Assembly: GCA_030681595.1 (NCBI GenBank)
Contig: JAUXSB010000003.1
Coordinates: 159,207 to 223,206, forward strand
Direction of reading: 5' to 3'
DNA: 64,000 nucleotides
Source of the DNA: Candidatus Omnitrophota bacterium
GTDB lineage: Bacteria > Omnitrophota > Gorgyraeia > Ghiorseimicrobiales > Ghiorseimicrobiaceae
Part shown: positions 1-64,000 of the stretch, in pieces
Layout: the number at the start of each line of letters is the position of its first letter
Numbering within the stretch: the stretch's first letter is position 1
Position numbers and translations under genes: made by a program
Notes under the pieces: generated by a model
The model's input: only the letters and a program-made list of their open reading frames with translations
Database searches by the model: none
Told to the model about the DNA's origin: nothing

Positions 1-403
1 CGTGTTTTCCCGAGGTGGGCAATTTAAAATCCATGGCAATGATATCAATATAATCAATCACTTCTTGAAGTTCTTTATGCAGTATCCCGTTGGTCTCAAG
101 GTAAGTTTTTATACCATCACGCTTTATTAATTTAAGAACCTCTCTTAAAAAATCCTTCTGTAAAAGCGGCTCACCTCCGGTAAAACTGATAGAGTGATAA
201 TTTTTCTCAAACCTTGAAATTACGCCGTAAAGTTCCTCCGGCGTATATTTTTCATAACTAGACAACTGCGTGTCACAGAAAACACAGTCTAAGTTACAGC
301 CGTAGAACCTCACAAATAGCTGCCGTGCTCCCGTATAAAGCCCTTCCCCTTGGATGCTGGAAAACACTTCTGAAACTTTACCTGTAAGCGATGGCTTAAT
401 CAT
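1..403 (-). CDS. queE: 7-carboxy-7-deazaguanine synthase QueE (radical SAM). Partial gene: start codon at 403, and the 3' end runs beyond the window start.
   Basis: Reverse translation from 403 gives MIKPSLTGKVSEVFSSIQGEGLYTGARQLFVRFYGCNLDCVFCDTQ.., a CxxxCxxC radical-SAM cluster of QueE type. It sits directly downstream of queC and queD. Confidence 0.8.
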   Translation of the reverse strand, partial: MIKPSLTGKVSEVFSSIQGEGLYTGARQLFVRFYGCNLDCVFCDTQLSSYEKYTPEELYGVISRFEKNYHSISFTGGEPLLQKDFLREVLKLIKRDGIKTYLETNGILHKELQEVIDYIDIIAMDFKLPTSGKH

Positions 404-1070
404 AAGCGGGGTCCTCCATCTGAAGAGCTGAAAAGCCCTTCTTTCTTAACAAACAGCTATCGCATCTGCCGCATGGCTTTTTGCCTCCTTTGTAACAAGA
501 CCAGGTCAAGCCCAGCGGCACCCTCAACCTAACTGCCGTCCTTACAATATCTGCTTTGGTTTTTCTAATCAGAGGCGTAACTATCTCTATGCTTGCCCCT
601 GCTACTCCTTTCTTAGTAGCGGCTTTTGCCAAGCGGTTAAAAATCCGGTAATACCCGGGACGGCAATCCGGATAACCAGAAAAATCTACCGCATTAGCCC
701 CAATAAAAATACTCCCTGCGCCAATCGCCTCGGCATACGAAAGAGCGAAACTTAAAAAAATAGTATTCCTTGCCGGTACATATGTATTCGGGATTCCTCG
801 GTTGACCACGGATCCCGTTACCATCTTAGCAACCGGTATATTTATCTTATTATCTAAAAGGCTTGAGCCTTTCCACGGCAGAGATATTCTAATAATCTGA
901 AATTCGGATTTTGCAGCTTTGGCTATTTTAACTGCTGACCCAATCTCCCTCTTATGCCGCTGCCCGTAATTAAAAATCAAACAATGGGCTTTATACCCTT
1001 TGTTCTTGGCCCAGAATAAAGTTGTAGCCGAATCCAATCCGCCGGATAAAAGAATGACTGCTTTTTTCAT
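396..1070 (-). CDS. queC: 7-cyano-7-deazaguanine synthase QueC. The start is trimmed to MKKAVILLSGG (the ORF track extends to 1142).
   Basis: Carries the SGGLDS PP-loop motif and a C-terminal Cys cluster (CGRCDSC). Confidence 0.85.
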   Translation of the reverse strand: MKKAVILLSGGLDSATTLFWAKNKGYKAHCLIFNYGQRHKREIGSAVKIAKAAKSEFQIIRISLPWKGSSLLDNKINIPVAKMVTGSVVNRGIPNTYVPARNTIFLSFALSYAEAIGAGSIFIGANAVDFSGYPDCRPGYYRIFNRLAKAATKKGVAGASIEIVTPLIRKTKADIVRTAVRLRVPLGLTWSCYKGGKKPCGRCDSCLLRKKGFSALQMEDPAYD

Positions 1071-1178
1071 CCCTCGACTCCTTTTAGTCGTACTTCGACT
1101 ACGCTCAGCACGATGGTGAGCGAGCGAAGCGAGTCGAACCATCGCTCGGGATGACCCTGAACAGAGTCGAATGGGTCA

Positions 1179-1535
1179 TTACTCATAATAAGTAGCGGAG
1201 GAGTTTTCTGATTCCCATACCGTTACAGATTTAACAATTGATATTTTAGGCTTGAGCTTTCTATAGACATATTTAGCGATATTCTCCGAAGTAGGATTCA
1301 CTTTACTAAAACAAGAAATCTTATTCAGGTATTTATGGTCCAGCCCATCCAGGATTTCATTGACAACCATTTTCAAGTACTTAAAATCCAAAACCATGCC
1401 GATTTTATCTAAATTCTTTTTTTGCGCCGCCACTTCTACTTTCCAGTTATGGCCGTGCAACTCCTCGCATTTTCCTTTATAGCCTTTTAGGTTATGCGCT
1501 GCGCTGAAAACAGCTTCTATTTTTATATTATACAT
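1179..1535 (-). CDS. queD: 6-carboxy-5,6,7,8-tetrahydropterin synthase QueD.
   Basis: Has the CEELHGHNWKVEV zinc-binding motif typical of the QueD/PTPS family. Confidence 0.85.
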   Translation of the reverse strand: MYNIKIEAVFSAAHNLKGYKGKCEELHGHNWKVEVAAQKKNLDKIGMVLDFKYLKMVVNEILDGLDHKYLNKISCFSKVNPTSENIAKYVYRKLKPKISIVKSVTVWESENSSATYYE

Positions 1536-1545
1536 GCCTGCCTCA

Positions 1546-2349
1546 TTAGCCGACCTCCGCCCTGCTGACGTCTTTAACCGAATGCCCTAGAAATCTACCG
1601 GCTAGATTAGTAAACCATTCCGGATTATCGCTCACATAAAACTTATGCCTCGGCTTTTTAGCGCTATCATTAAGCAAGTCTTCGCAGGCAAGCATCCTCT
1701 TTACCTCTATAGCAACCTGCTTAGCTGAATCTATCAAATTTACTTTTTTACCTAAAACCCCCTGAATTACTTCCCTTAATAAGGGATAATGCGTACAACC
1801 TAAGATAAGCGTATCCACATTTTTATTAGTCAATGGGCCGAGATATTCTCTGGCTACTTCCCTGGTTACATCTGTATCTACCCAGCCTTCCTCAACTAAA
1901 GGCACAAATAAAGGAGTGGCCGCGCTAAAAACTTTTATCTCAGAGTCAAGCTCATTTATTTGACTTTCATAACTCCGGCTCTTTATGGTGCTGGGAGTGC
2001 CAATTACGCCGATACGCTTATTCTGAGTGGCGTAAACTGCTTCTCTTGCTGCAGGGGCAAGCACCCCGACAATAGGCACGCGGAAATGGTTTTTAATTGC
2101 GGGGAGGGCTACACTTGAGACAGTATTACAGGCTACGCAAATCAATTTTACATTTTGTTTTAGCAAAAACAAAATATTCTCAATAGAAAAACGGATTACT
2201 GTTTCTTTGGATTTTATGCCGTAAGGCACACGGGCCGTGTCGCCGAAATAAATAATATTTTCCGAAGGAAGCTGGCGGATTAATTCCTTGACCACGGTAA
2301 GCCCGCCTACGCCTGAATCAAAAACACCTATGGGATAATTATTGGCCAT
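1546..2349 (-). CDS. murI: Glutamate racemase.
   Basis: N-terminal VFDSGVGGLTV motif and a ..CTHYPLL.. motif. Confidence 0.85.
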   Translation of the reverse strand: MANNYPIGVFDSGVGGLTVVKELIRQLPSENIIYFGDTARVPYGIKSKETVIRFSIENILFLLKQNVKLICVACNTVSSVALPAIKNHFRVPIVGVLAPAAREAVYATQNKRIGVIGTPSTIKSRSYESQINELDSEIKVFSAATPLFVPLVEEGWVDTDVTREVAREYLGPLTNKNVDTLILGCTHYPLLREVIQGVLGKKVNLIDSAKQVAIEVKRMLACEDLLNDSAKKPRHKFYVSDNPEWFTNLAGRFLGHSVKDVSRAEVG

Positions 2350-2353
2350 TATT

Positions 2354-3481
2354 TTATATTTTCCTGTCCGGGCTTTTTATATATGATAAAATGCCGCAGG
2401 CTAATGCTTCGGCAATCTGCTGGCGGTAAAACGCATTCTTCATATATTTTTCTTCTTCGTGATTAGAAAGAAAGCCTACTTCTACTAATACCGCGGGCAT
2501 CTGCGTATGCCTTAATACCGCAAATCCAGCCCCTTTTACGCCTAAGACTTTTACGCCGGCATCCTGAGCACATAACCTAGAGATATGCCGTGCTAATTCC
2601 ACAGACTCAAAACGATTTTCCGTAAGCAACAAATCCCAGAGTATTGTTTTTGTATTTTTAGAAAGGTTGGCTTGAAAAAATTTTTTTGCTTCCAGCCCTA
2701 TTTTTTTTTCGGGTAAAGTTATGCGACTTTCGCTCAAAGTTAAAGCCCGCGCAAGATCATCAGCACTATCGCTAATATAATACACCTCAAAACCAGATAT
2801 GCTCTTTCGCTTAGAGGCATTAGCATGCACGCTAATGAATAAATCCACCCCGTTTTTATTGGCGATTTCTGCGCGTTTTTCTAACGGGATAAATACATCG
2901 CTTGCGCGCGTCGTTACTATCTCCAACCCTTTATCTTTTAATTCGCGCTTCAGCCGCATGGCGATATCCAAAACTATATTTTTTTCTTTTAAGCCATAAT
3001 ACCTGCCTATTGCTCCGGGATCCCTTCCGCCGTGGCCGGCATCAATACAGATTTTATTAATCTTATAATGAGCGATCAATCCTTTTTGTGCCGGCGTTTC
3101 AAATTTTACCAGTTTTGGCAGGATGTTAGCCTTAAAACTATAAGGGACTACAATTATTCCGTTGTGTAATTTTACCGCATCTTTTAAATCTTCTACCTTA
3201 TCCCCTATTAACGCCAAAGGGCTATCCAGGAGTAATTTTATCGTTGTGTTTTCTTTAGTTAAGGTAACTATCCTGGCGGCATCATCATAATCCCAACTTA
3301 TGTTTTCCTTTTGACAGATATTAATCAACGGCAGGTATTTTATTCCATTGATAGTTAAAGCAGGAACCGAATACGCTTCAAGGGATAACCTACTGGTCGC
3401 GCATCCTGTCATCAGGGCAGCAAGCAACAAACAGCAAGCAGCACTTAAAAAGAATGAAAGTATGTTTTTATGTTTTGCCAT
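2354..3481 (-). CDS. N-acetylmuramoyl-L-alanine amidase (Amidase_3 family) with a lipoprotein-type signal peptide. The start is trimmed to MAKHKNILSFF...; the longer track ORF (to 3595) runs into the tmRNA 3' end and its terminators.
   Basis: DAGHGGRDPGA motif and a cysteine-containing signal peptide LLAALMTGCATS. The extended N-terminus overlaps the tmRNA acceptor arm. Confidence 0.75.
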   Translation of the reverse strand: MAKHKNILSFFLSAACCLLLAALMTGCATSRLSLEAYSVPALTINGIKYLPLINICQKENISWDYDDAARIVTLTKENTTIKLLLDSPLALIGDKVEDLKDAVKLHNGIIVVPYSFKANILPKLVKFETPAQKGLIAHYKINKICIDAGHGGRDPGAIGRYYGLKEKNIVLDIAMRLKRELKDKGLEIVTTRASDVFIPLEKRAEIANKNGVDLFISVHANASKRKSISGFEVYYISDSADDLARALTLSESRITLPEKKIGLEAKKFFQANLSKNTKTILWDLLLTENRFESVELARHISRLCAQDAGVKVLGVKGAGFAVLRHTQMPAVLVEVGFLSNHEEEKYMKNAFYRQQIAEALACGILSYIKSPDRKI

Positions 3482-3496
3482 CAGCGATTGGGCATT

Positions 3497-3551
3497 GGCG
3501 CCGAAATACCTTATTTCGGCATCCACCATGCATTTCATTAATGAAATGCAT
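3497..3551 (-). terminator. Two adjacent hairpins immediately 3' of the tmRNA. One is the perfect 24-nt palindrome ATGCATTTCATTAATGAAATGCAT at 3528-3551; the other is GCCGAAATA..TATTTCGGC at 3497-3520. They are likely the tmRNA terminator or processing stems.
   Basis: Perfect inverted repeats abutting the CCA end of ssrA, just before the amidase start. Confidence 0.5.
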
Positions 3552-3971
3552 GGTGGAGGTGCGCGGAATCGAACCGCGGTCCCTAAGCATCGCAATATTA
3601 GCCTCTACATGTTTAGTTTTACCTTTTAATCTTGCCCAAAATTACTTCGGTAAACGGAATCAATCAAGGGCCAGCCTTTTACGGTTTTGCTCTAGCGCCA
3701 AAGGCAGAACGCTAAAGCTATCCTGCTTACGACGCCTGGCCCCACCCCACAGGCAGGGAGGGCAGACGGGTTACCGTATGAAGGGTAACGCTTGTGGAAC
3801 CATTGACATCACAGGCCTAACGACTTCAATAGAAGCCATCAGCTTGTTAAATGTCAATGTCTCTGCTGGTTTTTCAGCATTTGTGTTTTGCAAGGCTTTT
3901 TAACGAGGCCTGCCTTGCCACCCCGACATGCCACCAATACTACTTTGCCTAAGTCGAAACCTTTCACCCCC
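3551..3971 (-). ncRNA. ssrA: tmRNA (SsrA), one-piece. The tag-peptide reading frame could not be delimited with confidence.
   Basis: The reverse complement starts GGGGGUGAAAGGUUUCGAC... and ends ...GGUUCGAUUCCGCGCACCUCCACCA. This gives a tRNA-like T-arm and an acceptor stem with a G3-U pair (Ala identity). smpB lies 160 nt downstream. Confidence 0.85.
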
Positions 3972-4110
3972 TTAATGAATCCCGAAGCTTCGGGACGAAT
4001 TAATCCCGTTGAGTGTGTCAAAATTATAGACCCTCTGGAATTTCTTTGAAATTCCGAGGACTTAGTCCCTGAAATTGCTTCGCAATTTCTAGGGGCGAAA
4101 CGGGACAATT
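3972..4110 (-). repeat. Structured intergenic repeat, family 1, copy A. It contains the CCCGAAGCTTCGGG palindrome plus the GGAATTT..AAATTCC and GGACTTAGTCC hairpin modules.
   Basis: Shares about 40 nt (ccctctggaatttc..gaaattccgaggacttagtccc) with copy C at 22975-23020, and the CCCGAAGCTTCGGG hairpin with copies B and C. Confidence 0.7.
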
Positions 4111-4130
4111 TACAATTAACGACACATCAG

Positions 4131-4589
4131 TTATTTTTGCCTTCCCCTCATCACTCGCTTTATCTCCAAATCTACTTCACGTTTTTTTATCGTCTCTCTT
4201 TTGTCGTAAACGTTTTTACCTTTGGCTACGCCCAGCTCGACTTTAGCAATACCGCGTGAATTAAAATAAATTTTAAGCGGTATAAGCGTAAAACCCTTTT
4301 GGCTAACCGCTCCTGCCAATTTGTTAATCTCGTTTTTATGCAACAGGAGCTTCCTTACCCGCAAACTTTCAGTTCTAAACGCCCCGGTCTTTTCGTATTG
4401 GGCTATATGCGTATTATATAAGAATACCTCGCCGTTATCAATACGGGCAAAGCTCTCCGCCAAAGACGCCTTACCTTCCCTTAACGACTTAACTTCCTGC
4501 CCCATAAGTTCAATACCGCATTCTATCTTTTCAGAGATATGATAGTCGTGATAAGCCTTCCTATTGGAAATTGACGCTACGCTATCCAT
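4131..4589 (-). CDS. smpB: SsrA-binding protein SmpB.
   Basis: NRKAYHDYHI motif, and it is adjacent to the tmRNA. Confidence 0.9.
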   Translation of the reverse strand: MDSVASISNRKAYHDYHISEKIECGIELMGQEVKSLREGKASLAESFARIDNGEVFLYNTHIAQYEKTGAFRTESLRVRKLLLHKNEINKLAGAVSQKGFTLIPLKIYFNSRGIAKVELGVAKGKNVYDKRETIKKREVDLEIKRVMRGRQK

Positions 4590-5563
4590 TATGCGTTACT
4601 AATTACAGAAAACAGACTTAAGAATAAAGGTAAGGTAAAAATGCTGAATATATGCGTCCAGAAAATCCCCTGATTAATAAAATCCGCGTCTTTGGCTTTA
4701 TAATGCCGGCTGATCAACGAAAGAGAAGTTGCCGAAGGCACTGCCGCTTCTATAATAATCAATAATCCGATTAAGCCCTGCGGCTTAAACTTATAGATAA
4801 CAAACAAAGCTAAAGCCGGAACGAGTATTAATTTTGCCAGGAGAATATTAATTAAAACGCTTATTTTCATTGCCGCCCTGGAAAAATCTATCAAGGCAAG
4901 GCTTCCTCCTACTACCAACATCGCTAAGGGAATGGTGCATTCGCCGATTAATTTAAGCGGCCTAACTACCATATCCGGAATATATCCGCCTACCCCAAAA
5001 CCACTGAATAAAAGGCCGAGCAGTATTGCTACTACGACAGGGCTAAATAAACTTCCCAATTCAAATCCTTTTCTTTTGTGGCCGGAAAGTAAATATACGC
5101 CAAAAGACCAAACCAAAAGGTTAAACCCTAATAAAAATAAAAATAAATAAATTAAAAGTTCATCCGCGCGGTCTTTAGGCAGAAGTGTTGCCACTAAAGG
5201 AATTACCAGATAGCCTGAATTTTGAAAAGCCGAAAGCGCCAAAAATTCTCTTTTCTGGGGCAAAGACTTTAGGCCGATTTTAAGCAAAATAAAGCCTATA
5301 ATAAAGCCACAGAAATTAATAACCAGACTGATAAACGGAAAAACATACCAGTTAGGATAAAGCGAAAATTTAAATCTTAAAAGAAGCTGAGTAAAGACAA
5401 AAAGCGGAAGCGTTACCTCAACTACCAATTTACTGATTATATCTAACCCATTTGGACTGATAATGTTTCGCTTCAGGATTATAAACCCGATAAACCCCAA
5501 AATAAGTATTTCAAAGACCGCAAAACTCGTGCTTTTAAAAGAGGTTAAAAAAGCTTCTAACAT
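4589..5563 (-). CDS. Polytopic membrane permease, probably AEC (auxin-efflux-carrier / malate permease) family.
   Basis: About 10 predicted TM helices and an overall resemblance to AEC transporters. No diagnostic motif was verified. Confidence 0.45.
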   Translation of the reverse strand: MLEAFLTSFKSTSFAVFEILILGFIGFIILKRNIISPNGLDIISKLVVEVTLPLFVFTQLLLRFKFSLYPNWYVFPFISLVINFCGFIIGFILLKIGLKSLPQKREFLALSAFQNSGYLVIPLVATLLPKDRADELLIYLFLFLLGFNLLVWSFGVYLLSGHKRKGFELGSLFSPVVVAILLGLLFSGFGVGGYIPDMVVRPLKLIGECTIPLAMLVVGGSLALIDFSRAAMKISVLINILLAKLILVPALALFVIYKFKPQGLIGLLIIIEAAVPSATSLSLISRHYKAKDADFINQGIFWTHIFSIFTLPLFLSLFSVISNA

Positions 5564-5620
5564 AAGCCTATTATACCAGTAAAGGCACCCTGCTTCAATC
5601 CAAATTTTTGAGATAGATTA

Positions 5621-5649
5621 TTGACGAGGCAGTTAAGATGGGGTATACT
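5621..5649 (+). promoter_or_regulatory. Sigma70-type promoter for tRNA-Leu (TTGACG, 17-nt spacer, TATACT).
   Basis: TTGACG at 5621-5626 and TATACT at 5644-5649, about 15 nt upstream of the tRNA 5' end. Confidence 0.55.
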
Positions 5650-5664
5650 AAATAAACTTTAAGC

Positions 5665-5746
5665 GCGGAGGTGGTGAAATGGCAGACACGCAGGTCTCAG
5701 AAGCCTGTGCCGTAAGGTATGAGGGTTCAACTCCCTCCCTCCGCAT
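5665..5746 (+). tRNA. tRNA-Leu (anticodon CAG), type II with a long variable arm.
   Basis: Acceptor stem GCGGAGG / CCTCCGC. Anticodon loop CTCAGAA. T-arm GAGGGTTCAACTCCCTC. Long variable arm. Confidence 0.85.
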
Positions 5747-5805
5747 AAACATTTGTCCGCATGTCCGGCTCGGCTTGCGGCTACGTCTGGGGCTAGCCTA
5801 CCGTT

Positions 5806-6576
5806 TTAAATATCTAACCCAAACAGCTTCTTCGCATTTACAGTTGTAGCTTCTGCTATTTCGCCAAAAGTAACGCTTCTGATTTTAGCGATTGTTTCGG
5901 CAAGGAGTTTTACCTGATAGGGCTCATTGCGCTTTCCGCGGAAGCCTTCCGGGGAGAGATACGGGGCATCGGTCTCCAACATCAATTTGTCTTGCGGTAC
6001 GAGCTTGAGCACTTGGCATAAATTATCCGCTTTTTTATAAGTGACATTACATGTAAAAGAAACATAAAGACCTAAATCAAGGCACTCTCTTAGAAAATCT
6101 TTATCTCCGGAAAAACAATGCATTACTCCCCGCATTTGCGGAAAGCTCTCTTCTTTTAAAATACGCAGGAAATCCGCCTTAGCCTCTCGGCAGTGAAAAA
6201 TTAAAGGAAGATTGCGCTCTTTAGCCAAACCGATAAATTTCCTAAATACCTCTTCCTGCACACTCTCTTCGGAAAGATTACGGTAAAAATCAAGGCCAAC
6301 TTCGCCTATGGCTATAACTTTTGGGTTTTTAGATAGTTCTTTTATTTCTAAAAGATTATCTTCGGAAAAATCTTTGGCATCATGAGGATGAATACCAACA
6401 GAGGCAAATACCGCGGGATATTCTTTAGAAAGCTTTACTGCCGCGCGGCTATTTTCTAGGCTTGAGCCGACATTAATTATGTATTCAACACCTGAATCTT
6501 TCGCTCGCCTAATTACCTCTTCCCTGTCGGCGTCAAATTCGGGAAAATCCAAATGACAATGGGTGTCGATTAGCAT
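5806..6576 (-). CDS. tatD: TatD-family metal-dependent DNase/hydrolase.
   Basis: MLIDTHCHLDF N-terminus and conserved His/Asp positions. Confidence 0.8.
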   Translation of the reverse strand: MLIDTHCHLDFPEFDADREEVIRRAKDSGVEYIINVGSSLENSRAAVKLSKEYPAVFASVGIHPHDAKDFSEDNLLEIKELSKNPKVIAIGEVGLDFYRNLSEESVQEEVFRKFIGLAKERNLPLIFHCREAKADFLRILKEESFPQMRGVMHCFSGDKDFLRECLDLGLYVSFTCNVTYKKADNLCQVLKLVPQDKLMLETDAPYLSPEGFRGKRNEPYQVKLLAETIAKIRSVTFGEIAEATTVNAKKLFGLDI

Positions 6577-6655
6577 AATAAGAAGTTATAAATTATAAAT
6601 TATGCGTTATAAGTTTAAAAACTCAAGAAACTCATCACTTATAACTTCTAACTCA
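6577..6655 (-). repeat. AT-rich heptad-periodic spacer element, family 3 (TTATAA-rich, containing AACTCATCACTT twice).
   Basis: Shares the AACTYATCACTT..TTATAA motifs with the leuB and leuC upstream spacers at 32645-32721 and 34681-34764. Confidence 0.55.
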
Positions 6656-8137
6656 TCACTTCGTAACGTCTATTCTTGGGAAAAGGGGCGCGCCTTTTAT
6701 CGCCTTATCGGCTAAAAATTGGGCTTTAATTTTTTCGGCGGTCTCAGGCATAAACGGAGCAAGCTCTTCGGCAACGCCTCTTATCACCTCAACTAAGAGG
6801 GCGATAAAATCCTTTAGCTCATCGTGCTTATTTTCTTTGGCCAGATTCCAAGGCTTGGTTTCTTCAACGTGTTTATTGGCTAAGTTTATAACTTCCCATA
6901 TCGCCCCTAAGGAGCTGGAAAATTCTAAGTTCTCCATATACTGCCCTATCCGTTGAGGCAGCTCTTTTAATTTTTTACGTATCAAAGCGTTGTGGGCCAA
7001 ATTTAAACAAGGCGGGATATTACCGGAATAATATTTATCAACCATTGTCAAAGTGCGATAGACTAAATTTCCTAAATCATTAGCCAAATCAGAATTATAA
7101 CGCTTAATAATCGAACTTTCAGAGAAAGTTCCGTCCAAGCCGAAAGGGACATCGCGTAGCAAAAAATAACGGTAGCTGTCCACGCCAAATTTTTCTACCA
7201 TTTCAATCGGATCAACAACATTACCCTTAGATTTAGACATTTTTTCATGACGCTCACCGATGAGCCACCAGCCATGAGCGATAATCCTCCCTGGAAGCTC
7301 TAAATCCAGCGCTTTTAGCATAATCGGCCAGTAAATCGCATGCTGACGCAGGATGTCTTTGCCGATAAAATGCACATCCGCCGGCCAAAATTTCTTAAAT
7401 TTATTCTGGTCGTTTTCAAAACCTACTGCGCTTATGTAGTTAAGAAGCGCGTCAAACCAGACATAGGTAACGTGTTCTTTACTAAAAGGCACCTCTATAC
7501 CCCAGTTCATCCGCGACTTAGGCCGGGAAATACACAAATCTTCAAGCTTATTTTGCATGATAAAACTTAATGCCTCATTGTAACGAAAACTGGGCAGGAC
7601 AAAATCTGGATGCGCCTTAAAATAATCAATCAACCAATCCTGATATTTAGAAAGCTTAAAGAAAAAATTTGTCTCGCTGATATGTTCTAATTTACGCTTA
7701 CAATCCGGGCAAACCGGGCTATCCTCGCCTGCCTCTGTCCAAAATGTCTCGCAAGGCGTACAATACCAGCCCTCATATTTTGCCTCATAGATATCGCCGT
7801 TCTTATAAAGAATATCTAATACTTTTTGCACAGCTTTAATATGGCGCCCTTCAGTTGTACGGATAAAATCATTGTAAGAAATATCTAACTTTTGCCATAA
7901 GTCTTTAAATTTCCCGACAGTCTGGTAAGCAAATTCTATCGGCGAAAGCCCTGCCTCAATTGCCGAACGCTCTACTTTTTGGCCATGTTCGTCGGTACCG
8001 GTCAGAAATAAAACATCAAAACCGGACTTGCGCTTATATCTGGCAAGAATATCTGCGGCGATATTAGTATAAGAATGCCCTATATGCGGGGCGGCATTGA
8101 CGTAATATAAAGGGGTGGTCAGGTAAAATTTGGTCAT
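6656..8137 (-). CDS. metG: Methionyl-tRNA synthetase, short form without the C-terminal EMAP domain.
   Basis: HIGH (HIGHSYT) and KMSKS motifs, plus a CPDC zinc knuckle. Confidence 0.9.
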   Translation of the reverse strand: MTKFYLTTPLYYVNAAPHIGHSYTNIAADILARYKRKSGFDVLFLTGTDEHGQKVERSAIEAGLSPIEFAYQTVGKFKDLWQKLDISYNDFIRTTEGRHIKAVQKVLDILYKNGDIYEAKYEGWYCTPCETFWTEAGEDSPVCPDCKRKLEHISETNFFFKLSKYQDWLIDYFKAHPDFVLPSFRYNEALSFIMQNKLEDLCISRPKSRMNWGIEVPFSKEHVTYVWFDALLNYISAVGFENDQNKFKKFWPADVHFIGKDILRQHAIYWPIMLKALDLELPGRIIAHGWWLIGERHEKMSKSKGNVVDPIEMVEKFGVDSYRYFLLRDVPFGLDGTFSESSIIKRYNSDLANDLGNLVYRTLTMVDKYYSGNIPPCLNLAHNALIRKKLKELPQRIGQYMENLEFSSSLGAIWEVINLANKHVEETKPWNLAKENKHDELKDFIALLVEVIRGVAEELAPFMPETAEKIKAQFLADKAIKGAPLFPRIDVTK

Positions 8138-8228
8138 TCTTGCCCCGTTAGAGATAGCCCCGAAACTTCGGGGCGTCTATCAAACCTGTGCCTTTTAAAA
8201 ATGCTCCTGCTTCCTAAATTTACTCTTA

Positions 8229-9092
8229 CTATAAAATAGTTTTCCCGTTATCTCTAACGGGGGTTCCTTTATAGCTAACAGTGATATGCCTTCCGTCTTC
8301 TAATTCTACGAGCGCCGTACCCTTTAAAGGATTAACGCTTAATACGCTGCCTTTTCCTTCAGGTAAAACGACTTTAGCGCCTTCTTGAGGAAGGCCGAGC
8401 GATAGGTCTTTGTAAGTCTTGTATTCATAGGATAAACAGCACATTAAGCGGCCGCATAAGCCGGAAATCTTCGGCGGGTTTAAAGGTAAATTCTGCTCTT
8501 TTGCCATCTTAATTGTAACCGGCTCAAATTCCTTTAAGAACTTGGCACAGCACAGCCCCCTTCCGCATGGGCCGAAGCCTCCGAAAATCTTTGCCTCATC
8601 CCGCACGCCGATCTGCCTGAGTTCGATACGCGTCTTAAATAAATGCGCCAAATCCTTAACTAATTCCCGAAAATCTACCCTGCCTTTTGCGGTAAAATAA
8701 AATATGAGCTTGGTGCGGTCAAAAGAATATTCCGCGTCCACCAGCTTCATATCTAATTTATGTTCTTCAATCTTTTTTGTGCAGGAAGAGAATACCTCTT
8801 TCGCTTTTTGTTTGTTTTGCTGAATTTGCTTTATATCCTGCGGCGTTGCCAAGCGTAAAACTTTCTTTATGCCGTCTTCTAACTTTTCCTTAGGCCTTTC
8901 CTTTAAATGTACAGGAAGACCCGCCCTTGCAGGACTAGAAAGTATTTCCGGATCAGTAACAACCTGGCCATAATCAATGCCCCTGTCCGCTTCTACAATC
9001 ACGTAATCATCGGCCTTAAGGGTAATTTTATCAAAAATAAAATACAGAGTCTGCCCTGCTTCCCGCAGGCGCACTTGCACTACGTTTTGCAT
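8229..9092 (-). CDS. ricT: PSP1 C-terminal domain protein (RicT/YaaT-like).
   Basis: Follows holB as in Bacillus (holB-yaaT). It has a PSP1-like core and Cys-rich segments. The gene ends with a TAG stop, which shows TAG is an ordinary stop in this genome. Confidence 0.7.
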   Translation of the reverse strand: MQNVVQVRLREAGQTLYFIFDKITLKADDYVIVEADRGIDYGQVVTDPEILSSPARAGLPVHLKERPKEKLEDGIKKVLRLATPQDIKQIQQNKQKAKEVFSSCTKKIEEHKLDMKLVDAEYSFDRTKLIFYFTAKGRVDFRELVKDLAHLFKTRIELRQIGVRDEAKIFGGFGPCGRGLCCAKFLKEFEPVTIKMAKEQNLPLNPPKISGLCGRLMCCLSYEYKTYKDLSLGLPQEGAKVVLPEGKGSVLSVNPLKGTALVELEDGRHITVSYKGTPVRDNGKTIL

Positions 9093-10114
9093 AATTTTAT
9101 CCTCGTTAAGCTAGTAAGCAGCCTTAGATTAATATTCCTTTCTAAATAAAATAACGCTTTATAGATAAACCCGATACAGTCTTTTAATTCGGGTATACTG
9201 TAGCTATCCTTATTTTTCATAAGATACGCCTCCTTATCTATGTTAATTAAAGTCGGGCGGGCCTTAAGCTTAAGTAACAGCAAATCCCTAAACCAGCTTA
9301 AAAACAAATTCAGCTTATACTGCGCGTCATGCCTATCCCTAAAATCTATCCTTTTATAAATAAAATCTTCAATTAACGAGTTCTTTTCCCTTAAAATATC
9401 TTTATCTTTTATTTCAAGTGCTAAAGCCAGCCTGCCCTGTGAAAAACAGCTCAAAAAATGCGCCTTCTTCTCGTCTAAGTGATAGCATTCCATTAATATT
9501 TCTTTCATCTCTTCTAAAGCCAAGGCATTGAATTTTATCCTGCGGCAGCGGGAAAGAATAGTTGCGGAAAGTAATTTTTCGTTGGCGCTGACAAGAATAA
9601 AAATAGTATCTTTCGGAGGCTCTTCCAAAGTTTTAAGCAGGGCATCCGATGCTTCCTGCGTCATATTCTCTGCCTGATCAATAATAAATACCTTGTATTT
9701 TGCCTCATACGGCCTAAAAGCGCTTCTTTTTTCCATCTCCTTAACCTGCTCTATTTTTATAGCCCTGCTTGCCTCTTTTTTACCTAAAAGGCTGGTTTCC
9801 GCATCCTTTTCTGCCTCTGAGGTAATTAAAAATACGTCCGGGTGCTGCAAACTGTCTATTTTTTTGCAACTCGGGCACTCACCGCAAGAATCATCTAAAG
9901 CCTGGTTTACCCCGTTTGAAATAGTCCCGCCATTCGGCGGAACGTCATTTCGAACGGGGCAATTAATAAACTTAGCAAAATTCAACGCGGTCATTTTTTT
10001 GCCGATTGCTTCCGGACCGCTGAATAAATACGCAGAGGCAAGCCGATTATTCCTTAAATTCTCCAGCAAGCTCCTAATCTGAACGCTATGGCCTTTTATA
10101 TCACTGAAAGACAT
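9080..10114 (-). CDS. holB: DNA polymerase III delta-prime subunit.
   Basis: AAA+ clamp-loader fold (GPEAIGK) and a Cys zinc module (CGECPSCKK). Confidence 0.8.
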   Translation of the reverse strand: MSFSDIKGHSVQIRSLLENLRNNRLASAYLFSGPEAIGKKMTALNFAKFINCPVRNDVPPNGGTISNGVNQALDDSCGECPSCKKIDSLQHPDVFLITSEAEKDAETSLLGKKEASRAIKIEQVKEMEKRSAFRPYEAKYKVFIIDQAENMTQEASDALLKTLEEPPKDTIFILVSANEKLLSATILSRCRRIKFNALALEEMKEILMECYHLDEKKAHFLSCFSQGRLALALEIKDKDILREKNSLIEDFIYKRIDFRDRHDAQYKLNLFLSWFRDLLLLKLKARPTLINIDKEAYLMKNKDSYSIPELKDCIGFIYKALFYLERNINLRLLTSLTRIKLCKT

Positions 10115-10119
10115 ATTTA

Positions 10120-10752
10120 TTATACTCTCAATATCTTATCCACTAATTCCCTTATTTTCTCTTGCGTCTTAATTATCTCTGTTTCCTGATAGACAATTTT
10201 AATCCTCGCCGGTTCTCTCTTGGCTAATTCCATATAGCCAAAATGCACTTTCTTATGATAAGCTAGCGGTTTATTTTCAATGCGGTCATTAATTTTCCCG
10301 CGCTGGTTTAGACCTCTACCTAAATCATTATCTAAAAGAATAGTTAAATCCGGCTTTATTCCCAAAGTAACGGCGTTACCAATTGCTTTTATTAACTCAA
10401 TATCTAATCCCCCGGCATAGCCCTGATAAGCAATGGTGGCGTCTAAAAACCTGTCCGATATCACAACCTTACCTTTCTTTAGCTCCGGCAGAATTACCTC
10501 TTTAACCAATTGAGCGCGCGCCGCCATATAAAGGCATACTTCGGTAATATCGGACATTTCTTTATTTTCGGCGTCTAAAAGAATGGCTCTTATCTTTTCG
10601 CCTATCTTAGTTGAGCCCGGCTCGCGCACATAAACAAAATCTACGTTCTTATCCCTTAGATATTCACAGAGCAATTTCGTGTGCGTGCTTTTTCCCGACC
10701 CTTCCGGCCCTTCAAATGTAATAAATTTACCTTTCATATCTTCCTGCGCCAA
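10120..10752 (-). CDS. tmk: Thymidylate kinase.
   Basis: P-loop FITFEGPEGSGKST. Confidence 0.9.
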   Translation of the reverse strand: MAQEDMKGKFITFEGPEGSGKSTHTKLLCEYLRDKNVDFVYVREPGSTKIGEKIRAILLDAENKEMSDITEVCLYMAARAQLVKEVILPELKKGKVVISDRFLDATIAYQGYAGGLDIELIKAIGNAVTLGIKPDLTILLDNDLGRGLNQRGKINDRIENKPLAYHKKVHFGYMELAKREPARIKIVYQETEIIKTQEKIRELVDKILRV

Positions 10753-12122
10753 GTTGTGCCTTCTTTTGTATCTTCTAAAATTATGCCTTTTTGCTCTAAT
10801 TCCTTACGGATTTTATCGGAAAGGGCAAAATTTTTATTCGCGCGCGCGCTGTTTCTTTCTAATATTTTTGCTTCTATCTCAGTATCAAAAATTTCTTCTT
10901 TTTTTAAGGATATCTTGAATATACCCAATAGCTCCGACAATACGCGCTTGGCCGGCAAAATAAAATCCGTATTTTCTATATTCTTATTAGCGGCATTTAC
11001 CAAATCAAAGATTGCTGCCAGCCCCTGCGGTGTATTGAAATCATCATCCATCGCCTCGATAAATTTATTTTTAATTTCTTCTATTTCCGTATTTTTTTTA
11101 CTTGATACTTGATACTTGATACCTGATACCTTTTTTTCTATCTTATCAATCAATATCGCAATCCGCTCTAATGCCTTTTTCGCCTCTTCTATTTTTTCTT
11201 CCGTGTAGTCTATGGGATGCGAATAATGCGCCGATAAAAAGAATAATTTTAATAAATCCGCGTTTTTATATTTAGCGATAAAATCTTTAATGGTAATAAA
11301 ATTCCCCAACGACTTAGCCATTTTTTGAGCATTAATCGTCAAAAGGCCGTGGTGAATCCAATAATTAGAAAAAGGCTTACCAGTGAGCGCCTCTGCCTGG
11401 GCGAGCTCATTTTCATGGTGGGGGAAAATCAGGTCGCGCCCTCCGGCATGGATATCCAGCGTCTCGGACTTTAAAAACTTCTGACTCATCACCGAACACT
11501 CTATATGCCATCCGGGGCGGCCCTTGCCCCAAGGACTATCCCAGAATGGCTCATCAGGCTTAGACATCTTCCATAAAGCAAAATCCAACGGGTCTTTTTT
11601 GGTCTCATCCGATTCTTTACGTACACCGCTAAACATCTCTTTTATTGCCTGGCCGGATAATTTACCGTAATCATTAAATTTACGCACGCTGAAATATACG
11701 CCGGTTTCAGTAACATAGGCATACCCCTTATTTATCAAAACCTCAATGTATTTAATCATTTCAGGGATATTTTCCGTAGCGCGCGGCTCACAATCCGCTT
11801 CACTAATCCCTAAAGCCGCTAAATCTTCGTAATATCTGGAAATATATTTTTCCGACAACCCCTTCCAATCAACTTTAAGCTCCTTCGCGCGGTTAATAAT
11901 CTTATCGTCAATATCGGTAATATTGCGTACAAAGTTAACTTTAAAACCGCGGTATTCTAAATAACGCCGCATTAGGTCAAAGATATAAAGGCTTCGGGCG
12001 TGGCCAATATGGCAGTCATCATAAACAGTTACGCCACAGGTATAGATATTAACTTTTGGCGGGGATAGCGGAACAAATTTCTCTTTTTTACGGGTGAGGG
12101 AATTATAGATATAAATTGGCAT
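10734..12122 (-). CDS. cysS: Cysteinyl-tRNA synthetase.
   Basis: HIGH (HIGHARS) and KMSKS motifs. An in-frame heptamer array lies at 11098-11130. Confidence 0.9.
   Translation of the reverse strand: MPIYIYNSLTRKKEKFVPLSPPKVNIYTCGVTVYDDCHIGHARSLYIFDLMRRYLEYRGFKVNFVRNITDIDDKIINRAKELKVDWKGLSEKYISRYYEDLAALGISEADCEPRATENIPEMIKYIEVLINKGYAYVTETGVYFSVRKFNDYGKLSGQAIKEMFSGVRKESDETKKDPLDFALWKMSKPDEPFWDSPWGKGRPGWHIECSVMSQKFLKSETLDIHAGGRDLIFPHHENELAQAEALTGKPFSNYWIHHGLLTINAQKMAKSLGNFITIKDFIAKYKNADLLKLFFLSAHYSHPIDYTEEKIEEAKKALERIAILIDKIEKKVSGIKYQVSSKKNTEIEEIKNKFIEAMDDDFNTPQGLAAIFDLVNAANKNIENTDFILPAKRVLSELLGIFKISLKKEEIFDTEIEAKILERNSARANKNFALSDKIRKELEQKGIILEDTKEGTTWRRKI
11098..11130 (-). repeat. In-frame heptanucleotide tandem array (CTTGATA x3 + CCTGATA) inside cysS, flanked by poly-T runs. 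It encodes VSGIKYQVSS.
   Basis: Direct 7-nt periodicity is visible in the sequence. The same GATACTTG motif appears in the ispD duplication. Confidence 0.7.
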
Positions 12123-12126
12123 ATTA

Positions 12127-12166
12127 CTCGCTTCATGCTACAAGCTACAAGCTTCAAACCTGTAGC
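12127..12166 (-). repeat. Heptad-periodic leader element, family 2 (GCTTCAT GCTACAA GCTACAA GCTTCAA ... CCTGTAGCC), immediately upstream of the cysS start.
   Basis: Related to the element upstream of asd at 31511-31584, with shared gcttcatgc..caagcttcaa..cctgtagcc. Confidence 0.6.
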
Positions 12167-12170
12167 CATT

Positions 12171-12860
12171 TTATTTACCTTCTAACTTCTCTATTCTCTT
12201 TTCTAAATCCTCCATATTCTGCAGTATCGGGTCAATGATATGGATGTGGTCTAAGCTGATATCTATCTTTTTGCCGTCTTGCTTGGTAATTCTCCCCGGA
12301 ACGCCTACCACTGTAGAATTATCCGGCACATCCTTAATCACCACGGCATTTGCGCCGATATAAGAATTATCGCCCACCCTGATATTGCCTAATACCTTTG
12401 CCCCTGCGCCGATAACCACATTGTTACCAACTGTCGGATGGCGTTTGCCTTTCTGCAAACCCGTCCCTCCAAGAGTAACGCCTTGATATAAAAGGACATC
12501 ATCGCCGACAACAGCGGTTTCGCCAATTATTACACCCATACCGTGGTCAATAAAAAACCTTTTTCCGATTTGAGCGCCGGGATGAATTTCTATACCGGTA
12601 ACGTGGCGCGCGAATTGGCTGATTAAACGGGCGAGCAGAAACAAGCCTAACCCATAAAAAAAGTGCGCAATACGATGGCTGATTAAAGCGTGTAGCCCAG
12701 GGTAAAGCAAAAGCACCTCTAAAAAACTCTTTGCCGCTGGGTCTTTTTTCTGCGCGGCCTTAATTTCATTATAGAAAAATACACTTACTAAAATTATTTT
12801 TACAATATAAAACGTTATAAGGATAAGCAATATTTTTAAAAAAAGTGTCATATTAGTCAT
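12171..12860 (-). CDS. cysE: Serine O-acetyltransferase with an unusual N-terminal transmembrane extension.
   Basis: Hexapeptide-repeat region [20 protein letters not shown] and the [24 protein letters not shown]-domain. These are preceded by about 30 hydrophobic residues. Confidence 0.8.
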
Positions 12861-13338
12861 CCCCTTTCACAACCGCCGCTACTGCATAAGCGGCAATCGC
12901 TTCTTTTCTACCTAATGCGTCTAGGCCTTCGTTGGTTTTTGCTTTTATACTTATATCTTCTTCTTTCATTCTAAGGATAGTTGATATTTTTTCCCGTATC
13001 TCTCTCTTAAAAGGCAAAAGCTTCGGCTCTTCGGCAACTAATACCATATCTACATTATTGATCTTAAATTTTTTCTTCTCCACCAATTCCGCAACTTGTT
13101 TTAATAATTCTATACCGGAGATACCGTCATATTGTGGGTCAGTATCGGGAAAATGCTCGCCAATGTCTCCCAAACCTAAAGCCCCCAACAACGCATCACA
13201 TAGCGCATGTAGAAGTACGTCACCGTCAGAATGCCCCAGTAGCCCCAAAACAAAAGGAATCTCTACTCCGCCCAAAAACAGCCTGCGGCCTTCAACTAGG
13301 CGGTGGATATCATAACCGATACCTACGCGATATTGCAT
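12853..13338 (-). CDS. ispF: 2-C-methyl-D-erythritol 2,4-cyclodiphosphate synthase.
   Basis: GIGYDIHRL and HSDGDV motifs. Confidence 0.9.
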
Positions 13339-13365
13339 AACTTTCTAATTTAAACAACTCAACCC

Positions 13366-14154
13366 TTACCGCTTAATCCCTGCCTGCCGGCAGGCAGGCT
13401 TAACCCTCTTTGCTATCACCTCTGCAAACACCAAATCTTCCGGAGTAGTAATTTTTATATTAAAATATGAGCCTTCGCAAACTCTAACTTTATAGCCTAA
13501 TTTTTCTACCAAATAGGCATCGTCAGTCGCATCCAAATTCTTAAATTTATTATGGGCTTTTATTATTAAGTCCCGCCTAAAAACCTGCGGCGTCTGTATC
13601 TCCCAGATATTTCTTCTATCTAAAGTTTTATCAACAAAAATATTCTTTTTCTCGATACTTGCCTGCCCCGAAGCATCCGGGGATACTTGCCTGCCCCGAA
13701 GCATCCGGGGATACTTGATACTTTTAATCGTTGGCTTTAGAGGAACCCCGGCAATACAGGCACCGCAATCCTGTGCGCCCGAAACTACGCGGGAAATAAT
13801 CTCGCCAGTCACAAACGGGCGCGCTGCGTCGTGAATTAAAACAAAGTCGGTATCTTTATCTAAAAGTTTTAAGCCTGCTGCAACCGAATCCCTGCGCGTC
13901 TTCCCGCCGCGCCTTACACACTTCACCTTAGAAAGCCCATCTGCTTCTATTAACCTTCTGACCTTCGCTAAATTCTTATTATGCGCAAGGACTATAATTT
14001 TAGAAATAGCCGCATTCCTGCTTAATACCCTTAACGCGCGAATAATAATCGCGCAATCGTCAATACGTACAAACGGTTTAGCAACAGCGGTTTTTAGCCT
14101 TACGCCCAAGCCGGCCGCAGGGACAATCGCTTCTATCTTTACAGGCTTAGGCAT
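13366..14154 (-). CDS. ispD: 2-C-methyl-D-erythritol 4-phosphate cytidylyltransferase.
   Basis: The VPAAGLGVRL N-terminus is IspD-like. It contains a 28-bp tandem duplication. Confidence 0.85.
   Translation of the reverse strand: MPKPVKIEAIVPAAGLGVRLKTAVAKPFVRIDDCAIIIRALRVLSRNAAISKIIVLAHNKNLAKVRRLIEADGLSKVKCVRRGGKTRRDSVAAGLKLLDKDTDFVLIHDAARPFVTGEIISRVVSGAQDCGACIAGVPLKPTIKSIKYPRMLRGRQVSPDASGQASIEKKNIFVDKTLDRRNIWEIQTPQVFRRDLIIKAHNKFKNLDATDDAYLVEKLGYKVRVCEGSYFNIKITTPEDLVFAEVIAKRVKPACRQAGIKR
13657..13712 (-). repeat. 28-bp tandem duplication (GATACTTGCCTGCCCCGAAGCATCCGGG x2) inside ispD. The ORF stays open across both copies, read in different frames.
   Basis: Exact direct repeat. The unit carries CCCCGAAGCATCCGGGG, a near-copy of the family-1 hairpin CCCCGAAGCTTCGGGG. 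Confidence 0.8.
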
Positions 14155-14161
14155 TAATTTA

Positions 14162-15163
14162 TTAATGCTTCTTAGCGGATGAATTCACTTGTTCTAACTT
14201 TGCAAAAATCATCCTTCCTGCCTGCGTCTGAAGCACGGAGGTAACTTCGGCCCGCACGGATTGAGTGATAAAACGCCTTCCGTCTTCAACCACTATCATT
14301 GTGCCGTCGTCTAAATAGCCTACCGCCTGATTATGCTCTTTGCCTTCCTTAATTAGCTTTACTTCCATTATCTCGCCCGGATAAACTACCGGCTTTAAAG
14401 CATTAGCCAGGTCATTGATATTTAAAACGGTAACGCCCTGAATCTCCGCTACCCTATTTAAGTTAAAATCCAAAGTAACAACTTTGGCATCAAGAAGCTT
14501 GGCAAGCCTTACGATTTTGGCATCCACATCCTGAGTTTCAGGAAAATCATCTTCGTGAATAGTAAGGTTTATTGTAGGGGAGTTTTTCTGCATCGAATGC
14601 AATATATCCAGGCCGCGCCTGCCACGCTGCCTTTTAATGTAATCGGATGAATCAGCAACCTGCTGCAGTTCTTTTAAAACAAAGCGCGGAATTACCAAAC
14701 GCGCAGCAACGAATTTCGTTTTGCATATATCCACAACTCTTCCGTCAATAAGGGCACTTGTATCCAGAATAACTAAGTCTGATTCCTGTTCATACCTCCT
14801 TAGGCGTACATAGGGAATAATAAGGCTGAAATCTTCTCTCCCTCTGAGCGCAAAAGACATTCCCATATACGAAAAGACTAACGTTGAAATTATACGGGTA
14901 AAAAATGCCATGCTGGGCTCTAGGATCTCCAAGGCGTCTGAAACAAGCTTAGCAATAATTAAACCTAAAAGCAAACCGAAAACAGCGCTTGAAAGCCCCC
15001 GGACTGAGATGCGGCGCATCCCTCTTTCCAGGCTCACGATAAAACCGGAAATCACCAAGGCAACACCTGCGCCTATAAACCCTGAACCGGTAATGGAACC
15101 TAACTGAAAACCGACTATTACGCTCCCAATGATAAAAAAAATACGGATAAAACTTATAGTCAT
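14162..15163 (-). CDS. yacL: Membrane-anchored PIN-TRAM domain protein (YacL-like).
   Basis: N-terminal TM segments, a PIN domain and a C-terminal TRAM domain. It sits between radA and ispD as in Firmicutes. Confidence 0.7.
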   Translation of the reverse strand: MTISFIRIFFIIGSVIVGFQLGSITGSGFIGAGVALVISGFIVSLERGMRRISVRGLSSAVFGLLLGLIIAKLVSDALEILEPSMAFFTRIISTLVFSYMGMSFALRGREDFSLIIPYVRLRRYEQESDLVILDTSALIDGRVVDICKTKFVAARLVIPRFVLKELQQVADSSDYIKRQRGRRGLDILHSMQKNSPTINLTIHEDDFPETQDVDAKIVRLAKLLDAKVVTLDFNLNRVAEIQGVTVLNINDLANALKPVVYPGEIMEVKLIKEGKEHNQAVGYLDDGTMIVVEDGRRFITQSVRAEVTSVLQTQAGRMIFAKLEQVNSSAKKH

Positions 15164-15194
15164 AATAAATCCTCCCTAAATTAATAAAAATATA

Positions 15195-16577
15195 CTAAAC
15201 CAAGACTATATCTAACGCTTCTTTAATAGTAGACACGGCGATACATTCAATCTTGTTTTTTTTTGTTTTTAGCGCAGCATCTTTAAGATTGCTTTCAGGT
15301 AAAATACATCTTTTAAAACCGAGTTTTTCCGCCTCAGAAACTCTTAAATTTGCATAAGTTACACTGCGCACCTCTCCCGCCAAGCCCACTTCTCCTAAAG
15401 CCACCAAATCGAAGGGTACCGCTTTATTCTTAAAACTTGAAGCTGTGGCAATTATAATCCCCAAATCGCAAGCCGGGTCTTCCAGTTTTAACCCTCCCGC
15501 CACATTAATAAAAATATCTTCCGTGCCTAGGTTTAACCCTATCCTTTTTTCTAATACCGCGGTTAAGAGAGAAAGCCTGTTATAGTCTATGCCTTCGGCC
15601 TTACGCTGAGGGAATCCAAAACTTCCCCGTGTCACCAATGCCTGAATTTCAGCAAGTATCGGGCGCGAGCCTTCCATAGCACATACTACCATAGAACCGG
15701 ATGCGCCCTTGGGCCGCTCGGTTAAAAAAACCTGCGAAGGATTGGATACTTCTTTTAATCCTGTATTTGTCATTTCAAAAACGCCTATTTCGTTGGTTGA
15801 ACCAAACCTGTTTTTTACAGCCCTTAATATCCTATAAACCGAATATCTCTCGCCTTCAAAATACAAAACTGTGTCTACGATATGTTCTAATACGCGCGGC
15901 CCGGCAATCGCCCCCTCCTTGGTCACATGGCCGATAATGAATAAAGCAGTATTTAAACTTTTTACCAGATTAGTCAGGCCGCCAGCGCACGCACGCACTT
16001 GAGAAACACTGCCGCAGCCAGCCGAAATAGCAGAATTACTTATTGCCTGAATAGAATCAATAACGACAAACACAGGCGAAATTTTCTTTATAGATTCGGC
16101 GATTAAATTTAGGTCCGTTTGGTTCAACAGATAAAAATTAGCGCTTTCTTTTTTTATGAGGCGGTCCGCCCGTAGTTTTACCTGCTTGATAGACTCTTCG
16201 CCGCTTATATATAATACTTTATGCCCGTTTGCTGATAAGCTCTCAGCGGCCTGGAGGGCCAGCGTAGATTTACCTATCCCCGGATCTCCCGCCAATAAGG
16301 TAACCGAACCCGGAACAATCCCGCCGCCTAAAACACCGTCTAATTCTGTAAGCCTAGTAACAATACGTTTATCCGCTATAGACTCAATATCTTCAAGCAA
16401 TACCGGCTCTTCCTTACTGGCAACAAAAACAGGATTAGCCTTCCTATCTGTTATATTAGGCTCAGCGTAATCTTCTTCGGCAAAAGAATTCCAATTATTG
16501 CAATCCGGGCATTTACCTTGCCATTTAGGCGCTTGGTAGCCGCAGGCCTGGCAGGTAAAAATAGTTCGGGGCTTCAT
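15195..16577 (-). CDS. radA: DNA repair protein RadA/Sms.
   Basis: N-terminal C4 zinc finger (CQACGY..CPDC), RecA-like Walker A (GDPGIGKST) and a Lon-like C-terminal domain. Confidence 0.9.
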   Translation of the reverse strand: MKPRTIFTCQACGYQAPKWQGKCPDCNNWNSFAEEDYAEPNITDRKANPVFVASKEEPVLLEDIESIADKRIVTRLTELDGVLGGGIVPGSVTLLAGDPGIGKSTLALQAAESLSANGHKVLYISGEESIKQVKLRADRLIKKESANFYLLNQTDLNLIAESIKKISPVFVVIDSIQAISNSAISAGCGSVSQVRACAGGLTNLVKSLNTALFIIGHVTKEGAIAGPRVLEHIVDTVLYFEGERYSVYRILRAVKNRFGSTNEIGVFEMTNTGLKEVSNPSQVFLTERPKGASGSMVVCAMEGSRPILAEIQALVTRGSFGFPQRKAEGIDYNRLSLLTAVLEKRIGLNLGTEDIFINVAGGLKLEDPACDLGIIIATASSFKNKAVPFDLVALGEVGLAGEVRSVTYANLRVSEAEKLGFKRCILPESNLKDAALKTKKNKIECIAVSTIKEALDIVLV

Positions 16578-16578
16578 T

Positions 16579-17298
16579 TTATTTTCCTGATTCTTCTTTG
16601 GGCCGGAACAATAACTTCCAAGGATGGGCTTTTAAATCATTTACAAAGCTGTCTAAGTCCTGATAAAGGCTGTCATCATATATAAGCTTACCAATCATAC
16701 CTTCGCCTTTATTTATCTTATCTAAAACTGTGTTTAGTTCCTGGCCTACCTGATTAAGATTACTCACTGCCTGTTTTAGAGAAAGCCGCAGTTCTTCGTC
16801 TTTAATGACTTTATTTAGGGAATCAATACTTTCTTCTAATTTCGTAGCAATCCGGCGGCCTAGGTTACCTATTTCCTCCATCGAGACAGGGTCATCCCCT
16901 AATAAAACATCGCCGTCCTTAAATAAAGTAGTATAATCGCTTCCCGGAATTACCTCTAGGTATTTTTCGCCTAAAAGGCCAAGGGTATTAATCATCACTT
17001 CGGAATCGCGGGGAATCTGAGTATCTTTCTTTACCCAAAAAGCTATTTCAACCCGCGTCTTCTTGGTTTGCGGGTCAAAATATACATTTATCTTCTTTAC
17101 TTCGCCTGCGTCAACACCCGCAACGCGCACCGGGGAATTTACTTTAAGCCCATTGGCAAACCCGAAGAAAACCTTAAGATTGTAACCGGTACTTAAAAGG
17201 CGGATGTCGCCGATTTTAGTAACAAAATATACCAAAATAACCAACGCCACAAAAACAAATATGCCTACCTTTGCTTCTATTCTTGTCCTTTGTGTCAC
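16579..17298 (-). CDS. mlaD: MCE-family protein MlaD.
   Basis: N-terminal TM segment and an MCE domain. Adjacent to mlaF and mlaE. Confidence 0.75.
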   Translation of the reverse strand: MTQRTRIEAKVGIFVFVALVILVYFVTKIGDIRLLSTGYNLKVFFGFANGLKVNSPVRVAGVDAGEVKKINVYFDPQTKKTRVEIAFWVKKDTQIPRDSEVMINTLGLLGEKYLEVIPGSDYTTLFKDGDVLLGDDPVSMEEIGNLGRRIATKLEESIDSLNKVIKDEELRLSLKQAVSNLNQVGQELNTVLDKINKGEGMIGKLIYDDSLYQDLDSFVNDLKAHPWKLLFRPKEESGK

Positions 17299-17316
17299 GC
17301 CCCACCCCCATTGTAA

Positions 17317-17344
17317 CGTATAGCGTATAGCGTATAGCGTATAG
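17317..17344. repeat. Heptamer tandem array (CGTATAG x4) in the mlaF-mlaD spacer.
   Basis: Exact 7-nt tandem repeat. The same heptamer recurs in-frame in truA at 29799-29828. Confidence 0.8.
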
Positions 17345-17375
17345 TAAAATCCCGATAAATATTCTAAACGCTATA

Positions 17376-17465
17376 CCATAAGCCGGTAAGGCAATGGTTT
17401 GGCTTTCCATATAGCCAAAGCCATAAGCCGGTAAGGCAATGGTTTGGCTTTCCATATAGCCAAAG
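17376..17465. repeat. 45-bp perfect direct repeat x2 (ccataagccggtaaggcaatggtttggctttccatatagccaaag), each with an internal GGCTTT..AAAGCC hairpin.
   Basis: Two identical tandem copies. A partial third copy follows. Confidence 0.85.
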
Positions 17466-17495
17466 CCATAACCGCTAAACGCTGAAAATTAAAAC

Positions 17496-18269
17496 TTACT
17501 TAAGGTGCCCAAACACCAAATGTTCCGTTTCAGTAATAGGCCCAACAGCCGCTCCGGTAATAAATTGTTTTACTACCGGGTTATGTGTATTTTTTATTTC
17601 CTCCGGAGTCCCCTCGGCAATGATTTTACCCTGATAAAGCATAGCCATGTGGTCGCCGACTTTATAAGCGCTAGTCATATCATGCGTTACTACTACCGAA
17701 GTTATTTTTAATTTTGCCTGTAATTCCCGGATAAGGTCATTTATGGCATCTGCGGTGATGGGGTCAACCCCTGTAGTCGGCTCGTCATAAAGAATAATCT
17801 GCGGCCGCATGCAGATTGCCCGCGCAAGAGCTACGCGCTTTTTCATCCCTCCGGATAATTCTGAAGGCATAAAATCCTCTATGGCATGCAGGCCCACCAA
17901 GCTTAGCGATTCTTTCACGCGTTCAGCAATAGTTGCCTCATCCAATTCTGTATGTTCGTTTAAAACAAAGGCTACATTTTCGGCAACGGTTAAAGAATCA
18001 AAAAGCGCCCCGCCCTGAAAAACCATGCCTATCTTCATGCGTACTTTATTTAATTCCTTCTCTTTAAGTTTACCTATCGCAACGCCATCAACCTTAATAA
18101 CCCCCGTATCCGGACGAATTAAACCCACGATATGTTTAAGCAAGACCGATTTCCCGCAGCCGGACCTACCGATAATCACCTTAGTCTTTCCCTTTTCTAT
18201 TTTAAGGCCTACGCCATCTAAAACCTTGTGGCTACTAAATGATTTATGTACGCCGATGATTTCTATCAT
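17496..18269 (-). CDS. mlaF: ABC transporter ATP-binding protein MlaF. The start is trimmed to MIEIIGVHKSF.
   Basis: Walker A GRSGCGKS, the LSGGMKKR signature and Walker B ILYDEPT. Confidence 0.85.
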   Translation of the reverse strand: MIEIIGVHKSFSSHKVLDGVGLKIEKGKTKVIIGRSGCGKSVLLKHIVGLIRPDTGVIKVDGVAIGKLKEKELNKVRMKIGMVFQGGALFDSLTVAENVAFVLNEHTELDEATIAERVKESLSLVGLHAIEDFMPSELSGGMKKRVALARAICMRPQIILYDEPTTGVDPITADAINDLIRELQAKLKITSVVVTHDMTSAYKVGDHMAMLYQGKIIAEGTPEEIKNTHNPVVKQFITGAAVGPITETEHLVFGHLK

Positions 18270-18375
18270 AATATCACTTATTACACTGATTTTAGCGGCA
18301 AAAATAATCTGTGTAATCGCTTTTTCCCGCATAGCGGGATCCCGCTTCAACTTAAATGGCTTTGGCAAATTGCGC

Positions 18376-18443
18376 GCCAAACCACTGCCTTCTGGCTTGT
18401 GGCTTTGGCTATATTGAAAGCCAAACCACTGCCTTCTGGCTTG
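18376..18443. repeat. 24-bp direct repeat x2 (GCCAAACCACTGCCTTCTGGCTTG) separated by a TGGCTTTGGCTATATTGAAAGCCA hairpin, in the mlaE-mlaF spacer.
   Basis: Exact repeats. The hairpin resembles the GGCTTT..AAAGCC module of the 17376-17465 repeat. Confidence 0.8.
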
Positions 18444-18476
18444 CAAGTAAGCGGGAAAAATCTGCGCAATCTGCGC

Positions 18477-19259
18477 CTACTGCCCTAAAACGTAAAATAA
18501 AAACGTAAAGAAGCAATCGGCGGCAATAATCGCTACGAATGAGATAACCACCGAAGTAGTAGTCGCTTTACCTACGCCTTCAGCACCTCCCTCAGCCTTT
18601 AAACCTTCAAAACAACCTACTATAGCAATAATCATCCCGAAAAATAACGCTTTTAATAACCCGGTAAATAAATCCTTAAAAGCTAACGCGTCAAAAGTAA
18701 GCGTGATATACATATTCGAAGCAATACCCAGCCTGTAAACGCCGATAAAATATCCGCCGAATACGCCGATTAAATCAGAATAGAGGGTAAGCACAGGCAG
18801 CACAAAAGCAAGGCTTAAGAATCTTGGTACCACTAAATATTTGACGGGGTTACTGGCTAAAGTATAGAGCGCGTCTACCTGTTCGGTTACCGTCATAGTG
18901 CCTATTTCAGCAGTAATACCCGCGCCGCTCCTTCCAGCGACGATAAGAGCGGTTAAAACCGGCCCTAATTCACGCACCAAAGAAAGCGCTACGATATTGG
19001 CGATATAAATCTCCGAAGACAATTTTTGCATCTGATAAGCGGTCTGCAGAGCCAAGATTATGCCGGTAAAAACCGCCACAATCGAGACAATCAACAGGCT
19101 GTCTACGCCTATCTTTTTCATCTGCTCAAAAGTTCTTTCGCTCTTTATAGGCGGCTTAAAAATATAAAAAAATGTCTGAGAGAAAAGCTTAAATACACCT
19201 CCGGTATAATCAAAGATTACCATTACTTTTCTGCCAAAAACCTCAAATAAGTATCGCAT
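18477..19259 (-). CDS. mlaE: ABC transporter permease MlaE.
   Basis: Multi-TM permease of the YrbE/MlaE type, in an operon with mlaF and mlaD. Confidence 0.8.
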   Translation of the reverse strand: MRYLFEVFGRKVMVIFDYTGGVFKLFSQTFFYIFKPPIKSERTFEQMKKIGVDSLLIVSIVAVFTGIILALQTAYQMQKLSSEIYIANIVALSLVRELGPVLTALIVAGRSGAGITAEIGTMTVTEQVDALYTLASNPVKYLVVPRFLSLAFVLPVLTLYSDLIGVFGGYFIGVYRLGIASNMYITLTFDALAFKDLFTGLLKALFFGMIIAIVGCFEGLKAEGGAEGVGKATTTSVVISFVAIIAADCFFTFLFYVLGQ

Positions 19260-19261
19260 AT

Positions 19262-21694
19262 TTATTTCGGCTCAAAAATAAGCTCATCTTTCTTACGCAG
19301 CACTTTGACGCTGCTTGCTCCTTTAATCTTTCCGGAAATAATTTCTTCCGCTAAAGGATCCTCCAGATAACGCTGGATTGTCCTTTTTAAAGGGCGTGCT
19401 CCGTACTGGATGTCAAAGCCCTTTTCAATCAGCAGCTCCTTTGCTTCGGAAGAGACATCAAGGGTAATCTTCTGTTCGGTAAGGCGCTTAGCTAATTCAT
19501 TAAGCTCAATCTCAATTATCCTGTGTAAATCTTCGCGCGCAAGAGACCTGAATACTATTATATCATCAATCCTGTTTAAAAATTCGGGTTTGAATATACG
19601 CTTGACTTCATCAAGAAGCTTATTCTTCATATCCTGATAAGTAACTTCTTCGCCCTGAGACTTAAAACCCAAGGAACCTTGTTTGCGTAAAATTTCAGTC
19701 CCTATGTTAGAAGTCATAATAATAATAGTATTCCTGAAATCGACCTTTCTGCCGAAGCTGTCGGTAAGGCGGCCGTCTTCAAAAACCTGAAGCAATAAAT
19801 TAAAAACATCCGGATGCGCTTTTTCAATTTCATCTAAAAGAATTACCGCATAAGGGCGGCGCCTTACTTTCTCGGTAAGCTGCCCTCCTTCTTCATAACC
19901 GACGTATCCTGGAGGCGCGCCGATCAGGCGCGAAACATTAAATTTTTCCATATATTCAGACATATCAATTTGAATTAAAGCATTTTCATCACCGAACATA
20001 AACTCGGTAATAGTACGGGCAAGGAGAGTCTTACCGACGCCGGTCGGCCCCAGAAAAATAAACGAACCAATGGGCCGGCGCGGATCCTTAATACCGGCGC
20101 GCGAACGCCGGATCGCCCGGGCAATAGATGTAATTACCTCCTCTTGCCCTACCACCCGCTCTTTAATTTTTCCTTCGATATGCATCAGGCGCTCCGACTC
20201 TTTTTCCTCAAGGCGAATAACCGGAATCCCTGTCCATTGCGAAACAATAGCGGCAATGCTTTCTGTGTTTATCTGCGGGCGCATCTGATCGCGCTCCTGG
20301 ATCCATTTTTTATTAAGATTTTCCAAGTCGGCCCTTACCTTCTTCTCCTCGTCTCTTAATGAGGCGGCCTTTTCAAAATCCTGCGAACGGACCAAACTTT
20401 CTTTCTCTTTCTTAAACTGCTCTAATTTCTGTTCTGAATCTTTTATTTCTTTCGGGGCGGTAAGTACTTTTAATCTTGCGTGCGAACCGGCCTCATCAAT
20501 TAAATCAATGGCTTTATCCGGCAAAAACCTGCCGGTGATATACCTATCTGAAAACTTCGCCGCCGCCTCTAAAGATTCATCAAGAAATTCAACGCGGTGG
20601 TGAGCTTCGTACCTGTCACGCAGGCCCCTTAAAATTTCAATAGTCTGCTCAACCGTAGGCGGCTCGACAAATATTGTCTGAAACCGCCTTTCCAGCGCCG
20701 CATCCTTTTCGATGTGTTTTCTATATTCACCCAAGGTCGTAGCACCTATACATTGTATTTCGCCCCGCGACAAAGCAGGCTTTAAAATACTGGCAGCATC
20801 AATTGCCCCTTCGGCAGCACCCGCTCCCACCAAAGTATGCAGTTCATCTATAAAAATAATTACCTCTTTAGAACGTTTAATTTCATCCATTACCGCCTTG
20901 ATTCTCTCTTCGAACTGGCCGCGGTATTTAGTGCCGGCAACCATCAAAGCCAGATCCAAAACAATAATTCTTTTATTATGTAAAACTTCGGGGACGTTTC
21001 CGCTGACTACCGCCTGTGCCAACCCTTCAACAATAGCTGTCTTTCCCACGCCGGCTTCGCCTAAGAGCACCGGATTATTCTTAGTGCGCCGGCTTAAAGT
21101 TTGAATAACGCGGTTAGTTTCATTCTTACGGTTGACCACCGGGTCTAATTTCCCTTCCTTGGCCAGAGCGGTTAAATCACGTCCAAAAGCATCCAAGGCC
21201 GGAGTTTTTGTCTTGGTCTCAGGCCCGCCGCTCACTCCAAAACCCGGAGTAGCAGAACCTAATATATCCATTATTTCCTGCCTGACCCTTTCCAAGTCCA
21301 GGCCTAAATTAATCAACACCTGAAAAGCCACGCCTTCACCGTCACGGATAAGGCCCAAAAGAATATGTTCCGTACCGATATAATTATGCCCCAAAGACCT
21401 TGCTTCCTCCGCGGAAAGCTCAAGTGCCTTCTTTGACCGGGGAGTAAAGGGAATATCGCCTAAAATCTGAGTTGTCGGCCCGGGTTTTACTAATTTTTCT
21501 ACCTCTATCCTTATCGTTTCAAGGCTTAAGCCCATCTTCTGCAGCACCGCCGCCGCCACCCCTTCACCTTCACGTATAAGGCCCAAAAGAATATGTTCCG
21601 TACCGATATAATCATGATTAAAACGCCTGGCTTCCTCTTTTGCCAGAATAATTACTTTTCTTGCCCTTTCAGTAAAACGATTAAACATTGCCAT
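19262..21694 (-). CDS. clpC: ATP-dependent Clp protease ATP-binding subunit ClpC. The start is trimmed to MAMFNRFTERARKV.
   Basis: Duplicated Clp_N repeats, two AAA+ modules (GEAGVGKT, GPTGVGKT) and a UVR motif. GAGGAG lies 8 nt upstream of the ATG. Confidence 0.9.
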   Translation of the reverse strand: MAMFNRFTERARKVIILAKEEARRFNHDYIGTEHILLGLIREGEGVAAAVLQKMGLSLETIRIEVEKLVKPGPTTQILGDIPFTPRSKKALELSAEEARSLGHNYIGTEHILLGLIRDGEGVAFQVLINLGLDLERVRQEIMDILGSATPGFGVSGGPETKTKTPALDAFGRDLTALAKEGKLDPVVNRKNETNRVIQTLSRRTKNNPVLLGEAGVGKTAIVEGLAQAVVSGNVPEVLHNKRIIVLDLALMVAGTKYRGQFEERIKAVMDEIKRSKEVIIFIDELHTLVGAGAAEGAIDAASILKPALSRGEIQCIGATTLGEYRKHIEKDAALERRFQTIFVEPPTVEQTIEILRGLRDRYEAHHRVEFLDESLEAAAKFSDRYITGRFLPDKAIDLIDEAGSHARLKVLTAPKEIKDSEQKLEQFKKEKESLVRSQDFEKAASLRDEEKKVRADLENLNKKWIQERDQMRPQINTESIAAIVSQWTGIPVIRLEEKESERLMHIEGKIKERVVGQEEVITSIARAIRRSRAGIKDPRRPIGSFIFLGPTGVGKTLLARTITEFMFGDENALIQIDMSEYMEKFNVSRLIGAPPGYVGYEEGGQLTEKVRRRPYAVILLDEIEKAHPDVFNLLLQVFEDGRLTDSFGRKVDFRNTIIIMTSNIGTEILRKQGSLGFKSQGEEVTYQDMKNKLLDEVKRIFKPEFLNRIDDIIVFRSLAREDLHRIIEIELNELAKRLTEQKITLDVSSEAKELLIEKGFDIQYGARPLKRTIQRYLEDPLAEEIISGKIKGASSVKVLRKKDELIFEPK

Positions 21695-21707
21695 TACTGT
21701 TCTCCTC

Positions 21708-21800
21708 AATGAGCCCCGAAGCTTCGGGGCGAATTGATCCCGATAACAACAAAAAAATTTGGAACAAATTTTGAAGTGCTTTGTTATCGGGACAATCAAC
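21708..21800 (-). repeat. Structured intergenic repeat, family 1, copy B, in the clpC 5' UTR. It has the CCCCGAAGCTTCGGGG hairpin, the CCCGATAACAA..TTGTTATCGGG stem, and the AAAATTTGGAACAAATTTT palindromic core followed by GAAGTGCT.
   Basis: The core and hairpin are shared with copies C and D. The element fills the whole mcsB-clpC spacer, from the stop to the SD. Confidence 0.75.
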
Positions 21801-21842
21801 TACAAATTCCCACTAATTTTTATCTGCACTGCAAACTTTCTT

Positions 21843-22889
21843 TTATCCTAACCTGCTCCTGATTAATGCGGCGCGTTTAACATCGCGTTCTTGAGCCGAC
21901 AATTTTTTTGCCTCAATCTTCTGCAGGTGCGCCGGCTGAGTCAATATAAAAAGTTCATTTATCAACCTACGGTCAATATTTTTAATGATACCGAGGTCCT
22001 GTCCCAGCCTTAGCATTGAAAGCATTTCTATTGTTTCCGCGCTGTTGATAATATAGGCACTTTTTAAAATACCGAAGGCGCGGTAAATGCGGTCCTCTAA
22101 AATCTGGCGGTTATTCTGCATTAACGCGCTCCTTGCCATATTCTCCTGCTCAACAATCTGCCGGATTATAGCCTTGATATTCTCGATAATTTCTTCTTCA
22201 TTCTGCCCTAAAGATACTTGATTGGAAATCTGAAAAAAATTTCCGGCGGCCTGCGTTCCTTCACCGTAAAGCCCGCGGGTAGCAAAAGATAACTTGGTAA
22301 TTGCCGCCAAAACTTTATTTATCTGCTTAGTCATTACTAAAGCCGGCAAATGGAGCATTACCGAACCGCGCATTCCCGTCCCTACATTTGTCGGACAGGC
22401 TGTCAAATACCCTAATTCATCAGAAAAAGCAAACGGCAATCCTTTAGATAAAGAGGTGTCGATATTATTAATAATATTATTTGCTTCTGACAAATCAAGC
22501 CCGGATTTCATCACCTGTATACGCAGATGATCCTCCTCATTAACCATAATAGAGGCTATTTCTTCCTCGCTGATTACTACCGCTTTGTTTTCGGACTTAA
22601 GCGCATGCTCATGGCTCATCAAATGCCTCTCTACAAGAAACTGCTTATCTATATTGTCTAATTCGGAAAGTTTTAAATAAATACTCTTTTTTAAATACTC
22701 ATTTTCTCCTGCCGCCTTAAGCACAATCTCCATAGTACGCTCTCCCTGTTTTTTATTTGCCCAATGCGGGAAAGGCACTTTATCTAAGTTCCGGGCAAGC
22801 CTGATACGGCTTGAAATAACAATATCCGAATCAGGCCCGGTTCCTTTAAGCCATTCGGTAGTCTGTTTAAGCAGGTCGTTTAGCTGCAT
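21843..22889 (-). CDS. mcsB: Protein arginine kinase McsB (ATP:guanido phosphotransferase family).
   Basis: Phosphagen-kinase catalytic domain (C..TNVGTGMRGSV). Located between mcsA and clpC. Confidence 0.85.
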   Translation of the reverse strand: MQLNDLLKQTTEWLKGTGPDSDIVISSRIRLARNLDKVPFPHWANKKQGERTMEIVLKAAGENEYLKKSIYLKLSELDNIDKQFLVERHLMSHEHALKSENKAVVISEEEIASIMVNEEDHLRIQVMKSGLDLSEANNIINNIDTSLSKGLPFAFSDELGYLTACPTNVGTGMRGSVMLHLPALVMTKQINKVLAAITKLSFATRGLYGEGTQAAGNFFQISNQVSLGQNEEEIIENIKAIIRQIVEQENMARSALMQNNRQILEDRIYRAFGILKSAYIINSAETIEMLSMLRLGQDLGIIKNIDRRLINELFILTQPAHLQKIEAKKLSAQERDVKRAALIRSRLG

Positions 22890-22897
22890 ATCAAACT

Positions 22898-23075
22898 TCT
22901 CCTCAATGAGCGCATAATCCCGAAGCTTCGGGATTATTTGCGCGAATTGATGCCGAAAGCTACGAGAAAATTTGGAACCCTCTGGAATTTCACAAAGTGA
23001 AATTCCGAGGACTTAGTCCCGAGGAATTCTTTCGAATTCCTCGGGGCAAATTTTCAAGTGCTATGCTTTCGGTTT
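22898..23075 (-). repeat. Structured intergenic repeat, family 1, copy C, in the mcsB 5' UTR. It is the core with a roughly 70-nt hairpin-module insertion between GGAAC and CAAATTTT.
   Basis: gcgcataatCCCGAAGCTTCGGGattatttgcgc hairpin, GAAAATTTGGAAC...CAAATTTTCAAGTGCT core, and the inserted GGAATTTCAC..GTGAAATTCC / GGACTTAGTCC / GAGGAATTC..GAATTCCTC hairpins. Confidence 0.75.
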
Positions 23076-23101
23076 AACGTATTCCTCTATAAACCTCTTT
23101 A

Positions 23102-23620
23102 TTAAGTTTCTCCTTTTTTCTCTAACTCCTTAATCTTATCGCGCAGCTCTGCTGCCTTTTCAAATTCTTCCTTTTGGATAGCAGATTGCAATTGATTTTT
23201 TAATTCCTGAACCTGAGAAACCTTTGCCTTAACAACGGGCTTTACAGGAGATTCCTGCGGTTTGTTTACCGGCGACTTTCCGATATGATGGATTGAACCG
23301 TGTATTTTTTTCAATAAAGGCTTTAGATAAAGGCTAAAACTCTGATAACACTCGTTGCATCCTAGGCGCCCTACCTTTTTAAAATTTTCATAGGTCAGGC
23401 CGCAATTCGGGCACTTTGCGCCAGCCGATGTCTGGGGTTCTACCTGCCCGCCAAGATTGGATAGGCCTGCCAAGAGATCCGCTAAACCGAATTGCTGCTC
23501 CATCTCCATGCTTTTTGCCCGCGCGCAGTTCTCGCATAAATGCAGTTCTGCCATTTGGTCGTCAATAATCTCGGTCAAATGTACGGTCGCTACACTTTTT
23601 CCACATATATCACATAACAT
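23102..23620 (-). CDS. mcsA: McsA-like activator of protein arginine kinase (zinc-finger / UVR-motif protein).
   Basis: Two CxxC pairs (CDICGK..CENC and CPNCG..CNEC) and a C-terminal UVR-like coiled coil. Confidence 0.75.
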   Translation of the reverse strand: MLCDICGKSVATVHLTEIIDDQMAELHLCENCARAKSMEMEQQFGLADLLAGLSNLGGQVEPQTSAGAKCPNCGLTYENFKKVGRLGCNECYQSFSLYLKPLLKKIHGSIHHIGKSPVNKPQESPVKPVVKAKVSQVQELKNQLQSAIQKEEFEKAAELRDKIKELEKKGET

Positions 23621-23724
23621 AAATACACCTTTGCCTGATTGATGAATGCGACATCCGGATTTTTAACTCCTCATAATTTATGCTTCTTACCGATTTTAAT
23701 TTGGGCAAAAATCCTCTCTATTTT

Positions 23725-24603
23725 TTACAAGCTATACCTATACCCGTCGATCCTGGTGGCACGCCGAAATTCCTCTGTTAAACTTAGGGTAATATTGCCC
23801 GGTTTGCCATTGCCGATAACTCTGCCGTCAATTTTTACCACCGGGATAATTTCCGCGGCAGTACCAGTTAAAAAAACCTCGTTGGCATTAAATAAATCGT
23901 AGCGGGTCAACATATCTTCCGAAACAAGAATATTCCTTTTTCTCGCTATACCTAACACTACTTCTCTGGTAATCCCCGCCAGAATCCCCATTGATGTTGC
24001 GGGCGTAAGAAGCATGGATTCTTTAACCAAAAATATATTGTCTCCGGTGCATTCGCAGAGATAACCCTCATTAGTAAGCATTAACGCTTCTTCCACCTTA
24101 AAGTTTATCGCCTCAATCTTCGCCATAATGTTATTTAAATAATTCAAAGATTTTATCTGGGGCGATAAAGCTTCATTGATATTCCTGCGCGTGGGGACTG
24201 TCACGATATCCAATCCTTTTTTATACAATTCTGCGGGATATAAAGCGATACTATCGGTGATAATAAACAGCGTGGCCTGCCGGCACCTGCGCGGGTCAAG
24301 CCCTAAATCTCCTTCTCCGCGGGTCACTACAACTCTGATATAGGCCTCTTTTAATTTATTCGCCTTTAAAGTCTTGACGATCGCTCCAACAAGCTTTTCT
24401 TTGGGTAAAGGCATATCCAACAGTATGGCATGGGCAGATCTATATAACCTATCAATATGATCTTTCAACCTAAAAATCAAACAATTATAACTCCTGATCC
24501 CTTCAAAAACACCATCGCCGTATAACAGCCCATGGTCAAAAACCGAAACTTTCGCTTCCGCCTTATCCACCAGTTTTCCGTTAAGATAAATTTTCATTAC
24601 CAA
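23725..24603 (-). CDS. ilvE: Class IV (fold type IV) aminotransferase: branched-chain amino acid or D-amino-acid aminotransferase.
   Basis: HGLLYGDGVFEGIR and the ..EVFLTGTAAEI.. motifs. The symbol is tentative. Confidence 0.7.
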   Translation of the reverse strand: MVMKIYLNGKLVDKAEAKVSVFDHGLLYGDGVFEGIRSYNCLIFRLKDHIDRLYRSAHAILLDMPLPKEKLVGAIVKTLKANKLKEAYIRVVVTRGEGDLGLDPRRCRQATLFIITDSIALYPAELYKKGLDIVTVPTRRNINEALSPQIKSLNYLNNIMAKIEAINFKVEEALMLTNEGYLCECTGDNIFLVKESMLLTPATSMGILAGITREVVLGIARKRNILVSEDMLTRYDLFNANEVFLTGTAAEIIPVVKIDGRVIGNGKPGNITLSLTEEFRRATRIDGYRYSL

Positions 24604-24608
24604 ACCCC

Positions 24609-25277
24609 CTAAATAATTTGTCCGTCCCTTAGATGGATAACCCTATCGCAAGACCGGGCTATCTCTTCATTGTGCGTAACCAAAACCTGCGTCATTTTTT
24701 TTTCTTTTTGTAACCCTAAAAGAATTACTAAAATTTGCTTGCCGGTTTCAGAATCAAGGTTACCCGTTGGCTCATCGCAGAATAATATTTCCGGCTCGTT
24801 TACCAACGCACGGGCTATCGCCACTCTCTGCTGTTCCCCTCCGGAAAGCTCACTCGGTTTATGGTTGAGCCTTCTTGATAAACCCAGTATTTCTAATAAT
24901 CCTTCGGCGCGCTTTTTTGCCACTTTTTTATCACTGGCGCCATTGACTACCCCAGGGAGCAAAACATTCTCTAAAGCGGTAAACTCGGGAAATAAATGAT
25001 AAAACTGGAAAACAAAACCTATTCTTTTATTCCGTAAAGCGGCCAAGGCATCGCCTGATAACTTATAAATATCTACGCCGTCAATAAAAACACGGCCGCT
25101 CGTAGGATTATCCAAACCCCCTAATAAATGCAGGAGCGTTGATTTCCCTGCTCCCGATGGACCGACTACGCCCAATACCTCGCTTTTTTTTATAGTTAAA
25201 TTTATGCCCTTTAATACTTCCAGCCTGCTGAATTTATGGTTATAAATTTTATGTAAATTTTTTACTTCAATCATCAT
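24609..25277 (-). CDS. lolD: Lipoprotein-releasing system ATP-binding protein LolD.
   Basis: Walker A GPSGAGKST, LSGGEQQR and a 222-aa MacB/LolD-type size. Confidence 0.8.
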   Translation of the reverse strand: MMIEVKNLHKIYNHKFSRLEVLKGINLTIKKSEVLGVVGPSGAGKSTLLHLLGGLDNPTSGRVFIDGVDIYKLSGDALAALRNKRIGFVFQFYHLFPEFTALENVLLPGVVNGASDKKVAKKRAEGLLEILGLSRRLNHKPSELSGGEQQRVAIARALVNEPEILFCDEPTGNLDSETGKQILVILLGLQKEKKMTQVLVTHNEEIARSCDRVIHLRDGQII

Positions 25278-25347
25278 AAACTTAAAAATAAAAACGAAAA
25301 ACTAAAACTATAGTTTTGCCTTTTTACTTTTTAATTTTTAGTTTTTA

Positions 25348-26541
25348 TTATTCGTATCTTAAGGCCTCCACCGTATTCAGGCCCGCTGCTTTATTTGCTG
25401 GATATACCGTAGCAAGTAACGTAATCATTAAAGCGCAAAGCGAAACATAAAATATATCATGCGCGGATAAATATACCGGAAGCTTATCTAAATAATAAAC
25501 ATCCTGCGGAAGCTTTATAAACTGGTATTTCTTAAGCAAAAGGCACAATACCACCCCGGAAAAAACGCCTAATGCTGTTCCCGATAAACCAATGAACAAC
25601 CCTTGCAATGTAAAAATATTCCTGATTCCGCGGTTAGTTACCCCCACAGACTTTAAGATTCCGATATCCTTTATTTTTTCAGTTACCCGCACAATCAAGG
25701 TGCTGGCAATACCAAAACTAGCTACCAAGATGATCAAACTTAAAATAATGAACATGGTAATTTTTTCTAATTTCAAAGCATCAAAAAAGCTTTTATTTAA
25801 TTCTGCCCATGTGTTTACGCTGTAAGAATTATCAAGAATGAGAGACATTTCTTTTTTAACCGATGCGGCAGAAAATAAATCATCCAACCTTATCCCTATG
25901 CTGCCTGCGGCGTTATATACGCCGGTTATTTCCTGCGCCCTGGCAAAGCTGATAAAACCAAGGGTTAAGTCATAATTATACATGCCGGATTTAAAAATCC
26001 CGCCTATTTTAAATTTCAGATTCTCGCTAAACGAAGGAGAGATAACTTCCAATTCATCTCCTATGGATAAACCTAAGGTATCTGCCAGCTCCTTACCGAT
26101 AATTATTGAATCGCTGTCTTGCGCCAAAGAATCTAACCTACCCAAAACCATATATTTTTCTATGTTAGTAACCCTGGCTTCCTGAATAGGCTCGATCCCC
26201 CGTAAATATAGGCTAAGCACAGAATTATTCGCACGCAGAAATACCTGCGTATTAACATGAGGGCTAGTGGCTACCACCTTCGGCAATGTTTCAATCTTTG
26301 CCTGCAAATCTTTATAAAACATAATCCCGAAATCGGAATTTACTGTGATATGCGCGTTACTGCCGGCGATCTTATCACGCAGGTCGTTATCAAAACCGCT
26401 CATTACCGAAAGCACTATAATTAACGCGGCTACGCCTACGCTCACCCCGAGGATAGAAATAATGCTTATAGTAGAAACAAACCGTTCTCTATTGCCGCCT
26501 ACGAAATAACGCCAGCTTATCCACCATTCGCTTCTATGCAT
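25348..26541 (-). CDS. lolC: Lipoprotein-releasing system permease LolC/LolE (FtsX-like).
   Basis: MacB-like periplasmic domain followed by a C-terminal FtsX 4-TM domain. Confidence 0.75.
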   Translation of the reverse strand: MHRSEWWISWRYFVGGNRERFVSTISIISILGVSVGVAALIIVLSVMSGFDNDLRDKIAGSNAHITVNSDFGIMFYKDLQAKIETLPKVVATSPHVNTQVFLRANNSVLSLYLRGIEPIQEARVTNIEKYMVLGRLDSLAQDSDSIIIGKELADTLGLSIGDELEVISPSFSENLKFKIGGIFKSGMYNYDLTLGFISFARAQEITGVYNAAGSIGIRLDDLFSAASVKKEMSLILDNSYSVNTWAELNKSFFDALKLEKITMFIILSLIILVASFGIASTLIVRVTEKIKDIGILKSVGVTNRGIRNIFTLQGLFIGLSGTALGVFSGVVLCLLLKKYQFIKLPQDVYYLDKLPVYLSAHDIFYVSLCALMITLLATVYPANKAAGLNTVEALRYE

Positions 26542-27991
26542 TTTCTGATTTAGGCGCCTCTTCCGGCCTTAAATGCGGGAATAGTATTACATCCCTAATT
26601 GAAGGTTGATTAGTAAAAAGCATAACCATCCTATCAATACCTATCCCTAAGCCTCCTGCTGGAGGCATCCCATACTCTAAAGCATTAATAAAATCTAAAT
26701 CTATTTTACCATCTTTTGGATTACCGCCTAACTCTTCCTCAAAACGCTTTTTTTGCTCGATAGGGTCGTTTAACTCGGAATAAGCATTAGCCACTTCCAT
26801 CCCGCCGATAAACAACTCAAACCTCTCGGAAATATGAGGGCTCTCTTTTTTGTTTTTTGCTAAAGGACAGAGCGCGCTGAAATAATCGGTCAAAAATACC
26901 GGAGAGCCGACGCCTTCTTCTTGAAGCAGTTCTTCCGCTATACGCACCACTTGAGAACGGCTTAAACCTTTCTCAACCTTCCTGCCGTGCTTTATAAGCT
27001 TTTCTACTATTAATTCCGTATGGTCGTCTGCGTTTATATCAAATTTATCCTTCATTGCTTCGGTAAAAGATTTTTCTTTCCAGGGAAGGCTTAAATCAAT
27101 AACCTTATCCTGGTAAGTTATTTTATCTCCACACCCCAGCTCTTTGGCGACATATAAAATAATATCCGCGACTAATTTCATCATATCCTGGTAATCAGCG
27201 TAAGCCAAATAAACTTCAAGCATGGTGAATTCAGGATTATGGCGCGTAGATATACCTTCATTACGGAAACTTCTGTTTATCTCATAGACTTTCTCAAAGC
27301 CTCCGACAAGTAACTTTTTTAAGTATAATTCCGGCGCAATCCTCAAATACATATCCGCGTTAAACTCTTCATGGTAAGTCTTAAACGGTTTACCTGCCGC
27401 GCCTCCCGGGATAAACTGCAGCATCGGAGTCTCAACCTCTAAAAATCCCTTTTCATCCAGAAAACGGCGGATAGCGGAAATTATCCGGCTACGCGCCAGA
27501 AAAATCTCCCTTACTGGATGGTTTGCAATCAAATCTAAATATCTCTGGCGATAGCGTATCTCGATGTCTTTTAAGCCATGCCATTTCTCCGGAAGCGGCC
27601 TTAACGATTTAGAAAGCAGGGTGATTTTGTCTGCTTTAACTGTCGGCTCTTGGGTGCGCGTAATAAAAGTCTCGCCATTTACGCCGATAAAATCCCCAAT
27701 ATCCAAATTTTTAAAAATAGCTTTGCCATCTTGCGTTAAGGTATCCTCTTTAAGGTAAACCTGAATTTTATCTCCGGAACCATCCCGTAAGTCCAGAAAA
27801 CTGGCTTTACCGTGAGAACGTAAAGCGATAACCCTGCCACTTAGAGAGACGGCTTCTCCGGCCTTAAAGTTATCCTTGATTATTTTTATCTGGCTGGTTT
27901 TCAAGAACTTAGCGCCAAAAGGCTCTATGCCGCAACCGCGTAACTCTGCCAGCTTATTAACCCTCTGATTATAAATTTCTTCTATCTCCAT
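26534..27991 (-). CDS. lysS: Lysyl-tRNA synthetase, class II.
   Basis: N-terminal OB-fold anticodon-binding domain and class II motifs (..FRNEG.., GGLGIGIDR). Confidence 0.9.
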   Translation of the reverse strand: MEIEEIYNQRVNKLAELRGCGIEPFGAKFLKTSQIKIIKDNFKAGEAVSLSGRVIALRSHGKASFLDLRDGSGDKIQVYLKEDTLTQDGKAIFKNLDIGDFIGVNGETFITRTQEPTVKADKITLLSKSLRPLPEKWHGLKDIEIRYRQRYLDLIANHPVREIFLARSRIISAIRRFLDEKGFLEVETPMLQFIPGGAAGKPFKTYHEEFNADMYLRIAPELYLKKLLVGGFEKVYEINRSFRNEGISTRHNPEFTMLEVYLAYADYQDMMKLVADIILYVAKELGCGDKITYQDKVIDLSLPWKEKSFTEAMKDKFDINADDHTELIVEKLIKHGRKVEKGLSRSQVVRIAEELLQEEGVGSPVFLTDYFSALCPLAKNKKESPHISERFELFIGGMEVANAYSELNDPIEQKKRFEEELGGNPKDGKIDLDFINALEYGMPPAGGLGIGIDRMVMLFTNQPSIRDVILFPHLRPEEAPKSENA

Positions 27992-28047
27992 AGATGATAA
28001 TTATATAGCATACAAGAAGAGATGTCAATATAAACGCCCTCCTCGAA

Positions 28048-29628
28048 TTAACTCTGCCTGTTATTCCTTAAAAAAAGCGGTAAAATGCTTAGATAGATCA
28101 GAAAAATCGCGATTAGAAAAGGCGTGGATATTAGTGGCTTTTCAATAATTCTCTTGCTTTTTGCCTCTGGATTTATATAGACTGACGCTAACTCAGTAGC
28201 AGCAATGTAGATTAGGCTATATTTTTTAATTAACATTTCGGATTTAGCATTGATAGAGCCGTCGTTTTCTCTGAATAAGATTATAACTTTGGCATGCGAT
28301 ACCGGGTCAAAATCGGCTTTAGGCCTTATTTCTTTTAACATTGTAGTTGATGTAGCGCGCTCGGAAAATACCCCTAAAATGCCACCGGCATAGTTTAAAT
28401 CAGAATAAATAATATCATCGCTTTCAGAATTATCCCTGATTATCCTTACGATCCCCTCAAATGACCTCCGGTCATAAATCCTGCTGTTTCTGACATCGCC
28501 TAAATCGCTACCACGATTCTCTTTTCGTAAATCCATAAAAACACCTATCTGCTTGAATAAATTTGACCCAAAGGCATCCATGCCGATATTTCCACTATTA
28601 AGGTTTATTACAGGCGAAAAAACAAAAAACAAAATCAATATTCCCGCCAGAAATATTCCCCTGCCCCGCCTTATTCTTAAAAATAGTTCGTAAATAAAAC
28701 TGCTGCATAAAAGGATATACCCTAATAATCCCTGAAAACAAAAATAACGGAACCTATAATTAAAGACCATCGGTAGCATGCCTAAAACAAAAAATAAAAA
28801 TAAATAATATATCTTTTTGTTTTTCAGGAAAAAACATAACCCAAGGATTGCTCCGAGATAAATAGCAAGATTAAACTCCAGGAAAGAGTTCTCGTTAAGG
28901 TTAACCGCGTGGAAATTGCTCCGGTTAATATAAAAACATGCTAATAACGGAGCGGCGATTACTATCGCGCCCAAGACAGCCTTAAGGCAAGCAGTCAGAT
29001 AACCCCTGTCAAATAATCCGTATAAAATAAATATTGGGATGAAAAATCCGCTTATTCCCGGATGTGTATAAAAAGAAAGCCCGAAAAGCATGATTGAAGC
29101 GGCAGTTTTACGCTGCCAGATGCAATAAAAAACGCCCAAACAAATAAGCAGGGCACAGGATGCGGCGTGAGTATTAACAAAGCCTAAATAAAAAGTATAC
29201 GATGAAGCAGCGATTAATACAGCGAAAAAAGCAAAAATTCCTGAAATTACTTTTCGGAAAATTAACCAAATAGCTAAAAGTGCTGCGGGATATAAAATAA
29301 AATCAAAAAATTTAGCAATAAATATTTTGGAAAAACCTACCTTGTATAACAGAAGCATAACTATATGCAGTAAAGGGGGATAAAGATGCGCGCGACCGAA
29401 AGGCGAAGCTTCCCAAAAGGCATGAGTTACGTAACCGCCTGCCTGATCAAACCCCAGCATCACTGAAAGATGATAATAGGTATCAATGAATAAAGGGAAA
29501 AACGGCAGCCTTAATAACTGAAGAATAAAAGATAAAATTATTATGCTTAAAGAAACGGTGTCCCAGCCGGAAAGGGTAAATTCCCTCCTTAAGGAAACCG
29601 GTATTAATATGTTACTTTTAGAAGGCAT
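28048..29628 (-). CDS. Large polytopic membrane protein of unknown function, about 13 TM helices followed by a soluble domain of roughly 150 aa. It could be a GT-C-type glycosyltransferase.
   Basis: Hydrophobicity pattern only. No diagnostic motif was recognised. Confidence 0.35.
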   Translation of the reverse strand: MPSKSNILIPVSLRREFTLSGWDTVSLSIIILSFILQLLRLPFFPLFIDTYYHLSVMLGFDQAGGYVTHAFWEASPFGRAHLYPPLLHIVMLLLYKVGFSKIFIAKFFDFILYPAALLAIWLIFRKVISGIFAFFAVLIAASSYTFYLGFVNTHAASCALLICLGVFYCIWQRKTAASIMLFGLSFYTHPGISGFFIPIFILYGLFDRGYLTACLKAVLGAIVIAAPLLACFYINRSNFHAVNLNENSFLEFNLAIYLGAILGLCFFLKNKKIYYLFLFFVLGMLPMVFNYRFRYFCFQGLLGYILLCSSFIYELFLRIRRGRGIFLAGILILFFVFSPVINLNSGNIGMDAFGSNLFKQIGVFMDLRKENRGSDLGDVRNSRIYDRRSFEGIVRIIRDNSESDDIIYSDLNYAGGILGVFSERATSTTMLKEIRPKADFDPVSHAKVIILFRENDGSINAKSEMLIKKYSLIYIAATELASVYINPEAKSKRIIEKPLISTPFLIAIFLIYLSILPLFLRNNRQS

Positions 29629-30365
29629 AATCCTCTGGCGGGAGCCGTGGGACCAAGAAGATTTCTTTTCCTGGTACGCAATATTTCACGCACAACATCC
29701 GGCTTGGCTTTTCTTTTCCCTATCTCAAGCAAAGTACCCACTATGGAACGTACCATGTTATAGAGGAAACCGTCGGCAGTGATATCTATGGCAATCAACG
29801 TATAGCGTGAAGCGTATAGCGTATAACTAACTTTCTTTATGGTTATCCTGCTGATATTTTTAATGGTATTTTTTACGGATGATCCGGATGCACAAAACGC
29901 GGCAAAGTCATGCCTGCCTAAAAGTATTTTTGTGGCTTGGCGCATTTTGCTCAAATCTAATTTATAAGAAAAACGGTACGTATAATTACGCAGCAGTGCC
30001 GACGGATAATCCTGGCTTAAAATTAAATAACGGTAGGTTTTTGACTTGGCGGAAAAACGCGCATGGAAACCTAAAGGCGCATCTTCGGCATCCGAAATAG
30101 AAATGTCTTCAGGCAACAAGCTATTTAACGCTTTTCGGATATTTTCGGGGGAGATTTTAGAATTAGTGTTAAAATTCGCGGTTTGTCCGAACGCATGAAC
30201 CCCTGAATCAGTCCTGCCGGAGGCAATAAGATTCATTTTTTCCTGAAGAATCTTAGCAAGGGCCGCTTCTATTGTTTCTTGGATTGTACGGCGGGTATTT
30301 TTTTGTTTCTGCCAACCGGCATAATTTGTGCCGTCGTATTCTATGACTAATTTGATATTACGCAT
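29604..30365 (-). CDS. truA: tRNA pseudouridine(38-40) synthase TruA.
   Basis: MRNIKLVIEYDGTNYAGWQ N-terminus and the catalytic GRTDSGVHA motif. Confidence 0.9.
   Translation of the reverse strand: MRNIKLVIEYDGTNYAGWQKQKNTRRTIQETIEAALAKILQEKMNLIASGRTDSGVHAFGQTANFNTNSKISPENIRKALNSLLPEDISISDAEDAPLGFHARFSAKSKTYRYLILSQDYPSALLRNYTYRFSYKLDLSKMRQATKILLGRHDFAAFCASGSSVKNTIKNISRITIKKVSYTLYASRYTLIAIDITADGFLYNMVRSIVGTLLEIGKRKAKPDVVREILRTRKRNLLGPTAPARGLCLLKVTY
29799..29828 (-). repeat. In-frame heptamer array (CGTATAG CGTGAAG CGTATAG CGTATAA) inside truA. It encodes SYTLYASRYTL.
   Basis: 7-nt periodicity. The same CGTATAG heptamer occurs in the intergenic array at 17317-17344. Confidence 0.7.
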
Positions 30366-30469
30366 TAAAAACAGCAGGAAGAATAATAAGAGTATATCGT
30401 TAAACGGTTACGTAGCGCAAAAACGCCTTACAACGAGATTTAAAGCCTCTCTACTTACTACTTGCTACA

Positions 30470-31495
30470 CTATTTAATAAGACATTCTGCGATCTGCACT
30501 GCATTGGTTGCAGCGCCCTTACGCAGATTATCCGCAACTACCCAAAGCCATAAGCCGTTTTTAACAAAGGGGTCCCGACGGATACGGCCGACAAATGTCT
30601 CATCCCTGCCTTCAATATCCAAAGGCGTAGGATAGAGATTTTTCTTAGGGTCATCGATTATGATTATACCGGGGGCATGAGAAAGTAGATTTCTTACTTT
30701 ACCCGGATCGATAGGTTTTTCTGTTTCTATATACACTGATTCCGAATGCCCGGTTTTCACAGGTACTCTCACTGTAGTTGCCGAAATTTTTATTTTATCA
30801 TCATGCATAATTTTATGGGTTTCTTTTACTAACTTCCATTCTTCATTAGTATATTCGCACTCGCTAAATTCGCCAATATGCGGGAAAACGTTATAAGCTA
30901 ACTGCTGCGGCATAGATTTATTTTGTAGGTTAACTTTCAGATTGCCATATCCCCCAGATGCAATCAAAGAGTTTTCTTCTTTTAATTGTTCGACTGCATC
31001 CTTACCCGCACCAGATGAAGCCTGTAATGTGGTTACGATTATCCTCTTTATCCCGGCTTTCTTATAAATTGGATAAAGCGCAACCACCATCTGAATGGTA
31101 GAACAATTAGGGTTAGCAATTATGCCTTTATGTTTTTTTACATCTTTAGCATTTACTTCGGGAACAACCAGGGGCACCTCGGGGTCCATCCTAAAGTCTG
31201 CGCCATTATCAATGACTACTACGCCTCTTTTAATTGCCGCTGGCGCATAGGTAACTGCTGCTCCTTTTTCCCCTTCAGTCCCAGCAAATAAAGCGATATC
31301 TATTCCGTTAAATCCTTCGGGCGAAATAACCTTAACCTCATATTTTTCGCCGTCAACTTCAACCGCACGAGCCGTGCGCGCAAATACGCGCAATTCAGCG
31401 ATAGGAAAATTACGCTGTTTTAAAACACGCAACATCTCAATACCGACAACGCCTACTCCGATTACCGCAACATTATACTTTGATTTTTTATTCAT
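30470..31495 (-). CDS. asd: Aspartate-semialdehyde dehydrogenase.
   Basis: NAD-binding GxGxxG (VIGVGVVG) and an active-site NCST motif (ANPNCSTI). Confidence 0.9.
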   Translation of the reverse strand: MNKKSKYNVAVIGVGVVGIEMLRVLKQRNFPIAELRVFARTARAVEVDGEKYEVKVISPEGFNGIDIALFAGTEGEKGAAVTYAPAAIKRGVVVIDNGADFRMDPEVPLVVPEVNAKDVKKHKGIIANPNCSTIQMVVALYPIYKKAGIKRIIVTTLQASSGAGKDAVEQLKEENSLIASGGYGNLKVNLQNKSMPQQLAYNVFPHIGEFSECEYTNEEWKLVKETHKIMHDDKIKISATTVRVPVKTGHSESVYIETEKPIDPGKVRNLLSHAPGIIIIDDPKKNLYPTPLDIEGRDETFVGRIRRDPFVKNGLWLWVVADNLRKGAATNAVQIAECLIK

Positions 31496-31510
31496 ATAGT
31501 TCTTCTCAAT

Positions 31511-31584
31511 CCTGCTTCATGCTTCAAGCCGCAAGCTTCAAGCTTTAAACTTTTTTGCCTGTAGCCTACAACATGTAGCTTGCA
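31511..31584 (-). repeat. Heptad-periodic leader element, family 2 (GCTTCAT GCTTCAA GCCGCAA GCTTCAA GCTTTAA ... GCCTGTAGCCTACAACATGTAGCTTGC), upstream of asd.
   Basis: Shares its motifs with 12127-12166 and contains the palindrome GTAGCCTACAACATGTAGC. Confidence 0.6.
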
Positions 31585-31589
31585 GCAAA

Positions 31590-32639
31590 TTATAAGTTTT
31601 TAACCACTAAATCCCCGACCTCTTGTGTAGAATACCCCATTTTTCCTGCGGCAAGGGATTTTAAGTTCTTGCTCACTACTTTTATTACTGCATCTTCAAC
31701 CGCTTTAGCCGCCTTTTCTTCGCCTAAATTTTCCAGCAACATCCCTACCGCACAAATTGCCGCCAAAGGATTAATCACATTCTTCCCGGTATATTTGGGC
31801 GCGCTTCCGCCGATCGGCTCAAACATAGACACGCCTTTCGGGTTAATGTTTCCGCCTGCGGCAATACCCATCCCCCCTTGAATCATCGCACCCAAATCAG
31901 TAATAATATCACCGAACATATTATCGGTAACAATCACGTCAAACCACTCCGGGTTTTTCACAAACCACATTGTGGTTGCATCCACATGGGCGTAATCTGT
32001 GGAAATATCCGGATATTCCTTGGCCACTTCGTTAAAAGTCCTTTGCCATAAATCCCAGGCGAAAGTTAAAACATTGGTCTTACCGCAAAGCGTTAATTTC
32101 TTTCTCCTGTTACGCTTTCTGGTATATTCAAAGGCATAACGGATGCAGCGCTCAACGCCCCTACGCGTATTATAGGAAATCTGAATTGCGACTTCATCTT
32201 TTGTACCCTTATCCTTAAATTCCCCCATTCCTTTATAAAGCCCTTCGGAGTTTTCCCGCACTACCACAAAATCAATATCCTCGGGTTTTTTATCCTTCAA
32301 AGGACAAAAATCGGAATTATAGAGCTTCACGGGACGCAAATTAATATATTGGTCAAGTGCAAACCTTAATTTAAGCAATACGCCTGTTTCGATAACACCC
32401 GGTTTTACTTCGGGATCGCCTACGGCGCCCAGATAAATGGCTTCATATTTCTTTAACTCTACGATATCGTTATCATCCACTAATTTACCTGTCGCAAGAT
32501 ATCTTTTACCGCTGAAATCAAATTCTTTGGTTTCGTATTTGAACCCAAACTTCGAGCTAGCCGCATCAAGAACTTTCAAACCCTCGCGCACTACTTCCGG
32601 GCCTGTGCCATCGCCGCCAATTACCGCTATTCTGTACAT
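31590..32639 (-). CDS. leuB: 3-isopropylmalate dehydrogenase.
   Basis: Beta-decarboxylating dehydrogenase family (..[12 protein letters not shown]..) with leuC and leuD as neighbours. Confidence 0.8.
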
Positions 32640-32644
32640 CTTCT

Positions 32645-32721
32645 CCTCACATTCCTTTTAGAATTTATAAGTTAGAGGTTATGAATTATAAATTAAAAAC
32701 TTATAACTTATCACTTATAAT
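32645..32721 (-). repeat. AT-rich heptad-periodic spacer, family 3, upstream of leuB (TTATAA-rich; AACTTATCACTT).
   Basis: Shared with 6577-6655 and 34681-34764. Confidence 0.55.
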
Positions 32722-33219
32722 TTATAACTGCTTTTTTACCCAGGCCATCAAACCGCCCGAATTTATTAACTCTTGCATAAACGGGGCATACCCTTGGGTT
32801 TGATAAATCTTATTCTGAGTAATATTCCTTATCTCTCCTTTTTCTAAATTAACCTCTAAAATATCACCCTCATTTATTTTATCGGTATCCCTGCACTCTA
32901 ATATCGGCAGGCCGATATTGATGGAGTTACGATAAAAGATACGGGCAAAGCTTTTGGCAACTACACAAGAAATTCCAGTACCTTTAATGGAAATCGGCGC
33001 ATGCTCGCGCGATGAACCGCAGCCAAAATTTTTACCGGCAACAATAATGTCGCCGGATGACACAGATTTACTAAACTCCGGCCTAATCCCCTCCATACAA
33101 TTCTTGCCTAATTCTTTGGGATCGGTCGTCACCAAAAATTTCGCCGGAATTATCTCATCCGTATTTAGATCATCGCCGAATTTATAGACTTTCCCCTTAA
33201 GTGTCATTTTTATTATCAA
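32722..33219 (-). CDS. leuD: 3-isopropylmalate dehydratase small subunit (short, archaeal-type LeuD).
   Basis: Aconitase swivel domain of about 165 aa, adjacent to leuC. Confidence 0.8.
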   Translation of the reverse strand: MIIKMTLKGKVYKFGDDLNTDEIIPAKFLVTTDPKELGKNCMEGIRPEFSKSVSSGDIIVAGKNFGCGSSREHAPISIKGTGISCVVAKSFARIFYRNSINIGLPILECRDTDKINEGDILEVNLEKGEIRNITQNKIYQTQGYAPFMQELINSGGLMAWVKKQL

Positions 33220-33387
33220 GGTTAATGGAATCTTTATGAAGCACGCATTAGAAATCTTTTGGCAAATTTCTGCAAGGAGTTACAACGAGTAAATGCCGAA
33301 ACTGACCAACGGGAATTTCGGCAAATTTACGAGTTGTAAACCGTAGCAGACGGCAAAAGATTTCAGCGTGAGGAATAAATGATTTCA

Positions 33388-34680
33388 TTAACCCACTACC
33401 TCATCCGGATGCGCAATCCTGCCTTTTACCGCGCTTGCCGCAGCCACCGCCGGATTGGATAGATACACTTCGCTTTTTAAATCTCCCATCCTGCCGACAA
33501 AATTCCTGTTAGTTGTAGCAAGGCAGCGTTCACCCGCGGTTAAAATTCCGGCATGCCCGCCTAAGCAAGGGCCGCAAGTAGGCGTTGTTACTACTGCGCC
33601 TGATTTTACAAAGATATCAATCAGGCCTTCCTTAATTGCCTGTAAGTATATATTCTGTGTTGCCGGTATCACAATACAACGTGTATAAGGATTAACTTTT
33701 CTCCCCTTTAAAATTTTTGCGGCCAGGCGTAAATCCGAAATCCTTCCGTTGGTACAAGAACCTATTACCACCTGATCTAATTCTATATTACTTAATTGCC
33801 TTACCTGCTTAACATTGCTGGGAAGATGCGGGCAGGCAACCAAAGGCCCTATCTTCGAAACATCATATTCCTTGATTTGCGCATAAATAGCATCTTTATC
33901 GGATTTTAGATTTTTGAATTTTGAATTGTAATTTTGCCTTTTGCCTTTTACCTTTTGCGTTTCTTTGACATAGTTAAAGGTCGTCTCATCCGGCTCAATT
34001 ATCCCGGACTTTCCGCCGGCTTCAATCGCCATATTGCACATAGTAAATCTGTCATCCATCGGCAGGCTGCTAATTACATCGCCGCTAAATTCCATTGCCC
34101 GATAGGCAGCGCCGTCAACGCCGATATCGCCTATTGTATGCAAAATTAAATCCTTACCACCGACCCATTTATTTAATTTGCCATAAAAAATAAATTTTAT
34201 TGTTTCCGGGACCCTCAACCATACCCGTCCAGTTACCCAAGAAGCGGCTAAATCAGTCGAGCCAACACCGCTGGAAAATGCGCCTAATGCGCCATAAGTA
34301 CAAGTATGAGAATCGGCTCCAATAACTAAATCTCCGGGGCCAACTAAACCTAATTCCGGAAGAAGCGCATGTTCAATACCCATACGGCCCACTTCATAGT
34401 AATGCTTAATTTTATATTTTGCGGCAAAATCTTTTAATATTTTTGCCTGTTGCGCGCTCTTTTTATCCTTTGCCGGAACAAAATGATCGGGAACTAAAAC
34501 AATCTTATCTTTGATTGCCGGATTAATCCCTAATTTTTCAAATTCCTCTATGGCTAAGGGCGCGGTAATATCATTGCCTAAAGATAAATCTACCTTTGCC
34601 CAGATAAATTCACCTACCCGAATATCTTTCTTATCAGGCGTGTGAGCCAATAATATTTTTTCAGTAATTGTGTAAGGCAT
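33388..34680 (-). CDS. leuC: 3-isopropylmalate dehydratase large subunit (LeuC, about 430-aa type).
   Basis: Aconitase-family Fe-S ligand cysteines (..CTNGR.., ..TCGPCLG..). Confidence 0.8.
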   Translation of the reverse strand: MPYTITEKILLAHTPDKKDIRVGEFIWAKVDLSLGNDITAPLAIEEFEKLGINPAIKDKIVLVPDHFVPAKDKKSAQQAKILKDFAAKYKIKHYYEVGRMGIEHALLPELGLVGPGDLVIGADSHTCTYGALGAFSSGVGSTDLAASWVTGRVWLRVPETIKFIFYGKLNKWVGGKDLILHTIGDIGVDGAAYRAMEFSGDVISSLPMDDRFTMCNMAIEAGGKSGIIEPDETTFNYVKETQKVKGKRQNYNSKFKNLKSDKDAIYAQIKEYDVSKIGPLVACPHLPSNVKQVRQLSNIELDQVVIGSCTNGRISDLRLAAKILKGRKVNPYTRCIVIPATQNIYLQAIKEGLIDIFVKSGAVVTTPTCGPCLGGHAGILTAGERCLATTNRNFVGRMGDLKSEVYLSNPAVAAASAVKGRIAHPDEVVG

Positions 34681-34764
34681 GTAATATCTAAGTTAGAAGT
34701 TATGAATTATGAGTTACAAGTTATGAGTTAAAAACTAATAACTTATCACTTCTCATTCATAACT
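34681..34764 (-). repeat. AT-rich heptad-periodic spacer, family 3, upstream of leuC. It has six tandem TAACTYN heptads and can fold as a long imperfect hairpin.
   Basis: In the mRNA sense it reads TAACTCA TAACTTG TAACTCA TAATTCA TAACTTC TAACTTA, preceded by GTTATGA-type heptads complementary to them. Confidence 0.6.
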
Positions 34765-36000
34765 TCACTTGAATTTTTTTACTACTAAAGTGGCGTTATG
34801 CCCGCCAAAACCCAATGAATTAGACATCGCCACTTCTACTTTTGTGTTGCGGGCTTTATTAGGTACGTAGTCTAAATCGCACTCAGGGTCAGGATTTTCG
34901 TAGTTGGTTGTAGGCGGGATAATATCATTTTTTATAGCTAAAGCGCAGATAACAAACTCGATTCCTCCGGCCGCGCCCAATAAATGTCCGGTCATGGATT
35001 TCGTAGAACTTACCGCTATTTTTTTAGCGTATTCACCGAATAATTTCTTAATGGCTAAAGTTTCAATCCGGTCATTAAGCAATGTGGATGTTCCATGAGC
35101 ATTTATATAAGAAACATCTTTGGGCAAAATACGCGCGTCTTTTAAAGAAAGTGCCATCGCTCTTACTGCACCGTCAGCGGTTGAATCAGGTGCCGTAATA
35201 TGATAGGCGTCTCCGCTCATGCCGTAGCCGACAATCTCGGCATATATTTTTGCCTTACGTTTTAAAGCATGCGGTAGCGACTCTAACAACACAACTCCCG
35301 AACCCTCAGACATAACAAAGCCGTCTCGGTCGCGGTCAAAAGGCCTGCTTGCTTTCTCCGGCTCATTATTTCTCTTAGAAAGCGCCTTTAAAGCACAGAA
35401 TCCACCGATGCCCAGATACGTAATCGCACTTTCCGTGCCTCCGGCAAGCATTAAATCGGCATCGCCCCTTTGAATTATCTTAAAGGCATCTCCTACAGCA
35501 TGCGAACCTGAAGCACAGGCAGTCGCAACGCAGGAATTCGGCCCTTTAAAACCTAAATCTATTGATATGTGCCCCGCTGCCTCGTTAACAATAAGCATCG
35601 GGATAAGAAACGGGGACAGCCTTGAGGGGCCCTTTTCAAGATAAACTTTAAACTGTTCTTCTATTATATGCAAGCTTCCTATGCCCGAACCAACAACAAC
35701 ACCCGCGCGGTTTTTATCTATTGCGGATGAATCTAGTCCCGCATCATTAAATGCTTCTCTTGCCGCGGCCACCGCATACTGCACAAATTTATCTACATGC
35801 CTTACTTCTTTCGCGGAGAAATACTTTAAAGGATCAAACCCTTTTACCTCCCCGGCAATCTGCGAATCAAAAGCTGAGGCATCAAAAACAGTAATCCTAC
35901 CTATACCGCTTTTGCCGGCAAGTAAATTTTCCCATAGGGTTTTTGTATCATTTCCTAACGGCGATATGCTGCCTAGCCCCGTAATAACTACTCTTTCCAT
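34765..36000 (-). CDS. fabF: 3-oxoacyl-ACP synthase II.
   Basis: KAS II active-site Cys (ATACASG) and His/His motifs. Confidence 0.9.
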   Translation of the reverse strand: MERVVITGLGSISPLGNDTKTLWENLLAGKSGIGRITVFDASAFDSQIAGEVKGFDPLKYFSAKEVRHVDKFVQYAVAAAREAFNDAGLDSSAIDKNRAGVVVGSGIGSLHIIEEQFKVYLEKGPSRLSPFLIPMLIVNEAAGHISIDLGFKGPNSCVATACASGSHAVGDAFKIIQRGDADLMLAGGTESAITYLGIGGFCALKALSKRNNEPEKASRPFDRDRDGFVMSEGSGVVLLESLPHALKRKAKIYAEIVGYGMSGDAYHITAPDSTADGAVRAMALSLKDARILPKDVSYINAHGTSTLLNDRIETLAIKKLFGEYAKKIAVSSTKSMTGHLLGAAGGIEFVICALAIKNDIIPPTTNYENPDPECDLDYVPNKARNTKVEVAMSNSLGFGGHNATLVVKKFK

Positions 36001-36098
36001 CTTTAATTTACCCTTATTTATAACAGTTGCCCCCCGATGTAATGTCGGGGGGCTATATAATCTAAAAAACCATTCGAAAAACGCTTCTATTGCTTTGT

Positions 36099-36338
36099 TT
36101 ATTTATTTACGGCTTTGGTCTCAATGTACTTTATCGCATCCCCTACTGTACCCATCTTCTCCGCATCCTCATCGGGAATTTCAATTCCGAACTCTTCTTC
36201 TAAAGCCATTACCAATTCCACCGTATCCAAAGAATCTGCGCCTAAATCGTCAATAAACGAAGCCTGAGGAGTAACCTCCTCAACTTTTACACCCAGCTGT
36301 TCTGCAATTATTGACTTCACTTTATCTGCTACTGCCAT
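36099..36338 (-). CDS. acpP: Acyl carrier protein.
   Basis: DSL phosphopantetheine attachment motif ([18 protein letters not shown]). Confidence 0.95.
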
Positions 36339-36492
36339 TTTTTTCCTCCTTAAATAACGCTACAGCCTACGCCATCCCGACAATCGTTCTGGCGATAGAT
36401 ATTAACAATGCAAGCTGCCCGTCGGGATTTAACCTTTGACACTCGAAATTCCCAATGTCAAAGATAAGTTTCCCCGCTTACGGCGGGGTCAC

Positions 36493-37233
36493 CTACATAA
36501 CCATACCACCATCAACCACAATTACCTGGCCTGTAATATAATCCGAATCGCCGCCTGCTAAAAACAGGCATGTTTTGGCTACATCTTGCGCCGTGCCAAA
36601 CTTACCCAAAGGGATATTTTTCAACATCTTTTCCTTTATATCTTCGGGAAGTTTTGCGGTCATATCCGTCTGGATAAACCCCGGCGCAACTGCATTAACA
36701 CAGATATTACGCAGAGCCAGTTCTTTTGCCGTTGACTTTGTAAAACCAATGATACCTGCCTTAGATGCCGCATAATTGGCCTGCCCAATATTGCCGATCA
36801 GGCCGATAATAGAGGCAATATTTACAATCTTACCCTGCCTCTGTTTTATCATTACCTTTGAGACAGACTTAGTAACATTAAATGTGCCTTTTAAATTTAC
36901 ATTTAGCACTAAATCCCAGTCTGACTCGGACATCCGCAGTAAAAGACCATCGCGGGTAATCCCCGCATTGTTAACTAATATATCAATCTTGCCGAATTTG
37001 TCAAGGATTTTGTTTACCATTTCCTCAACTTGGGCAGAATTAGTCACATCTACTTTAAGGCCAATGGCTTTCTTGCCAAGCGCTTCAATATCTTTAGCAG
37101 TTATTTCTGCTGATTCAAGATTTACGTCGCAGATAGCGATATCCGCGCCTTCTTGGGCAAAAAGCAGGGCAATTTCTCTGCCGATCCCCCGGCCAGCGCC
37201 GGTAATTAAAACAACTTTGTCTTTTAGACGCAT
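36493..37233 (-). CDS. fabG: 3-oxoacyl-ACP reductase.
   Basis: SDR family (TGAGRGIG; YAASKAG). Confidence 0.9.
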   Translation of the reverse strand: MRLKDKVVLITGAGRGIGREIALLFAQEGADIAICDVNLESAEITAKDIEALGKKAIGLKVDVTNSAQVEEMVNKILDKFGKIDILVNNAGITRDGLLLRMSESDWDLVLNVNLKGTFNVTKSVSKVMIKQRQGKIVNIASIIGLIGNIGQANYAASKAGIIGFTKSTAKELALRNICVNAVAPGFIQTDMTAKLPEDIKEKMLKNIPLGKFGTAQDVAKTCLFLAGGDSDYITGQVIVVDGGMVM

Positions 37234-37254
37234 TTTAACCTCACTCCATTAAAA

Positions 37255-37303
37255 GTAACCAGAAACCAGATACCGGTAACCAGAAAAAAATTCTGGTATA
37301 TGG
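37255..37303. repeat. GTAACCA/CTGGTTAC heptad element, family 4 (gtaaccagaaaccagataccggtaaccag..ctggtat), in the fabD-fabG spacer.
   Basis: Related to 41585-41643 through the shared AACCAGATACC and GGTTAC repeats. Confidence 0.6.
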
Positions 37304-37320
37304 CAACTGAAAACTGGCTT

Positions 37321-38259
37321 CTAATTTAAAATGTCTTCCGCCTTTTCTATATTCGCTACCTCTAAACTTGGTTCTATTTTCCTTAAAATACCTTTGAGGG
37401 TCTTACCCGGCCCAATCTCAAAAAATCTCTTTACCCCTTGCGCCAACATAAAACGTACCGAATCCTCCCAAAGCACCGAAGATTTTACCTGTAAAGCAAG
37501 CTTTGCGCGCATGTCCTCAATTGAGACAAACGGCTTAGCCGTAACATTGCTAATTACCTCGGGATGTGGCATCCTAAAAGCGGTTTTTTCTAGAATTCCC
37601 CCCAACTTTATGCTTGCTTCTTCCATTAATGTAGAATGGAATGCGCCGCTGATCCCCAATTCTATCAGGCGCTTTGCGCCTTTTGCTTGGGCCAAAACAG
37701 AGAATTTATCTACATTTTCTACGTTACCGGTAACCACCACCTGTCCCGGGCAATTAAGATTAGCGATTTCGTTTCCCGCCTCTTTAGATAAATTCTTTAC
37801 CGTTTCCAAATCAAGGCCTAGCACTGCCACCATTTTACCGGGATATTTTTGTGCAGCTTGGCTCATCAGTTCTGAACGCTTTTTAACCAATACGAGTGCA
37901 TCGTCAAACTTTATCGCCCCGCAGGCAACCAATGCCGAATATTCCCCTAAACTTAGGCCCGCAGCATACCTGACACCTGCCTGTCCCACCACAGGTGGGG
38001 ACACTTGACACTTAACACTTGTCTTCAGCGCTTCAAATGCGGCAATACTCGTTACTAAAATTGCGAGCTGGCAATTATTAGTTTGAGTAAGCGCATCCAA
38101 TGGGCCATCAAAACATAATTTAGACAAATTAAAACCTAAAACTTCATCTGCTCTGTCAAAGACCTGTTTTGCTTGAAGATATCTCTCATATAAATCCCTG
38201 CCCATACCCACATATTGCGCGCCTTGGCCGGGAAAAATATAAGCAATGTTTTCTACCAT
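37321..38259 (-). CDS. fabD: Malonyl-CoA:ACP transacylase.
   Basis: GLSLGEYSAL active-site motif. Confidence 0.9.
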   Translation of the reverse strand: MVENIAYIFPGQGAQYVGMGRDLYERYLQAKQVFDRADEVLGFNLSKLCFDGPLDALTQTNNCQLAILVTSIAAFEALKTSVKCQVSPPVVGQAGVRYAAGLSLGEYSALVACGAIKFDDALVLVKKRSELMSQAAQKYPGKMVAVLGLDLETVKNLSKEAGNEIANLNCPGQVVVTGNVENVDKFSVLAQAKGAKRLIELGISGAFHSTLMEEASIKLGGILEKTAFRMPHPEVISNVTAKPFVSIEDMRAKLALQVKSSVLWEDSVRFMLAQGVKRFFEIGPGKTLKGILRKIEPSLEVANIEKAEDILN

Positions 38260-39239
38260 ATAATTACCATAGCGCCCCAGACAAGCCCTGCGCCGAAGGC
38301 ATCTAACACCACCACATTACCTTTTTTAATCCGGCCGGACTCTACAGCTTCGCAGAGCGCAACTGCCGTTGAGGCAGAAGACATATTTCCGTATTTTTCA
38401 ATATTAAAATAAATTTTTCCCAGAGGAAGCCCGGTCTTTTTGGCTACCGCTAAAAGGATCCGCATATTTGCCTGATGCGGAATAAAAATATCCGTATCTT
38501 TACAGCTTAAGCCCACCTGATGCAAGGCTTTATCGGCGGCTTCGCTCATCGCTCTTACCGCCACCTTAAACAATTCGTTACCTTGCATATGCACAAAATG
38601 TAATTTATTGGCAATCGTCTTTTTGCTGGGAGGCAGGCGTGAGCCTCCCGCAGGTAAGGTCAATAAATCAGAAGAGCTGCCGTCTGCGGCTAAATATGTA
38701 GAGACTATCCCGCCGCTTTTTACCGGCGCTAAAACACAAGCTCCCGCGCCGTCTCCAAACAAAACACAGGTATTACGGTCTTTCCAGTTAGTGATCGCGG
38801 AAAGTTTCTCTGCGCCGACAACCAAAGCATTTTTATACGCGCCGGACAAAATGAATTTTTCCGCGGTACTTAAAGCGTAGACAAATCCGGCACAGGCAGC
38901 GCTAATATCAAAACAAACGGCCTTTTCTGCGCCGAGCGCCTTCTGTACCAAACAGGCGGTTGAAGGAAACTGCATATCCGGTGTAATCGTCGCCACAATA
39001 ATTAATTCCAAATCTTTAGGCCTTACGCCCGCTTTCTTTAAGGCTTTTTTTGCCGCCGCGACCGCTAAATCGCTGGTGGCTTCATTGCTTGCCGCAATCC
39101 GCCTCTGTTTTATGCCGGTACGAGTAATAATCCATTCGTCGGAGGTATCTACCATCTTCTCTAAATCAGTATTTGTAAGCACCTTTTTCGGCAGATAGCT
39201 CCCTACGCCGACAATACCAACTTTCTTTGTTTTAAGCAT
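38253..39239 (-). CDS. fabH: 3-oxoacyl-ACP synthase III.
   Basis: KAS III-type active-site Cys (..AACAGF..) and a size and context that fit fabH. Confidence 0.9.
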   Translation of the reverse strand: MLKTKKVGIVGVGSYLPKKVLTNTDLEKMVDTSDEWIITRTGIKQRRIAASNEATSDLAVAAAKKALKKAGVRPKDLELIIVATITPDMQFPSTACLVQKALGAEKAVCFDISAACAGFVYALSTAEKFILSGAYKNALVVGAEKLSAITNWKDRNTCVLFGDGAGACVLAPVKSGGIVSTYLAADGSSSDLLTLPAGGSRLPPSKKTIANKLHFVHMQGNELFKVAVRAMSEAADKALHQVGLSCKDTDIFIPHQANMRILLAVAKKTGLPLGKIYFNIEKYGNMSSASTAVALCEAVESGRIKKGNVVVLDAFGAGLVWGAMVIIW

Positions 39240-39254
39240 CTACCCCTCTTTTAA

Positions 39255-40259
39255 TTATCTTGAAACGACCAGGTTTCTCTGAATCGCCTCTATAATTCTA
39301 TCGTTTACCTTGCGTTCTACTTCTTCTTTTGCCACTCTCACCGCGTTCTTTACGGCTTTGGAATTTGAACGTCCGTGGCTGATAATTACTATCCCATCCA
39401 CCCCTAAAAGCGGCGCGCCGCCATATTCGGAATAATCCATCGCCTTCTTAAATCTTTTTAGGCCGCTTTTTAACAATAAAACGCCTAATTTAGTGGCTAA
39501 ATTCCGCATCAACTCGCGGTATAAAAATACGCTGATAGTCTCAGCTAAGCCTTCGGAAACTTTCAAAATCGCGTTACCGACAAAACCATCACAGATAATA
39601 ATATCACAGGCGCCGGAAAATATATCCCTGCCTTCTACATTACCGATAAAATTAAGCTTGGTTTTCTCTAAAAGCGTAAATGTCTCCTTAATAAAATCCG
39701 TACCCTTGCCTTCTTCCTCTCCGACATTTAATAACCCCACAGAAGGATTCTCTTTCCTTAAGATATGGCGGCAATAGGCATCGCTCATGATCGCATAATG
39801 CAGCAGATGCAACGGCTTAGGGTCTATATTTGCGCCGACATCTATTAAGAGTGAAACCCCTCTTAAAGTAGGAACGATAACGGAAATCCCCGGCCGCTCA
39901 ATTCCGGAAAGCATCCTTAAAGAAAGCGTGGCGGCGCAGACTACGGCGCCGGTGTTCCCGGCGCTGACAAAGGCATCAGCCTTGCCTTCTTTAAGCAGGC
40001 CTATACCCTTAACAATGGAAGAATCCCGTTTTTTACGCACGCTTGAAGCGGCAGGCTCATGCATCTCAATCACTTCTTCGGTATGATAAATTTCAACACT
40101 CAAGCCGCTGGTATTATGCTTAGAAACTTCCCGTTTTATCTTCTCGGCATCGCCAATTAAAACTATGCCGATACCATATTCTTGGGCAGCCTGTAACGCG
40201 CCTTCAACCACTATCGAAGGGCCGTGATCGCCCCCCATGGCATCAACTACTATTTTCAT
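39255..40259 (-). CDS. plsX: Phosphate acyltransferase PlsX.
   Basis: MKIVVDAMGGDHGP N-terminus. Confidence 0.9.
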   Translation of the reverse strand: MKIVVDAMGGDHGPSIVVEGALQAAQEYGIGIVLIGDAEKIKREVSKHNTSGLSVEIYHTEEVIEMHEPAASSVRKKRDSSIVKGIGLLKEGKADAFVSAGNTGAVVCAATLSLRMLSGIERPGISVIVPTLRGVSLLIDVGANIDPKPLHLLHYAIMSDAYCRHILRKENPSVGLLNVGEEEGKGTDFIKETFTLLEKTKLNFIGNVEGRDIFSGACDIIICDGFVGNAILKVSEGLAETISVFLYRELMRNLATKLGVLLLKSGLKRFKKAMDYSEYGGAPLLGVDGIVIISHGRSNSKAVKNAVRVAKEEVERKVNDRIIEAIQRNLVVSR

Positions 40260-40275
40260 ATCAGTTTGTTTTGCT

Positions 40276-40336
40276 GGCTTATTAGTTTATTGCTTGTCAA
40301 AGCGCTATCCGGCCAAGCAATAAACTGTTTAACTAA
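40276..40336. repeat. Long imperfect palindrome (CTTATTAGTTTATTGCTTG ... CAAGCAATAAACtgtttAACTAATAAG) between rpmF and plsX.
   Basis: Inverted repeat visible directly in the sequence. It is a possible terminator or processing stem. Confidence 0.5.
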
Positions 40337-40340
40337 TAAG

Positions 40341-40541
40341 TTATTTTGCTTTCTTTTCTTCTTTTTCTTTTATTTCAACAACCTGTTTTCCGTTATAATA
40401 TCCACAGACAGGACATATCCGATGCGGAAACTTCGGCTGTTTGCACTGAGGGCAAACATTTAATATAATTGGTTTTACTTTTTTATGTGCCCTCTTCTTT
40501 AATGTCCTTGCTCTGGAAAACCTTTGTTTTGGTAATGGCAT
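40341..40541 (-). CDS. rpmF: 50S ribosomal protein L32.
   Basis: CPQCKQPKFPHRICPVCGYY zinc ribbon, upstream of plsX. Confidence 0.9.
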   Translation of the reverse strand: MPLPKQRFSRARTLKKRAHKKVKPIILNVCPQCKQPKFPHRICPVCGYYNGKQVVEIKEKEEKKAK

Positions 40542-40661
40542 TTCTTCACTCCTCTCTTCGTTCAGAAATTAAAAATTAAATATCAAATATAAAAAATTTA
40601 ACTAACTGTTTTAATCCTTAAATTATGTTTTTTCCCGCAAAATGCGGGAAATATTTGGTTT

Positions 40662-41081
40662 TTAACTTTTACTATTACAATCACATCTTCCTTTATTTAA
40701 GTCCTCCCCGCATTTCTGGCACAAGCCTTTACAATCCGGTTTACAGAGAGGATTTAAACTATAAGTAAGTATAATTTCGCTGCGTAAATCTTCGGTTAAA
40801 TCAATCACGGTATCGTTTCTGCCTACCGTATAATCAAAAGCTATCTTGCGCCTTAAATCCTGCGGATATTCCAGCAGGCAGCGGGAACACGTTACCATAA
40901 GCGGAAGAAAAAGCTCTCCCTTTATGATTGCTGTATCGTTCTTCTTTTCAGCACTCAGGTTGACCTCAAGCATGCCCGCGAATTCAACATCAGGCATCTC
41001 CAAATCCAAAGCCTGGGGCGCACATTTCTCGCTTAGCGCGATAACATTATCCTTAGAAAGCTTGCTGATATCTATCTTCAT
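40662..41081 (-). CDS. yceD: YceD/DUF177 family protein (23S rRNA accumulation protein).
   Basis: C-terminal Cys-rich tail and its classic position upstream of rpmF. Confidence 0.7.
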   Translation of the reverse strand: MKIDISKLSKDNVIALSEKCAPQALDLEMPDVEFAGMLEVNLSAEKKNDTAIIKGELFLPLMVTCSRCLLEYPQDLRRKIAFDYTVGRNDTVIDLTEDLRSEIILTYSLNPLCKPDCKGLCQKCGEDLNKGRCDCNSKS

Positions 41082-41560
41082 TTTCCAAGGCGTATTTTTA
41101 GGCGGTCTTCAATATCTGCAGGCAGGAAACTGGAGAGGTCGGCCCCTAAGCTGCCGGCTTCTTTTAGTAATTTAGAAGAAATATAACTGTAACTCTCGGA
41201 TGGCATAAGGAATATTGTTTCTAAATCAGGCGCGATTTTTCTGTTAGTTAATGCCATCTGGAACTCATATTCAAAATCCGAAAGCATCCTTAATCCACGG
41301 ATAATCACCTTTATTTTATTTTCACGGGCAAAATTTACGGCCAAACCCTTAAAAGAAGTTACTTTAACTCCGTCAAATTGCTTGGTTGCGCTCTTAAGCA
41401 TCTTTACCCTTTCTGAAACAGAAAAGAGTGGTTTTTTCTGAGCATTATCCGCAACTGCCACAATAAGTTCGGGAAAAATCTTTAATGCCCTCTCAATAAC
41501 ATCAATATGGCCGTAAGTTACGGGATCAAAAGTACCGGGGTATATTGCTTTTTGACACAT
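41078..41560 (-). CDS. coaD: Phosphopantetheine adenylyltransferase.
   Basis: YPGTFDPVTYGHIDV motif. Confidence 0.9.
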   Translation of the reverse strand: MCQKAIYPGTFDPVTYGHIDVIERALKIFPELIVAVADNAQKKPLFSVSERVKMLKSATKQFDGVKVTSFKGLAVNFARENKIKVIIRGLRMLSDFEYEFQMALTNRKIAPDLETIFLMPSESYSYISSKLLKEAGSLGADLSSFLPADIEDRLKIRLGK

Positions 41561-41584
41561 ACATCCTCACTTTGTTCGGAAAAA

Positions 41585-41643
41585 ACCAGATACCTGTTTC
41601 CAGACACCGGAATATATAAATCTGGTTACTGGTTACTGGTTAC
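41585..41643. repeat. Family 4 heptad element (aaccagatacctgtttccag...ctGGTTACTGGTTACTGGTTAC), overlapping the rsmD stop.
   Basis: TGGTTAC x3 tandem array. Related to 37255-37303. Confidence 0.65.
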
Positions 41644-42177
41644 TTTTTGATATAAAGATAATAGCGTATCTCCGTATTTGTATTGCTTAAAAAGCGTAAA
41701 ATCACCTGATTTTTCCGGCAGGAAGTCCTTTTTAAAATGTTGAACCAAGATAAAACCGGAAGGCGTTAATATATCATAAGCAGCCAATGTTTGCAAGGTT
41801 TTTTTTGCCATATCCTGATAATAAGGCGGATCCATAAAAATAATGTCGAACTTCCGGCCTTCTTTACTCAAGCGCGCTAAAGCCTGCTGGGTATCCAAGC
41901 CGATAAGGCTGTATCCTGCTTCGCCCAGTAAAGAAAAATTATCCTTAATTATCTTTATGCATTCCGGGTCTTTTTCTACAAGCACCAATTCTTTAACCCC
42001 CTGCGATAAGGCCTCAATGCCAATTGCCCCTGAACCCGCAAATAGCTCTAAAAAAGACAATCCCTCGATGCCGCCTAATATATCAAATAAAGCCTTCCTC
42101 ACCTTATCCTGGCTAGGCCTTATCTCTTTGGGCATTTTAATCACCCTGCCTTTATATTTTCCGGAAATTACACGCAT
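41626..42177 (-). CDS. rsmD: 16S rRNA (guanine966-N2)-methyltransferase RsmD.
   Basis: SAM-binding motif LFAGSGAIGIEALSQG and the DPPY motif. Confidence 0.85.
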   Translation of the reverse strand: MRVISGKYKGRVIKMPKEIRPSQDKVRKALFDILGGIEGLSFLELFAGSGAIGIEALSQGVKELVLVEKDPECIKIIKDNFSLLGEAGYSLIGLDTQQALARLSKEGRKFDIIFMDPPYYQDMAKKTLQTLAAYDILTPSGFILVQHFKKDFLPEKSGDFTLFKQYKYGDTLLSLYQKVTSNQ

Positions 42178-42196
42178 ATATTTAGCTACCTTCCCG

Positions 42197-44272
42197 TCAA
42201 CCTACCGTCATCAATTCTTCATACTCTGGAAAACGCTTCTTAAGTATTTCTCTCAATGCCAGATTTTGACGCTCTGCCAAGAAAGGATCGGCCCGCAGCA
42301 ATTTATACGCTTCTTCTCTTGCATCTTTCAGCAAATGCATCTGAGTCAAAGGGTTAGCGATCCTTAACTCGCTTAAACCATGCTGGCGATGCCCGAAAAA
42401 TTCACCCGGGCCCCTGATTTTTAAGTCTTCTTCGGAAATCTTAAAGCCATCGGACAAACTGGCAATCGCCCGCATCCTCTCCCTTGCGTCATCATTCTTA
42501 GGGTTAGCTATAAGTAAACAATAAGACTCCCAGGCCCCCCTGCCAATCCTGCCCCTTAACTGATGTAACTGCGTTAAGCCGAAACAATCCGCTTCTTCAA
42601 TAAGCATAACCGAAGCGTTAGCCACATCTATCCCCACTTCTAATACCGTGGTTGCCACTAAGACATTAATTTCGCCCCGCTTAAAATCCGACATTACCCT
42701 ATCCTGCTCATCCTGCCTTAACCTGCCATGCACCAAGCCAACCTTAAATCCCTTAAATATCTCCTGCGCTTGCCGATAAACCTCTAGAACAGAATAAGCC
42801 CCGGAAAATTCCGCCTCTTCTATCTTAGGGCAGACTATATAAGCCTGCCTGCCTTCCTTAATTTTTTCTTCAATAATTTTATAGGCTTCTTTACGCTTAT
42901 CCGGGCTGTAAAGTATCGTCTTGGGCAGAATCCTTCCTTTAGGCAATTCATCCAGCACGGAAATATCCAGATCCCCATAAATAGTCATAGATAACGTACG
43001 CGGTATAGGGGTTGCAGTCATAATTAGGCAATCGGGGTTATTACCTTTTTTTGGCAAAAGCGCGCGCTGGCCCACCCCAAACTTATGCTGCTCATCAATA
43101 ATTACCAAGCCTAAATTTTTAAACCTTACGCTTTCCTCTAAGAGGCTATGCGTACCAATAACAAAATCTATTCTACCCTCGGCTATCTCGTTATAAATCT
43201 TTTCTTTCTCGCCTTTCTTCAGGCTGCCTGCAAGTAACGAAACTTTCAATTTTATATTTTTAATTTTTGATATCTGCTGCTGGATATTGATATAGTGCTG
43301 TTTAGCCAAAATTTCCGTGGGGGCCATAAAGGCAGCCTGGTAACCCCCATCAAAAGCAATTGCCGAAGCAAGGAATGCGACTGCCGTCTTGCCGGAGCCT
43401 ACTTCGCCCTGAAGCAACCTCTGCATAGGCGAGGAAACAGACATATCTTTTTTAATTTCAAGGAGCGCCCTTTCCTGCGCAGAAGTGAGGCTAAAAGGTA
43501 AATTTTGAATAAGGGAACTAAAAACAGGCCCGCCTATTTTATGAATCACTCCTTTTTTTTGGGTACGCTTCATCTTACGCATAATAATCGGAATTTGATA
43601 TAAAAAAAATTCTTCGAAAGCAAGCCGGCGATAAACCTCTTTCTGGGCTGCCTCATCAGGAGGAAAATGAATATAGATAAGGCTTTTCGCCAAGTTTAAG
43701 AGATTGTGCCTTTTTCTTATGTCGTAAGGGAGGCCTTCGGATATTTTGGGGATAAATTTATCCAGCAGGCTTTTGATTAGCTTACGAAAATACCTCTGGG
43801 TTATGCCTTCGGCCAGGCTATAGACTGGGATTATCGGATCTAAATTTAAAGCCGCATCTTTTAATATTTCGAATTCCACGGGCTCCATCTGCAGGCGCCC
43901 ATGATAGCTTTCTATGCGCCCGTAAAGGATAACTTCTATCCCCGGCTTGAAATAATTTTTCAGATACGGCTGGTTAAACCATACACAGTAAATTTTACCT
44001 GTCTCATCCCCAAAGGCTACTTCTAATATACTAAAACCTTTCTTTCTCCATGAGCTCCTTTGGCCAGAGGCTAAAACCTTTGCTTTTATGACCTGAGATT
44101 CTCCCGGTTTAAGCTGGGATATCGCAACGGCCTTACTGCGATTAAGATAACGCCTGGGAAAATAATAAAGCATATCTTCGGCGGTTTTGATGCCTATTTT
44201 TCCTAATAATTCCGACTTTTTAGGCCCTACGCCTTTAAGGTAACGCACTAAAATATTTAGCGTCTCTTCCAT
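42197..44272 (-). CDS. recG: ATP-dependent DNA helicase RecG.
   Basis: Wedge/OB N-domain and SF2 helicase motifs (GEVGSGKT, DEQHKFG). Confidence 0.9.
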   Translation of the reverse strand: MEETLNILVRYLKGVGPKKSELLGKIGIKTAEDMLYYFPRRYLNRSKAVAISQLKPGESQVIKAKVLASGQRSSWRKKGFSILEVAFGDETGKIYCVWFNQPYLKNYFKPGIEVILYGRIESYHGRLQMEPVEFEILKDAALNLDPIIPVYSLAEGITQRYFRKLIKSLLDKFIPKISEGLPYDIRKRHNLLNLAKSLIYIHFPPDEAAQKEVYRRLAFEEFFLYQIPIIMRKMKRTQKKGVIHKIGGPVFSSLIQNLPFSLTSAQERALLEIKKDMSVSSPMQRLLQGEVGSGKTAVAFLASAIAFDGGYQAAFMAPTEILAKQHYINIQQQISKIKNIKLKVSLLAGSLKKGEKEKIYNEIAEGRIDFVIGTHSLLEESVRFKNLGLVIIDEQHKFGVGQRALLPKKGNNPDCLIMTATPIPRTLSMTIYGDLDISVLDELPKGRILPKTILYSPDKRKEAYKIIEEKIKEGRQAYIVCPKIEEAEFSGAYSVLEVYRQAQEIFKGFKVGLVHGRLRQDEQDRVMSDFKRGEINVLVATTVLEVGIDVANASVMLIEEADCFGLTQLHQLRGRIGRGAWESYCLLIANPKNDDARERMRAIASLSDGFKISEEDLKIRGPGEFFGHRQHGLSELRIANPLTQMHLLKDAREEAYKLLRADPFLAERQNLALREILKKRFPEYEELMTVG

Positions 44273-44420
44273 CGCAAAAATATTATACTATAATATAAGT
44301 AAAATAAAAACAAAAATCAGAGGGTAATCCGAGGCTCGCCTGATTCAGGGTATGGTTGTTGGCGCAGAGGGTATTTTGGCCTGGGCGGAATTTCAGGCTA
44401 GGCTTTACCGGAGCTGACCG

Positions 44421-44657
44421 TTATTTCAAAAGAATATTAGATGACTGCGACTGTGATACTACTTCAAAACCGTTAAATTCCGGCATAGCGGGCATAGGGA
44501 TATCCTTTACTTCTGAATTAACCGTAACTTTATAAGTCAAAACTTCATCAACCGTAATCTCAAGCTTATCTACTTCTGCCTAAATAGAAATCTCTGCAAA
44601 GGCTAAAAAAACAAAAGAAAGCATAAAGGCTATCGTTAATATGCTTATTTTTCTCAT
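44421..44657 (-). pseudogene. Remnant of a BatD-like periplasmic protein. A signal peptide is followed by an in-frame TAG and then a short BatD-like N-terminal segment that stops after about 50 residues.
   Basis: MRKISILTIAFMLSFVFLAFAEISI-TAG-AEVDKLEITVDEVLTYKVTVNSEVKDIPMPAMPEFNGFEVVSQSQSSNILLK. The ...GFEVVSQSQSS... stretch is BatD-like. TAG is a genuine stop elsewhere (ricT, holB). Confidence 0.5.
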
Positions 44658-44671
44658 AATATTTTCTAAAA

Positions 44672-45130
44672 TTAATACTGCCCGGAGGTGGTGATCGCGC
44701 TGGTAAGGAGGTCTACGCGGACAAACCTGTTGAGGTTAACAGTAGTAGTAAATGCGGTATAAGGAAAAGCACCGGTTCTTCTATAGGCATAGGCGGCATT
44801 GCGCAGAGGAGCAACTCCGACGTTATCATAGACATAATAGCTAAACCAGGCGCGCGTTGCTACATTGGGGTTATCCATCATGATAATATTCCATGCCGCG
44901 TTGGTTGATAAAGGGGTTAAATCAGCGGTTAAATTAAAAGCGGGGTCCTCGGCCCGTCCTGTTTGAAACCCCCGGTATATTACCGAAAGCATAGCCTTTG
45001 CTTCTGCTCCCCGGGATCTCTCTACCGATACAAAATAACGGGATATACCCAGCGTGCTGAGTATCCCGACGATGACTAAGACGATAACCATCTCTATCAG
45101 GGTAAAGCTTTTTGTTTTTAGCATTATCAA
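44672..45130 (-). CDS. Type IV pilin / pseudopilin-like protein with a prepilin-type N-terminal methylation motif.
   Basis: KSFTLIEMVIVLVIVGILS hydrophobic N-terminus with a conserved Glu. The -1 residue is Ser, which is non-canonical. Confidence 0.6.
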   Translation of the reverse strand: MIMLKTKSFTLIEMVIVLVIVGILSTLGISRYFVSVERSRGAEAKAMLSVIYRGFQTGRAEDPAFNLTADLTPLSTNAAWNIIMMDNPNVATRAWFSYYVYDNVGVAPLRNAAYAYRRTGAFPYTAFTTTVNLNRFVRVDLLTSAITTSGQY

Positions 45131-45132
45131 AA

Positions 45133-45723
45133 TCAGGTATTTAAAGTAGGATTATTATCGGAAGCAGCTTTATCTGTTTTTACTATTGCCTTAGGCTCTG
45201 GCTGAACAGCTACGGGTTTACTCGGTGCTGCCTTTTCCTGATTAATCTCGGATAAGTGCCTTTCTAAATCGTCATATTGCTCTTTTAGGCCGTTGTATGC
45301 TTCATTTAAAGAAGAGATATCCTTATCTTTTTTTCTTAAAATATCGTTAAGGCTGCGGATTTCATTCACCTGCCTGTCTAAAAGGCTGCGGTTATCGCTT
45401 AACTGCTTATCTTTGGCGGCAATATCGGCCTTGAGCTTTTCAATAACTTTTTTGGCTTCAGCCTCTTCGGTATTTTTAGCTTCTATTTTTTTATTCTGTG
45501 CCTCTAATTTAGCTTTTAGGCTATTAAATTCATCTTCCATGCCTTTAAATTTCTCTATTTCTTCTTTTAAGGCGTCGTTTTTCTCTTTTGCCTGAGCAGT
45601 TACCTCTACAAGCATTTTGCTAAGCTCTGCTTGGCTCTTCTTATCTAAAGCAGACGCCTTGATGGATAAGAAAATAAGTATTATCAGAAAGATAGATAAG
45701 CCCGCGATAATTCCTAAAAACAT
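45133..45723 (-). CDS. Membrane-anchored coiled-coil protein of unknown function.
   Basis: One N-terminal TM helix followed by a heptad-rich, K/E-rich coiled coil of about 150 aa. Confidence 0.5.
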   Translation of the reverse strand: MFLGIIAGLSIFLIILIFLSIKASALDKKSQAELSKMLVEVTAQAKEKNDALKEEIEKFKGMEDEFNSLKAKLEAQNKKIEAKNTEEAEAKKVIEKLKADIAAKDKQLSDNRSLLDRQVNEIRSLNDILRKKDKDISSLNEAYNGLKEQYDDLERHLSEINQEKAAPSKPVAVQPEPKAIVKTDKAASDNNPTLNT

Positions 45724-45724
45724 T

Positions 45725-46030
45725 TTAACCTCTCAGTCTTAGTGCTACATCAAATAATGTCTTTACCAGAAAAATGCGTAAAAATACCAACAGCAAAAAA
45801 GCAATTAGCGGAGAAATATCCAAACCGAAACGAAGGTTTAAGGGAAGCATTTTTCTTATCGGATAAAGTATCGGTTCGGTAACTTTATATAAAAACTGGA
45901 CTATCGGATTATGGGGATCAGGATTTACCCAGCTTATTAAAGCCCTGATTAAAATAATCCAGTAAAGAGCATGCAGTAAAATATCTAATACTTGAGCGGC
46001 CGCATTAATAAAATTACTTATTACAAACAT
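45725..46030 (-). CDS. yggT: YggT/Ycf19-family membrane protein.
   Basis: Size of about 100 aa and a YggT-like two-TM pattern. Confidence 0.65.
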   Translation of the reverse strand: MFVISNFINAAAQVLDILLHALYWIILIRALISWVNPDPHNPIVQFLYKVTEPILYPIRKMLPLNLRFGLDISPLIAFLLLVFLRIFLVKTLFDVALRLRG

Positions 46031-46147
46031 ATTAGTTTAATTATACTCCAAGCTTATATTTAGTCAACGTAAAATATACATTAAAGTAACTGCCTCCGCC
46101 TGATTTCTCCTCAAAATAAGTCGAAATCAAAACGGCTGGGACAAAAA

Positions 46148-46172
46148 TAAAGCCACCCTTTCAGGTGGCCTT
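46148..46172 (-). terminator. Hairpin (GCCACC-TTTCAG-GTGGC, flanked by T and A runs) downstream of tRNA-Met.
   Basis: aaagccaccctttcaggtggccttattttt. Confidence 0.55.
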
Positions 46173-46177
46173 ATTTT

Positions 46178-46252
<75 letters not shown>

Positions 46253-46313
46253 ATATTTTTTAAATTCAAAAAGCTATTAATAATTATATCAAAACTTAAA
46301 ACAAACACAAGCT

Positions 46314-47962
<1,649 letters not shown>

Positions 47963-47980
47963 TCAAGGCATTGCCGGCAA

Positions 47981-50899
47981 TCACCTGCTTATTGCCGCAT
48001 ATGGGCAGATTTGATTATAGGCACAATAGGTGCAGGATAAATATTGCGGCTTTGCGGGAAATTCGGCTCGGCGTATGCCGATAGCCGCTTCTTTTATCAC
48101 ACTGATTGTTTCTTCCAAGCCTGCGTCATCTTTTTCCGTGCTGCCTATCAACCCAGAATCTAAAAAATAGAGCCTCAAGCTTTGCGGTAATATGCTGTAA
48201 ATACATTTATACGCCAAGGCATAAATAGATAACTGCAGGCTTTCCTTAGCTTTTCTGTCGGCATCTTTTTGTTTTTTAATAGCAGATGTTTTAAAATCTA
48301 TTATTACCGCCTTATCACCAATTATATCAACACGATCCCAGCGTCCGCTGATTTTATTATTTTCCATAAAAAAAGAAAATTCCTTTTCCATGTAAGCAGG
48401 CAAGCTGGCTACTTTCTCCTCTTCCTGAAAAAACATCTTTAGCGCCCGATAGGCAGAAGCCCTTCTCTCTTCAATGTGTTCCCTAGAAAAAAAACCTTCC
48501 GCCCTAAAAGACGCGTCAAAGGCGCGGCACAACCCTTCTTTACTAAAGGGAATTTTATTTATCCTATGCTGATAATATTTTAATACCGCGTCATGCATTG
48601 CCTTGCCGTATAGCACTGTATGATGAGACATAATCGGGACACGTAAAATATGCACATATTTATATTTCAGCGGACAACTCATATAATCGTCAATCTGGTA
48701 ATAGCTTAAATTTAAAATTTCATTGTCCTGATCTATACCGGTTACTAAGGGCGGGGGGGTTTTCTGGGCGCCTGTTGCATTACGCTTAATCGCTTCTATT
48801 GGCGATGTTTTATTGACTTTGGAGGCTTGGTTATTTGCTTCTCCTAACGCTTCCGGGACAAACTGGCTTATTTTTCTTATCTTCTTACCGCCGTAATCAA
48901 GGGAGGAGGTAAAATAAAGCTCTTCCTTTGCCCGAGTCATCCCGACATAAAATAAACGGCGCTCTTCCTGAATATGAAAATTCCCCGAAGGAAGGGCATC
49001 CTTGATTAAAACATCAGGCACTTCTATCGGCTCTGCCCTCCTAGGCCAAGGGAAACGCCCCTGGACTAAACCAACCATAAAAACCACCTTAAACTCCAAA
49101 CCCTTTGCCTTATGTAGAGTCATAACCTGAACTGCCGAAATATCTAAATCCGGCTCTACTGTTGCAGGGTCATCCCCTGCCTCTATGAGAAGGCTTAGAT
49201 GTGCTACAAAATATACTACCCTATCTTCCTTCCCTAAATCCTCATAGCTGACAACTAACTCAAAAAACTTAGCCAAGTTACAGATTTTTTCTTCATTTGC
49301 GGCACTTGGATTTTTGGTTAGCGAAGAAAGATACCCCGTATCTGTAAGAAAAAGATACAATAACCTTCCGGTAGGCATATCCCGCGAAGCGCGCAGATAT
49401 CTTTCCATATCAACGATAAATCTGCTAATTACTTCTCTAGACTTTTCGGACACATCGCCTAATAGAGAATCATCCATCTTATACCTTAAAACAGAAAACA
49501 AAGACAGGTTTCTCCTCTTGGCATAATGCATAAGCAGGCTTAAATCCACGATATCCAGCGCGTAAATGGCAGAATTTAAAAGATGATACGCGCTAAGGCT
49601 GTCTTCAATGTCCGCCGCCAAGCGTAAAAATGAAATACACAGCCTCACTTCCTCTTTAGAATATAAACCCTGATTACCGCTAAAACGCCACGGGATACTC
49701 AGCATATTTAATGACCTTAAAAAAGGATCGGCATCATTATTAGAACGCACGAGTATGGCAAAATCAGAATATTTATAACTATTTTCTACTGCTTTTCTCT
49801 TTATAAGGCCGGCTACAAAATCCGCCTCTGAAGAAATCGTGTCAAAATTAAAATGCTCAACTTCCTTACCGTCTTTACTTAAACCGATTAATCTCTTATT
49901 GATATTGCTCTTAATCTCAAAACGATCCGGGTTATTATGCTGAATTAAGCGGTATGCCGAATCAAGGATATTTTGGCTGGAACGATAGTTCCTTATCAAA
50001 GTAATCTTTTTCGCTTTGCGATAAGTACTAGTAAAATTAAGTATATTACTGTAGGCGGCCCCGCGGAATCTATAGATACATTGATCATCGTCTGCCACAA
50101 CCGTGATATTACCGTGCTTGCCTGCCAATAGTTTCACCATTTCAAACTGGGCAAAATTTGTGTCCTGAAATTCATCTATCAAAATATATTTAAACTTTTT
50201 CTGATAACGCGCCAGCACTGCCGGATGCTTACACAACAACTCAAGGGCAAGATAAAATTGATTACCGAAATCAACCATGCCCTTTTCATTCAAAAAATCC
50301 TGGTATTGCTTAAAAACATTAGCAAGCTCAGTATGCTTTATTACCTCTTCTTTTAAAACAGGATCCGTATCCGCGCCCGGCAATAAAGCTAAATTGCGCG
50401 CGTAATCCAAATACTCCTTGCTGGAAATATTTTCGTCTTTTAAGCGGCTAAAATAAGTTATTATCGCCTCTATAAACCTTGCCGGGTCAGATAACGGCCT
50501 ATAATAAGAAAGATTGAATTTAAAAAGGTGTTCCTTAAAAAAAACCGCGGCCTCAGGCCGGGTTAAAACCCTAAAATCCGGATCCAACCCTAACACCAAA
50601 GCGTTTTCCCGTAAAAGTTTATCCCCAAAAGAATGAAACGTAGAAATCCATATTTCGGTATAACCGTAAGGCACAAGGACATCCACGCGTTCTTCCATCT
50701 CAGACGCCGCCCTATCCGTAAATGTAAGGGCCAAAATTTCATCCTGCCTTGCTTTCTGAGCCGCCAAAAGATAAGCAATCCTGCGCGTTATTACCGATGT
50801 TTTCCCTGTTCCGGCTCCGGCAATAATCAAAAGCGGCCCCTTATCATGCGTAACTACTTCAATTTGCTCCTGATTTAACCCTTCCAAAACGTTATCCAT
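47981..50899 (-). CDS. UvrD/PcrA-family SF1 helicase fused to a C-terminal PD-(D/E)xK, Cas4/AddB-like nuclease domain with a Cys cluster.
   Basis: N-terminal GAGTGKT Walker A and UvrD motifs. The C-terminus carries ..DFKT.. QLSIYALA .. CTYCAYNQICPYA. Confidence 0.75.
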   Translation of the reverse strand: MDNVLEGLNQEQIEVVTHDKGPLLIIAGAGTGKTSVITRRIAYLLAAQKARQDEILALTFTDRAASEMEERVDVLVPYGYTEIWISTFHSFGDKLLRENALVLGLDPDFRVLTRPEAAVFFKEHLFKFNLSYYRPLSDPARFIEAIITYFSRLKDENISSKEYLDYARNLALLPGADTDPVLKEEVIKHTELANVFKQYQDFLNEKGMVDFGNQFYLALELLCKHPAVLARYQKKFKYILIDEFQDTNFAQFEMVKLLAGKHGNITVVADDDQCIYRFRGAAYSNILNFTSTYRKAKKITLIRNYRSSQNILDSAYRLIQHNNPDRFEIKSNINKRLIGLSKDGKEVEHFNFDTISSEADFVAGLIKRKAVENSYKYSDFAILVRSNNDADPFLRSLNMLSIPWRFSGNQGLYSKEEVRLCISFLRLAADIEDSLSAYHLLNSAIYALDIVDLSLLMHYAKRRNLSLFSVLRYKMDDSLLGDVSEKSREVISRFIVDMERYLRASRDMPTGRLLYLFLTDTGYLSSLTKNPSAANEEKICNLAKFFELVVSYEDLGKEDRVVYFVAHLSLLIEAGDDPATVEPDLDISAVQVMTLHKAKGLEFKVVFMVGLVQGRFPWPRRAEPIEVPDVLIKDALPSGNFHIQEERRLFYVGMTRAKEELYFTSSLDYGGKKIRKISQFVPEALGEANNQASKVNKTSPIEAIKRNATGAQKTPPPLVTGIDQDNEILNLSYYQIDDYMSCPLKYKYVHILRVPIMSHHTVLYGKAMHDAVLKYYQHRINKIPFSKEGLCRAFDASFRAEGFFSREHIEERRASAYRALKMFFQEEEKVASLPAYMEKEFSFFMENNKISGRWDRVDIIGDKAVIIDFKTSAIKKQKDADRKAKESLQLSIYALAYKCIYSILPQSLRLYFLDSGLIGSTEKDDAGLEETISVIKEAAIGIRRAEFPAKPQYLSCTYCAYNQICPYAAISR

Positions 50900-51070
50900 T
50901 GTAAAATTTTAAACGCCAGCTCCGACGTTTCAGCCGGAGTCCCAACCGAAGAGTCGGAATTGGCAGATTTCTTCTCCTTGCGCCGCGCCCGAACGACTGT
51001 TCGGTCGGGCGGGCCACGAAAGGATTCACGGCATCAATCAAAAAATTTACGCCAGCCGGCATTTTTTTGA

Positions 51071-51098
51071 TTGACAATACTCTATTTTTGAGTATACT
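51071..51098 (+). promoter_or_regulatory. Strong sigma70-type promoter for rpmB (TTGACA, 16-nt spacer, TATACT), preceded by the palindrome ATCAATCAAAAAA..TTTTTTTGATTGA.
   Basis: TTGACA at 51071-51076 and TATACT at 51093-51098, about 36 nt upstream of the rpmB ATG. Confidence 0.6.
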
Positions 51099-51134
51099 TA
51101 TATAGATTATTAACCCAAAAAAAGGAACTAAAAA

Positions 51135-51353
51135 ATGGCTAAACAATGCGCGATTTGTGGAAAAGGTGTTGTTGTCGGAAAAATAATTATTCGCCGCGGT
51201 ATGGCGAAGAAAAAAGGCGGCGTCGGGCAAAAAACTACCCGCACTACACCCCGTAGATTTCTCCCCAACCTGCAAAAAGTTAAACTTATCGTAAACGGTA
51301 GAACCCGAAGGACCTACGTCTGTGCAAAATGTATTAAGGCCGGGAAGGTCTGA
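51135..51353 (+). CDS. rpmB: 50S ribosomal protein L28.
   Basis: MAKQCAICGKG...RRFLPNLQKV. Confidence 0.9.
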   Translation: MAKQCAICGKGVVVGKIIIRRGMAKKKGGVGQKTTRTTPRRFLPNLQKVKLIVNGRTRRTYVCAKCIKAGKV

Positions 51354-53019
51354 CATCCTTTAGGTTTAGCTGTATCTGACGGTTATCCTGCCAAGTGTCT
51401 AAAGACGCTGAATAAACCAAGTCTAGTTTTTCATTTTCTGACACAAGGCCAAACTTGTCTCCCATGCCAAAACCTACTACGGGAAAAGTCAACCTTCCGT
51501 CGTAAACCCAGAACTTAAGCGTATTCTTTCCTAAAACATTAGGCCTGCCTCTTACAAAAAGCTCAGAAGACAAAAATAGCGGCTCGGGATTACCGGCACC
51601 GAAAGGAGCTAAGTTATCAAGGCCGGAAACTAAATCCAAACTAAGTTCCGCTAAATTTACTTCCGCATCAATATCCAGGCAACGGATTAAGTCCTGCGGC
51701 GTTAATTCTATTCTAGCGATATCATTTATTAAATGTTTAAACTTCTCAATATTTGCCTCTAAAATAGTAAGCCCGGCCGCATGCGAATGCCCGCCATATC
51801 CTTCAAGAAATTCTCCGCACCGGCAAAGCGCATTAAAAATATGGAAATCCCGGATAGAACGGGCAGAACCCTTACCCAGAGAACCTTCAGTAGAAATAAT
51901 TATAGCCGGCCGGTAAAACCTATCGGCTATACGCGAAGCAACAATCCCTAAAACTCCCTGATGCCAACCCTCACAGCTTAAAACAATTACACTGTGATCT
52001 TTAAAATTTACCTCGCGCTCAACCTTAGCTAATGCCTCATCCAATATCTTCTTTTCAATCTCCTGCCGGCGGCGGTTCTCCACATCTAACTGACGCGCTA
52101 AATCTTCTGCCTCCGAGTGAGAAACTGCGGTCAAAAGATTAAAGGCAATCTCGGCAGAACTCATTCGCCCAGCGGCATTTAAACGCGGGCCCAAGATAAA
52201 GCTTACCGCATAAGGATCAAGTTTCCTGCCTCTAATACGGCAGATATCAATTAACGCTTTTAATCCGGGCTTCCTTGTCTGGCTCAAACACAAGAGGCCC
52301 TCTTTAACAAGTATCCTGTTTTCTCCCAAAAGCGGCACCACATCCGCAACTGTGCCCAATAAAACCAAATCTAAATCGTCTACGAGCAAATCGTCACAAA
52401 GCTTTTGGCATAATTTATAAACTACGCCTACCGCCGCTAAATCCCTAAAGGGATAGTTATGCCCTTTTAGCTTAGGGTCAACCACGGCAAGAGCGTTCGG
52501 CAATTTTTCTTGCGGCTCATGATGGTCGATAATAATGCTGTCGATTCCGGAAGCATTGAGTAACTCTATTTCTTTAAAATTAGTTATACCGCAATCAACG
52601 CTGATAAATAAATCAATTTTTTCTTTTCCGGCAAAACTTACTGCCTCTTCATTTATGCCATAGCCGTCCCTTAGACGGTGAGGAATGCAATGTTTTACCC
52701 TGGCTCCTAATTTCTCGAGGGTAAGTTTTAACAACGCGCAAGATGTTACCCCGTCAACATCGTAGTCGCCAAATATAAATATCTTTTCCTTTTTTTCTAT
52801 CGCCTGCTTCATCCGCTTGACAGCCTTATCTATATCCGGCAAAGATAACGGGCTATGCAAAAAAGACATATCCGAGCGCATAAATACTTCTGCATCTTCC
52901 TTATTCTTTACATTCCTATTAATCAACACTTGAGCTAAAACCGGCGGGATATTTAAGGCTTTGGCGAGGGATACCCTTAACAACGGTTCAGGTTTTGCTA
53001 CATTCCATCTTTTTTGCAT
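51334..53019 (-). CDS. recJ: Single-stranded-DNA-specific exonuclease RecJ.
   Basis: DHH and DHHA1 motifs (DHH..GGHSHAAG). Confidence 0.85.
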   Translation of the reverse strand: MQKRWNVAKPEPLLRVSLAKALNIPPVLAQVLINRNVKNKEDAEVFMRSDMSFLHSPLSLPDIDKAVKRMKQAIEKKEKIFIFGDYDVDGVTSCALLKLTLEKLGARVKHCIPHRLRDGYGINEEAVSFAGKEKIDLFISVDCGITNFKEIELLNASGIDSIIIDHHEPQEKLPNALAVVDPKLKGHNYPFRDLAAVGVVYKLCQKLCDDLLVDDLDLVLLGTVADVVPLLGENRILVKEGLLCLSQTRKPGLKALIDICRIRGRKLDPYAVSFILGPRLNAAGRMSSAEIAFNLLTAVSHSEAEDLARQLDVENRRRQEIEKKILDEALAKVEREVNFKDHSVIVLSCEGWHQGVLGIVASRIADRFYRPAIIISTEGSLGKGSARSIRDFHIFNALCRCGEFLEGYGGHSHAAGLTILEANIEKFKHLINDIARIELTPQDLIRCLDIDAEVNLAELSLDLVSGLDNLAPFGAGNPEPLFLSSELFVRGRPNVLGKNTLKFWVYDGRLTFPVVGFGMGDKFGLVSENEKLDLVYSASLDTWQDNRQIQLNLKDVRPSRP

Positions 53020-53117
53020 TTCTTTATAATTCTTTATTCCTATCCCGAAGCTACGGTCGGGATAAATTCCGGCACACAGGTTATGTCAACTACCGTTTCC
53101 ATAACCTGTGCCGTTAT

Positions 53118-54776
53118 TTACATTCTCTCCGGCGCAGATAACCCTGAAAGTAAAAGCCCGTTTCTTAATACAATCCTAACCGCATTAAGTAATTTAAGGC
53201 GGGCACAGCTTAAATCAAGGGATGCTAAATCCAAAACTTTATGCTTATCGTAACATTTATGAAAATCCGCGGCCAGTTCTACCAAATATTGCGTCAACGG
53301 ATAAGGATCAAACAGATCCAAGCACAAACTTAAAGCCAGCGGAAATTGCGCTAGTTTGCGCATAAGCATTAATTCTTCGAGGTTGGTGAGCAGTTTTAAG
53401 TCGGCATTTCCATGCGGGAAATTCTCCTCCTTTTCCTTATGCAATATGCTGGAAATCCGCGCGAAAGCATACTGGATATAATAGACAGGATTTTCCTGAG
53501 ATTCCTTTTTGGCCAAGTCCAAATCAAAATCTAAGTGGCTGGAAACACGCCTTGCAACGAGAAAAAAACGCGCCACATCTTTGCCTACTTCGTCAATAAT
53601 CTGGCGCAAGGTTACATAACTTGCCTTTCTGGTCGACATCGGCACAACTTTACCTTCGCGCAATAATGTCACTAACTGCACAATTATTACAGAAAGAGCA
53701 TCTTTCTCCTGCCCTAACGCAGAAACAGCTGCGCGAATTCGCGGGATATAGCCATGGTGATCCGGGCCCCATAAATTGATTACCCGTTTAAACCCACGCG
53801 CAAATTTATCACGATGATAGGCTATATCCGGAGCAAGATAAGTATAGCTTTTATCGCTCTTTATAATCACTCGGTCTTTATCATCGCCAAAAAGGGTTGA
53901 CTTAAACCAAACTGCCCCTTCGGAATCATAAATAAAATCTTTCTTTCTTAAAAATTCTATTGTATCTTCAATTTTTCCACTTTTGCTTAAAGCGCCTTGG
54001 GATGACCAAACGTTAAATTTAACATTAAAGTCTGCCAAATCATTTTTTATACCATCTAGTATATTTTTTACTCCGTATTCGGAAAAATTAAAATTTTGAT
54101 TTTCCAGCTTCAAGTTTTCAATTTCGGCGGCCATATCCTTCACATAATCCCCTTGATAATAATCTTCGGGAAAATCTATTTTCTCGCCCCTTAATTCTTT
54201 AAGCCTTAACTTGATAGAATTACCTAAGATATTAATCTGGTTACCCTCATCGTTTAAATAATATTCCCGTGTTACGCTAAAGCCTAAAAATTCCATTATC
54301 CTAGAAAGAGCATCCCCTACAGCAGCCTGCCGGGCATGGGCGATACTTAACGGCCCGGTGGGATTAGCACTCACAAATTCAATCTGTACCTTTTCTTTAT
54401 TTCCGAGGTCAACTTTGCCAAAATCACTATCTAACCTGATAATTTCCTCTATTTTTTTATAAAAGTATTCGTCTTTAATGAAGAAATTAATAAATCCCGC
54501 TCCGGCAATTTCAATTTTCCCGATTTCATCTTTTAACGGGGAAACGCTAATTTCTTTCTCTAGAATCTGTACAAGGGATTCGGCGATAATGCGGGGATTC
54601 TTTTTAAGGATCTTGCTTAATTGTAAAGCGGAATTGGAAGATAAATCACCGTGTATTCTCTCAGGCGGTATATTTAAAGAAAAAACACTTGAAACAAAAG
54701 CCTCGTCCTCTGTAATTTGGCCTGCCGCTTTGCCTATTACGATACCAAGCTTTTCTTCTAAATCAGTTTTTATCAT
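53118..54776 (-). CDS. argS: Arginyl-tRNA synthetase.
   Basis: HIGH-type motif (SANPTGPLSIAHAR) and a C-terminal DALR domain. Confidence 0.9.
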   Translation of the reverse strand: MIKTDLEEKLGIVIGKAAGQITEDEAFVSSVFSLNIPPERIHGDLSSNSALQLSKILKKNPRIIAESLVQILEKEISVSPLKDEIGKIEIAGAGFINFFIKDEYFYKKIEEIIRLDSDFGKVDLGNKEKVQIEFVSANPTGPLSIAHARQAAVGDALSRIMEFLGFSVTREYYLNDEGNQINILGNSIKLRLKELRGEKIDFPEDYYQGDYVKDMAAEIENLKLENQNFNFSEYGVKNILDGIKNDLADFNVKFNVWSSQGALSKSGKIEDTIEFLRKKDFIYDSEGAVWFKSTLFGDDKDRVIIKSDKSYTYLAPDIAYHRDKFARGFKRVINLWGPDHHGYIPRIRAAVSALGQEKDALSVIIVQLVTLLREGKVVPMSTRKASYVTLRQIIDEVGKDVARFFLVARRVSSHLDFDLDLAKKESQENPVYYIQYAFARISSILHKEKEENFPHGNADLKLLTNLEELMLMRKLAQFPLALSLCLDLFDPYPLTQYLVELAADFHKCYDKHKVLDLASLDLSCARLKLLNAVRIVLRNGLLLSGLSAPERM

Positions 54777-55116
54777 TATCTAATTTTACCGCTTCGGCAG
54801 AAGACCAAAGCCTCTCTAAAGCATAAAATTCGCGCATATCCGAACGAAAAATATGCACGATTACATCGCCAATATCCAACAGCACCCAAAGGCAAGTATT
54901 CTTTCCCTCATAATGCAAGATTTTGATGCCTGTTTTTTCAAAGCCATCTTTTATCGCCTCGGCAATTGTATCTACTCTCTTGCTCGATTCAGCTTCGAGA
55001 ATTACGAAATAATCACAGAGGTTGGAAATTTTGCCCACATTCAAAATAACAGGGCCTTCGGCCTTTTTGTCTTCTGCAAGCTTTACCGCGAATATTGCTT
55101 TGTCTAAAGCGTCTAT
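54763..55116 (-). CDS. rsfS: Ribosome silencing factor RsfS (Iojap). The true start is uncertain: the conserved N-terminus is preceded by an in-frame TAG.
   Basis: AKIDALDKAIFAVKLAEDKKAEGPVILNVGKISNLCDYFVI.. aligns with the RsfS N-terminus. GGAGG lies at 55126-55130 and the only nearby candidate start is ATA at 55114-55116. Confidence 0.7.
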   Translation of the reverse strand: MDALDKAIFAVKLAEDKKAEGPVILNVGKISNLCDYFVILEAESSKRVDTIAEAIKDGFEKTGIKILHYEGKNTCLWVLLDIGDVIVHIFRSDMREFYALERLWSSAEAVKLDNDKN

Positions 55117-55147
55117 TTTAGCCTACCTCCAGTTCCCAAATAATCTT

Positions 55148-55205
55148 ATAATAAAAACAGCGGACAGAAAGCTTCCAAAGTTCTGTAAGCGATCTGGCCG
55201 CTGTC
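55148..55205 (-). terminator. Nested-hairpin rho-independent terminator downstream of the small zinc-ribbon gene (ACAGCGG..CCGCTGT, with an inner ACAGAA..TTCTGT hairpin, then a U-run on the minus strand).
   Basis: The minus-strand reading has a stem followed by TGTTTTTATT. Confidence 0.6.
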
Positions 55206-55225
55206 TATTGCATCTTACCTAAAAT

Positions 55226-55375
55226 TTATTTTTTACCCACTATCTTATACATCCCTGTGCCGCAGTCCGGGCATTTGCCCTTTACTGCTGGGCGGCCGTT
55301 CTTCATCGTTACTCTCTCTTCATTCTTCATATCTTTTTTGCCTTTGCACTTTACGCAATAGCCCTGTTCTGCCAT
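55226..55375 (-). CDS. Small 49-aa zinc-ribbon protein, MAEQGYCVKCKGKKDMKNEERVTMKNGRPAVKGKCPDCGTGMYKIVGKK. It is not in the supplied ORF track because it is under 60 aa, and resembles the DUF5679-like CxxC..CxxC family.
   Basis: ATG at 55373-55375 with GGAGGAG 8 nt upstream. Two CxxC pairs. It has its own terminator, and a family-1 element sits in its 5' UTR. Confidence 0.7.
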   Translation of the reverse strand: MAEQGYCVKCKGKKDMKNEERVTMKNGRPAVKGKCPDCGTGMYKIVGKK

Positions 55376-55389
55376 CTTAATCCTCCTCA

Positions 55390-55512
55390 ATGACGACACG
55401 AGTTATAAGATCCGCCGTAGGCGGAGACGTAACTCGCATGTCGGAATTGATACCGACAGCTACAAAGAAAATTTGGAACAAATTTTTGCAGTGTTTTGCT
55501 GTCGGTATATAC
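55390..55512 (-). repeat. Structured intergenic repeat, family 1, copy D, in the 5' UTR of the zinc-ribbon gene. It has the ATACCGACAGC..GCTGTCGGTAT stem, the GAAAATTTGGAACAAATTTTTGCAGTGTT core and a CCGCCGTAGGCGG hairpin.
   Basis: Core identical to copy B over AAAATTTGGAACAAATTTT. The architecture is hairpin, core, then SD. Confidence 0.7.
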
Positions 55513-55604
55513 TTTTACTAATCGCTATCTTTATAAATACGCCGGATTGCTGCTTAGAATAAATCTTTTTATTATTATACACCCTAAATTTATAAGGTCA
55601 ACGC

Positions 55605-56618
55605 TTATTTAACCCGCCGGGAACCAACATGTTTTTCTTCAATTTCTCCGACGATTTCTTCAACCAGGTCTTCCAATGTTACCAGCCCAAGCGTTTTTCT
55701 CTTTTCATCAACTACAACCGCGATCTGTACCTTATCAGACTGAAATTTCCTCAACAGCTCGTTGACCTTCATCTCGGCGGACACATAAAACGGCTGATGA
55801 GCTAAATCGGAAAGCACAAATAAGCCTTTATCCCTAAGTATATAGAGTAAATCACGGGCATAAATTATACCGACAATCCTATCAATAGAGCCTTCATAAA
55901 CCGGGATACGGGCATGGCCCTCTTCGGTAAAAATGTTCAATAACTCCTCCGGGCTTGCCTTAACGTTTATTCCGACGATATTTTCTTTTGCAACCATGAC
56001 ATCCCGGACTTCGGTATCGCCGAATTCAAGAATACGGTGAAGCATTTTTCTTTCTTCTTCGCTAACCACGCCTTCTTCCTTGCCCGCCTCAATCATCAGG
56101 CGCAATTCCTCTTCGGTAATTAAAGGAGAATGGCCCGGCAGGCTGCCGCCGAATGCTTTAATTAAAATCCGGCTTAGCCCGCTAAAAAAAATCGCAAGCG
56201 GCCGGAATAAAACAATTATTCTTTCCATTACCGGGGCGGTCAAAAGCGCAACCCTGGCCGAATACCGGCTAGCCAAAATCTTCGGAGTTATCTCGCATAA
56301 AATCAATAGAAAAAAGGTAGTAACAAAGGTAGAAATAACCACACCCCAGTTCGGGCCGAATTTATATACGAAGACCACCGTAACAATAGCGGAAATCGCC
56401 GTATTCACCAAGTTATTACCGACTAATATAGTCGCAATCAATGTATCCAAATTCAGCATCAGGCGCTGTACGATGTTGGCATTCTTTACGCCTTTAGTAA
56501 GCATGTGTTTTAGCTTAATTTTACTTAAGGCAATAAGGGCGGTCTCAGAAGCAGAAAAAAAGGCAGATAAAAGAGCTAAAAGCCCTAACGCCGTTAATAC
56601 TAGAATCAATTCAAGCAT
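55605..56618 (-). CDS. CNNM/CorC-HlyC family transporter-associated protein (DUF21 membrane domain plus a CBS pair).
   Basis: Four N-terminal TM helices followed by tandem CBS-like segments. Confidence 0.65.
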   Translation of the reverse strand: MLELILVLTALGLLALLSAFFSASETALIALSKIKLKHMLTKGVKNANIVQRLMLNLDTLIATILVGNNLVNTAISAIVTVVFVYKFGPNWGVVISTFVTTFFLLILCEITPKILASRYSARVALLTAPVMERIIVLFRPLAIFFSGLSRILIKAFGGSLPGHSPLITEEELRLMIEAGKEEGVVSEEERKMLHRILEFGDTEVRDVMVAKENIVGINVKASPEELLNIFTEEGHARIPVYEGSIDRIVGIIYARDLLYILRDKGLFVLSDLAHQPFYVSAEMKVNELLRKFQSDKVQIAVVVDEKRKTLGLVTLEDLVEEIVGEIEEKHVGSRRVK

Positions 56619-56619
56619 A

Positions 56620-57885
56620 TTATAATGAAAACACTCCGGTTATCTTTTTTTTATCTTTATCCAAAACCGGCCCGATCAGAGCTAAATTCATTTTCTCGTC
56701 GCTAAAGATCATTTCGGCAATTCGTAGCAAGTCCTCTATCTTTACTTTGTTTAATTCCCGTATTATTTCTTCCTGTGTTTTTACCTTATCTAAAGAAACG
56801 GTCTGTTCTCCCATATAGAGCATTTCTTCCATTGTCTGCTCAAGGCCAAACGTCAGCTGGCCTAAATAAAAATCTTTTGCGCGCCTGAATTCAGAAATAC
56901 TTACTTTTTTGGCTTTAATCCTGCTCAACTCGCCAAGTATAACTTTTATCGCATCCAAGATCCGCCTGTTATCCACGCCGGCATGCACGATAAATGCGCC
57001 GGTATCCGTAAGAGACTTCACTTGTGTGCCGATTTCATAAGCTAATCCTCTTTTTTCCCGCAGCTCATCAAACAGGCGGCTGGACATATTTGCCCCTAAG
57101 ATAATATGCAAAAGCATAAGCGCATGCCGGTCGGGATGACCCCTTTTTAAACTATGAAACCCCAAAGCCAAATGTGCCTGCTCGGTCTTCTTATAAAAAA
57201 TGTTATGTGCTTTTTTAAAATCGGTTTTAAAAGGAATAAACGTATTCTTATCGGAGCGGGGCAATTTTGCCAAGTTTTTTTTTGCAATCTCAAGCAGCCT
57301 GTTATGCGTAATATCTCCGGCAGAAGTTAAGACTAAATTCTCTGCTGAATAAAACCTGTCTTTAAAAGATAACAAACCTGCGCGTGAAAGTTTTTTTATT
57401 GTATCAGGCGTACCGGCTAGATTCATCCCTAGAGGGTGCCCCGGCCAAATAAGTGCATCCAGAAGTTCATAGACATAGCTCTGCGGCTGATCGCGGTACA
57501 TGCGGATTTCCTCCAATATTACGCAGCGTTCTTTTTCTAATTCTGTGCCGTCAATTAACGGGTTAAGCGCCATATCGCAAATTATCTCAAGCGACCGCTC
57601 TAGATGTTTACTCAACACCTTAGCCAAGTAACATGTGCATTCTTCGGAGGTAAAACCGTTAAGAGAACCGCCAACACCTTCAATCATCTCTTTAATTTGC
57701 CTGCCGCTAAACCGCCTAGAGCCCTTAAAACACATATGCTCTAAAAAATGCGAAATACCATTATTCTCTTTATTCTCAAACCTTCCCCCGGCGCCAAACC
57801 AGATGCCGAAAGAAATAGATTTCATCTTCGGCATGTTAGCCGTAACCACTCTTACGCCGTTATCCAGTACTGTTTTTTTATACAT
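56620..57885 (-). CDS. M16-family zinc metallopeptidase (insulinase-like).
   Basis: Inverted zinc-binding motif HFLEHMCFKG. Confidence 0.85.
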   Translation of the reverse strand: MYKKTVLDNGVRVVTANMPKMKSISFGIWFGAGGRFENKENNGISHFLEHMCFKGSRRFSGRQIKEMIEGVGGSLNGFTSEECTCYLAKVLSKHLERSLEIICDMALNPLIDGTELEKERCVILEEIRMYRDQPQSYVYELLDALIWPGHPLGMNLAGTPDTIKKLSRAGLLSFKDRFYSAENLVLTSAGDITHNRLLEIAKKNLAKLPRSDKNTFIPFKTDFKKAHNIFYKKTEQAHLALGFHSLKRGHPDRHALMLLHIILGANMSSRLFDELREKRGLAYEIGTQVKSLTDTGAFIVHAGVDNRRILDAIKVILGELSRIKAKKVSISEFRRAKDFYLGQLTFGLEQTMEEMLYMGEQTVSLDKVKTQEEIIRELNKVKIEDLLRIAEMIFSDEKMNLALIGPVLDKDKKKITGVFSL

Positions 57886-58678
57886 TCCTCAACTCTCCGG
57901 TTAAGCTGCGCACAAATATGCCAATATTTTTAATCAAATCTTCTTTATTTAAATTTTCGGCTATCTTATTCACAATCGCGCTTCCGACAATTACGCCGTC
58001 ACAAAAATTAGAAAGTTCCCTTACCTGTTGAGGCCGGGAAATCCCGAAACCAACGCATACCGGCTTGGTTGTATATCTTTTTATCAAACTAACTTTCGCC
58101 CTTAAATCATCTGCCAGTTCCTTACGCGCTCCGGTAATGCCGGCTAAAGAAACATAATAGATAAAGCTACTTGATGCTTTTGCTGCTAATTTTATGCGTT
58201 TTATACTGCTCATCGGTGAGACAAAAAATACGGTATCTATTTTCCCCCTGCGCATTACCTTGATAAGCCCTTTTGCTTCCTCAAGCGGTAAATCCGGGAC
58301 AATCACGCCGTCCACACCGGATCTTTCTATTTCGGATGCAAAACGTAAAAGCCCCATCCTGTATATCGGATTATAATAAGACATCAAACATAGAGGAATT
58401 CTCACATCTTTCCTGATACTTTTTATCAATTGGATTATTTTGGCAAGGGTGGTTCCATTTTTTAAAGCGCGATGGGAAGCCGCCTGTATTACCGGCCCGT
58501 CGGCTAAAGGGTCGGAAAACGGCACCCCTAGCTCAATAATATCCACGCCGCTTCTTTCTAATTCAAAAATTAATTCTTTGGTCACGGATAGACTTGGATC
58601 GCCGACAGTTATGTAAGCAATAAACGCACATCTGTTTTTTCTTTTAAGCTCTTTAAACTTTTGCGCAAGCCGTCTCAT
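57878..58678 (-). CDS. trpA: Tryptophan synthase alpha chain.
   Basis: TIM-barrel TrpA motifs (..[14 protein letters not shown]..). Confidence 0.9.
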
Positions 58679-59874
58679 AGTTCCATCCCCTTTGCCTGGA
58701 CGACAGTATTGATATCCTTATCTCCCCTGCCGGAAAGGCAGACCACCACCAAATCGCCTTTTTTAAATTTTCCGCCGATTTTTACCGTATGGGCAACCGC
58801 GTGGGAAGACTCTAAGGCAGGGATTATTCCCTCTGTTTTACACAATAAATCAAATGCCAAAAGCGCCTCTTTATCCGTAACTGCCGCATACTCGGCACGC
58901 CCCGTTTCTTTAAATAAACTGTGTTCCGGGCCTACCCCGGGATAATCAAGCCCTGCGGATATAGAATGCGCGGTTTTAATTTGTCCGTCCTTATCCTGCA
59001 AGACATAACTTAGAGAACCGTGCAAGACGCCTTTTGAGCCGCGGCATAAGGTTGCGGCATGTTTACCGCTGTCAAGCCCCAAACCAGCAGCCTCAACACC
59101 GATAAATTTTACCCTATCTTTTAAAAACGGATAAAATAATCCCATGGCATTGCTTCCGCCTCCCACGCAAGCAATAAGACAATCCGGTAGGCGCCCTTCT
59201 TTTCTAAGGATTTGCCTTTTTGTTTCTATGCCGATAACCGATTGAAAATCACGCACCATCGCGGGATAGGGGTGCGGGCCGGCGGTTGAACCGATTAGAT
59301 AATAAGTATCGCGCACATTGGTTACCCAATCCCTGATTGCCTCGTTCATCGCGTCTTTCAAAGTCTTGCTGCCGCCAGAAACCGGAATAACTTTTGCGCC
59401 CAACAATTTCATCCGGAAAACATTCAATGACTGCCGCTTTATATCTTCTTCCCCCATATAAATACAACATTCTAATTTAAAAAGGGCGCATACTGTGGCT
59501 ACTGCCACCCCATGTTGTCCGGCGCCGGTTTCCGCGATAATACGGCTTTTCTTCATATGCTTTGCCAGAATAATCTGGCCTAAGGTATTATTGATTTTAT
59601 GCGCGCCCGTATGTAAAAGGTCTTCGCGTTTTAAATAAATTTTTGCCCTGCTTATTTTTTTGCTTAAATTCTGCGCCAGATATAAAGGCGTAGGCCTGCC
59701 GGCAAACTCCAAAAGGTAATAATTCAACTCTTTCTTAAAACTTTTACTTTTCTTTATGTGCCGGTATTCAACCTCCAAGCCTTCCAGCATTGTCATCAAT
59801 GTTTCAGGTACGAATTTTCCGCCAAATTCCTTAAAATGCCCGTATTTATCGGGAAGCATAATTACCCCTCTCAT
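58675..59874 (-). CDS. trpB: Tryptophan synthase beta chain.
   Basis: PLP-lysine motif (HTGAHKINN) and GGGSNA. Confidence 0.9.
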
Positions 59875-60629
59875 TCATAATTTATCATCGTCATCGTAAC
59901 CGGCCCTAAATAAAAAGGGCCGGATATCTTCACCGGAATAAATTTTTCCGATACCTCAAACCAGATTTTATGCCCCTTCGGAAAACTTTCTGCCATGTGC
60001 GCCTGATATACGCCAAAAGGAACTACCAGCTTTTCCTGTTTAGCAAACCTCATAATAAACTTAGCCATCGGTAAAGTAACCGGAAAATCCCTGCCCAGCT
60101 CAAAATTGCCGAGCTTACGGTAAAGAAAAGTTAATAAGATTACATTCTGTATCTTATCGTCCTGCTTAAGCTCTTTGGAACGGACCCGTTTCTTATTAAT
60201 CTGGGTAATTCTTACCGAATGATTAGCTTGGTCATACTCCTCTATGATACTCATCTTTCTGCCCCAATTATTGATATCCCGTTCTATCCTAAGAGGCAAA
60301 AAATTTTCCGTATCCGCATACATTATTTCCGTGTCCTTAAAATTTAAGGTATCGGTAGAAAAAAGTATCAGATACACATCTTTTCCTTCTAATTTTGTCC
60401 TGCCCTTGTAAGAAAGCGTAGCCCTGCCGATATTTATCCCGTTGAGCTTAATTTGATAGGTTATGGTTTCCCCTGCCTTAAAAGGCAACACTTCGTCCTG
60501 CGGGATAATGGCTTTATTTTGCCATACTTCAAGCGCCCCTTGCGAGACAGAATTGCCCGGAAAAAAATATATAGCCAGGAAAATAAATAACGACGAAGCA
60601 AGCACTATGATTAAAACCCTTATTTTCAT
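59871..60629 (-). CDS. Hypothetical secreted or membrane-anchored protein (possibly DUF3108-like) embedded in the trp operon. Its start overlaps the trpF stop and its stop overlaps the trpB start.
   Basis: N-terminal hydrophobic segment [23 protein letters not shown], then a beta-rich domain of about 230 aa. It has 4-bp overlaps with both neighbours. Confidence 0.5.
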
Positions 60630-61240
60630 TCTTTAGCCATCCTTATAAAATCCTTTATTTTTTGATGGTCTTTTTTACCCGGAGCTATTTCTAGCGAACT
60701 AGAGGCATCCACCCAATCAGGCCGCGCTGTTTTAACCGCCTCCTTGACATTATCTACCGTAAGCCCGCCGGAAAGAAATACGGGTTTCTTTATACAGTAT
60801 AAATGCCTTAACAGCTTCCAGTCAAATCTTTTTCCGCTGCCCCCCCTCTTTGAATCGCAAAAGGCATCAAAAAGGTAGGCAAAAGGGTTATAGTTTAAAA
60901 CGTGTTTTAATTCTACTTTATCCTTTATACTAATTACCTTGATTATTTTATAACCCTTAAACTTACGGCAAAAGCTTACAGATTCATCCCCGTGAAATTG
61001 CAATATATCAAACCCGCAGGAATTAGCAATTTTTTTTATTGTTTTCTCTCTGCTATTTACAAATACTCCAATCTTTGCAATATTTTCCGGCAGGCTCTTA
61101 ATTATATCTTTTACTTTCTCCGGCGCGATATAACGCGGGCTTTTTTTATAAAAAACAAAACCCAGCGCGTCGCAACCGGCATCTATCGATGCCTTTGCGT
61201 CTTCCAAATTAGTTATCCCGCAAATCTTGACTTTAACCAC
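60626..61240 (-). CDS. trpF: Phosphoribosylanthranilate isomerase.
   Basis: MVKVKICGITN N-terminus. Confidence 0.85.
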   Translation of the reverse strand: MVKVKICGITNLEDAKASIDAGCDALGFVFYKKSPRYIAPEKVKDIIKSLPENIAKIGVFVNSREKTIKKIANSCGFDILQFHGDESVSFCRKFKGYKIIKVISIKDKVELKHVLNYNPFAYLFDAFCDSKRGGSGKRFDWKLLRHLYCIKKPVFLSGGLTVDNVKEAVKTARPDWVDASSSLEIAPGKKDHQKIKDFIRMAKE

Positions 61241-62016
61241 TATCCAAATAATTCCTTAACTTTTGCGCCGATATCCTTACTTTTCATAAAAGTTTCACCG
61301 ATTAATACGGCATTTACTCCTAAATTTTTTAAGAATTCTACATCATTTTTTGTCCTAATCCCGCTTTCTGAAACGATAATTTTATTTTTAGGAATAAATT
61401 TAACCAAGCGTTTAGTCCGATTAATATCAACCTTAAAATTATGCAGGTCACGATTATTTATGCCGATAATCTCGGCTCGGGCGCCAAGCGCTTTTTTAAG
61501 GCTCGCCACGCAATCACACTCTACCAAACAATCCAATTTTAATTTGTTAGATAAATTTATAAATTTCTTTAACTTTTCAATCGGCAATATGGTAGAAATC
61601 AATAAAATCGCATCCGCCCCCCAAACGCGTGATTCGTAAATCTGGTATTCATCAACGATAAAATCTTTTCTTAAAATAGGTAAATTGACTTCTTTCTTGA
61701 TTCGCCCGATATAATCAAGTTTCCCGTGAAAAAAATCCTCCTCGGTCAAAACTGAAAGAGCAACCGCGCCGGATTTTTCATAAATCTTGGCAATTTTTAC
61801 CGGATTAAAATCGCGGCGGATTAATCCTTGCGAAGGAGACGCTCTTTTTATTTCCGCGATCAAAACAGGCCTTTCCTTTTTATTCAATGCCCGCCTAAAT
61901 GAACGCGCCTTCGGCGCCTTTTTTATCCGGGAAAGTAAACTTTCCAGAGGCAATTTTTGCTTAGCGAGTTTTATCGCCTTTTTCTTCTCTAAGATTATTT
62001 TATTTAGGATATTCAC
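61240..62016 (-). CDS. trpC: Indole-3-glycerol phosphate synthase.
   Basis: ..LIAEIKRASPSQG.. and ..IGINNRDL.. motifs. Confidence 0.9.
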   Translation of the reverse strand: MNILNKIILEKKKAIKLAKQKLPLESLLSRIKKAPKARSFRRALNKKERPVLIAEIKRASPSQGLIRRDFNPVKIAKIYEKSGAVALSVLTEEDFFHGKLDYIGRIKKEVNLPILRKDFIVDEYQIYESRVWGADAILLISTILPIEKLKKFINLSNKLKLDCLVECDCVASLKKALGARAEIIGINNRDLHNFKVDINRTKRLVKFIPKNKIIVSESGIRTKNDVEFLKNLGVNAVLIGETFMKSKDIGAKVKELFG

Positions 62017-63059
62017 TTATTTGACTGTTCTTTCAAGGCTTCAAATTTCTTAAAAGCATTTCCCGAAAATATAGACTCCCGCGCGATTTTTACCGCGTCT
62101 TTAAAATTATCGCTCACACCTACGGCGACAATGCCTAAAGCGGCATTTATCAATACCGCATCGGCCCTTGACGATTTTTCTCCATTCAAAATATTAAGGA
62201 TAATTTTTGCGTTTTCTTTAGCGTCTTTACCCGGCAGAAGCCCGGATAAATTACCTTCGCTTAATCCAAAATCCTGAGGCCTCAAATAATTAATCTGTAT
62301 TTGCCTTAAAGGATGGCTTATTTTTTTATCTATTAATTCTACGACTTTTGTCTTTCCCTCAATACTAAGCTCATCGAGCCCTTTTTCGCTATACAAAATA
62401 AAAGCCCGCCTCGACTCCAATTCACCTAAGGCCTTCGCCATAATCTCGGTCAATTTTTCTTCATAAACGCCGATAACCTGAACATCTGCCCCAGCCGGAT
62501 TACATAACGGCCCCAAAATATTAAAAATAGTGCGTGTTGCCAACTCCTTGCGCGCCTGTACCGCGTATTTCATTGCCGGATGATACATTGGCGCGAAAAG
62601 AAAACCAATGCCGATCTCCTTAATAATTTCCTCTACTCTCCTGGGAGGTGTTTCTAAATTTAAACCAAGCTCCTTTAAAACATCAGCGCTGCCGAATTGG
62701 CTTGAGACTGCCCTGTTCCCATGTTTAGCTACCTTTATGCCGCATCCGCCAATAACAAAAGCCGCGGCTGTGGAAATATTAAAAGTATGAAAACTTGAGC
62801 CGCCTGTGCCACAAGTATCCAAAACTATCTCATCGGGCGATACGCGCACGTTAACGCGTATCATTTTTTCGCGCATTGCCTCCGCGGCTCCGGCAATAAT
62901 CTCAGGCGTCTCCTTATCCTTAAGCGCCAAAAGGAATTTTTTCAAACCTTCGGTTTCGACCTTCCCGGACATAATATCACTAAAAACATATTTTATCTGA
63001 CTCCTTGAAGGCAAAACCCCTTTGGTTAAAGAACAGGTTATATCTAGTATTCTATCCAT
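62013..63059 (-). CDS. trpD: Anthranilate phosphoribosyltransferase.
   Basis: DTCGTGG motif and ..KHGNRAVSS... Confidence 0.9.
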   Translation of the reverse strand: MDRILDITCSLTKGVLPSRSQIKYVFSDIMSGKVETEGLKKFLLALKDKETPEIIAGAAEAMREKMIRVNVRVSPDEIVLDTCGTGGSSFHTFNISTAAAFVIGGCGIKVAKHGNRAVSSQFGSADVLKELGLNLETPPRRVEEIIKEIGIGFLFAPMYHPAMKYAVQARKELATRTIFNILGPLCNPAGADVQVIGVYEEKLTEIMAKALGELESRRAFILYSEKGLDELSIEGKTKVVELIDKKISHPLRQIQINYLRPQDFGLSEGNLSGLLPGKDAKENAKIILNILNGEKSSRADAVLINAALGIVAVGVSDNFKDAVKIARESIFSGNAFKKFEALKEQSNK

Positions 63060-63623
63060 TTATAACATTAAAAAATTCTTTAATATATGCTTGCCGGGTT
63101 TAGTTAAAATCGACTCGGGATGAAATTGCACGCCCCAGAGGGAAAAATCTTTATGCTTTAGGCCCATTATTTCATCTTCTTTAGTCTCTGCTGTAATTTC
63201 TAATACTTTCGGCAGGCTCTTCTTTTCAACCAATAAAGAGTGATAACGTGTAGCCTCAAAAGGGTTTTCGATATTTTTAAAAATGCCTTTGCCGTTATGA
63301 TAAATTAACGATGTTTTACCGTGCATCAGGCGGCTTGCCAGGATAACTTTGCCTCCAAAAACTTCTCCAATACACTGATGGCCAAGGCAGACGCCTAAAA
63401 TGGGGATTTTTCCGGCAAATTCCTTTATAACCATGCGGGAAATTCCGGCATCCGCGGGTGTTCCGGGCCCCGGAGAAATAACAATCTTTTTTGGCTTTAG
63501 CCTTTTAATCTGAGCAATCGTTACCTTATCATTACGAAACACCTTTAAAACTTGGCCTAATTCGCCCAAGTACTGCACGAGGTTATAAGTAAAAGAATCA
63601 TAATTATCGATCATTAGAATCAT
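63060..63623 (-). CDS. trpG: Anthranilate synthase component II / glutamine amidotransferase (TrpG or PabA type).
   Basis: Class I GATase triad (..GVCLGHQ.. and ..FHPE..). Confidence 0.8.
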
Positions 63624-63666
63624 ATTTTTTCCTTTTTTAACTCACCAATTCCCTAACTCCTTAACT

Positions 63667-64000
<334 letters not shown>

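Follow-up and report, generated by a model that had tools for sequence, protein, structure and literature searches.

The DNA analysed here, a stretch of 64,000 nucleotides from a Candidatus Omnitrophota genome (the window), carries on its minus strand the gene smpB at 4131-4589 (Pfam PF01668, 9.7e-58) followed by the tmRNA gene ssrA at 3551-3971, which was called by ARAGORN and matched over its full length by Rfam RF00023 (174.6 bits), with its mature 5' G at position 3971. The two genes are separated by a spacer of 159 nt (3972-4130), most of which is taken up by a structured repeat on the same strand, copy A (3972-4109), that touches the tmRNA +1; the earlier note on this DNA was right in placing a repeat copy directly against the tmRNA 5' end. 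In the transcript sense copy A begins with ATTGT and continues with a long hairpin P1 of the beta type containing a nested insert, a linker, a second hairpin P2 and the tail TCATTAA. P1 (4005-4104, minus strand), which was delineated by its fold and by alignment to beta-type copies, has a base helix of CCCGTT (4104-4099) with AACGGG (4010-4005), and its 3' arm TATAATTTTGACACACTC matches the beta-type copies; the insert, a two-hairpin unit around GGGACTAAGTCC belonging to repeat family D5, lies at 4032-4095 on the minus strand. P2 (3972-4003, minus strand), which is defined by its fold and by covariation in helices 4 and 5, consists of a base helix of TTAAT (4003-3999) with ATTAA (3976-3972), a UC/UC internal loop (3998-3997 with 3978-3977) and a stem of GTCCCGAAG with CTTCGGGAT (3996-3979). 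The earlier note had this hairpin ending 12 nt before the tmRNA, a figure that needs correction, as 9 nt (3972-3980) lie between the GC-rich core and +1, and beyond the core P2 goes on with a G-U pair, a U-A pair, the UC/UC loop and the 5-bp base helix. Because the ATTAA strand of that helix occupies 3976-3972, the P2 structure reaches position -1. A terminator scan of 3900-4700 gave no terminator-like site between smpB and ssrA.

Copy A is a true member of a repeat family. The core of its P2 hairpin, CCCGAAGCTTCGGG at 3981-3994, is repeated exactly at 21715-21728 and 22919-22932, and at up to 2 mismatches it has seven matches in the window while 0.24 would be expected. Two blocks of copy A, one of 39 nt (87% identity) and one of 53 nt (77%), recur in the copies that precede clpC and mcsB (repeat families D3 and D5); a covariance model derived from copies with the other P1 subtype matches copy A at 3966-4105 (E=0.014), and it aligns base for base with copies in the relatives L114, L121, L122 and L124, the P1 identity to the second L114 module being 29/31 over AATTTTGAYACACTCAACGGGATYAATTCGT. 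In the window, further copies were found on the minus strand in the mcsB-clpC spacer (copy B, 21706-21796, with an alpha-type P1; 92.9 bits with the covariance model), in the mcsA-mcsB spacer (copy C, 22903-23073, with an alpha-type P1 plus the nested insert; 68.5 bits) and upstream of a gene for a small DUF5679 protein that is followed by rsfS and argS (copy D, 55387-55507; 110.5 bits). The tail TCATTGA of copy B directly precedes GGAG, with the clpC ATG at 21691, and after the tail of copy C, also TCATTGA, comes GGAGAAGTTTGATATG. Copy D has a promoter-like TTGACC-16-TATAAT match (55601-55574) about 66 nt before its P1. An antisense copy on the plus strand lies between argS and recJ at 53043-53120 (46.4 bits, E=2.8e-8), and its tail overlaps the argS stop codon (53118-53120).

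Smaller hairpins of related appearance were also seen. In the 91-nt spacer between PSP1 and metG there is a lone P2-like hairpin, GATAGAcgCCCCGAAGTTTCGGGGctATCTC (8150-8185, minus strand), while in L114 PSP1 and metG overlap and have no spacer, which makes this another presence/absence difference of a hairpin module. Just 3' of the tmRNA CCA end, at 3481-3550 in the minus sense, lie two hairpins, the first being ACCATGCATTTCATT/AATGAAATGCATGGT, which pairs with the tmRNA 3' CCACCA, and the second GCCGAAATA-agg-TATTTCGGC; read on the plus strand they resemble a small antisense unit of P1 and P2 (17 bits, E=0.09). In their place L120 has ATTTGTTTCATTAATGAAACAAAT, with an identical centre and covarying arms.

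The unit, 90-180 nt in size with two different hairpins, runs in the transcript sense from P1 through the linker AT(Y)AATTC and the variable hairpin P2 with its UC/UC loop to the tail TCATT(R)A. The base of P1 pairs yCCGAnAGC with GCTnTCGGr, and one unpaired A separates P1 from P2, which itself is made of a 5-bp base helix, T(Y)AAT with ATT(R)A, around the UC/UC internal loop and a sequence-variable stem. Two subtypes of P1 were distinguished: in the alpha subtype the apex GAAAATTTG-TTC-CAAATTTTC is almost invariant, and in the beta subtype, to which copy A belongs, CCCGyyTCATAAAATG...CAyTC..CGGG has a covarying apex. The nested two-hairpin insert, centred on GGGACTRAGTCC, occurs in copies A and C and in L097, at a different point of P1 in each. 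Subtypes of P1 and P2 are mixed across copies, the spacing between conserved boxes varies by 18-60 nt among them, and units form tandem arrays in L114 and head-to-head arrays in L098, L086 and L104. The sequence AAUUC...UCAUU around the tandem U-C mismatch is invariant, and the P2 stem varies freely with compensatory changes.

We built a covariance model from 17 copies and used it to align 45 distinct copies. Paired cells amounted to 94.9% in this alignment as compared with 77.9% in shuffles, none of 500 of which reached the observed value, and sliding the alignment as a control gave at most 45.5%. Changes on both sides were found in 24 of the 30 pairs; at the Y/R pair of the P2 base helix, for instance, 17 copies have CG, 17 have UA and six have AU. 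The stems are almost purely Watson-Crick, G-U accounting for about 3%, and the strands hardly differ in their number of G-U pairs (49 in sense and 50 in antisense among about 1,700 pairs). Folding is better for the antisense strand, by about 4 kcal/mol, and this strand has the advantage in 33 of 38 copies. The repeat fold is real, and nothing in the strand test speaks for selection having acted on the mRNA strand as opposed to a DNA palindrome. At the gathering threshold Rfam matched only the tmRNA and tRNAs across the whole window; with E values up to 10 it gave nothing credible at 3900-4200, and with E values up to 1 nothing at five loci with canonical copies. A literature search yielded no description of this two-hairpin repeat family.

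When metagenome contigs were scanned with the element pattern, 32 loci matched, and the covariance model, run on these loci and on contigs of relatives, brought the total to about 45 non-redundant copies, counting the window together with the Omnitrophota metagenome contigs; viral contigs scanned with the element pattern gave 0 matches. Close relatives are present in the Hainich groundwater samples H41/H51. Copies can be dense, with up to seven matches in 11.5 kb (L086), or about one per 1.6 kb. The repeat family is spread over many unrelated genes in one clade of groundwater Omnitrophota, the genes downstream of copies including dnaJ, rpmJ, rpsK, acpP, radA, rph, exbD, hypC, mtnA, a galT-like gene, mlaD and others, and from this diversity it follows that the family has no common function in terms of the genes it precedes. 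Copies also sit inside conserved operons, such as rpmJ...rpsK and mcsA-mcsB-clpC.

Placement of the copies follows strict rules. Most belong to class 1, which is oriented in the sense of the downstream gene. A GGAGG-like (Shine-Dalgarno-like, G-rich) sequence begins 0-2 nt after the tail in 28 of 39 copies, and in the remaining class 1 copies a start codon, ATG or GTG, begins 0-3 nt after it, so that the distances from tail to start codon are bimodal, either 0-3 or 9-15 nt, and 4-8 nt does not occur; about ten copies abut an ATG, and the one at L098 dnaJ, like that at the L124 mcsB, does so where there is no Shine-Dalgarno sequence. The 3' end of the element coincides with the tmRNA +1 in five lineages and with the tRNA-Leu +1 in two, where it would lie exactly at two RNase P cleavage sites; the earlier note had also listed an RNase P or RNase E processing determinant among its options for the element. 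On the other side, the left flank of copies is loosely ATTGT or TTTT. About ten copies form class 2, which is antisense: their tails, CTCACTTA or TCATTTA, overlap the end of a gene, covering its last codon and stop codon. Such copies often stand head to head with class 1 copies, the pair filling the whole spacer between co-directional genes (L098, L086, L103, L104).

The smpB-ssrA spacer is occupied in eight of the ten clade lineages sampled, with differing modules. In L126 (93% SmpB identity) a shortened alpha P1 starts the spacer, and the contig ends in the linker, 56 nt into the element and before the tmRNA junction. One alpha copy fills the spacer of L119 (83%) from 4 nt past the stop codon to TCATTGA/GGGGGTGAAAGG, and the syntenic spacer of L114 (82%) contains three modules, of which the second is orthologous to the P1 of copy A and the last abuts the tmRNA. 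A beta copy abuts the tmRNA in L122 (70%), another leaves 6 nt between its tail and the tmRNA +1 in L121 (70%), and in L118 (69%) a P2 module abuts it as CTCACTAA/GGGGG. The spacers of L120 (75%) and of L116/L117 (67%) are unrelated and have no element, and in more distant Omnitrophota (SmpB identity up to 62%) the spacer is 0-7 nt long or of unrelated sequence, again with no element; a search of GTDB species representatives with SmpB gave only such distant relatives (at most 62% identity), none with the element. Since the element is absent from the distant Omnitrophota sampled and its modules differ within the clade, the ssrA site is a clade-specific insertion that is usually occupied and whose modules change. 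In this comparison of the spacer among relatives, which the earlier note had suggested, the element is missing in L120, L116/L117 and the distant Omnitrophota and present in most lineages of the clade; of the possibilities that note had listed for the element, an insertion into the smpB-ssrA spacer is supported by the element-free distant Omnitrophota and the varying module combinations of clade relatives. In public short-read assemblies of this clade (L001, L115 and L126) the contig that carries smpB breaks off within the element or right beside it; the repeat fragments assemblies, and as a result they often lack the tmRNA on that contig.

Most element sites differ between relatives, as seen at mcsB, clpC and tRNA-Leu. 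In L123, with 95% McsB identity, the mcsA and mcsB genes overlap and have no element, and the whole 21-kb syntenic stretch of this relative contains no copy at all. L124 (89% McsB identity) has a beta-type copy between mcsA and mcsB with the junction TCATTGA/GATG, L125 (80%) has no element there, and when the window is compared with L123, L124 and L125, the mcsB/clpC site is filled only in the window. The window's mcsB insertion (22890-23130) is flanked by a 13-nt direct duplication, GGAGAAACTTAAT at the end of mcsA and GGAGAAGTTTGAT in the mcsB Shine-Dalgarno region, in place of which L123 (9960-10010) has a single chimeric-looking GGAGAAATTTGAT; this arrangement is consistent with either a precise loss by recombination or the ancestral state. 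No target duplication was found at the L124 mcsB or at tRNA-Leu. At the L124 junction (5870-6010) a 12-nt deletion took the mcsB Shine-Dalgarno sequence, leaving the ATG 1 nt past the element tail and the open reading frame intact, which hints that the element itself may be able to support initiation.

The site at the tRNA-Leu(CAG) gene is empty in the window and filled in two relatives. In the window the gene, at 5665-5745 on the plus strand, is preceded by a promoter TTGACG-17-TATACT within 5620-5664 and a leader of about 15 nt, with no element. L114 and L119 keep TTGACG-17-TATACT, and in both a class 1 element lies between this promoter and the tRNA-Leu +1, with the junction TCATTGA/GCGGAGG. 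With the promoter upstream of it and the tRNA-Leu +1 downstream, the element at this site must be transcribed and then removed, and it represents an insertion; as an essential tRNA has to be cut free of it, RNase P substrates evidently tolerate the element. This favours the option, likewise raised in the earlier note, of the element being a leader. A separate arrangement was seen in L093 (170-470, minus strand), where a class 1 element is preceded by the 5' part of a tRNA in a truncated and diverged form, which keeps about 35 nt of upstream flank, and followed by the intact tRNA, 37 nt downstream; about 60 nt are thereby duplicated on the two sides of the element.

Copy A is best read as a member of a lineage-specific group of modular two-hairpin repeats that colonise transcribed spacers in one Omnitrophota clade. 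We think it somewhat better than an even chance, judging from the sequence comparisons, that at this locus the interspersed structured repeat is co-transcribed with smpB and serves as a removable pre-tmRNA leader. In such a scheme smpB and ssrA would be contained in one transcript, in which the element would serve smpB as a 3' untranslated tail and pre-tmRNA as a 5' leader; RNase P would cut between 3972 and 3971, at the 3' boundary of the element, to release the mature tmRNA, and the smpB fragment would keep P1 and P2 at its 3' end, where they could slow its 3'-to-5' decay. We infer co-transcription because no terminator-like site was found, because L119 leaves no room for an external promoter and because ancestrally smpB stands directly before ssrA. 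The element is not a tmRNA-specific or a proteostasis-specific regulator. Its mobility would be read from the presence/absence patterns, as neither terminal inverted repeats nor a regular target duplication was found, nor a transposase among the window reading frames that were annotated. Besides this, a plain leader has against it that the 3' anchoring is tighter than neutral insertion predicts, that the ssrA site is far more consistently occupied than other sites, and that the L124 mcsB starts 1 nt past the tail without its Shine-Dalgarno sequence. Neutral insertion combined with genome compactness explains the abutment at ssrA and mcsB, where ancestral spacers are tiny, but not at copy D and L084, where the tail abuts a Shine-Dalgarno sequence or ATG even though long upstream spacers are available.

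The earlier note had also proposed that the element might be the ssrA promoter, and the stretches TCTATAAT (4030-4023) and TTTTGACA (4023-4016) that it had pointed out are indeed present in copy A; since TATAAT precedes TTGACA in the transcript, however, these two boxes cannot form one promoter. A promoter-like TTCAAA-16-TATAAT (4023-4050, minus strand; TTCAAA at 4050-4045, predicted start near 4016) does match at 10 of 12 positions inside copy A, and TATAAC is found in many P2 stems elsewhere, yet three sites were found where 1.6 are expected, which is near chance, and the boxes of copy A are missing from the orthologous copies in L114, L119, L121 and L122. Sigma-70 boxes at 16-18-nt spacing occur in copy A only and not in copies B and C, the P2 hairpins of copies A, B and C have no -10-like box, and the tens of nucleotides by which the spacing of conserved parts varies (the 18-60 nt noted above) do not suit a promoter. 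Further evidence against it comes from tRNA-Leu, where a separate conserved promoter lies upstream of the element, and from head-to-head pairs, which are 0-27 nt apart and leave no space for external promoters. The promoter reading, whether applied to the element in general or to copy A alone, therefore did not hold up for ssrA and appears quite improbable to us, although TTCAAA-16-TATAAT could provide copy A with an added, private start site. Even less credible is a cis-regulatory leader, an RNA thermometer or protein-binding site, that coordinates proteostasis and ribosome rescue through clpC, mcsB and ssrA. These genes do follow three of the four sense copies in the window, which had led to the suggestion of a functional parallel with the McsB and ClpC copies, and the P2 base helix abuts the Shine-Dalgarno sequence; but the Shine-Dalgarno sequence itself is unpaired in the conserved structure, dozens of functionally unrelated genes lie downstream across the family instead of orthologous genes of a coherent functional set, and a density of about one copy per 1.6 kb in L086 is not what a regulon would show. 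A proteostasis regulon is not supported because the 95%-identical L123 has neither the mcsB nor the clpC copy, and L124 and L125 lack one or the other. The parallel drawn earlier is accordingly not supported as a functional link.

A stronger rival to a removable leader is a functional cassette for RNA punctuation or start-site definition, in which an endonuclease or the fold itself would act at the 3' foot of P2 or at the UC/UC loop and would set the 5' ends of tmRNA, tRNA-Leu and mRNAs that are Shine-Dalgarno-first or near-leaderless, while the hairpins would stabilise the 3' end of the upstream RNA. One junction rule for four kinds of downstream start, the bimodal distances to the start codon (0-3 or 9-15 nt), the invariance of AAUUC...UCAUU next to a P2 stem that varies with compensation, the intact mcsB reading frame of L124 despite its deleted Shine-Dalgarno sequence, and an ssrA site that stays filled despite module turnover all speak for it. 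It has to be set against this that at most sites close relatives differ by the gain or loss of copies, with none in the 21-kb syntenic stretch of the 95% relative, that antisense copies exist, that L121 has 6 nt between the tail and the tmRNA +1, and that no enzyme was identified; moreover, G-U pairs that are rare and equal on both strands and an antisense strand that folds better are unusual for selection on one RNA strand. On balance we regard the cassette as possible but on the unlikely side. A bolder formulation, by which the anchoring reflects either RNA punctuation through hairpin-guided cleavage at the P2 foot genome-wide or a mobile element homing to Shine-Dalgarno-like sequences, is one that we hold with still less confidence and consider unlikely; the tmRNA 5' end GGGGGUGA and the tRNA-Leu 5' end GCGGAGGUGG both resemble GGAGGUGA. 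For an RNA function at gene starts, be it P2-foot processing, insulation or Shine-Dalgarno-independent initiation, there are hints from the L124 mcsB and from the roughly ten copies that abut an ATG; insertion or recombination directed to the neighbourhood of Shine-Dalgarno-like sequences would fit the anchoring as well.

The repeat family can be likened to BOX, REP/BIME, ERIC and Correia elements, yet it is a member of none of them. With BOX of Streptococcus pneumoniae (boxA-boxB(n)-boxC) it shares the build of modular small repeats with optional internal modules (PMC3049150), and BOX elements too are transcribed in operons and untranslated regions, form stable stem-loops, are variably present and can affect neighbouring expression (PMC3049150). 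However, BOX has terminal inverted repeats and target duplications and no fixed junction to a Shine-Dalgarno sequence or start codon, whereas the Omnitrophota unit has no terminal inverted repeats and a 3' end 0-3 nt from the downstream start signal, and there is no sequence similarity between the two. The enterobacterial REP/BIME elements and the REPINs, which are mobilised by RAYT transposases, are likewise extragenic imperfect palindromes with near-perfect Watson-Crick stems, and they also come in mosaic combinations of hairpins and linkers and in head-to-head pairs, lie between co-transcribed genes and affect mRNA stability through 3' hairpins (PMC3049150). As a palindrome array the Omnitrophota repeat behaves as these do, with 94.9% paired cells, about 3% G-U, mixed subtypes and both tandem and head-to-head arrays, but REPs are 20-40 nt long, lie mostly after genes and carry a GTAG-type motif, in contrast to a unit of 90-180 nt that lies mostly before genes and in their sense.

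Correia elements of Neisseria and ERIC/IRU of enterobacteria are similar in that they too are interspersed, measure 100-150 nt, are transcribed along with genes and form long hairpins (PMC3049150), and Correia is reported to be cut by RNase III and ERIC to trigger RNase E cleavage, which alters mRNA ends and stability (PMC3049150); the 26-bp terminal inverted repeats, the TA duplication and the ability to create promoters that characterise Correia were not found in the Omnitrophota repeat. Strict 3' anchoring to start signals and an antisense class on stop codons have not been described for BOX, REP/BIME, ERIC or Correia. By analogy only, the repeat also recalls the intercistronic RNase III sites of phage T7 and mitochondrial tRNA punctuation, in which cleavage of intergenic structured units sets the downstream 5' ends and leaves protective hairpins upstream; unlike those, the Omnitrophota element is not tRNA-like, and its presence/absence turnover is unexpected for an essential processing signal. 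As for mobile elements, single units have no terminal inverted repeats of the MITE type, their 5' end ATTGTCCCGAC... being unlike the reverse complement of the 3' end (TCAATGAGC...), and inverted ends arise only in head-to-head pairs of two units. With regard to IS200/IS605-derived palindrome elements, which have subterminal hairpins at both ends and insert 3' of a fixed 4-5-nt target on one strand, the unit has two hairpins, a right flank that is G-rich or Shine-Dalgarno-like in 28 of 39 copies and a loosely defined left flank; no fixed tetranucleotide was identified, nor a TnpA among the selected window open reading frames that were annotated. Nor does the unit look like an integron attC site, for it has no AAC/GTT cores, its conserved ends are ATYAATTC and TCATTRA, and the flanking genes are housekeeping genes in conserved synteny.

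These results remove the tempting idea of a tmRNA or proteostasis control element, as a general repeat happens to form the putative pre-tmRNA leader. They also describe a structured repeat family of an uncultivated phylum that is absent from Rfam and breaks metagenome assemblies, and they provide a natural case in which an essential tmRNA and tRNA-Leu would be freed from a leader with a helix that reaches to -1. The unusually strict junction with translation start signals, if functional, would suggest that RNA structure or processing defines start sites, and either RNA punctuation or Shine-Dalgarno homing, if true, would be without described precedent in bacteria.

Some further features of the window and its relatives lie outside this family. 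A separate AT-rich repeat family with TTATAAGTTAGAGGTTATGAATTATAAAT-like units, both direct and inverted, is present in intergenic positions at 32658-32743, 34679-34766 and 6577-6616, and in L125 the spacer between mcsB and clpC is filled with similar AAGTTATGAGTT units. A 45-nt stretch (CCATAAGCCGGTAAGGCAATGGTTTGGCTTTCCATATAGCCAAAG) is duplicated exactly in tandem; this duplication and its inverted partners about 960 nt away, which are 93% complementary, lie at 17376-17465 and 18369-18443 and bracket an mlaF-like open reading frame. Finally, the tag peptide that ARAGORN called for the tmRNA of the window (VTLHTVTRLPSLPVGWGQAS) is probably wrong; long tags starting with AN or AD are found in L003, L006, L010 and L025, and the calls for L002 and L114 are equally doubtful.

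Follow-up and report, generated by a model that had tools for sequence, protein, structure and literature searches.

Gene content and period-7 arrays

The DNA analysed here (64 kb in length, hereafter the window) belongs to a Candidatus Omnitrophota MAG and carries housekeeping genes, with every protein gene lying on the minus strand. Its CysS (100%) and its TruA each have an identical counterpart in a Candidatus Omnitrophota MAG, and all close homologues are from Omnitrophota. A Pfam scan covering 40 of the 64 window ORFs, the others being assigned by synteny with annotated relatives, gave no transposase, reverse transcriptase or primase-polymerase. A search of the whole window against Rfam at gathering thresholds returned only the tmRNA and two tRNAs.

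A lag-match scan of the window identified 10 arrays of period 7 at a score of at least 10, against 0.15 expected from 40 dinucleotide shuffles. At the same threshold, no array was found at any other period from 3 to 13, three were found at period 14 and a single one, of period 15, across periods 15–18; as 14 is a multiple of 7, the excess is specific to 7 among periods 3–18. Exact period-7 arrays (at least two copies plus 5 nt) numbered 3 against 0.0 expected. The self-match of intergenic DNA peaked at lags 7, 14 and 21 (0.323, 0.303 and 0.296, respectively, vs a background of ~0.27), and the lag spectrum of coding DNA showed ordinary 3-nt periodicity only. A heptamer excess outside the cyanobacteria had been proposed in a preliminary description of this DNA and was borne out, with Tandem Repeats Finder (TRF) placing a period-7 array on, or only a few bases away from, each of the arrays listed there; that list had missed the arrays of leuC and fabD and also the palindromic pairing described below. 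The unit families in the window are numerous, many of them present a single time. Coordinates are collected in Table 1.

Table 1. Heptamer arrays, palindromes and nested elements located in the window.
Feature	Position	Strand	Details
metG/tatD spacer palindrome	6577..6655	-	lag-7 match 0.61; -19.2 kcal/mol, z -4.0
cysS in-frame array	11099..11131	-	inside cysS (10734-12122); TRF
Short heptamer hairpin upstream of cysS	12123..12170	-	GCTTGTA/GCATGAA units; lag-7 match 0.63; z -2.0
Period-7 array	12137-12157		TRF
ispD composite insert	13654..13723	-	inside ispD (13366-14154)
21-nt elements in ispD	13709..13689 and 13681..13661	-	
Array upstream of mlaD	17299..17380	-	(CTATACG)x4; pairs with upstream TATAGCG arm; z -2.2
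ftsX/ABC-ATPase spacer palindrome	25278..25347	-	lag-7 match 0.68; z -3.7
truA in-frame array	29799..29826	-	inside truA (29604-30365); TRF 29799-29825
leuB/asd spacer palindrome	31496..31589	-	GCTTGAA/GCTTGCG-type units; lag-7 match 0.56
Period-7 array	31514-31545		TRF
leuD/leuB spacer palindrome	32640..32721	-	same family as 34681-34764
Period-7 array	32679-32727		TRF
leuC, two adjoining in-frame arrays	33902..33962	-	inside leuC (33388-34680); TRF
fabF/leuC spacer palindrome	34681..34764	-	lag-7 match 0.66; -21.9 kcal/mol, z -4.3
Period-7 array	34690-34730		TRF
fabD/fabG spacer palindrome	37234..37320	-	left xxxCCAG, right CTGGTTx; -29.4 kcal/mol, z -5.0
Period-7 array	37257-37286		TRF
fabD composite insert	37965..38020	-	inside fabD (37321-38259)
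3' array of rsmD-like gene (41626-42177)	41561..41647	-	(AGTAACC)x3 over stop codon; z -2.5

In-frame arrays within enzymes

The intragenic arrays are one-armed, and the arm present is oriented such that none of its three frames contains a stop codon. They are translated as 7-residue-periodic loops at structurally permissive positions, namely the CysS linker, an IspD loop, the tip of a TruA beta-hairpin, a LeuC loop and a FabD loop preceding the active site.

The coding strand of the cysS array reads A7-(GGTATCA)2(AGTATCA)2AGTA-A8 (TRF: 11099-11129, TACTTGA x4.4, 95% matches) and gives the peptide VSGIKYQVSS, located in the linker that precedes the anticodon-binding domain. As this linker is present in all CysS proteins compared, the array represents no net insertion and occupies a pre-existing variable linker. 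Flanking A or T homopolymer runs, previously described for the intragenic copies in general, were clear in cysS only, as A7 and A8 of its coding strand; those of ispD were weak. A programmed -1 frameshift at A_AAA_AAG, on the 5' edge of the array, was considered in combination with a downstream hairpin and dropped: the window has no hairpin there, that of the relative L081 is ~20 nt off, and the A-run merely codes for the Lys-Lys flanking the linker.

In truA, the units TATACGC, TATACGC, TTCACGC and TATACGT encode SYTLYASRYT at the tip of a beta-hairpin, which in the AlphaFold model (mean pLDDT 89.7) is formed by strands 168-182 and 187-197, with a tip pLDDT of ~71. The two adjoining arrays of leuC (AAAAGGT, AAAAGGC, AAAAGGC, then AATTCAA, AATTCAA, AAATCTA) fall in a surface loop, and LeuC, of the Aconitase family, has a net insertion of 4 residues relative to 4nqy. 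The earlier estimate of about 10 added residues per enzyme fails for cysS. TruA is ~8 residues longer in the window than in E. coli, and IspD gains ~24 residues, with nothing in B. subtilis IspD (5ddt) corresponding to residues 148-171.

The ispD insert, taken before as a plain heptamer array, turned out to be composite. Its order is AAGTATC, AAGTATC, CCCGGATGCTTCGGGGCAGGC, AAGTATC, CCCGGATGCTTCGGGGCAGGC, AAGTATC, where CCCGGATGCTTCGGGGCAGGC is a 21-mer present in two copies, and TRF reports it as a 28-nt unit (13654-13717, x2.3, 100%) because the 21-nt hairpin and a 7-nt unit interleave (21+7=28). The fabD insert is organised similarly (AAGTGTT, AAGTGTC, AAGTGTC, CCCACCTGTGGTGGGACAGGC, AGGTGTC, AGGTATG) and adds ~11 residues immediately N-terminal to the active-site motif GLSLGE.

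The nested 21-nt hairpin element

The 21-nt element has the form CC-stem-loop-stem-RCAGGC and sits in frame, at heptamer unit boundaries, without target duplication. In addition to the two copies in ispD and the one in fabD, L081 has one and metagenome contigs have a further four, each of them within an open reading frame; within relatives it also occurs in cysS and other genes. No fewer than seven different genes or genomes combine AAGTATC-type units with the 21-nt element. Filled and empty orthologous sites differ by exactly 21 nt, a trace of the kind that the small element inserting in frame, suggested earlier, would leave; the fabD of L109, with five heptamers and no 21-mer, is such an empty site.

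Across copies, 90.5% of the cells of the six-pair stem are paired, compared with 66% in shuffles (0/500 reach 90.5%), and four of the six stem pairs show compensatory change; controls with the stem slid along the sequence gave 38-55%. The RCAGGC tail is fixed, and the stem varies among copies within one genome yet stays paired.

An unbiased scan for a hairpin followed by CAGGC located one further heptamer-flanked copy, in the outgroup L084. A match at 25923 lies in coding sequence lacking heptamers and was treated as chance, as were 20 of the 24 matches of a metagenome pattern scan, which had neither heptamer flanks nor stem. A covariance model of the element with its heptamer flanks revealed no further diverged copies in the window and 16 related loci. 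The likeness of CAGGC/AAGTAT to a splice-site motif was rejected as coincidence.

Intergenic palindromes

The spacer arrays are imperfect palindromes, in each of which two heptamer arrays stand in inverted orientation on either side of an A/T-rich centre. Single-stranded, they would be expected to form long hairpins with a mismatch about every 7 nt, and the predicted folds of five spacers have z-scores of -3.6 to -5.0 relative to shuffles. The leuB/asd palindrome (-32.1 kcal/mol, z -3.6) has stem mismatches recurring at about this interval. The same palindromic architecture was seen in spacers of the relatives L081, L083, L109 and L110.

The fold of the fabF/leuC palindrome was equalled by 0/200 shuffles; its arms are 82% complementary and 3 nt apart, with the right arm made up of six TAACTNN-type units and ending 17 nt upstream of the leuC start codon. 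Positions 32658-32729, from the leuD/leuB spacer, match 34693-34764 over 72 nt at 79% identity, the non-repeat centre included, and match again at a 14-nt offset. To these is linked the metG/tatD palindrome (AGTTAGA AGTTATA AGTGATG .. TTTAA .. ACTTATA ACGCATA ATTTATA), with direct and inverted matches to 32697-32736 and 34691-34765. The ftsX/ABC-ATPase palindrome has the structure (TAAAAAC-type)n - TATAG - (GTTTTTA-type)n, and that of fabD/fabG is 88% complementary to 41624-41647, at the rsmD-like gene. The array at that gene (TRF: 41622-41644, 100% matches) pairs with a downstream ..GGTATCTGG arm followed by T6, and was the sole heptamer element flagged as terminator-like. Upstream of mlaD (TRF: 17317-17344, CGTATAG x4, 100%), a 45-nt tandem element (17376-17478) cuts into the left arm. 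Here 27/29 nt (17315-17343; 93% identical) are shared with the truA array, flank and register included.

A promoter and terminator scan showed no enrichment, with 25 terminator-like sites in the window against 20.9 expected. Shine-Dalgarno (SD)-like motifs were as frequent ahead of hairpin-preceded genes (4/9) as among all window genes (30/64).

Relatives, turnover and dispersal

In genomes 60-82% identical to the window, heptamer arrays occupy the same gene sites and spacers, with units that are mostly different and internally uniform. The units are GGTATCA, GGTGTCA and GTAACCA in cysS, AAGTGTC, AAGTACC-AAGTATC and AAGTCGC in fabD, AAAAGGC vs ACACGTC in leuC, and AAGTATC vs TCAAAGC/GCAAAAC in ispD. 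Individual cases include (GGTGTCA)n plus the 21-nt element in the cysS of L081, (GTAACCA)n plus an insert in that of L083, two different GC hairpins at the ispD site of L081, TCAAAGC/GCAAAAC heptamers at that of L084, (AAGTCGC)x5 in the fabD of L110, and, for leuC, the AAAAGGC array kept in L109 and an (ACACGTC)x3 array that L110 has in that position. At the truA site, a 7-aa-periodic loop is found in most Omnitrophota TruA, readable as translated TATACGC, TATCCGC or TATCACC arrays; L110 has CGCTATA x4. At the sites in CysS, TruA, IspD, FabD and LeuC, heptamer-derived segments are thus present in relatives down to ~60% identity, and these sites are not new insertions confined to the genome of the window.

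Spacers behave similarly. The orthologous metG/tatD spacer of L081 (80 nt) is also a heptamer palindrome, but of GGGxTAC/GTxxACC units. Ahead of cysS, L081 has a spacer of only 18 nt and L083 one of 132 nt that forms a heptamer palindrome (-44 kcal/mol). The mlaD spacer of L081 (61 nt) has neither the heptamer array nor the 45-nt element. In the outgroup L084 the genes are tightly packed or overlapping, and its 229-aa IspD has no 21-nt inserts; other Omnitrophota loci have at most one array each. The distribution of arrays is sporadic even among close relatives.

With regard to copy number, no difference was found in five arrays among three strains of a relative (99.6-99.7% identical, from different samples). 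The two homologous 72-nt copies differ by a unit-wise indel of 14 nt (two units), and the ftsX/ABC-ATPase spacer, of the same unit family in both, is 115 nt in L109 vs 70 in the window. The proposed slippage-type process leaves traces in this two-unit indel and in the uniform change of units at a given site, but fast slippage or phase variation was not seen in the three strains. Identical units also occur at unrelated loci of one genome; within the window, exact unit sharing involves 3 locus pairs vs 0.31 expected (P ~0.002), which is moderately significant. In the pair L001/L086, the flanks have ~96% nt identity and the cysS linker is entirely different.

Origin of the arrays

We favour the explanation that the arrays are a lineage-wide, mostly neutral or selfish heptamer-repeat system, a variant of the STRR/TAACTGA/long-SSR class, and give this a probability of about 0.55. 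They are judged non-essential because L084 is compact with an IspD lacking the 21-nt inserts, and because other Omnitrophota have no more than one array per locus. Arrays would persist for a long time at tolerant sites and turn over through gain, loss and homogenisation of units, likely by slipped-strand mispairing and/or conversion between arrays. Slippage alone is insufficient because the intergenic arrays are palindromic hairpins, and the arms may be kept matched through template switching or selection for pairing. Units and the 21-nt element may be copied between arrays, either by ectopic conversion on shared heptamer homology or by a trans-acting enzyme. Within genes, selection would presumably allow only stop-free, in-frame, surface-loop insertions to survive, and the spacer hairpins may have a secondary role in stabilising or punctuating long polycistronic mRNAs.

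A number of observations argue against this explanation. A slip of one unit either way in cysS, fabD or ispD is a frameshift in an essential gene, so that long persistence at these sites is awkward for a purely neutral view. No copy-number difference separates the three near-identical strains and slippage was not directly seen, nor does the window contain a transposase, reverse transcriptase or other candidate enzyme. Judging from the sequences, the L001/L086 cysS linker looks more like cassette replacement than stepwise slippage. Hairpins of different units in the same spacer, along with covariation in the 21-nt stem, could instead reflect selection for RNA function.

More tentatively, a putative enzymatic activity of some bacterial lineages, writing or copying DNA seven nucleotides at a time and making palindromes, may have left the arrays and their nested 21-nt hairpin behind; we regard this as unlikely. 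The 21-nt element (3 x 7), with its structure-constrained stem and fixed RCAGGC end, would then be the smallest mobile unit, able to enter essential genes in frame. If true, such an activity would explain the heptamer excess of cyanobacteria, Xanthomonas, Beggiatoaceae, Geobacter and others, as well as the recurrence of units such as TTTTGAA across phyla. The sole published proposal for the 7-nt unit is a hypothesis in which the footprint of a polymerase would favour slippage (Mrazek 2007, via PMC4679880 and PMC4692102).

It is improbable that the spacer hairpins, and possibly the 21-nt hairpin too, are selected RNA elements that are maintained because they function, whether as intercistronic stabilisers or processing sites, as attenuators or as sites for an RNA-binding protein with a 7-nt register. 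Such a role would suit hairpins that recur in the same spacers across genomes despite differing units, palindrome arms that mirror each other variant for variant, the covarying 21-nt stem, and the one element with hairpin-plus-T6 terminator anatomy. TAACTNN-type right arms lie near start codons in three elements, as in the Beggiatoaceae, where a regulatory role has been proposed for TAACTGA repeats (PMC4679880), and regulatory effects have been reported for heptamer repeats of Nostoc (bioRxiv 10.1101/2022.06.06.494920). However, L084 and other Omnitrophota do entirely without these spacers, and the unit families have no common motif. The terminator and SD-like counts given above and the lack of any Rfam match at the hairpins also argue against it, and arrays within essential coding regions are hard to account for in this way.

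Equally doubtful is a mobile origin, in which the palindromes and the 21-nt hairpin would be REPIN- or MITE-like elements, non-autonomous and moved by a dedicated enzyme whose gene lies elsewhere in the genome, such as a Y1 transposase that recognises hairpins (RAYT or IS200/IS605-type); RCAGGC would then correspond to the conserved REP tetranucleotide. The near-identical copies dispersed in the window, the conserved tail and variable yet paired stem of the 21-nt element, its precise insertion with filled and empty sites, the sporadic distribution extending to close relatives and the nesting of further small elements in arrays (the 45-nt element) are all consistent with mobility. Against this, no transposase-like gene was found in the 64 kb or in the Pfam-annotated genes of L081-L084 and L109-L113, no target-site duplication was seen, and stems differ among copies of one genome, unlike in REP families. 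The concerted change of units at one site is also the behaviour of arrays and not of transposed copies.

Independent local slippage at each site, with unit sharing arising by coincidence or convergence since few heptamers are stop-free and tolerated, is disfavoured and quite unlikely. An excess of heptamer SSRs is a widespread feature that has been put down to slippage (PMC4679880, PMC4692102), in the window many unit families were found once, and the unit-sharing statistic is only moderately significant; yet AAGTATC-type units with the same 21-nt element recur in at least seven genes or genomes, the 72-nt match takes in a non-repeat centre, the 17315/29797 pair agrees in flank and register, and simple slippage does not yield palindromes. 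It is very improbable that the arrays are contingency loci, i.e., hypermutable on/off switches acting via frameshift or promoter spacing: heptanucleotide tracts do drive phase variation of the Haemophilus hmw genes (PMC8262952), and the arrays here are open in all frames, but they are short (3-5 units), lie in essential housekeeping enzymes instead of genes for surface structures, and did not vary in length among the three strains. Assembly or sequencing artefacts are excluded for practical purposes, as the arrays are far shorter than reads, essential genes stay in frame through them and the same sites occur in independent assemblies (NCBI, ENA, JGI, Logan).

Comparison with known systems

The Omnitrophota arrays are a new case of the heptamer excess already known in cyanobacteria and a few other bacteria. 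For scattered lineages of bacteria, an excess of 7-nt tandems has been on record since 1990 and 2007, without a mechanism or agreed function. What the present arrays offer is clean comparative material, with orthologous arrays in five essential enzymes and several spacers of genomes from 99.7% to ~60% identical. These comparisons show persistence of sites, concerted replacement of units, palindromic pairing between genes and a nested 21-nt hairpin in filled and empty states.

The STRR heptamers of heterocystous cyanobacteria were reportedly described by Mazel et al. in 1990. As in that system, tandem heptamer families are dispersed here over many intergenic sites of one genome and several unit families coexist; the phylum, unlike there, is Omnitrophota. 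We know of no description of STRR that includes coding-region arrays or palindromic pairing. The resemblance to STRR noted in the preliminary description thus holds at the level of class but not of units: STRR1-3 (CCCCAGT, TTGGTCA, CAACAGT) form no tandem in the window, even with 2 mismatches in 14 nt.

The SDR of Nostoc punctiforme (21-27 nt) are said to have been described by Elhai et al. in 2008, in Genome Res 18:1484, as tiny, apparently mobile hairpin-forming repeats that are reportedly often embedded in other repeats, tandem heptamers included. Our 21-nt element is similarly dispersed, with a shared predicted hairpin and filled and empty orthologous sites, a likeness of kind only, by description. 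It has variable covarying stems with a fixed RCAGGC tail, and occurs as in-frame copies in protein genes of another phylum.

The survey of long SSRs by Mrazek, Guo and Shah (2007) has tandem heptamers as its dominant class, according to later accounts (PMC4679880, PMC4692102), the second of which also mentions STRR repeats. The arrays of the window share with these SSRs head-to-tail units beyond chance with length 7 favoured, a mostly intergenic location and a sporadic phylogenetic distribution. They differ from what is described there in that most intergenic arrays are paired as palindromes and several lie in frame within essential enzymes, at sites common across the lineage. Omnitrophota were absent from the genomes of that survey, and a literature search found no paper connecting Omnitrophota with heptamers.

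A parallel in position exists with the direct repeats of TAACTGA known from marine Beggiatoaceae and from some Cyanobacteria and Bacteroidetes (MacGregor 2015, PMC4679880). As in some of the elements here, those repeats form short runs of 2-6 heptamers just ahead of start codons, at times over an upstream stop codon, and occasional reverse-orientation copies are translated within ORFs (PMC4679880). The right arm at 34730..34689 has TAACTNN units, and SSIKYQV, encoded in the window, resembles the peptide LSVISYQ of that system (PMC4679880). TAACTGA itself forms no exact tandem in the window, where one 14-mer comes within 2 mismatches and degenerate TAACTNN runs occur at 34730 and 6602. Many unit families and a palindromic organisation are present here vs one family there, where related heptamers are seldom repeated, and intragenic copies fall in core enzymes here but in hypothetical proteins or protein termini there (PMC4679880). 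A repeat of the TAACTGA system would be expected a few nucleotides ahead of the start codon, in place of a Shine-Dalgarno sequence; here an SD-like motif is absent from 5/9 hairpin-preceded genes vs 34/64 overall.

REP/REPIN elements are short intergenic hairpin repeats in inverted doublets that are moved by RAYT transposases (PMC3116915), and like them the elements described here are dispersed in the genome and have a conserved short motif adjoining a hairpin (PMC3116915). No RAYT (Y1 transposase) gene was present in the 64-kb window. The elements differ from REP/REPIN in their internal 7-nt periodicity, in stems that are not conserved between copies and in having copies within genes, and their inverted arms are heptamer arrays of variable length vs the one conserved REP sequence of ~20-25 nt in a REPIN.

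The Rickettsia palindromic elements (Ogata et al., 2000) are selfish repeats found in frame in unrelated housekeeping genes, where the added surface peptides are compatible with protein fold and function (PMC10969869), as also appears to be the case here. They are given there as ~100-150 bp long with a conserved encoded peptide (PMC10969869); the inserts described here measure 21-72 nt, are built from 7-nt units with a nested 21-nt element and unit turnover, and encode peptides that differ across sites and genomes. As with those elements, repeat DNA can supply and reshape the surface loops of core enzymes, in this case in a free-living or host-dependent phylum, and the 7-residue-periodic loops of such enzymes should be annotated as repeat-derived.

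Heptamer excess in the window

About 20 of the 47 rows returned by Tandem Repeats Finder for the window have period 7. A self-match scan per lag gave 10 arrays of period 7, where dinucleotide shuffles gave 0.15, and no arrays at the other periods from 3 to 13, and the three found at period 14 are there because 14 is a multiple of 7. Exact period-7 arrays numbered three (0.0 expected), and the self-match of non-coding DNA at lags 7, 14 and 21 was 0.323, 0.303 and 0.296 as against ~0.27, the signal being concentrated in the non-coding 7% of the window. The arrays of the preliminary description, at whose positions period-7 rows were found, are therefore confirmed far above chance.

Repeat features of the window, with the in-frame arrays read on the coding strand
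Feature	Window position	Unit or layout	Source or setting	Units at the site across genomes
Heptamer palindrome	34764..34681	AGTTATG AATGAGA AGTGATA AGTTATT AGTT-TTTAA-CTCATAA CTTGTAA CTCATAA TTCATAA	Spacer
Heptamer palindrome	25347..25278	(TAAAAAC)n-TATAG-(GTTTTTA)n	Spacer
Heptamer palindrome	37320..37234	xxxCCAG / CTGGTTx	Spacer
Period-7 array	11099-11129	TACTTGA x4.4	Tandem Repeats Finder
Period-7 array	12137-12157		Tandem Repeats Finder
Period-7 array	17317-17344	CGTATAG x4, perfect	Tandem Repeats Finder
Period-7 array	29799-29825		Tandem Repeats Finder
Period-7 array	31514-31545		Tandem Repeats Finder
Period-7 array	32679-32727		Tandem Repeats Finder
Period-7 array	34690-34730		Tandem Repeats Finder
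Period-7 array	37257-37286		Tandem Repeats Finder
Period-7 array	41622-41644	perfect	Tandem Repeats Finder
28-nt repeat	13654-13717	x2.3	Tandem Repeats Finder
cysS array		(GGTATCA)2(AGTATCA)2, A7 and A8 flanks	Fills variable linker	GGTATCA, GGTGTCA, GTAACCA
truA array		TATACGC x4	~8 residues, beta-hairpin tip
ispD array		AAGTATC alternating with 21-nt element CCCGGATGCTTCGGGGCAGGC	~24 extra residues	AAGTATC vs TCAAAGC/GCAAAAC
leuC array		AAAAGGC and AATTCAA arrays	Loop, +4 residues	AAAAGGC vs (ACACGTC)x3
fabD array		AAGTGTT AAGTGTC AAGTGTC CCCACCTGTGGTGGGACAGGC AGGTGTC AGGTATG	+11 residues, directly before GLSLGE	AAGTGTC; AAGTACC-AAGTATC; (AAGTCGC)x5

Spacer palindromes

On the coding strand the spacers show not single arrays but two inverted heptamer arrays flanking an A/T-rich centre. 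They are predicted to fold as long hairpins with a mismatch about every seven bases, with z-scores of -3.6 to -5.0 in five and weaker values in four others. Three segments (6577-6655, 32640-32721 and 34681-34764) are copies of a single element, two of which are 79% identical over 72 nt with a 14-nt two-unit indel. A rival explanation holds that the spacer hairpins, and possibly the nested one, are selected RNA elements, and beside the predicted folds must be set several results from the window. Judged from their sequence, the spacer hairpins are not typical terminators; a T-run was found only at 41608..41589 among the spacer heptamer elements, Shine-Dalgarno motifs are displaced by the hairpins no more often than average, and Rfam identified a tmRNA and two tRNAs in the window and nothing else.

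Within the left arm of a CTATACG/TATAGCG hairpin lies a 45-nt unit repeated 2.3 times (17376-17478), and the neighbouring upstream spacer carries two copies of a related 44-nt unit, inverted and 92–93% complementary to it (18357-18443). The orthologous spacers of the relative L081 (61 and 54 nt) lack both units, which look like another small hairpin element landing in repeats and duplicating in tandem. A second dispersed family, GC-rich, palindromic and unrelated to the heptamers, occupies spacers at 3970-4100, 21704-21765, 22917-23050, 53042-53071 and 55442-55478, with motifs including ATCCCGAAGCTTCGGGA.., TGAAATTCCGAGGACTTAGTCCC.. and GCGAATTGATxCCGA..AAATTTGGAAC.

In-frame arrays and the nested 21-nt element

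One-armed in-frame heptamer arrays were identified in five enzymes (cysS, truA, ispD, leuC and fabD). The previously suggested gain of about 10 residues does not hold for cysS, where none is added relative to solved CysS structures, as against about 8 in truA and 24 in ispD. The AlphaFold model of TruA (mean pLDDT 89.7) has strands at 168-182 and 187-197. The ispD 28-mer consists of AAGTATC plus the 21-nt element in alternation, and fabD is likewise built of heptamer units and a 21-nt element.

This element comprises CC, a 5–6-bp stem, a 3–5-nt loop, the returning stem and RCAGGC, and all copies found lie at a heptamer boundary, in frame and on the coding strand, an orientation bias which arises because reversed AAGTATC contains TGA. 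There are three copies in the window, one in cysS of L081, one heptamer-flanked in the outgroup L084 and four in metagenome contigs. Of these four, one lies in cysS, where it forms a tandem 28-mer, and the remaining three lie in open reading frames other than cysS. Its stem is paired in 90.5% of cells against 66% in shuffles (0/500) and 38–55% in slid controls, and it covaries, with compensatory change in four of six pairs. Filled and empty sites (cysS of L081 and the window; fabD of the window and L109) differ by exactly 21 nt. A transposase-driven, REPIN-like system has been considered as a source of such repeats; there was no target duplication at these filled sites, and no mobile-element genes were found in the 64-kb window.

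The 5' edge of the cysS array (11130-11140, coding strand) reads GAA AAA AAG. The in-frame A_AAA_AAG in it is the slippery heptamer classically linked to -1 frameshifting in bacteria, and translation in that frame would stop at TAA just past the array, but the motif is probably a mere consequence of Lys-Lys codons. A second hypervariable region of Omnitrophota CysS (alignment columns ~455-497, helical bundle to C-terminal domain) carries inserts of 10–30 residues in many homologues, e.g., RYVIVKAEVIELRVSSGDVSVR, which are absent from the window protein.

Conservation and turnover in relatives

Syntenic DNA was fetched from relatives of known CysS or TruA identity (L081 and L109, 82%; L083, 80%; L084, 75%; L110, ~60%). 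These relatives bear arrays at the same gene sites with different but internally uniform units, although TATACGC is retained at the truA site in L110. Among 29 Omnitrophota TruA proteins the loop reads like a translated TATACGC, TATCCGC or TATCACC array, and is missing in only a few. The orthologous spacers between metG and tatD, fabF and leuC, leuC and leuD, and ftsX and ABC also hold heptamer palindromes differing in unit or length; the outgroup is almost without spacers, and other Omnitrophota loci have at most one array each. The segments are therefore ancestral as sites, but not in sequence or length.

Units have been replaced at 60–82% protein identity, and the cysS linker is wholly different between two loci of ~96% nucleotide identity in the flanks (L001 and L086). 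Purely local slippage would make each array in place. Identical units occur at three pairs of unrelated window loci against 0.31 expected (P ~0.002), and the intergenic array 17315-17343 has 27 of 29 nt in common with that of truA. As for phase variation, no array differences were seen among three strains of a relative that are 99.6–99.7% identical, so that the tracts do not appear hypermutable.

A ~100-nt segment downstream of rpsI (L111 ~11900-12070), containing a hairpin and xxGACGA-type heptamers, is present in one and absent from the other of the strains L111 and L113 (~99.7% identical). As it lies close to contig ends, the difference could reflect either genuine insertion polymorphism or a break in the assembly.

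Genomic setting

The window is a one-strand housekeeping array with tRNA synthetases, fab, leu and trp operons, recG, recJ, an addA-like gene and clpC. Its CysS and TruA are 100% identical to proteins of a Candidatus Omnitrophota MAG, encoded on a 307-kb contig, and all close homologues of the two came from Omnitrophota. The remaining alternative, an artefact, is dismissed; the heptamer feature is real.

The tmRNA adjoins smpB on the minus strand (3551-3971), and a tRNA (5665-5745) is the sole plus-strand gene found. The negative GC skew along the window fits a single replichore and genes co-oriented with replication. A 526-aa ORF at 28048-29628 lies in the only part where GC skew is near zero (AT skew +0.14). 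This ORF has no Pfam match, has a 529-aa counterpart in L109 and contains A-rich low-complexity period-6/7 tracts (28617-28634, 28784-28809). The 316-aa ORF at 17496-18446 (TTG start) is probably over-called, its orthologues being ABC ATPases of 257 aa (L081) and 253 aa (L084); on that basis ~18270-18476 is spacer holding the 44-nt repeats.

Interpretation and comparison with known systems

The repeats are most economically explained as a system of heptamer repeats spread across the lineage. Arrays would persist at tolerant sites and turn over unit by unit through slippage and/or conversion, while units and small hairpin inserts may spread between arrays by a putative copy process; selection would then act as a filter, leaving in genes only those versions that are in frame, free of stop codons and placed in surface loops. 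Awkward for a purely neutral view is that a slip by one 7-nt unit in an essential-gene array would be a frameshift.

STRRs are a related named heptamer system, and the likeness to them noted in the preliminary description stands as to the kind of repeat. The 21-nt insert resembles Nostoc SDRs in kind. Related named heptamers include the TAACTGA repeats (PMC4679880), the GGGAATC and GGGGAYT repeats (PMC4692102) and Nostoc units such as TTTTGAA (bioRxiv 10.1101/2022.06.06.494920). The window has no tandem repeat of any named unit, STRRs included; its repeats thus fall outside those families, though they are of the same kind. Rickettsia palindromic elements (PMC10969869) are similar in being palindromic repeats inserted in frame.

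Published work has already described heptamer SSRs as over-represented in scattered bacteria and put forward the idea of a polymerase footprint (Mrazek 2007, as cited in PMC4679880 and PMC4692102). Across 64 unrelated cysS loci (~1 Mb) there were 27 period-7 arrays against 1–9 for any other period, clustered in few genomes and often as inverted pairs (L058, Geobacter sp.; L044, Atribacteria; L045; L080, Nitrospiraceae; L067; L072). At these loci units such as AATTCAA/TTTTGAA and ATATACG recur across phyla, matching units of the window and of Nostoc 7120. No link between Omnitrophota and heptamers was found in the papers searched. New here are the phylum and the palindromic organisation of the arrays, their presence at orthologous core-enzyme sites where units turn over in concert, and the nested 21-nt element with its covarying stem. 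The Omnitrophota material could make the old heptamer puzzle testable.

Follow-up and report, generated by a model that had tools for sequence, protein, structure and literature searches.

The tandem repeat in the ispD gene of this Candidatus Omnitrophota genome probably consists of two adjacent copies of a 21-nt hairpin-forming dispersed element, inserted at the junctions of ARGTRTC heptamers. As a mobile DNA element, the 21-nt module appears to rank among the smallest yet described. The genome was examined over 64 kb (the window, that is, the whole 64,000-nt stretch of DNA analyzed).

Composite structure of the ispD repeat

The original prediction described an exact tandem 28-bp unit in ispD at 13657-13712, occurring in two copies that are read in two frames of an open ORF. 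TRF detected a period-28 array enclosing this interval, at 13654-13717 (2.3 copies, 100% matches, score 128). The 28-mer GATACTTGCCTGCCCCGAAGCATCCGGG is found exactly at 13654-13681 and 13682-13709, with no matches in 100 dinucleotide shuffles, and is followed by a partial third copy, GATACTTG, at 13710-13717. The translation of the array in the ispD ORF contains IKSIKYPRMLRGRQVSPDASGQASIEKKN, confirming the two copies in two reading frames and the continuity of the ORF. The exact 28-bp repeat is thus real; as the meaningful unit it did not stand, since that unit is a 21-nt module plus a 7-nt heptamer belonging to a pre-existing four-heptamer tract. In coding-strand order the tract reads AAGTATC AAGTATC M AAGTATC M AAGTATC, with M being CCCGGATGCTTCGGGGCAGGC. 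The features of the locus are as follows.

13366..14154, minus strand: ispD (2-C-methyl-D-erythritol 4-phosphate cytidylyltransferase), 262 aa, intact ORF hosting the insert
13654..13723, minus strand: composite tract of 70 nt with four AAGTATC heptamers and two 21-nt modules at junctions 2/3 and 3/4
13710..13723, minus strand: heptamers 1 and 2 (AAGTATC AAGTATC), upstream of module 1
13689..13709, minus strand: module copy 1, CCCGGATGCTTCGGGGCAGGC, beginning at codon position 2, peptide PRMLRGR
13682..13688, minus strand: heptamer 3 (AAGTATC), separating the two modules
13661..13681, minus strand: module copy 2, identical in sequence to copy 1, beginning at codon position 3, peptide PDASGQA
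13654..13660, minus strand: heptamer 4 (AAGTATC), downstream of module 2

The module spans 21 nt (7 codons), made of a 15-nt hairpin and the tail RCAGGC. In ispD the stem has 6 bp (CCCGGA/TTCGGG, with one G·T pair) and the loop 3 nt; copy 2 matches the covariance model of the family at 53 bits. The two copies are read in two frames because a single 7-nt heptamer lies between them, and the peptide of the 70-nt tract is KSIKY-PRMLRGR-QVS-PDASGQA-SIE.

The product of the host ORF is IspD (Pfam PF01128, E 1.2e-54, the match falling into two stretches). In the PDB match, B. subtilis IspD (5ddt), the alignment covers residues 8-147 before the insert and 172-248 after it, leaving residues 148-171 without a counterpart. 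The proposed alignment check for about 18 extra residues therefore gave about 20 relative to canonical IspD. The alignment across 21 relatives has 37 invariant columns, and the residues flanking the insert are conserved. According to the AlphaFold model (mean pLDDT 83), the insert (residues 148-172) is predicted to be unstructured (pLDDT <50 at 150-169), and it is placed between the strands 142-147 and 173-179 as a disordered loop joining the two strands of a β-hairpin.

Selection for a functional extension of this β-hairpin loop could be considered, as extra residues are present at this loop in many Omnitrophota IspD proteins and the inserts are always in frame. We regard this as very improbable: unrelated inserts occupy the loop in different lineages, the region is predicted to be disordered, and the same DNA module is found in three phases, encoding unrelated peptides, and in the unrelated proteins CysS and FabD and two unnamed ORFs.

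Filled and empty sites in related genomes

The heptamer was predicted to be shared with cysS, and TRF indeed detected it there (TACTTGA/GATACTT, 4.4 copies at 11099-11129). Together with fabD, this gave three housekeeping genes in which alleles with and without modules could be compared. Two further tracts of the window are needed here.

11099..11131, minus strand: empty heptamer tract of cysS, a putative landing site, AGGTATC AGGTATC AAGTATC AAGTATC AAGTA, encoding VSGIKYQVSS, filled in relatives L004 and L013
37965..38020, minus strand: filled tract of fabD, AAGTGTT AAGTGTC AAGTGTC, then CCCACCTGTGGTGGGACAGGC at 37979-37999, then AGGTGTC AGGTATG

The ispD tract has four heptamers in every allele compared: with two modules in the window, with a single 21-nt element at junction 2/3 in L005 or at junction 3/4 in L007, and with no module in L006, whose allele is exactly 42 nt shorter than that of the window. 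The cysS tract of the window has 4 heptamers and no module; L004 has one module at junction 3/4 and L013 has two, at junctions 1/2 and 2/3. The fabD tract encodes VKCQVSPPVVGQAGVRY, directly upstream of the GLSLGEY motif. Its module lies at junction 3/4, as it does in L019, where it is identical at 19 of 21 positions; in the closest relative, L018, the five heptamers hold no module. All allele length differences at ispD, cysS and fabD are 21 or 42 nt, with a constant number of heptamers. Since the alleles never differ by 28 nt, the paradox of a frame-shifting unit in an open gene disappears.

The closest relative, represented by one 218-kb contig, has about 82-87% amino-acid identity to the window, varying by gene and method. 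The pattern is reciprocal: modules are present in ispD and fabD of the window and absent from its cysS, whereas in the closest relative cysS is occupied and fabD is not. Recombination between lineages is visible in L013, and the absence of the fabD module from L018 could reflect recombination with an empty allele instead of excision. In 40 orthologue pairs of the window and the closest relative, four internal indels reach 4 aa or more, and each of them is a hairpin mini-element; such elements account for most of the variation in protein length among close genomes of this lineage.

These alleles bear on two other explanations. In the first, local replication slippage duplicated in tandem a 28-bp segment bounded by GATACTT(G) microhomology, with nothing mobile involved. 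The two ispD copies are identical over 2.3 copies, head to tail, as in slippage-generated VNTRs, and are bounded by direct repeats of 7-8 nt; heptamer tracts are slippage-prone, exact period-7 tandem runs are strongly enriched in the window (6 against 0.07 expected), and a second 28-nt doublet occurs in L013. However, a step of +28 would shift the frame of a presumed essential gene, and the tract actually seen exceeds the empty allele by 42 nt, still with four heptamers. Alleles differing by whole 28-nt units, as slippage predicts, were not observed; the differences are 21 or 42 nt. Other genes and genomes carry members of the same family as the 21-nt core, so at least the first ispD copy was not made locally, and we consider slippage unlikely as the explanation of the repeat. 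The second copy could have arisen by 28-nt slippage duplication followed by the loss of one heptamer.

The second is an assembly or sequencing artefact, the true ispD having one copy, none, or a frameshift; the original prediction had likewise flagged a frameshift or assembly problem. The source is a metagenome-assembled genome, in which short exact tandem repeats can be miscounted, and the exact IspD protein, 100% identical to an NCBI Candidatus Omnitrophota MAG protein, is found on one contig only. Against this, the ORF is open, IspD aligns on both sides of the insert and folds in the model, and one 28-nt unit more or less would break the frame that the observed number keeps. The same doublet build is present in L013, from an independent sample and assembler, and other assemblies carry single-module and empty alleles. 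With the four heptamers kept in L006 and a length difference of exactly 42 nt, ispD has not been frameshifted and gives no indication of misassembly, and we hold an artefact to be extremely improbable. The 170-aa ispD call in L006 suggested a pseudogene, which we rejected: a 5' run of N shortens the call, and the frame itself runs on without interruption.

Heptamer slippage as a means of phase variation was likewise judged unlikely: ispD, cysS and fabD have housekeeping roles, and their alleles do not differ in heptamer number.

The dispersed module family

The suggestion that the repeat is mobile or templated sequence rather than ordinary coding DNA gains support from the 21-nt family in other genes and genomes. 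It includes nine distinct variants, all of 21 nt, at six sites: ispD, cysS, fabD, a 351-aa ORF (L015), a 341-aa ORF (L014) and L016. Every copy sits exactly at an ARGTRTC heptamer junction, with heptamer units on both flanks. All copies with an assignable reading frame lie inside ORFs, and doublets are direct, not inverted. Between L013 (in cysS) and L015 (in another gene), which come from a single sample, the modules differ by 1 nt. The ispD and fabD modules of the window differ at 9 of 21 positions, so that recent transposition in this genome is unsupported, the adjacent identical pair excepted. The module is read in all three codon phases and yields unrelated peptides (PRMLRGR, PDASGQA, IPACVGA), showing that the conserved thing is the nucleic acid and not the peptide.

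Conservation of the hairpin was assessed in eight sequences, four of them training sequences chosen with CC...GG ends and the tail fixed. In these, 91.7% of stem cells are paired, against 68.9±4.7 in shuffles (observed value reached by 0 of 500), and both sides have changed at four of the six stem pairs, indicating compensatory change; the fair test concerns only the inner four pairs, since the outer two are fixed by the search pattern. Slid controls gave 37-54% stem pairing. Two variants contain G·T(U) pairs, which on the opposite strand would become C·A mismatches. Four of the nine variants were retrieved by a pattern with the inner 11 positions free. The covariance model recovered the L019 copy, on which it had not been trained, at 51 bits, with nothing else strong in 194 kb. 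Two module-like matches, at 41592-41612 and 36466-36490, were left out of the family as they resemble terminator hairpins.

The family is small. The strict module pattern gave only four matches among 241 million metagenome records and none in a scan of viral contigs, and BLASTN of the ispD tract against plasmids gave no match. The Rfam scan of the window detected tmRNA and two tRNAs only, with nothing at the ispD repeat. A synthetic peptide joining the heptamer tract to the module, translated in three frames, was searched against 5.8 billion proteins; the matches were all long heptamer arrays of the AAGTATC type annotated as small hypothetical ORFs, which do not bear on the modules. Run SRR13727519 carries a neighbouring protein in identical form; a Logan contig from it, reaching 3.7 kb past the right edge of the window, contained no module, and the look-up of the left-edge protein, made to extend the window, gave no match.

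The ispD unit had also been linked to an intergenic family-1 hairpin. The literal resemblance stands, CCCCGAAGCATCCGGG(G) differing from CCCCGAAGCTTCGGGG by two mismatches in an ungapped 16-mer; the link at the level of families is not supported. A jump of this hairpin (CCCCGAAGCTTCGGGG) into ispD would account for the CCCCG...GCTTCGGGG common to both, with one substitution and one indel. However, the family-1 hairpins lie in conserved 5' leaders upstream of tmRNA, clpC and mcsB, with a variable stem and the conserved flanks ATCAATTCG / CTCATTGAGGAG; they lack both the RCAGGC tail and neighbouring heptamers. The module architecture is common to the other eight variants, none of which resembles the GAAGCTTC core, and the covariance model has no match at the family-1 sites. 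We therefore think it quite improbable that the module is a family-1 copy, although the 9-nt identity GCTTCGGGG of the ispD variant may be a trace of templating.

The ispD gene additionally carries a second mini-element, located at its 3' end.

13379..13398, no strand assigned: 20-nt perfect palindrome CCTGCCTGCCGGCAGGCAGG, between GGTTAAG-type heptamers, forming the IspD C-terminal tail KPACRQAGIKR

The identical 20-mer is found in L016 in another context, and a 21-nt version of it fills the IspD loop of L005. Residues 253-262 of IspD have pLDDT <50 in the AlphaFold model. This palindrome is a second mini-element family, with weak kinship to the 21-nt module.

Comparison with known systems and possible mobility

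The closest known analogue of the Omnitrophota module is the group of small dispersed repeats (SDRs) of Nostocaceae, the likeness being one of size, structure and heptamer setting. SDR1-8 were reportedly described by Elhai et al. in 2008 as dispersed repeats of 21-27 nt, often within tandem heptamer repeats. Their hairpin is said to be kept by compensatory changes despite little sequence similarity, and they are said to insert precisely, at one set position in a short host repeat. To our knowledge, no mechanism has explained SDR movement in Nostocaceae since 2008. The module is similar in length (21 nt in all nine variants, against ~21-27 nt), in its dispersal over unrelated loci (six sites), in its embedding in tandem heptamers and in a structure kept by compensatory changes (eight sequences, with the outer two pairs fixed). 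It differs in its host, as SDRs are described as confined to heterocyst-forming cyanobacteria and the module belongs to Candidatus Omnitrophota. It also differs in that its copies are found in protein-coding genes, as exactly 7 codons with a constant RCAGGC tail and ARGTRTC heptamers. Two papers mention SDRs (PMC4390886, PMC5861425), and SDR-like repeats have been reported to be absent outside Nostocaceae.

The REP and REPIN elements are moved by RAYT tyrosine transposases (PMC3116915, PMC3733652). They resemble the module as short (20-40 nt) imperfect palindromes with an unpaired conserved tag at one end and G·T stem pairs, and some of them fall within ORFs, adding residues to the protein. 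However, the module has the tag RCAGGC (read as GCCTGY on the opposite strand) in place of GTAG or CGTC, and it is intragenic, single or in direct doublets, whereas REPs are mainly extragenic and often in inverted doublets. The Rickettsia palindromic elements (RPE) are described as selfish DNA in frame in protein genes (PMC3733652). They are likewise hairpin-forming repeats, in frame, at surface positions of conserved, essential proteins, but RPEs have ~100-150 bp, no heptamer landing tract and hosts of another clade.

Heptamer repeats are known as the STRR of cyanobacteria (Calothrix/Nostoc), and bacteria have a general excess of them (PMC4692102). Both systems have abundant tandem heptamers of few sequence families in intergenic and intragenic positions; the Omnitrophota tracts differ in being short (4-5 units), in keeping the same length from one related genome to the next, and in hosting the 21-nt module. 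Borg elements contain tandem repeats inside ORFs (PMC9879509). The likeness lies in recent exact tandem repeats in ORFs that make disordered protein segments. The Borg repeat units are reportedly divisible by three, whereas the apparent 28-nt unit of ispD, being built from 21 + 7, is not.

Transposition of the IS200/IS605 type, including its miniature derivatives, is single-strand, strand-specific and hairpin-dependent, without target-site duplication and with insertion directly 3' of a short specific sequence; these elements have hairpins at both ends and at least ~100 nt. The module offers a mechanistic analogy, lying without target-site duplication directly 3' of GTRTC. Its sense-strand bias in ORFs results from stop codons in the antisense heptamer, and thus gives no evidence for strand-specific chemistry.

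In the insertion model preferred here, the heptamer tract would be the landing site of the 21-nt element, which would enter, and probably leave, as exactly 21 nt, without target duplication and with the number of heptamers unchanged. With such 21-nt steps each event would be frame-neutral and hence tolerable in surface loops of essential enzymes. The movement might depend on a dedicated enzyme acting on the single-stranded hairpin, or on copying between heptamer-flanked sites, for which the heptamers would supply short homology. The second ispD copy would be derived from the first, possibly by conversion with the tract paired one unit out of register, adding 21 nt in one step.

The module family adds a second lineage, from another phylum, to the SDR-like very small dispersed repeats. 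The evidence is unusually clean, with filled and empty sites exact to the 21 nt in three housekeeping genes, a constant number of heptamers, strict junction insertion and compensatory stem changes. The finding is important for annotation, for the reading of odd low-complexity loops in MAG proteins and for guarding against frameshifts or misassemblies being called in error. More tentatively, and with considerable doubt, we suggest that the Omnitrophota clade may carry dedicated machinery that moves the modules precisely into and out of ARGTRTC junctions without target duplication, and maybe also makes the tracts, as a second independent occurrence of the cyanobacterial SDR/heptamer system. Genes common to both lineages and absent from their relatives would be candidates for the enzyme. 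If this is true, the modules would rank as the smallest known mobile elements, codon-neutral and capable of colonizing essential genes, and comparison of the two phyla could reveal the responsible enzyme.

Anatomy and reading frame of the ispD repeat

We detected two exact tandem copies of the 28-mer GATACTTGCCTGCCCCGAAGCATCCGGG in ispD, as the original prediction had it, and behind them part of a third copy (TRF period 28, 2.3 copies, 100% matches); no 28-mer matches were found in dinucleotide shuffles. The reading of the two copies in two frames was likewise seen in the minus-strand ORF translation, and a Candidatus Omnitrophota MAG in NCBI encodes a protein 100% identical to the window IspD (307-kb contig).

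ispD and its repeat in the window
13366-14154, minus: ispD; ORF translation includes IKSIKYPRMLRGRQVSPDASGQASIEKKN; Pfam IspD, E 1.2e-54
13654-13681 and 13682-13709: exact copies of the 28-mer

The residues thought to be inserted relative to orthologues were found on alignment: B. subtilis IspD (5ddt) aligns to window IspD residues 8-147 and 172-248, and the ~24 residues between have no counterpart. The loop DNA was retrieved from relatives and parsed against the window, a sequence comparison that we regard as decisive for the tract anatomy. The coding strand reads ACGATTAAA AGTATCA AGTATC[CCCGGATGCTTCGGGGCAGGC]A AGTATC[CCCGGATGCTTCGGGGCAGGC]A AGTATCG AG, i.e., AAGTATC four times over, with junctions 2/3 and 3/4 each holding the same 21-nt element (the module).

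ispD alleles of relatives
L006: 4 heptamers, no element; TIK...LDR segment of 75 nt, 42 nt shorter than the window's 117 nt
L005: 4 heptamers; junction 2/3 holds a single 21-nt element, CCTGCCTTGCCGGCAGGCAGG
L007: 4 heptamers; junction 3/4 holds CCCGCCTATGGCGGGACAGGC

What looks like a 28-nt unit is therefore made up of 21 + 7 nt. Read against these alleles, each ispD module amounts to seven codons and the tract filled with modules stays in the frame of the empty one, which explains how a unit whose length is not divisible by 3 can leave the ORF open; the suspected frameshift or assembly error is not needed. The L006 allele was itself considered suspect (170 aa called), the cause being an N run at its 5' end, and its frame is continuous. 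Its ispD 3' end (4128-4165) carries an exact 8-nt repeat, AAAGTGTC (x4.8), encoding a KVSKCQSVKVSK tail; the repeat is sequence kin of the AAGTGTC heptamer.

The module in other genes and its structure

The module was also detected in fabD and cysS, and a metagenome scan with one pattern, GTRTCCC-N11-GGRCAGGCARGTRTC, detected four further loci (L013, L014, L015, L016).

Tracts and modules at other loci
fabD, window, 37321-38259: AAGTGTT AAGTGTC AAGTGTC[CCCACCTGTGGTGGGACAGGC]AGGTGTC AGGTATG
fabD, L018 (on the 218-kb contig of L004): five heptamers, no module; 84.5% DNA identity to the window
fabD, L019: CCCACCTGCGGCGGGACAGGC at the window's junction; 72.5% DNA identity
cysS, window, 11099-11131: unbroken tract AGGTATC AGGTATC AAGTATC AAGTATC AAGTA
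cysS, L004 (closest relative), same place: AGGTGTC x3 [CCTCCTTCCGGGAGGACAGGC] AGGTGTC; exact 7-aa insertion
cysS, L013: two identical modules, one heptamer between
L014: module within a 341-aa ORF; empty tract in the helicase of that contig
L015: module in an unrelated 351-aa ORF, L013's sample; one base off L013's
L016: module locus

The window fabD tract adds 11 residues ahead of the GLSLGEY motif (vs solved FabD structures), and the L013 cysS doublet has the build of the window ispD in a different sample and assembly. Heptamer number is constant over the three genes (10 alleles), while modules (0, 1 or 2) lie at junctions 1/2, 2/3 or 3/4. Occupancy is reciprocal: ispD and fabD are filled and cysS is empty in the window, and cysS is filled and fabD empty in the L004/L018 genome. 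Exact 21-nt gain and loss occurs at heptamer junctions with no target duplication, and the module, its hairpin and tail conserved, has spread to unrelated genes; we infer that it is mobile. For fabD, window and L018 group together to the exclusion of L019, and the sequences would fit either a precise module loss in L018 or the gain of similar modules at one junction in window and L019; the window and L019 modules match at 19/21 positions, against just 50% identity at third codon positions of the gene.

Every variant measures 21 nt and consists of a 15-nt hairpin, with a stem of 6 bp and a loop of 3 nt, followed by RCAGGC. Over the 8 distinct sequences, a small sample in which the search pattern set the outer two pairs for four, 91.7% of stem cells are paired vs 68.9±4.7 in shuffles (0/500 as high), and 37-54% in slid-register controls; 4/6 stem pairs changed on both sides. 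In two variants the sense-strand stem includes G·T pairs, which on the opposite strand would become C·A mismatches; this is a weak hint that it may be the sense strand that folds, as RNA or as single-stranded DNA. A covariance model recovered the untrained L019 copy (51 bits) and otherwise known members only, in 194 kb.

The module starts at codon position 1, 2 or 3 depending on the copy and encodes unrelated peptides (IPACVGA, PRMLRGR, PPASGQA), so the peptide is not the conserved thing. AAGTATC repeats have no stop codon in any of the three frames on the sense strand. Their antisense form, GATACTT, has one TGA per unit and three units shut every frame, sufficient alone to explain why tracts in ORFs are always sense-oriented. 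In the AlphaFold IspD model (mean pLDDT 83) residues 148-172 are predicted to be an unstructured loop (pLDDT <50 for 150-169) joining strands 142-147 and 173-179, and disorder is predicted as well for the C-terminal tail that the palindrome encodes (253-262); catalytic-core columns are conserved. The β-hairpin holding the insert may be the dimerisation arm of the E. coli structure.

Heptamers, leader hairpins and other mini-elements

Exact period-7 runs in the window number 6 vs 0.07 expected (~90-fold over shuffles), with 0 or 1 and thus no enrichment for periods 5, 6 and 8-12, and heptamer tracts are also common in relatives. Window tracts are many, of several sequence families and mostly intergenic, some being inverted arrays (34696-34766); examples are 6581-6653, 12130-12157, 17312-17344, 29799-29825, 31510-31553, 32657-32718, 33902-33956, 34698-34751 and 41622-41644. 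The empty AAGTATC tract in L014 (2680-2717, plus strand; 5.4 units, KKYQVSSIKYQ) lies in that contig's helicase, which is UvrD-like and a relative of window ORF 47981-50899.

Judged from its inserts, the IspD loop is an insertion hot spot beyond the RCAGGC module.

Other mini-elements
IspD loop, L005: CCTGCC palindrome
IspD loop, L004 and L009: paired CCGCC hairpins and AAGGGNN heptamers
IspD loop, L012 783-898 and L010 4778-4935: tandem 42-nt hairpin unit (TRF 2.8 and 3.8 copies, respectively)
17376-17478, window, intergenic: 42-45-nt hairpin unit GGCTTTGGC...GCCAAACC...GGCTTAT, tandem x2.3
13379-13398, window: 20-nt perfect palindrome CCTGCCTGCCGGCAGGCAGG, encoding the IspD C-terminal tail
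996-1015 and 706-726, L005: palindrome sites
9908-9955, minus: 48-nt insert (16 codons, in frame) in holB (DNA polymerase III delta', 9080-10114)

The 42-nt unit encodes GFGCRLPNHRPLAY repeats in L010 and L012, which belong to another lineage, and is kin of the 45-nt window tandem and of an inverted copy (18357-18443), which lies ~1 kb off at the start of ORF 17496-18446. Two related samples carry the unit in different copy numbers. The palindrome recurs as an identical 20-mer in L016 (249-268) in an unrelated context, and its sole ORF-internal copy (L005 IspD loop; weak covariance-model score, 21.7 bits, E 0.03) is 21 nt and therefore in frame. The 40 orthologue pairs of window vs L004/L018 contain just four internal indels of 4 aa or more, every one a hairpin mini-element: the palindrome of the ispD tail, the modules of cysS and fabD, and the holB insert, a long and nearly perfect hairpin (-35 kcal/mol as folded RNA) missing in L004. 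The crude gene map places 63/63 ORFs of window 1-64000 on the minus strand (coding density 92%).

The original prediction also tied the ispD repeat to intergenic 'family-1' hairpins. Those at 3980, 21714 and 22918, one directly upstream of tmRNA, have variable stems and lie in conserved 5' leaders (...ATCAATTCG-[hairpin]-CTCATTGAGGAG-ATG) with neither heptamers nor an RCAGGC tail. The window ispD variant alone has GCTTCGGGG in common with them, and it is not in the other eight variants; at the family level the link finds no support.

Leaders and tmRNA
3551-3971, minus: tmRNA (Rfam RF00023, 174.6 bits)
3972-4110, 21690-21800, 22885-23065 and 55400-55610, sense on minus: conserved leader

The leader order is CACTTSAAAATTTG-TTCCAAATTTT...TCGGNATCAATTC-[variable GC hairpin]-CTCATTGAGGAG-ATG; the leader, the 'family-1' of the original prediction, lies 5' of clpC, mcsB and one other gene, and in part 5' of tmRNA. 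It may act in regulation, or it may be a promoter into which hairpins were inserted in nested fashion. The mcsB and tmRNA leaders have in common an extra ~70-nt block with three hairpins (4047-4099, 22998-23050), and a probably spurious ORF of the longest-ORF map (3854-4108) overlies the 5' end of tmRNA together with DNA further upstream.

Possible routes of movement and known systems

Two routes could move the module: an enzyme acting on the single-stranded hairpin and inserting it 3' of GTRTC, on the model of IS200/IS605 or REP/RAYT chemistry, or copying among heptamer-flanked sites, the heptamers serving as short homology. The doublet could arise in a single step if sister copies pair with a shift of one heptamer and conversion then adds exactly 21 nt. 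Slippage that duplicates 28 nt, combined with the loss of a heptamer, would give the same product and passes via a frameshifted ispD; out-of-register conversion is favoured. L013 cysS (300-520) is 100% identical to L006 over 74 nt upstream of the heptamer tract and has several variants in common with the window lineage within and downstream of it, suggesting that homologous recombination between lineages also moved a filled tract.

Nostocaceae SDRs, reportedly described by Elhai et al. 2008, are said to be 21-27 nt, to keep a common hairpin by compensatory changes and often to lie within tandem heptamers, the mechanism being unexplained and RNA possibly involved. In size, hairpin and heptamer setting they are the closest analogue of the module, whose host is in contrast an omnitrophotan. 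We know of no RAYT gene for the module. According to subsequent papers, SDR5 inserts precisely inside HIP1 and SDR-like repeats were not encountered beyond Nostocaceae (PMC4390886, PMC5861425); REPs have the tagged palindrome plan of the module and occasionally lie in ORFs (PMC3116915, PMC3733652), whereas their tag is GTAG or CGTC and that of the module is neither. Rickettsia RPEs colonise proteins in frame as the module does (PMC3733652) and are much longer. A full-text literature search pairing Omnitrophota with heptamers or with tandem repeats turned up no account of such modules.

Taken together, the ispD finding is real and of more interest than a simple duplication, yet it has precedent: the module appears to behave like SDRs, a likeness of description and plan.
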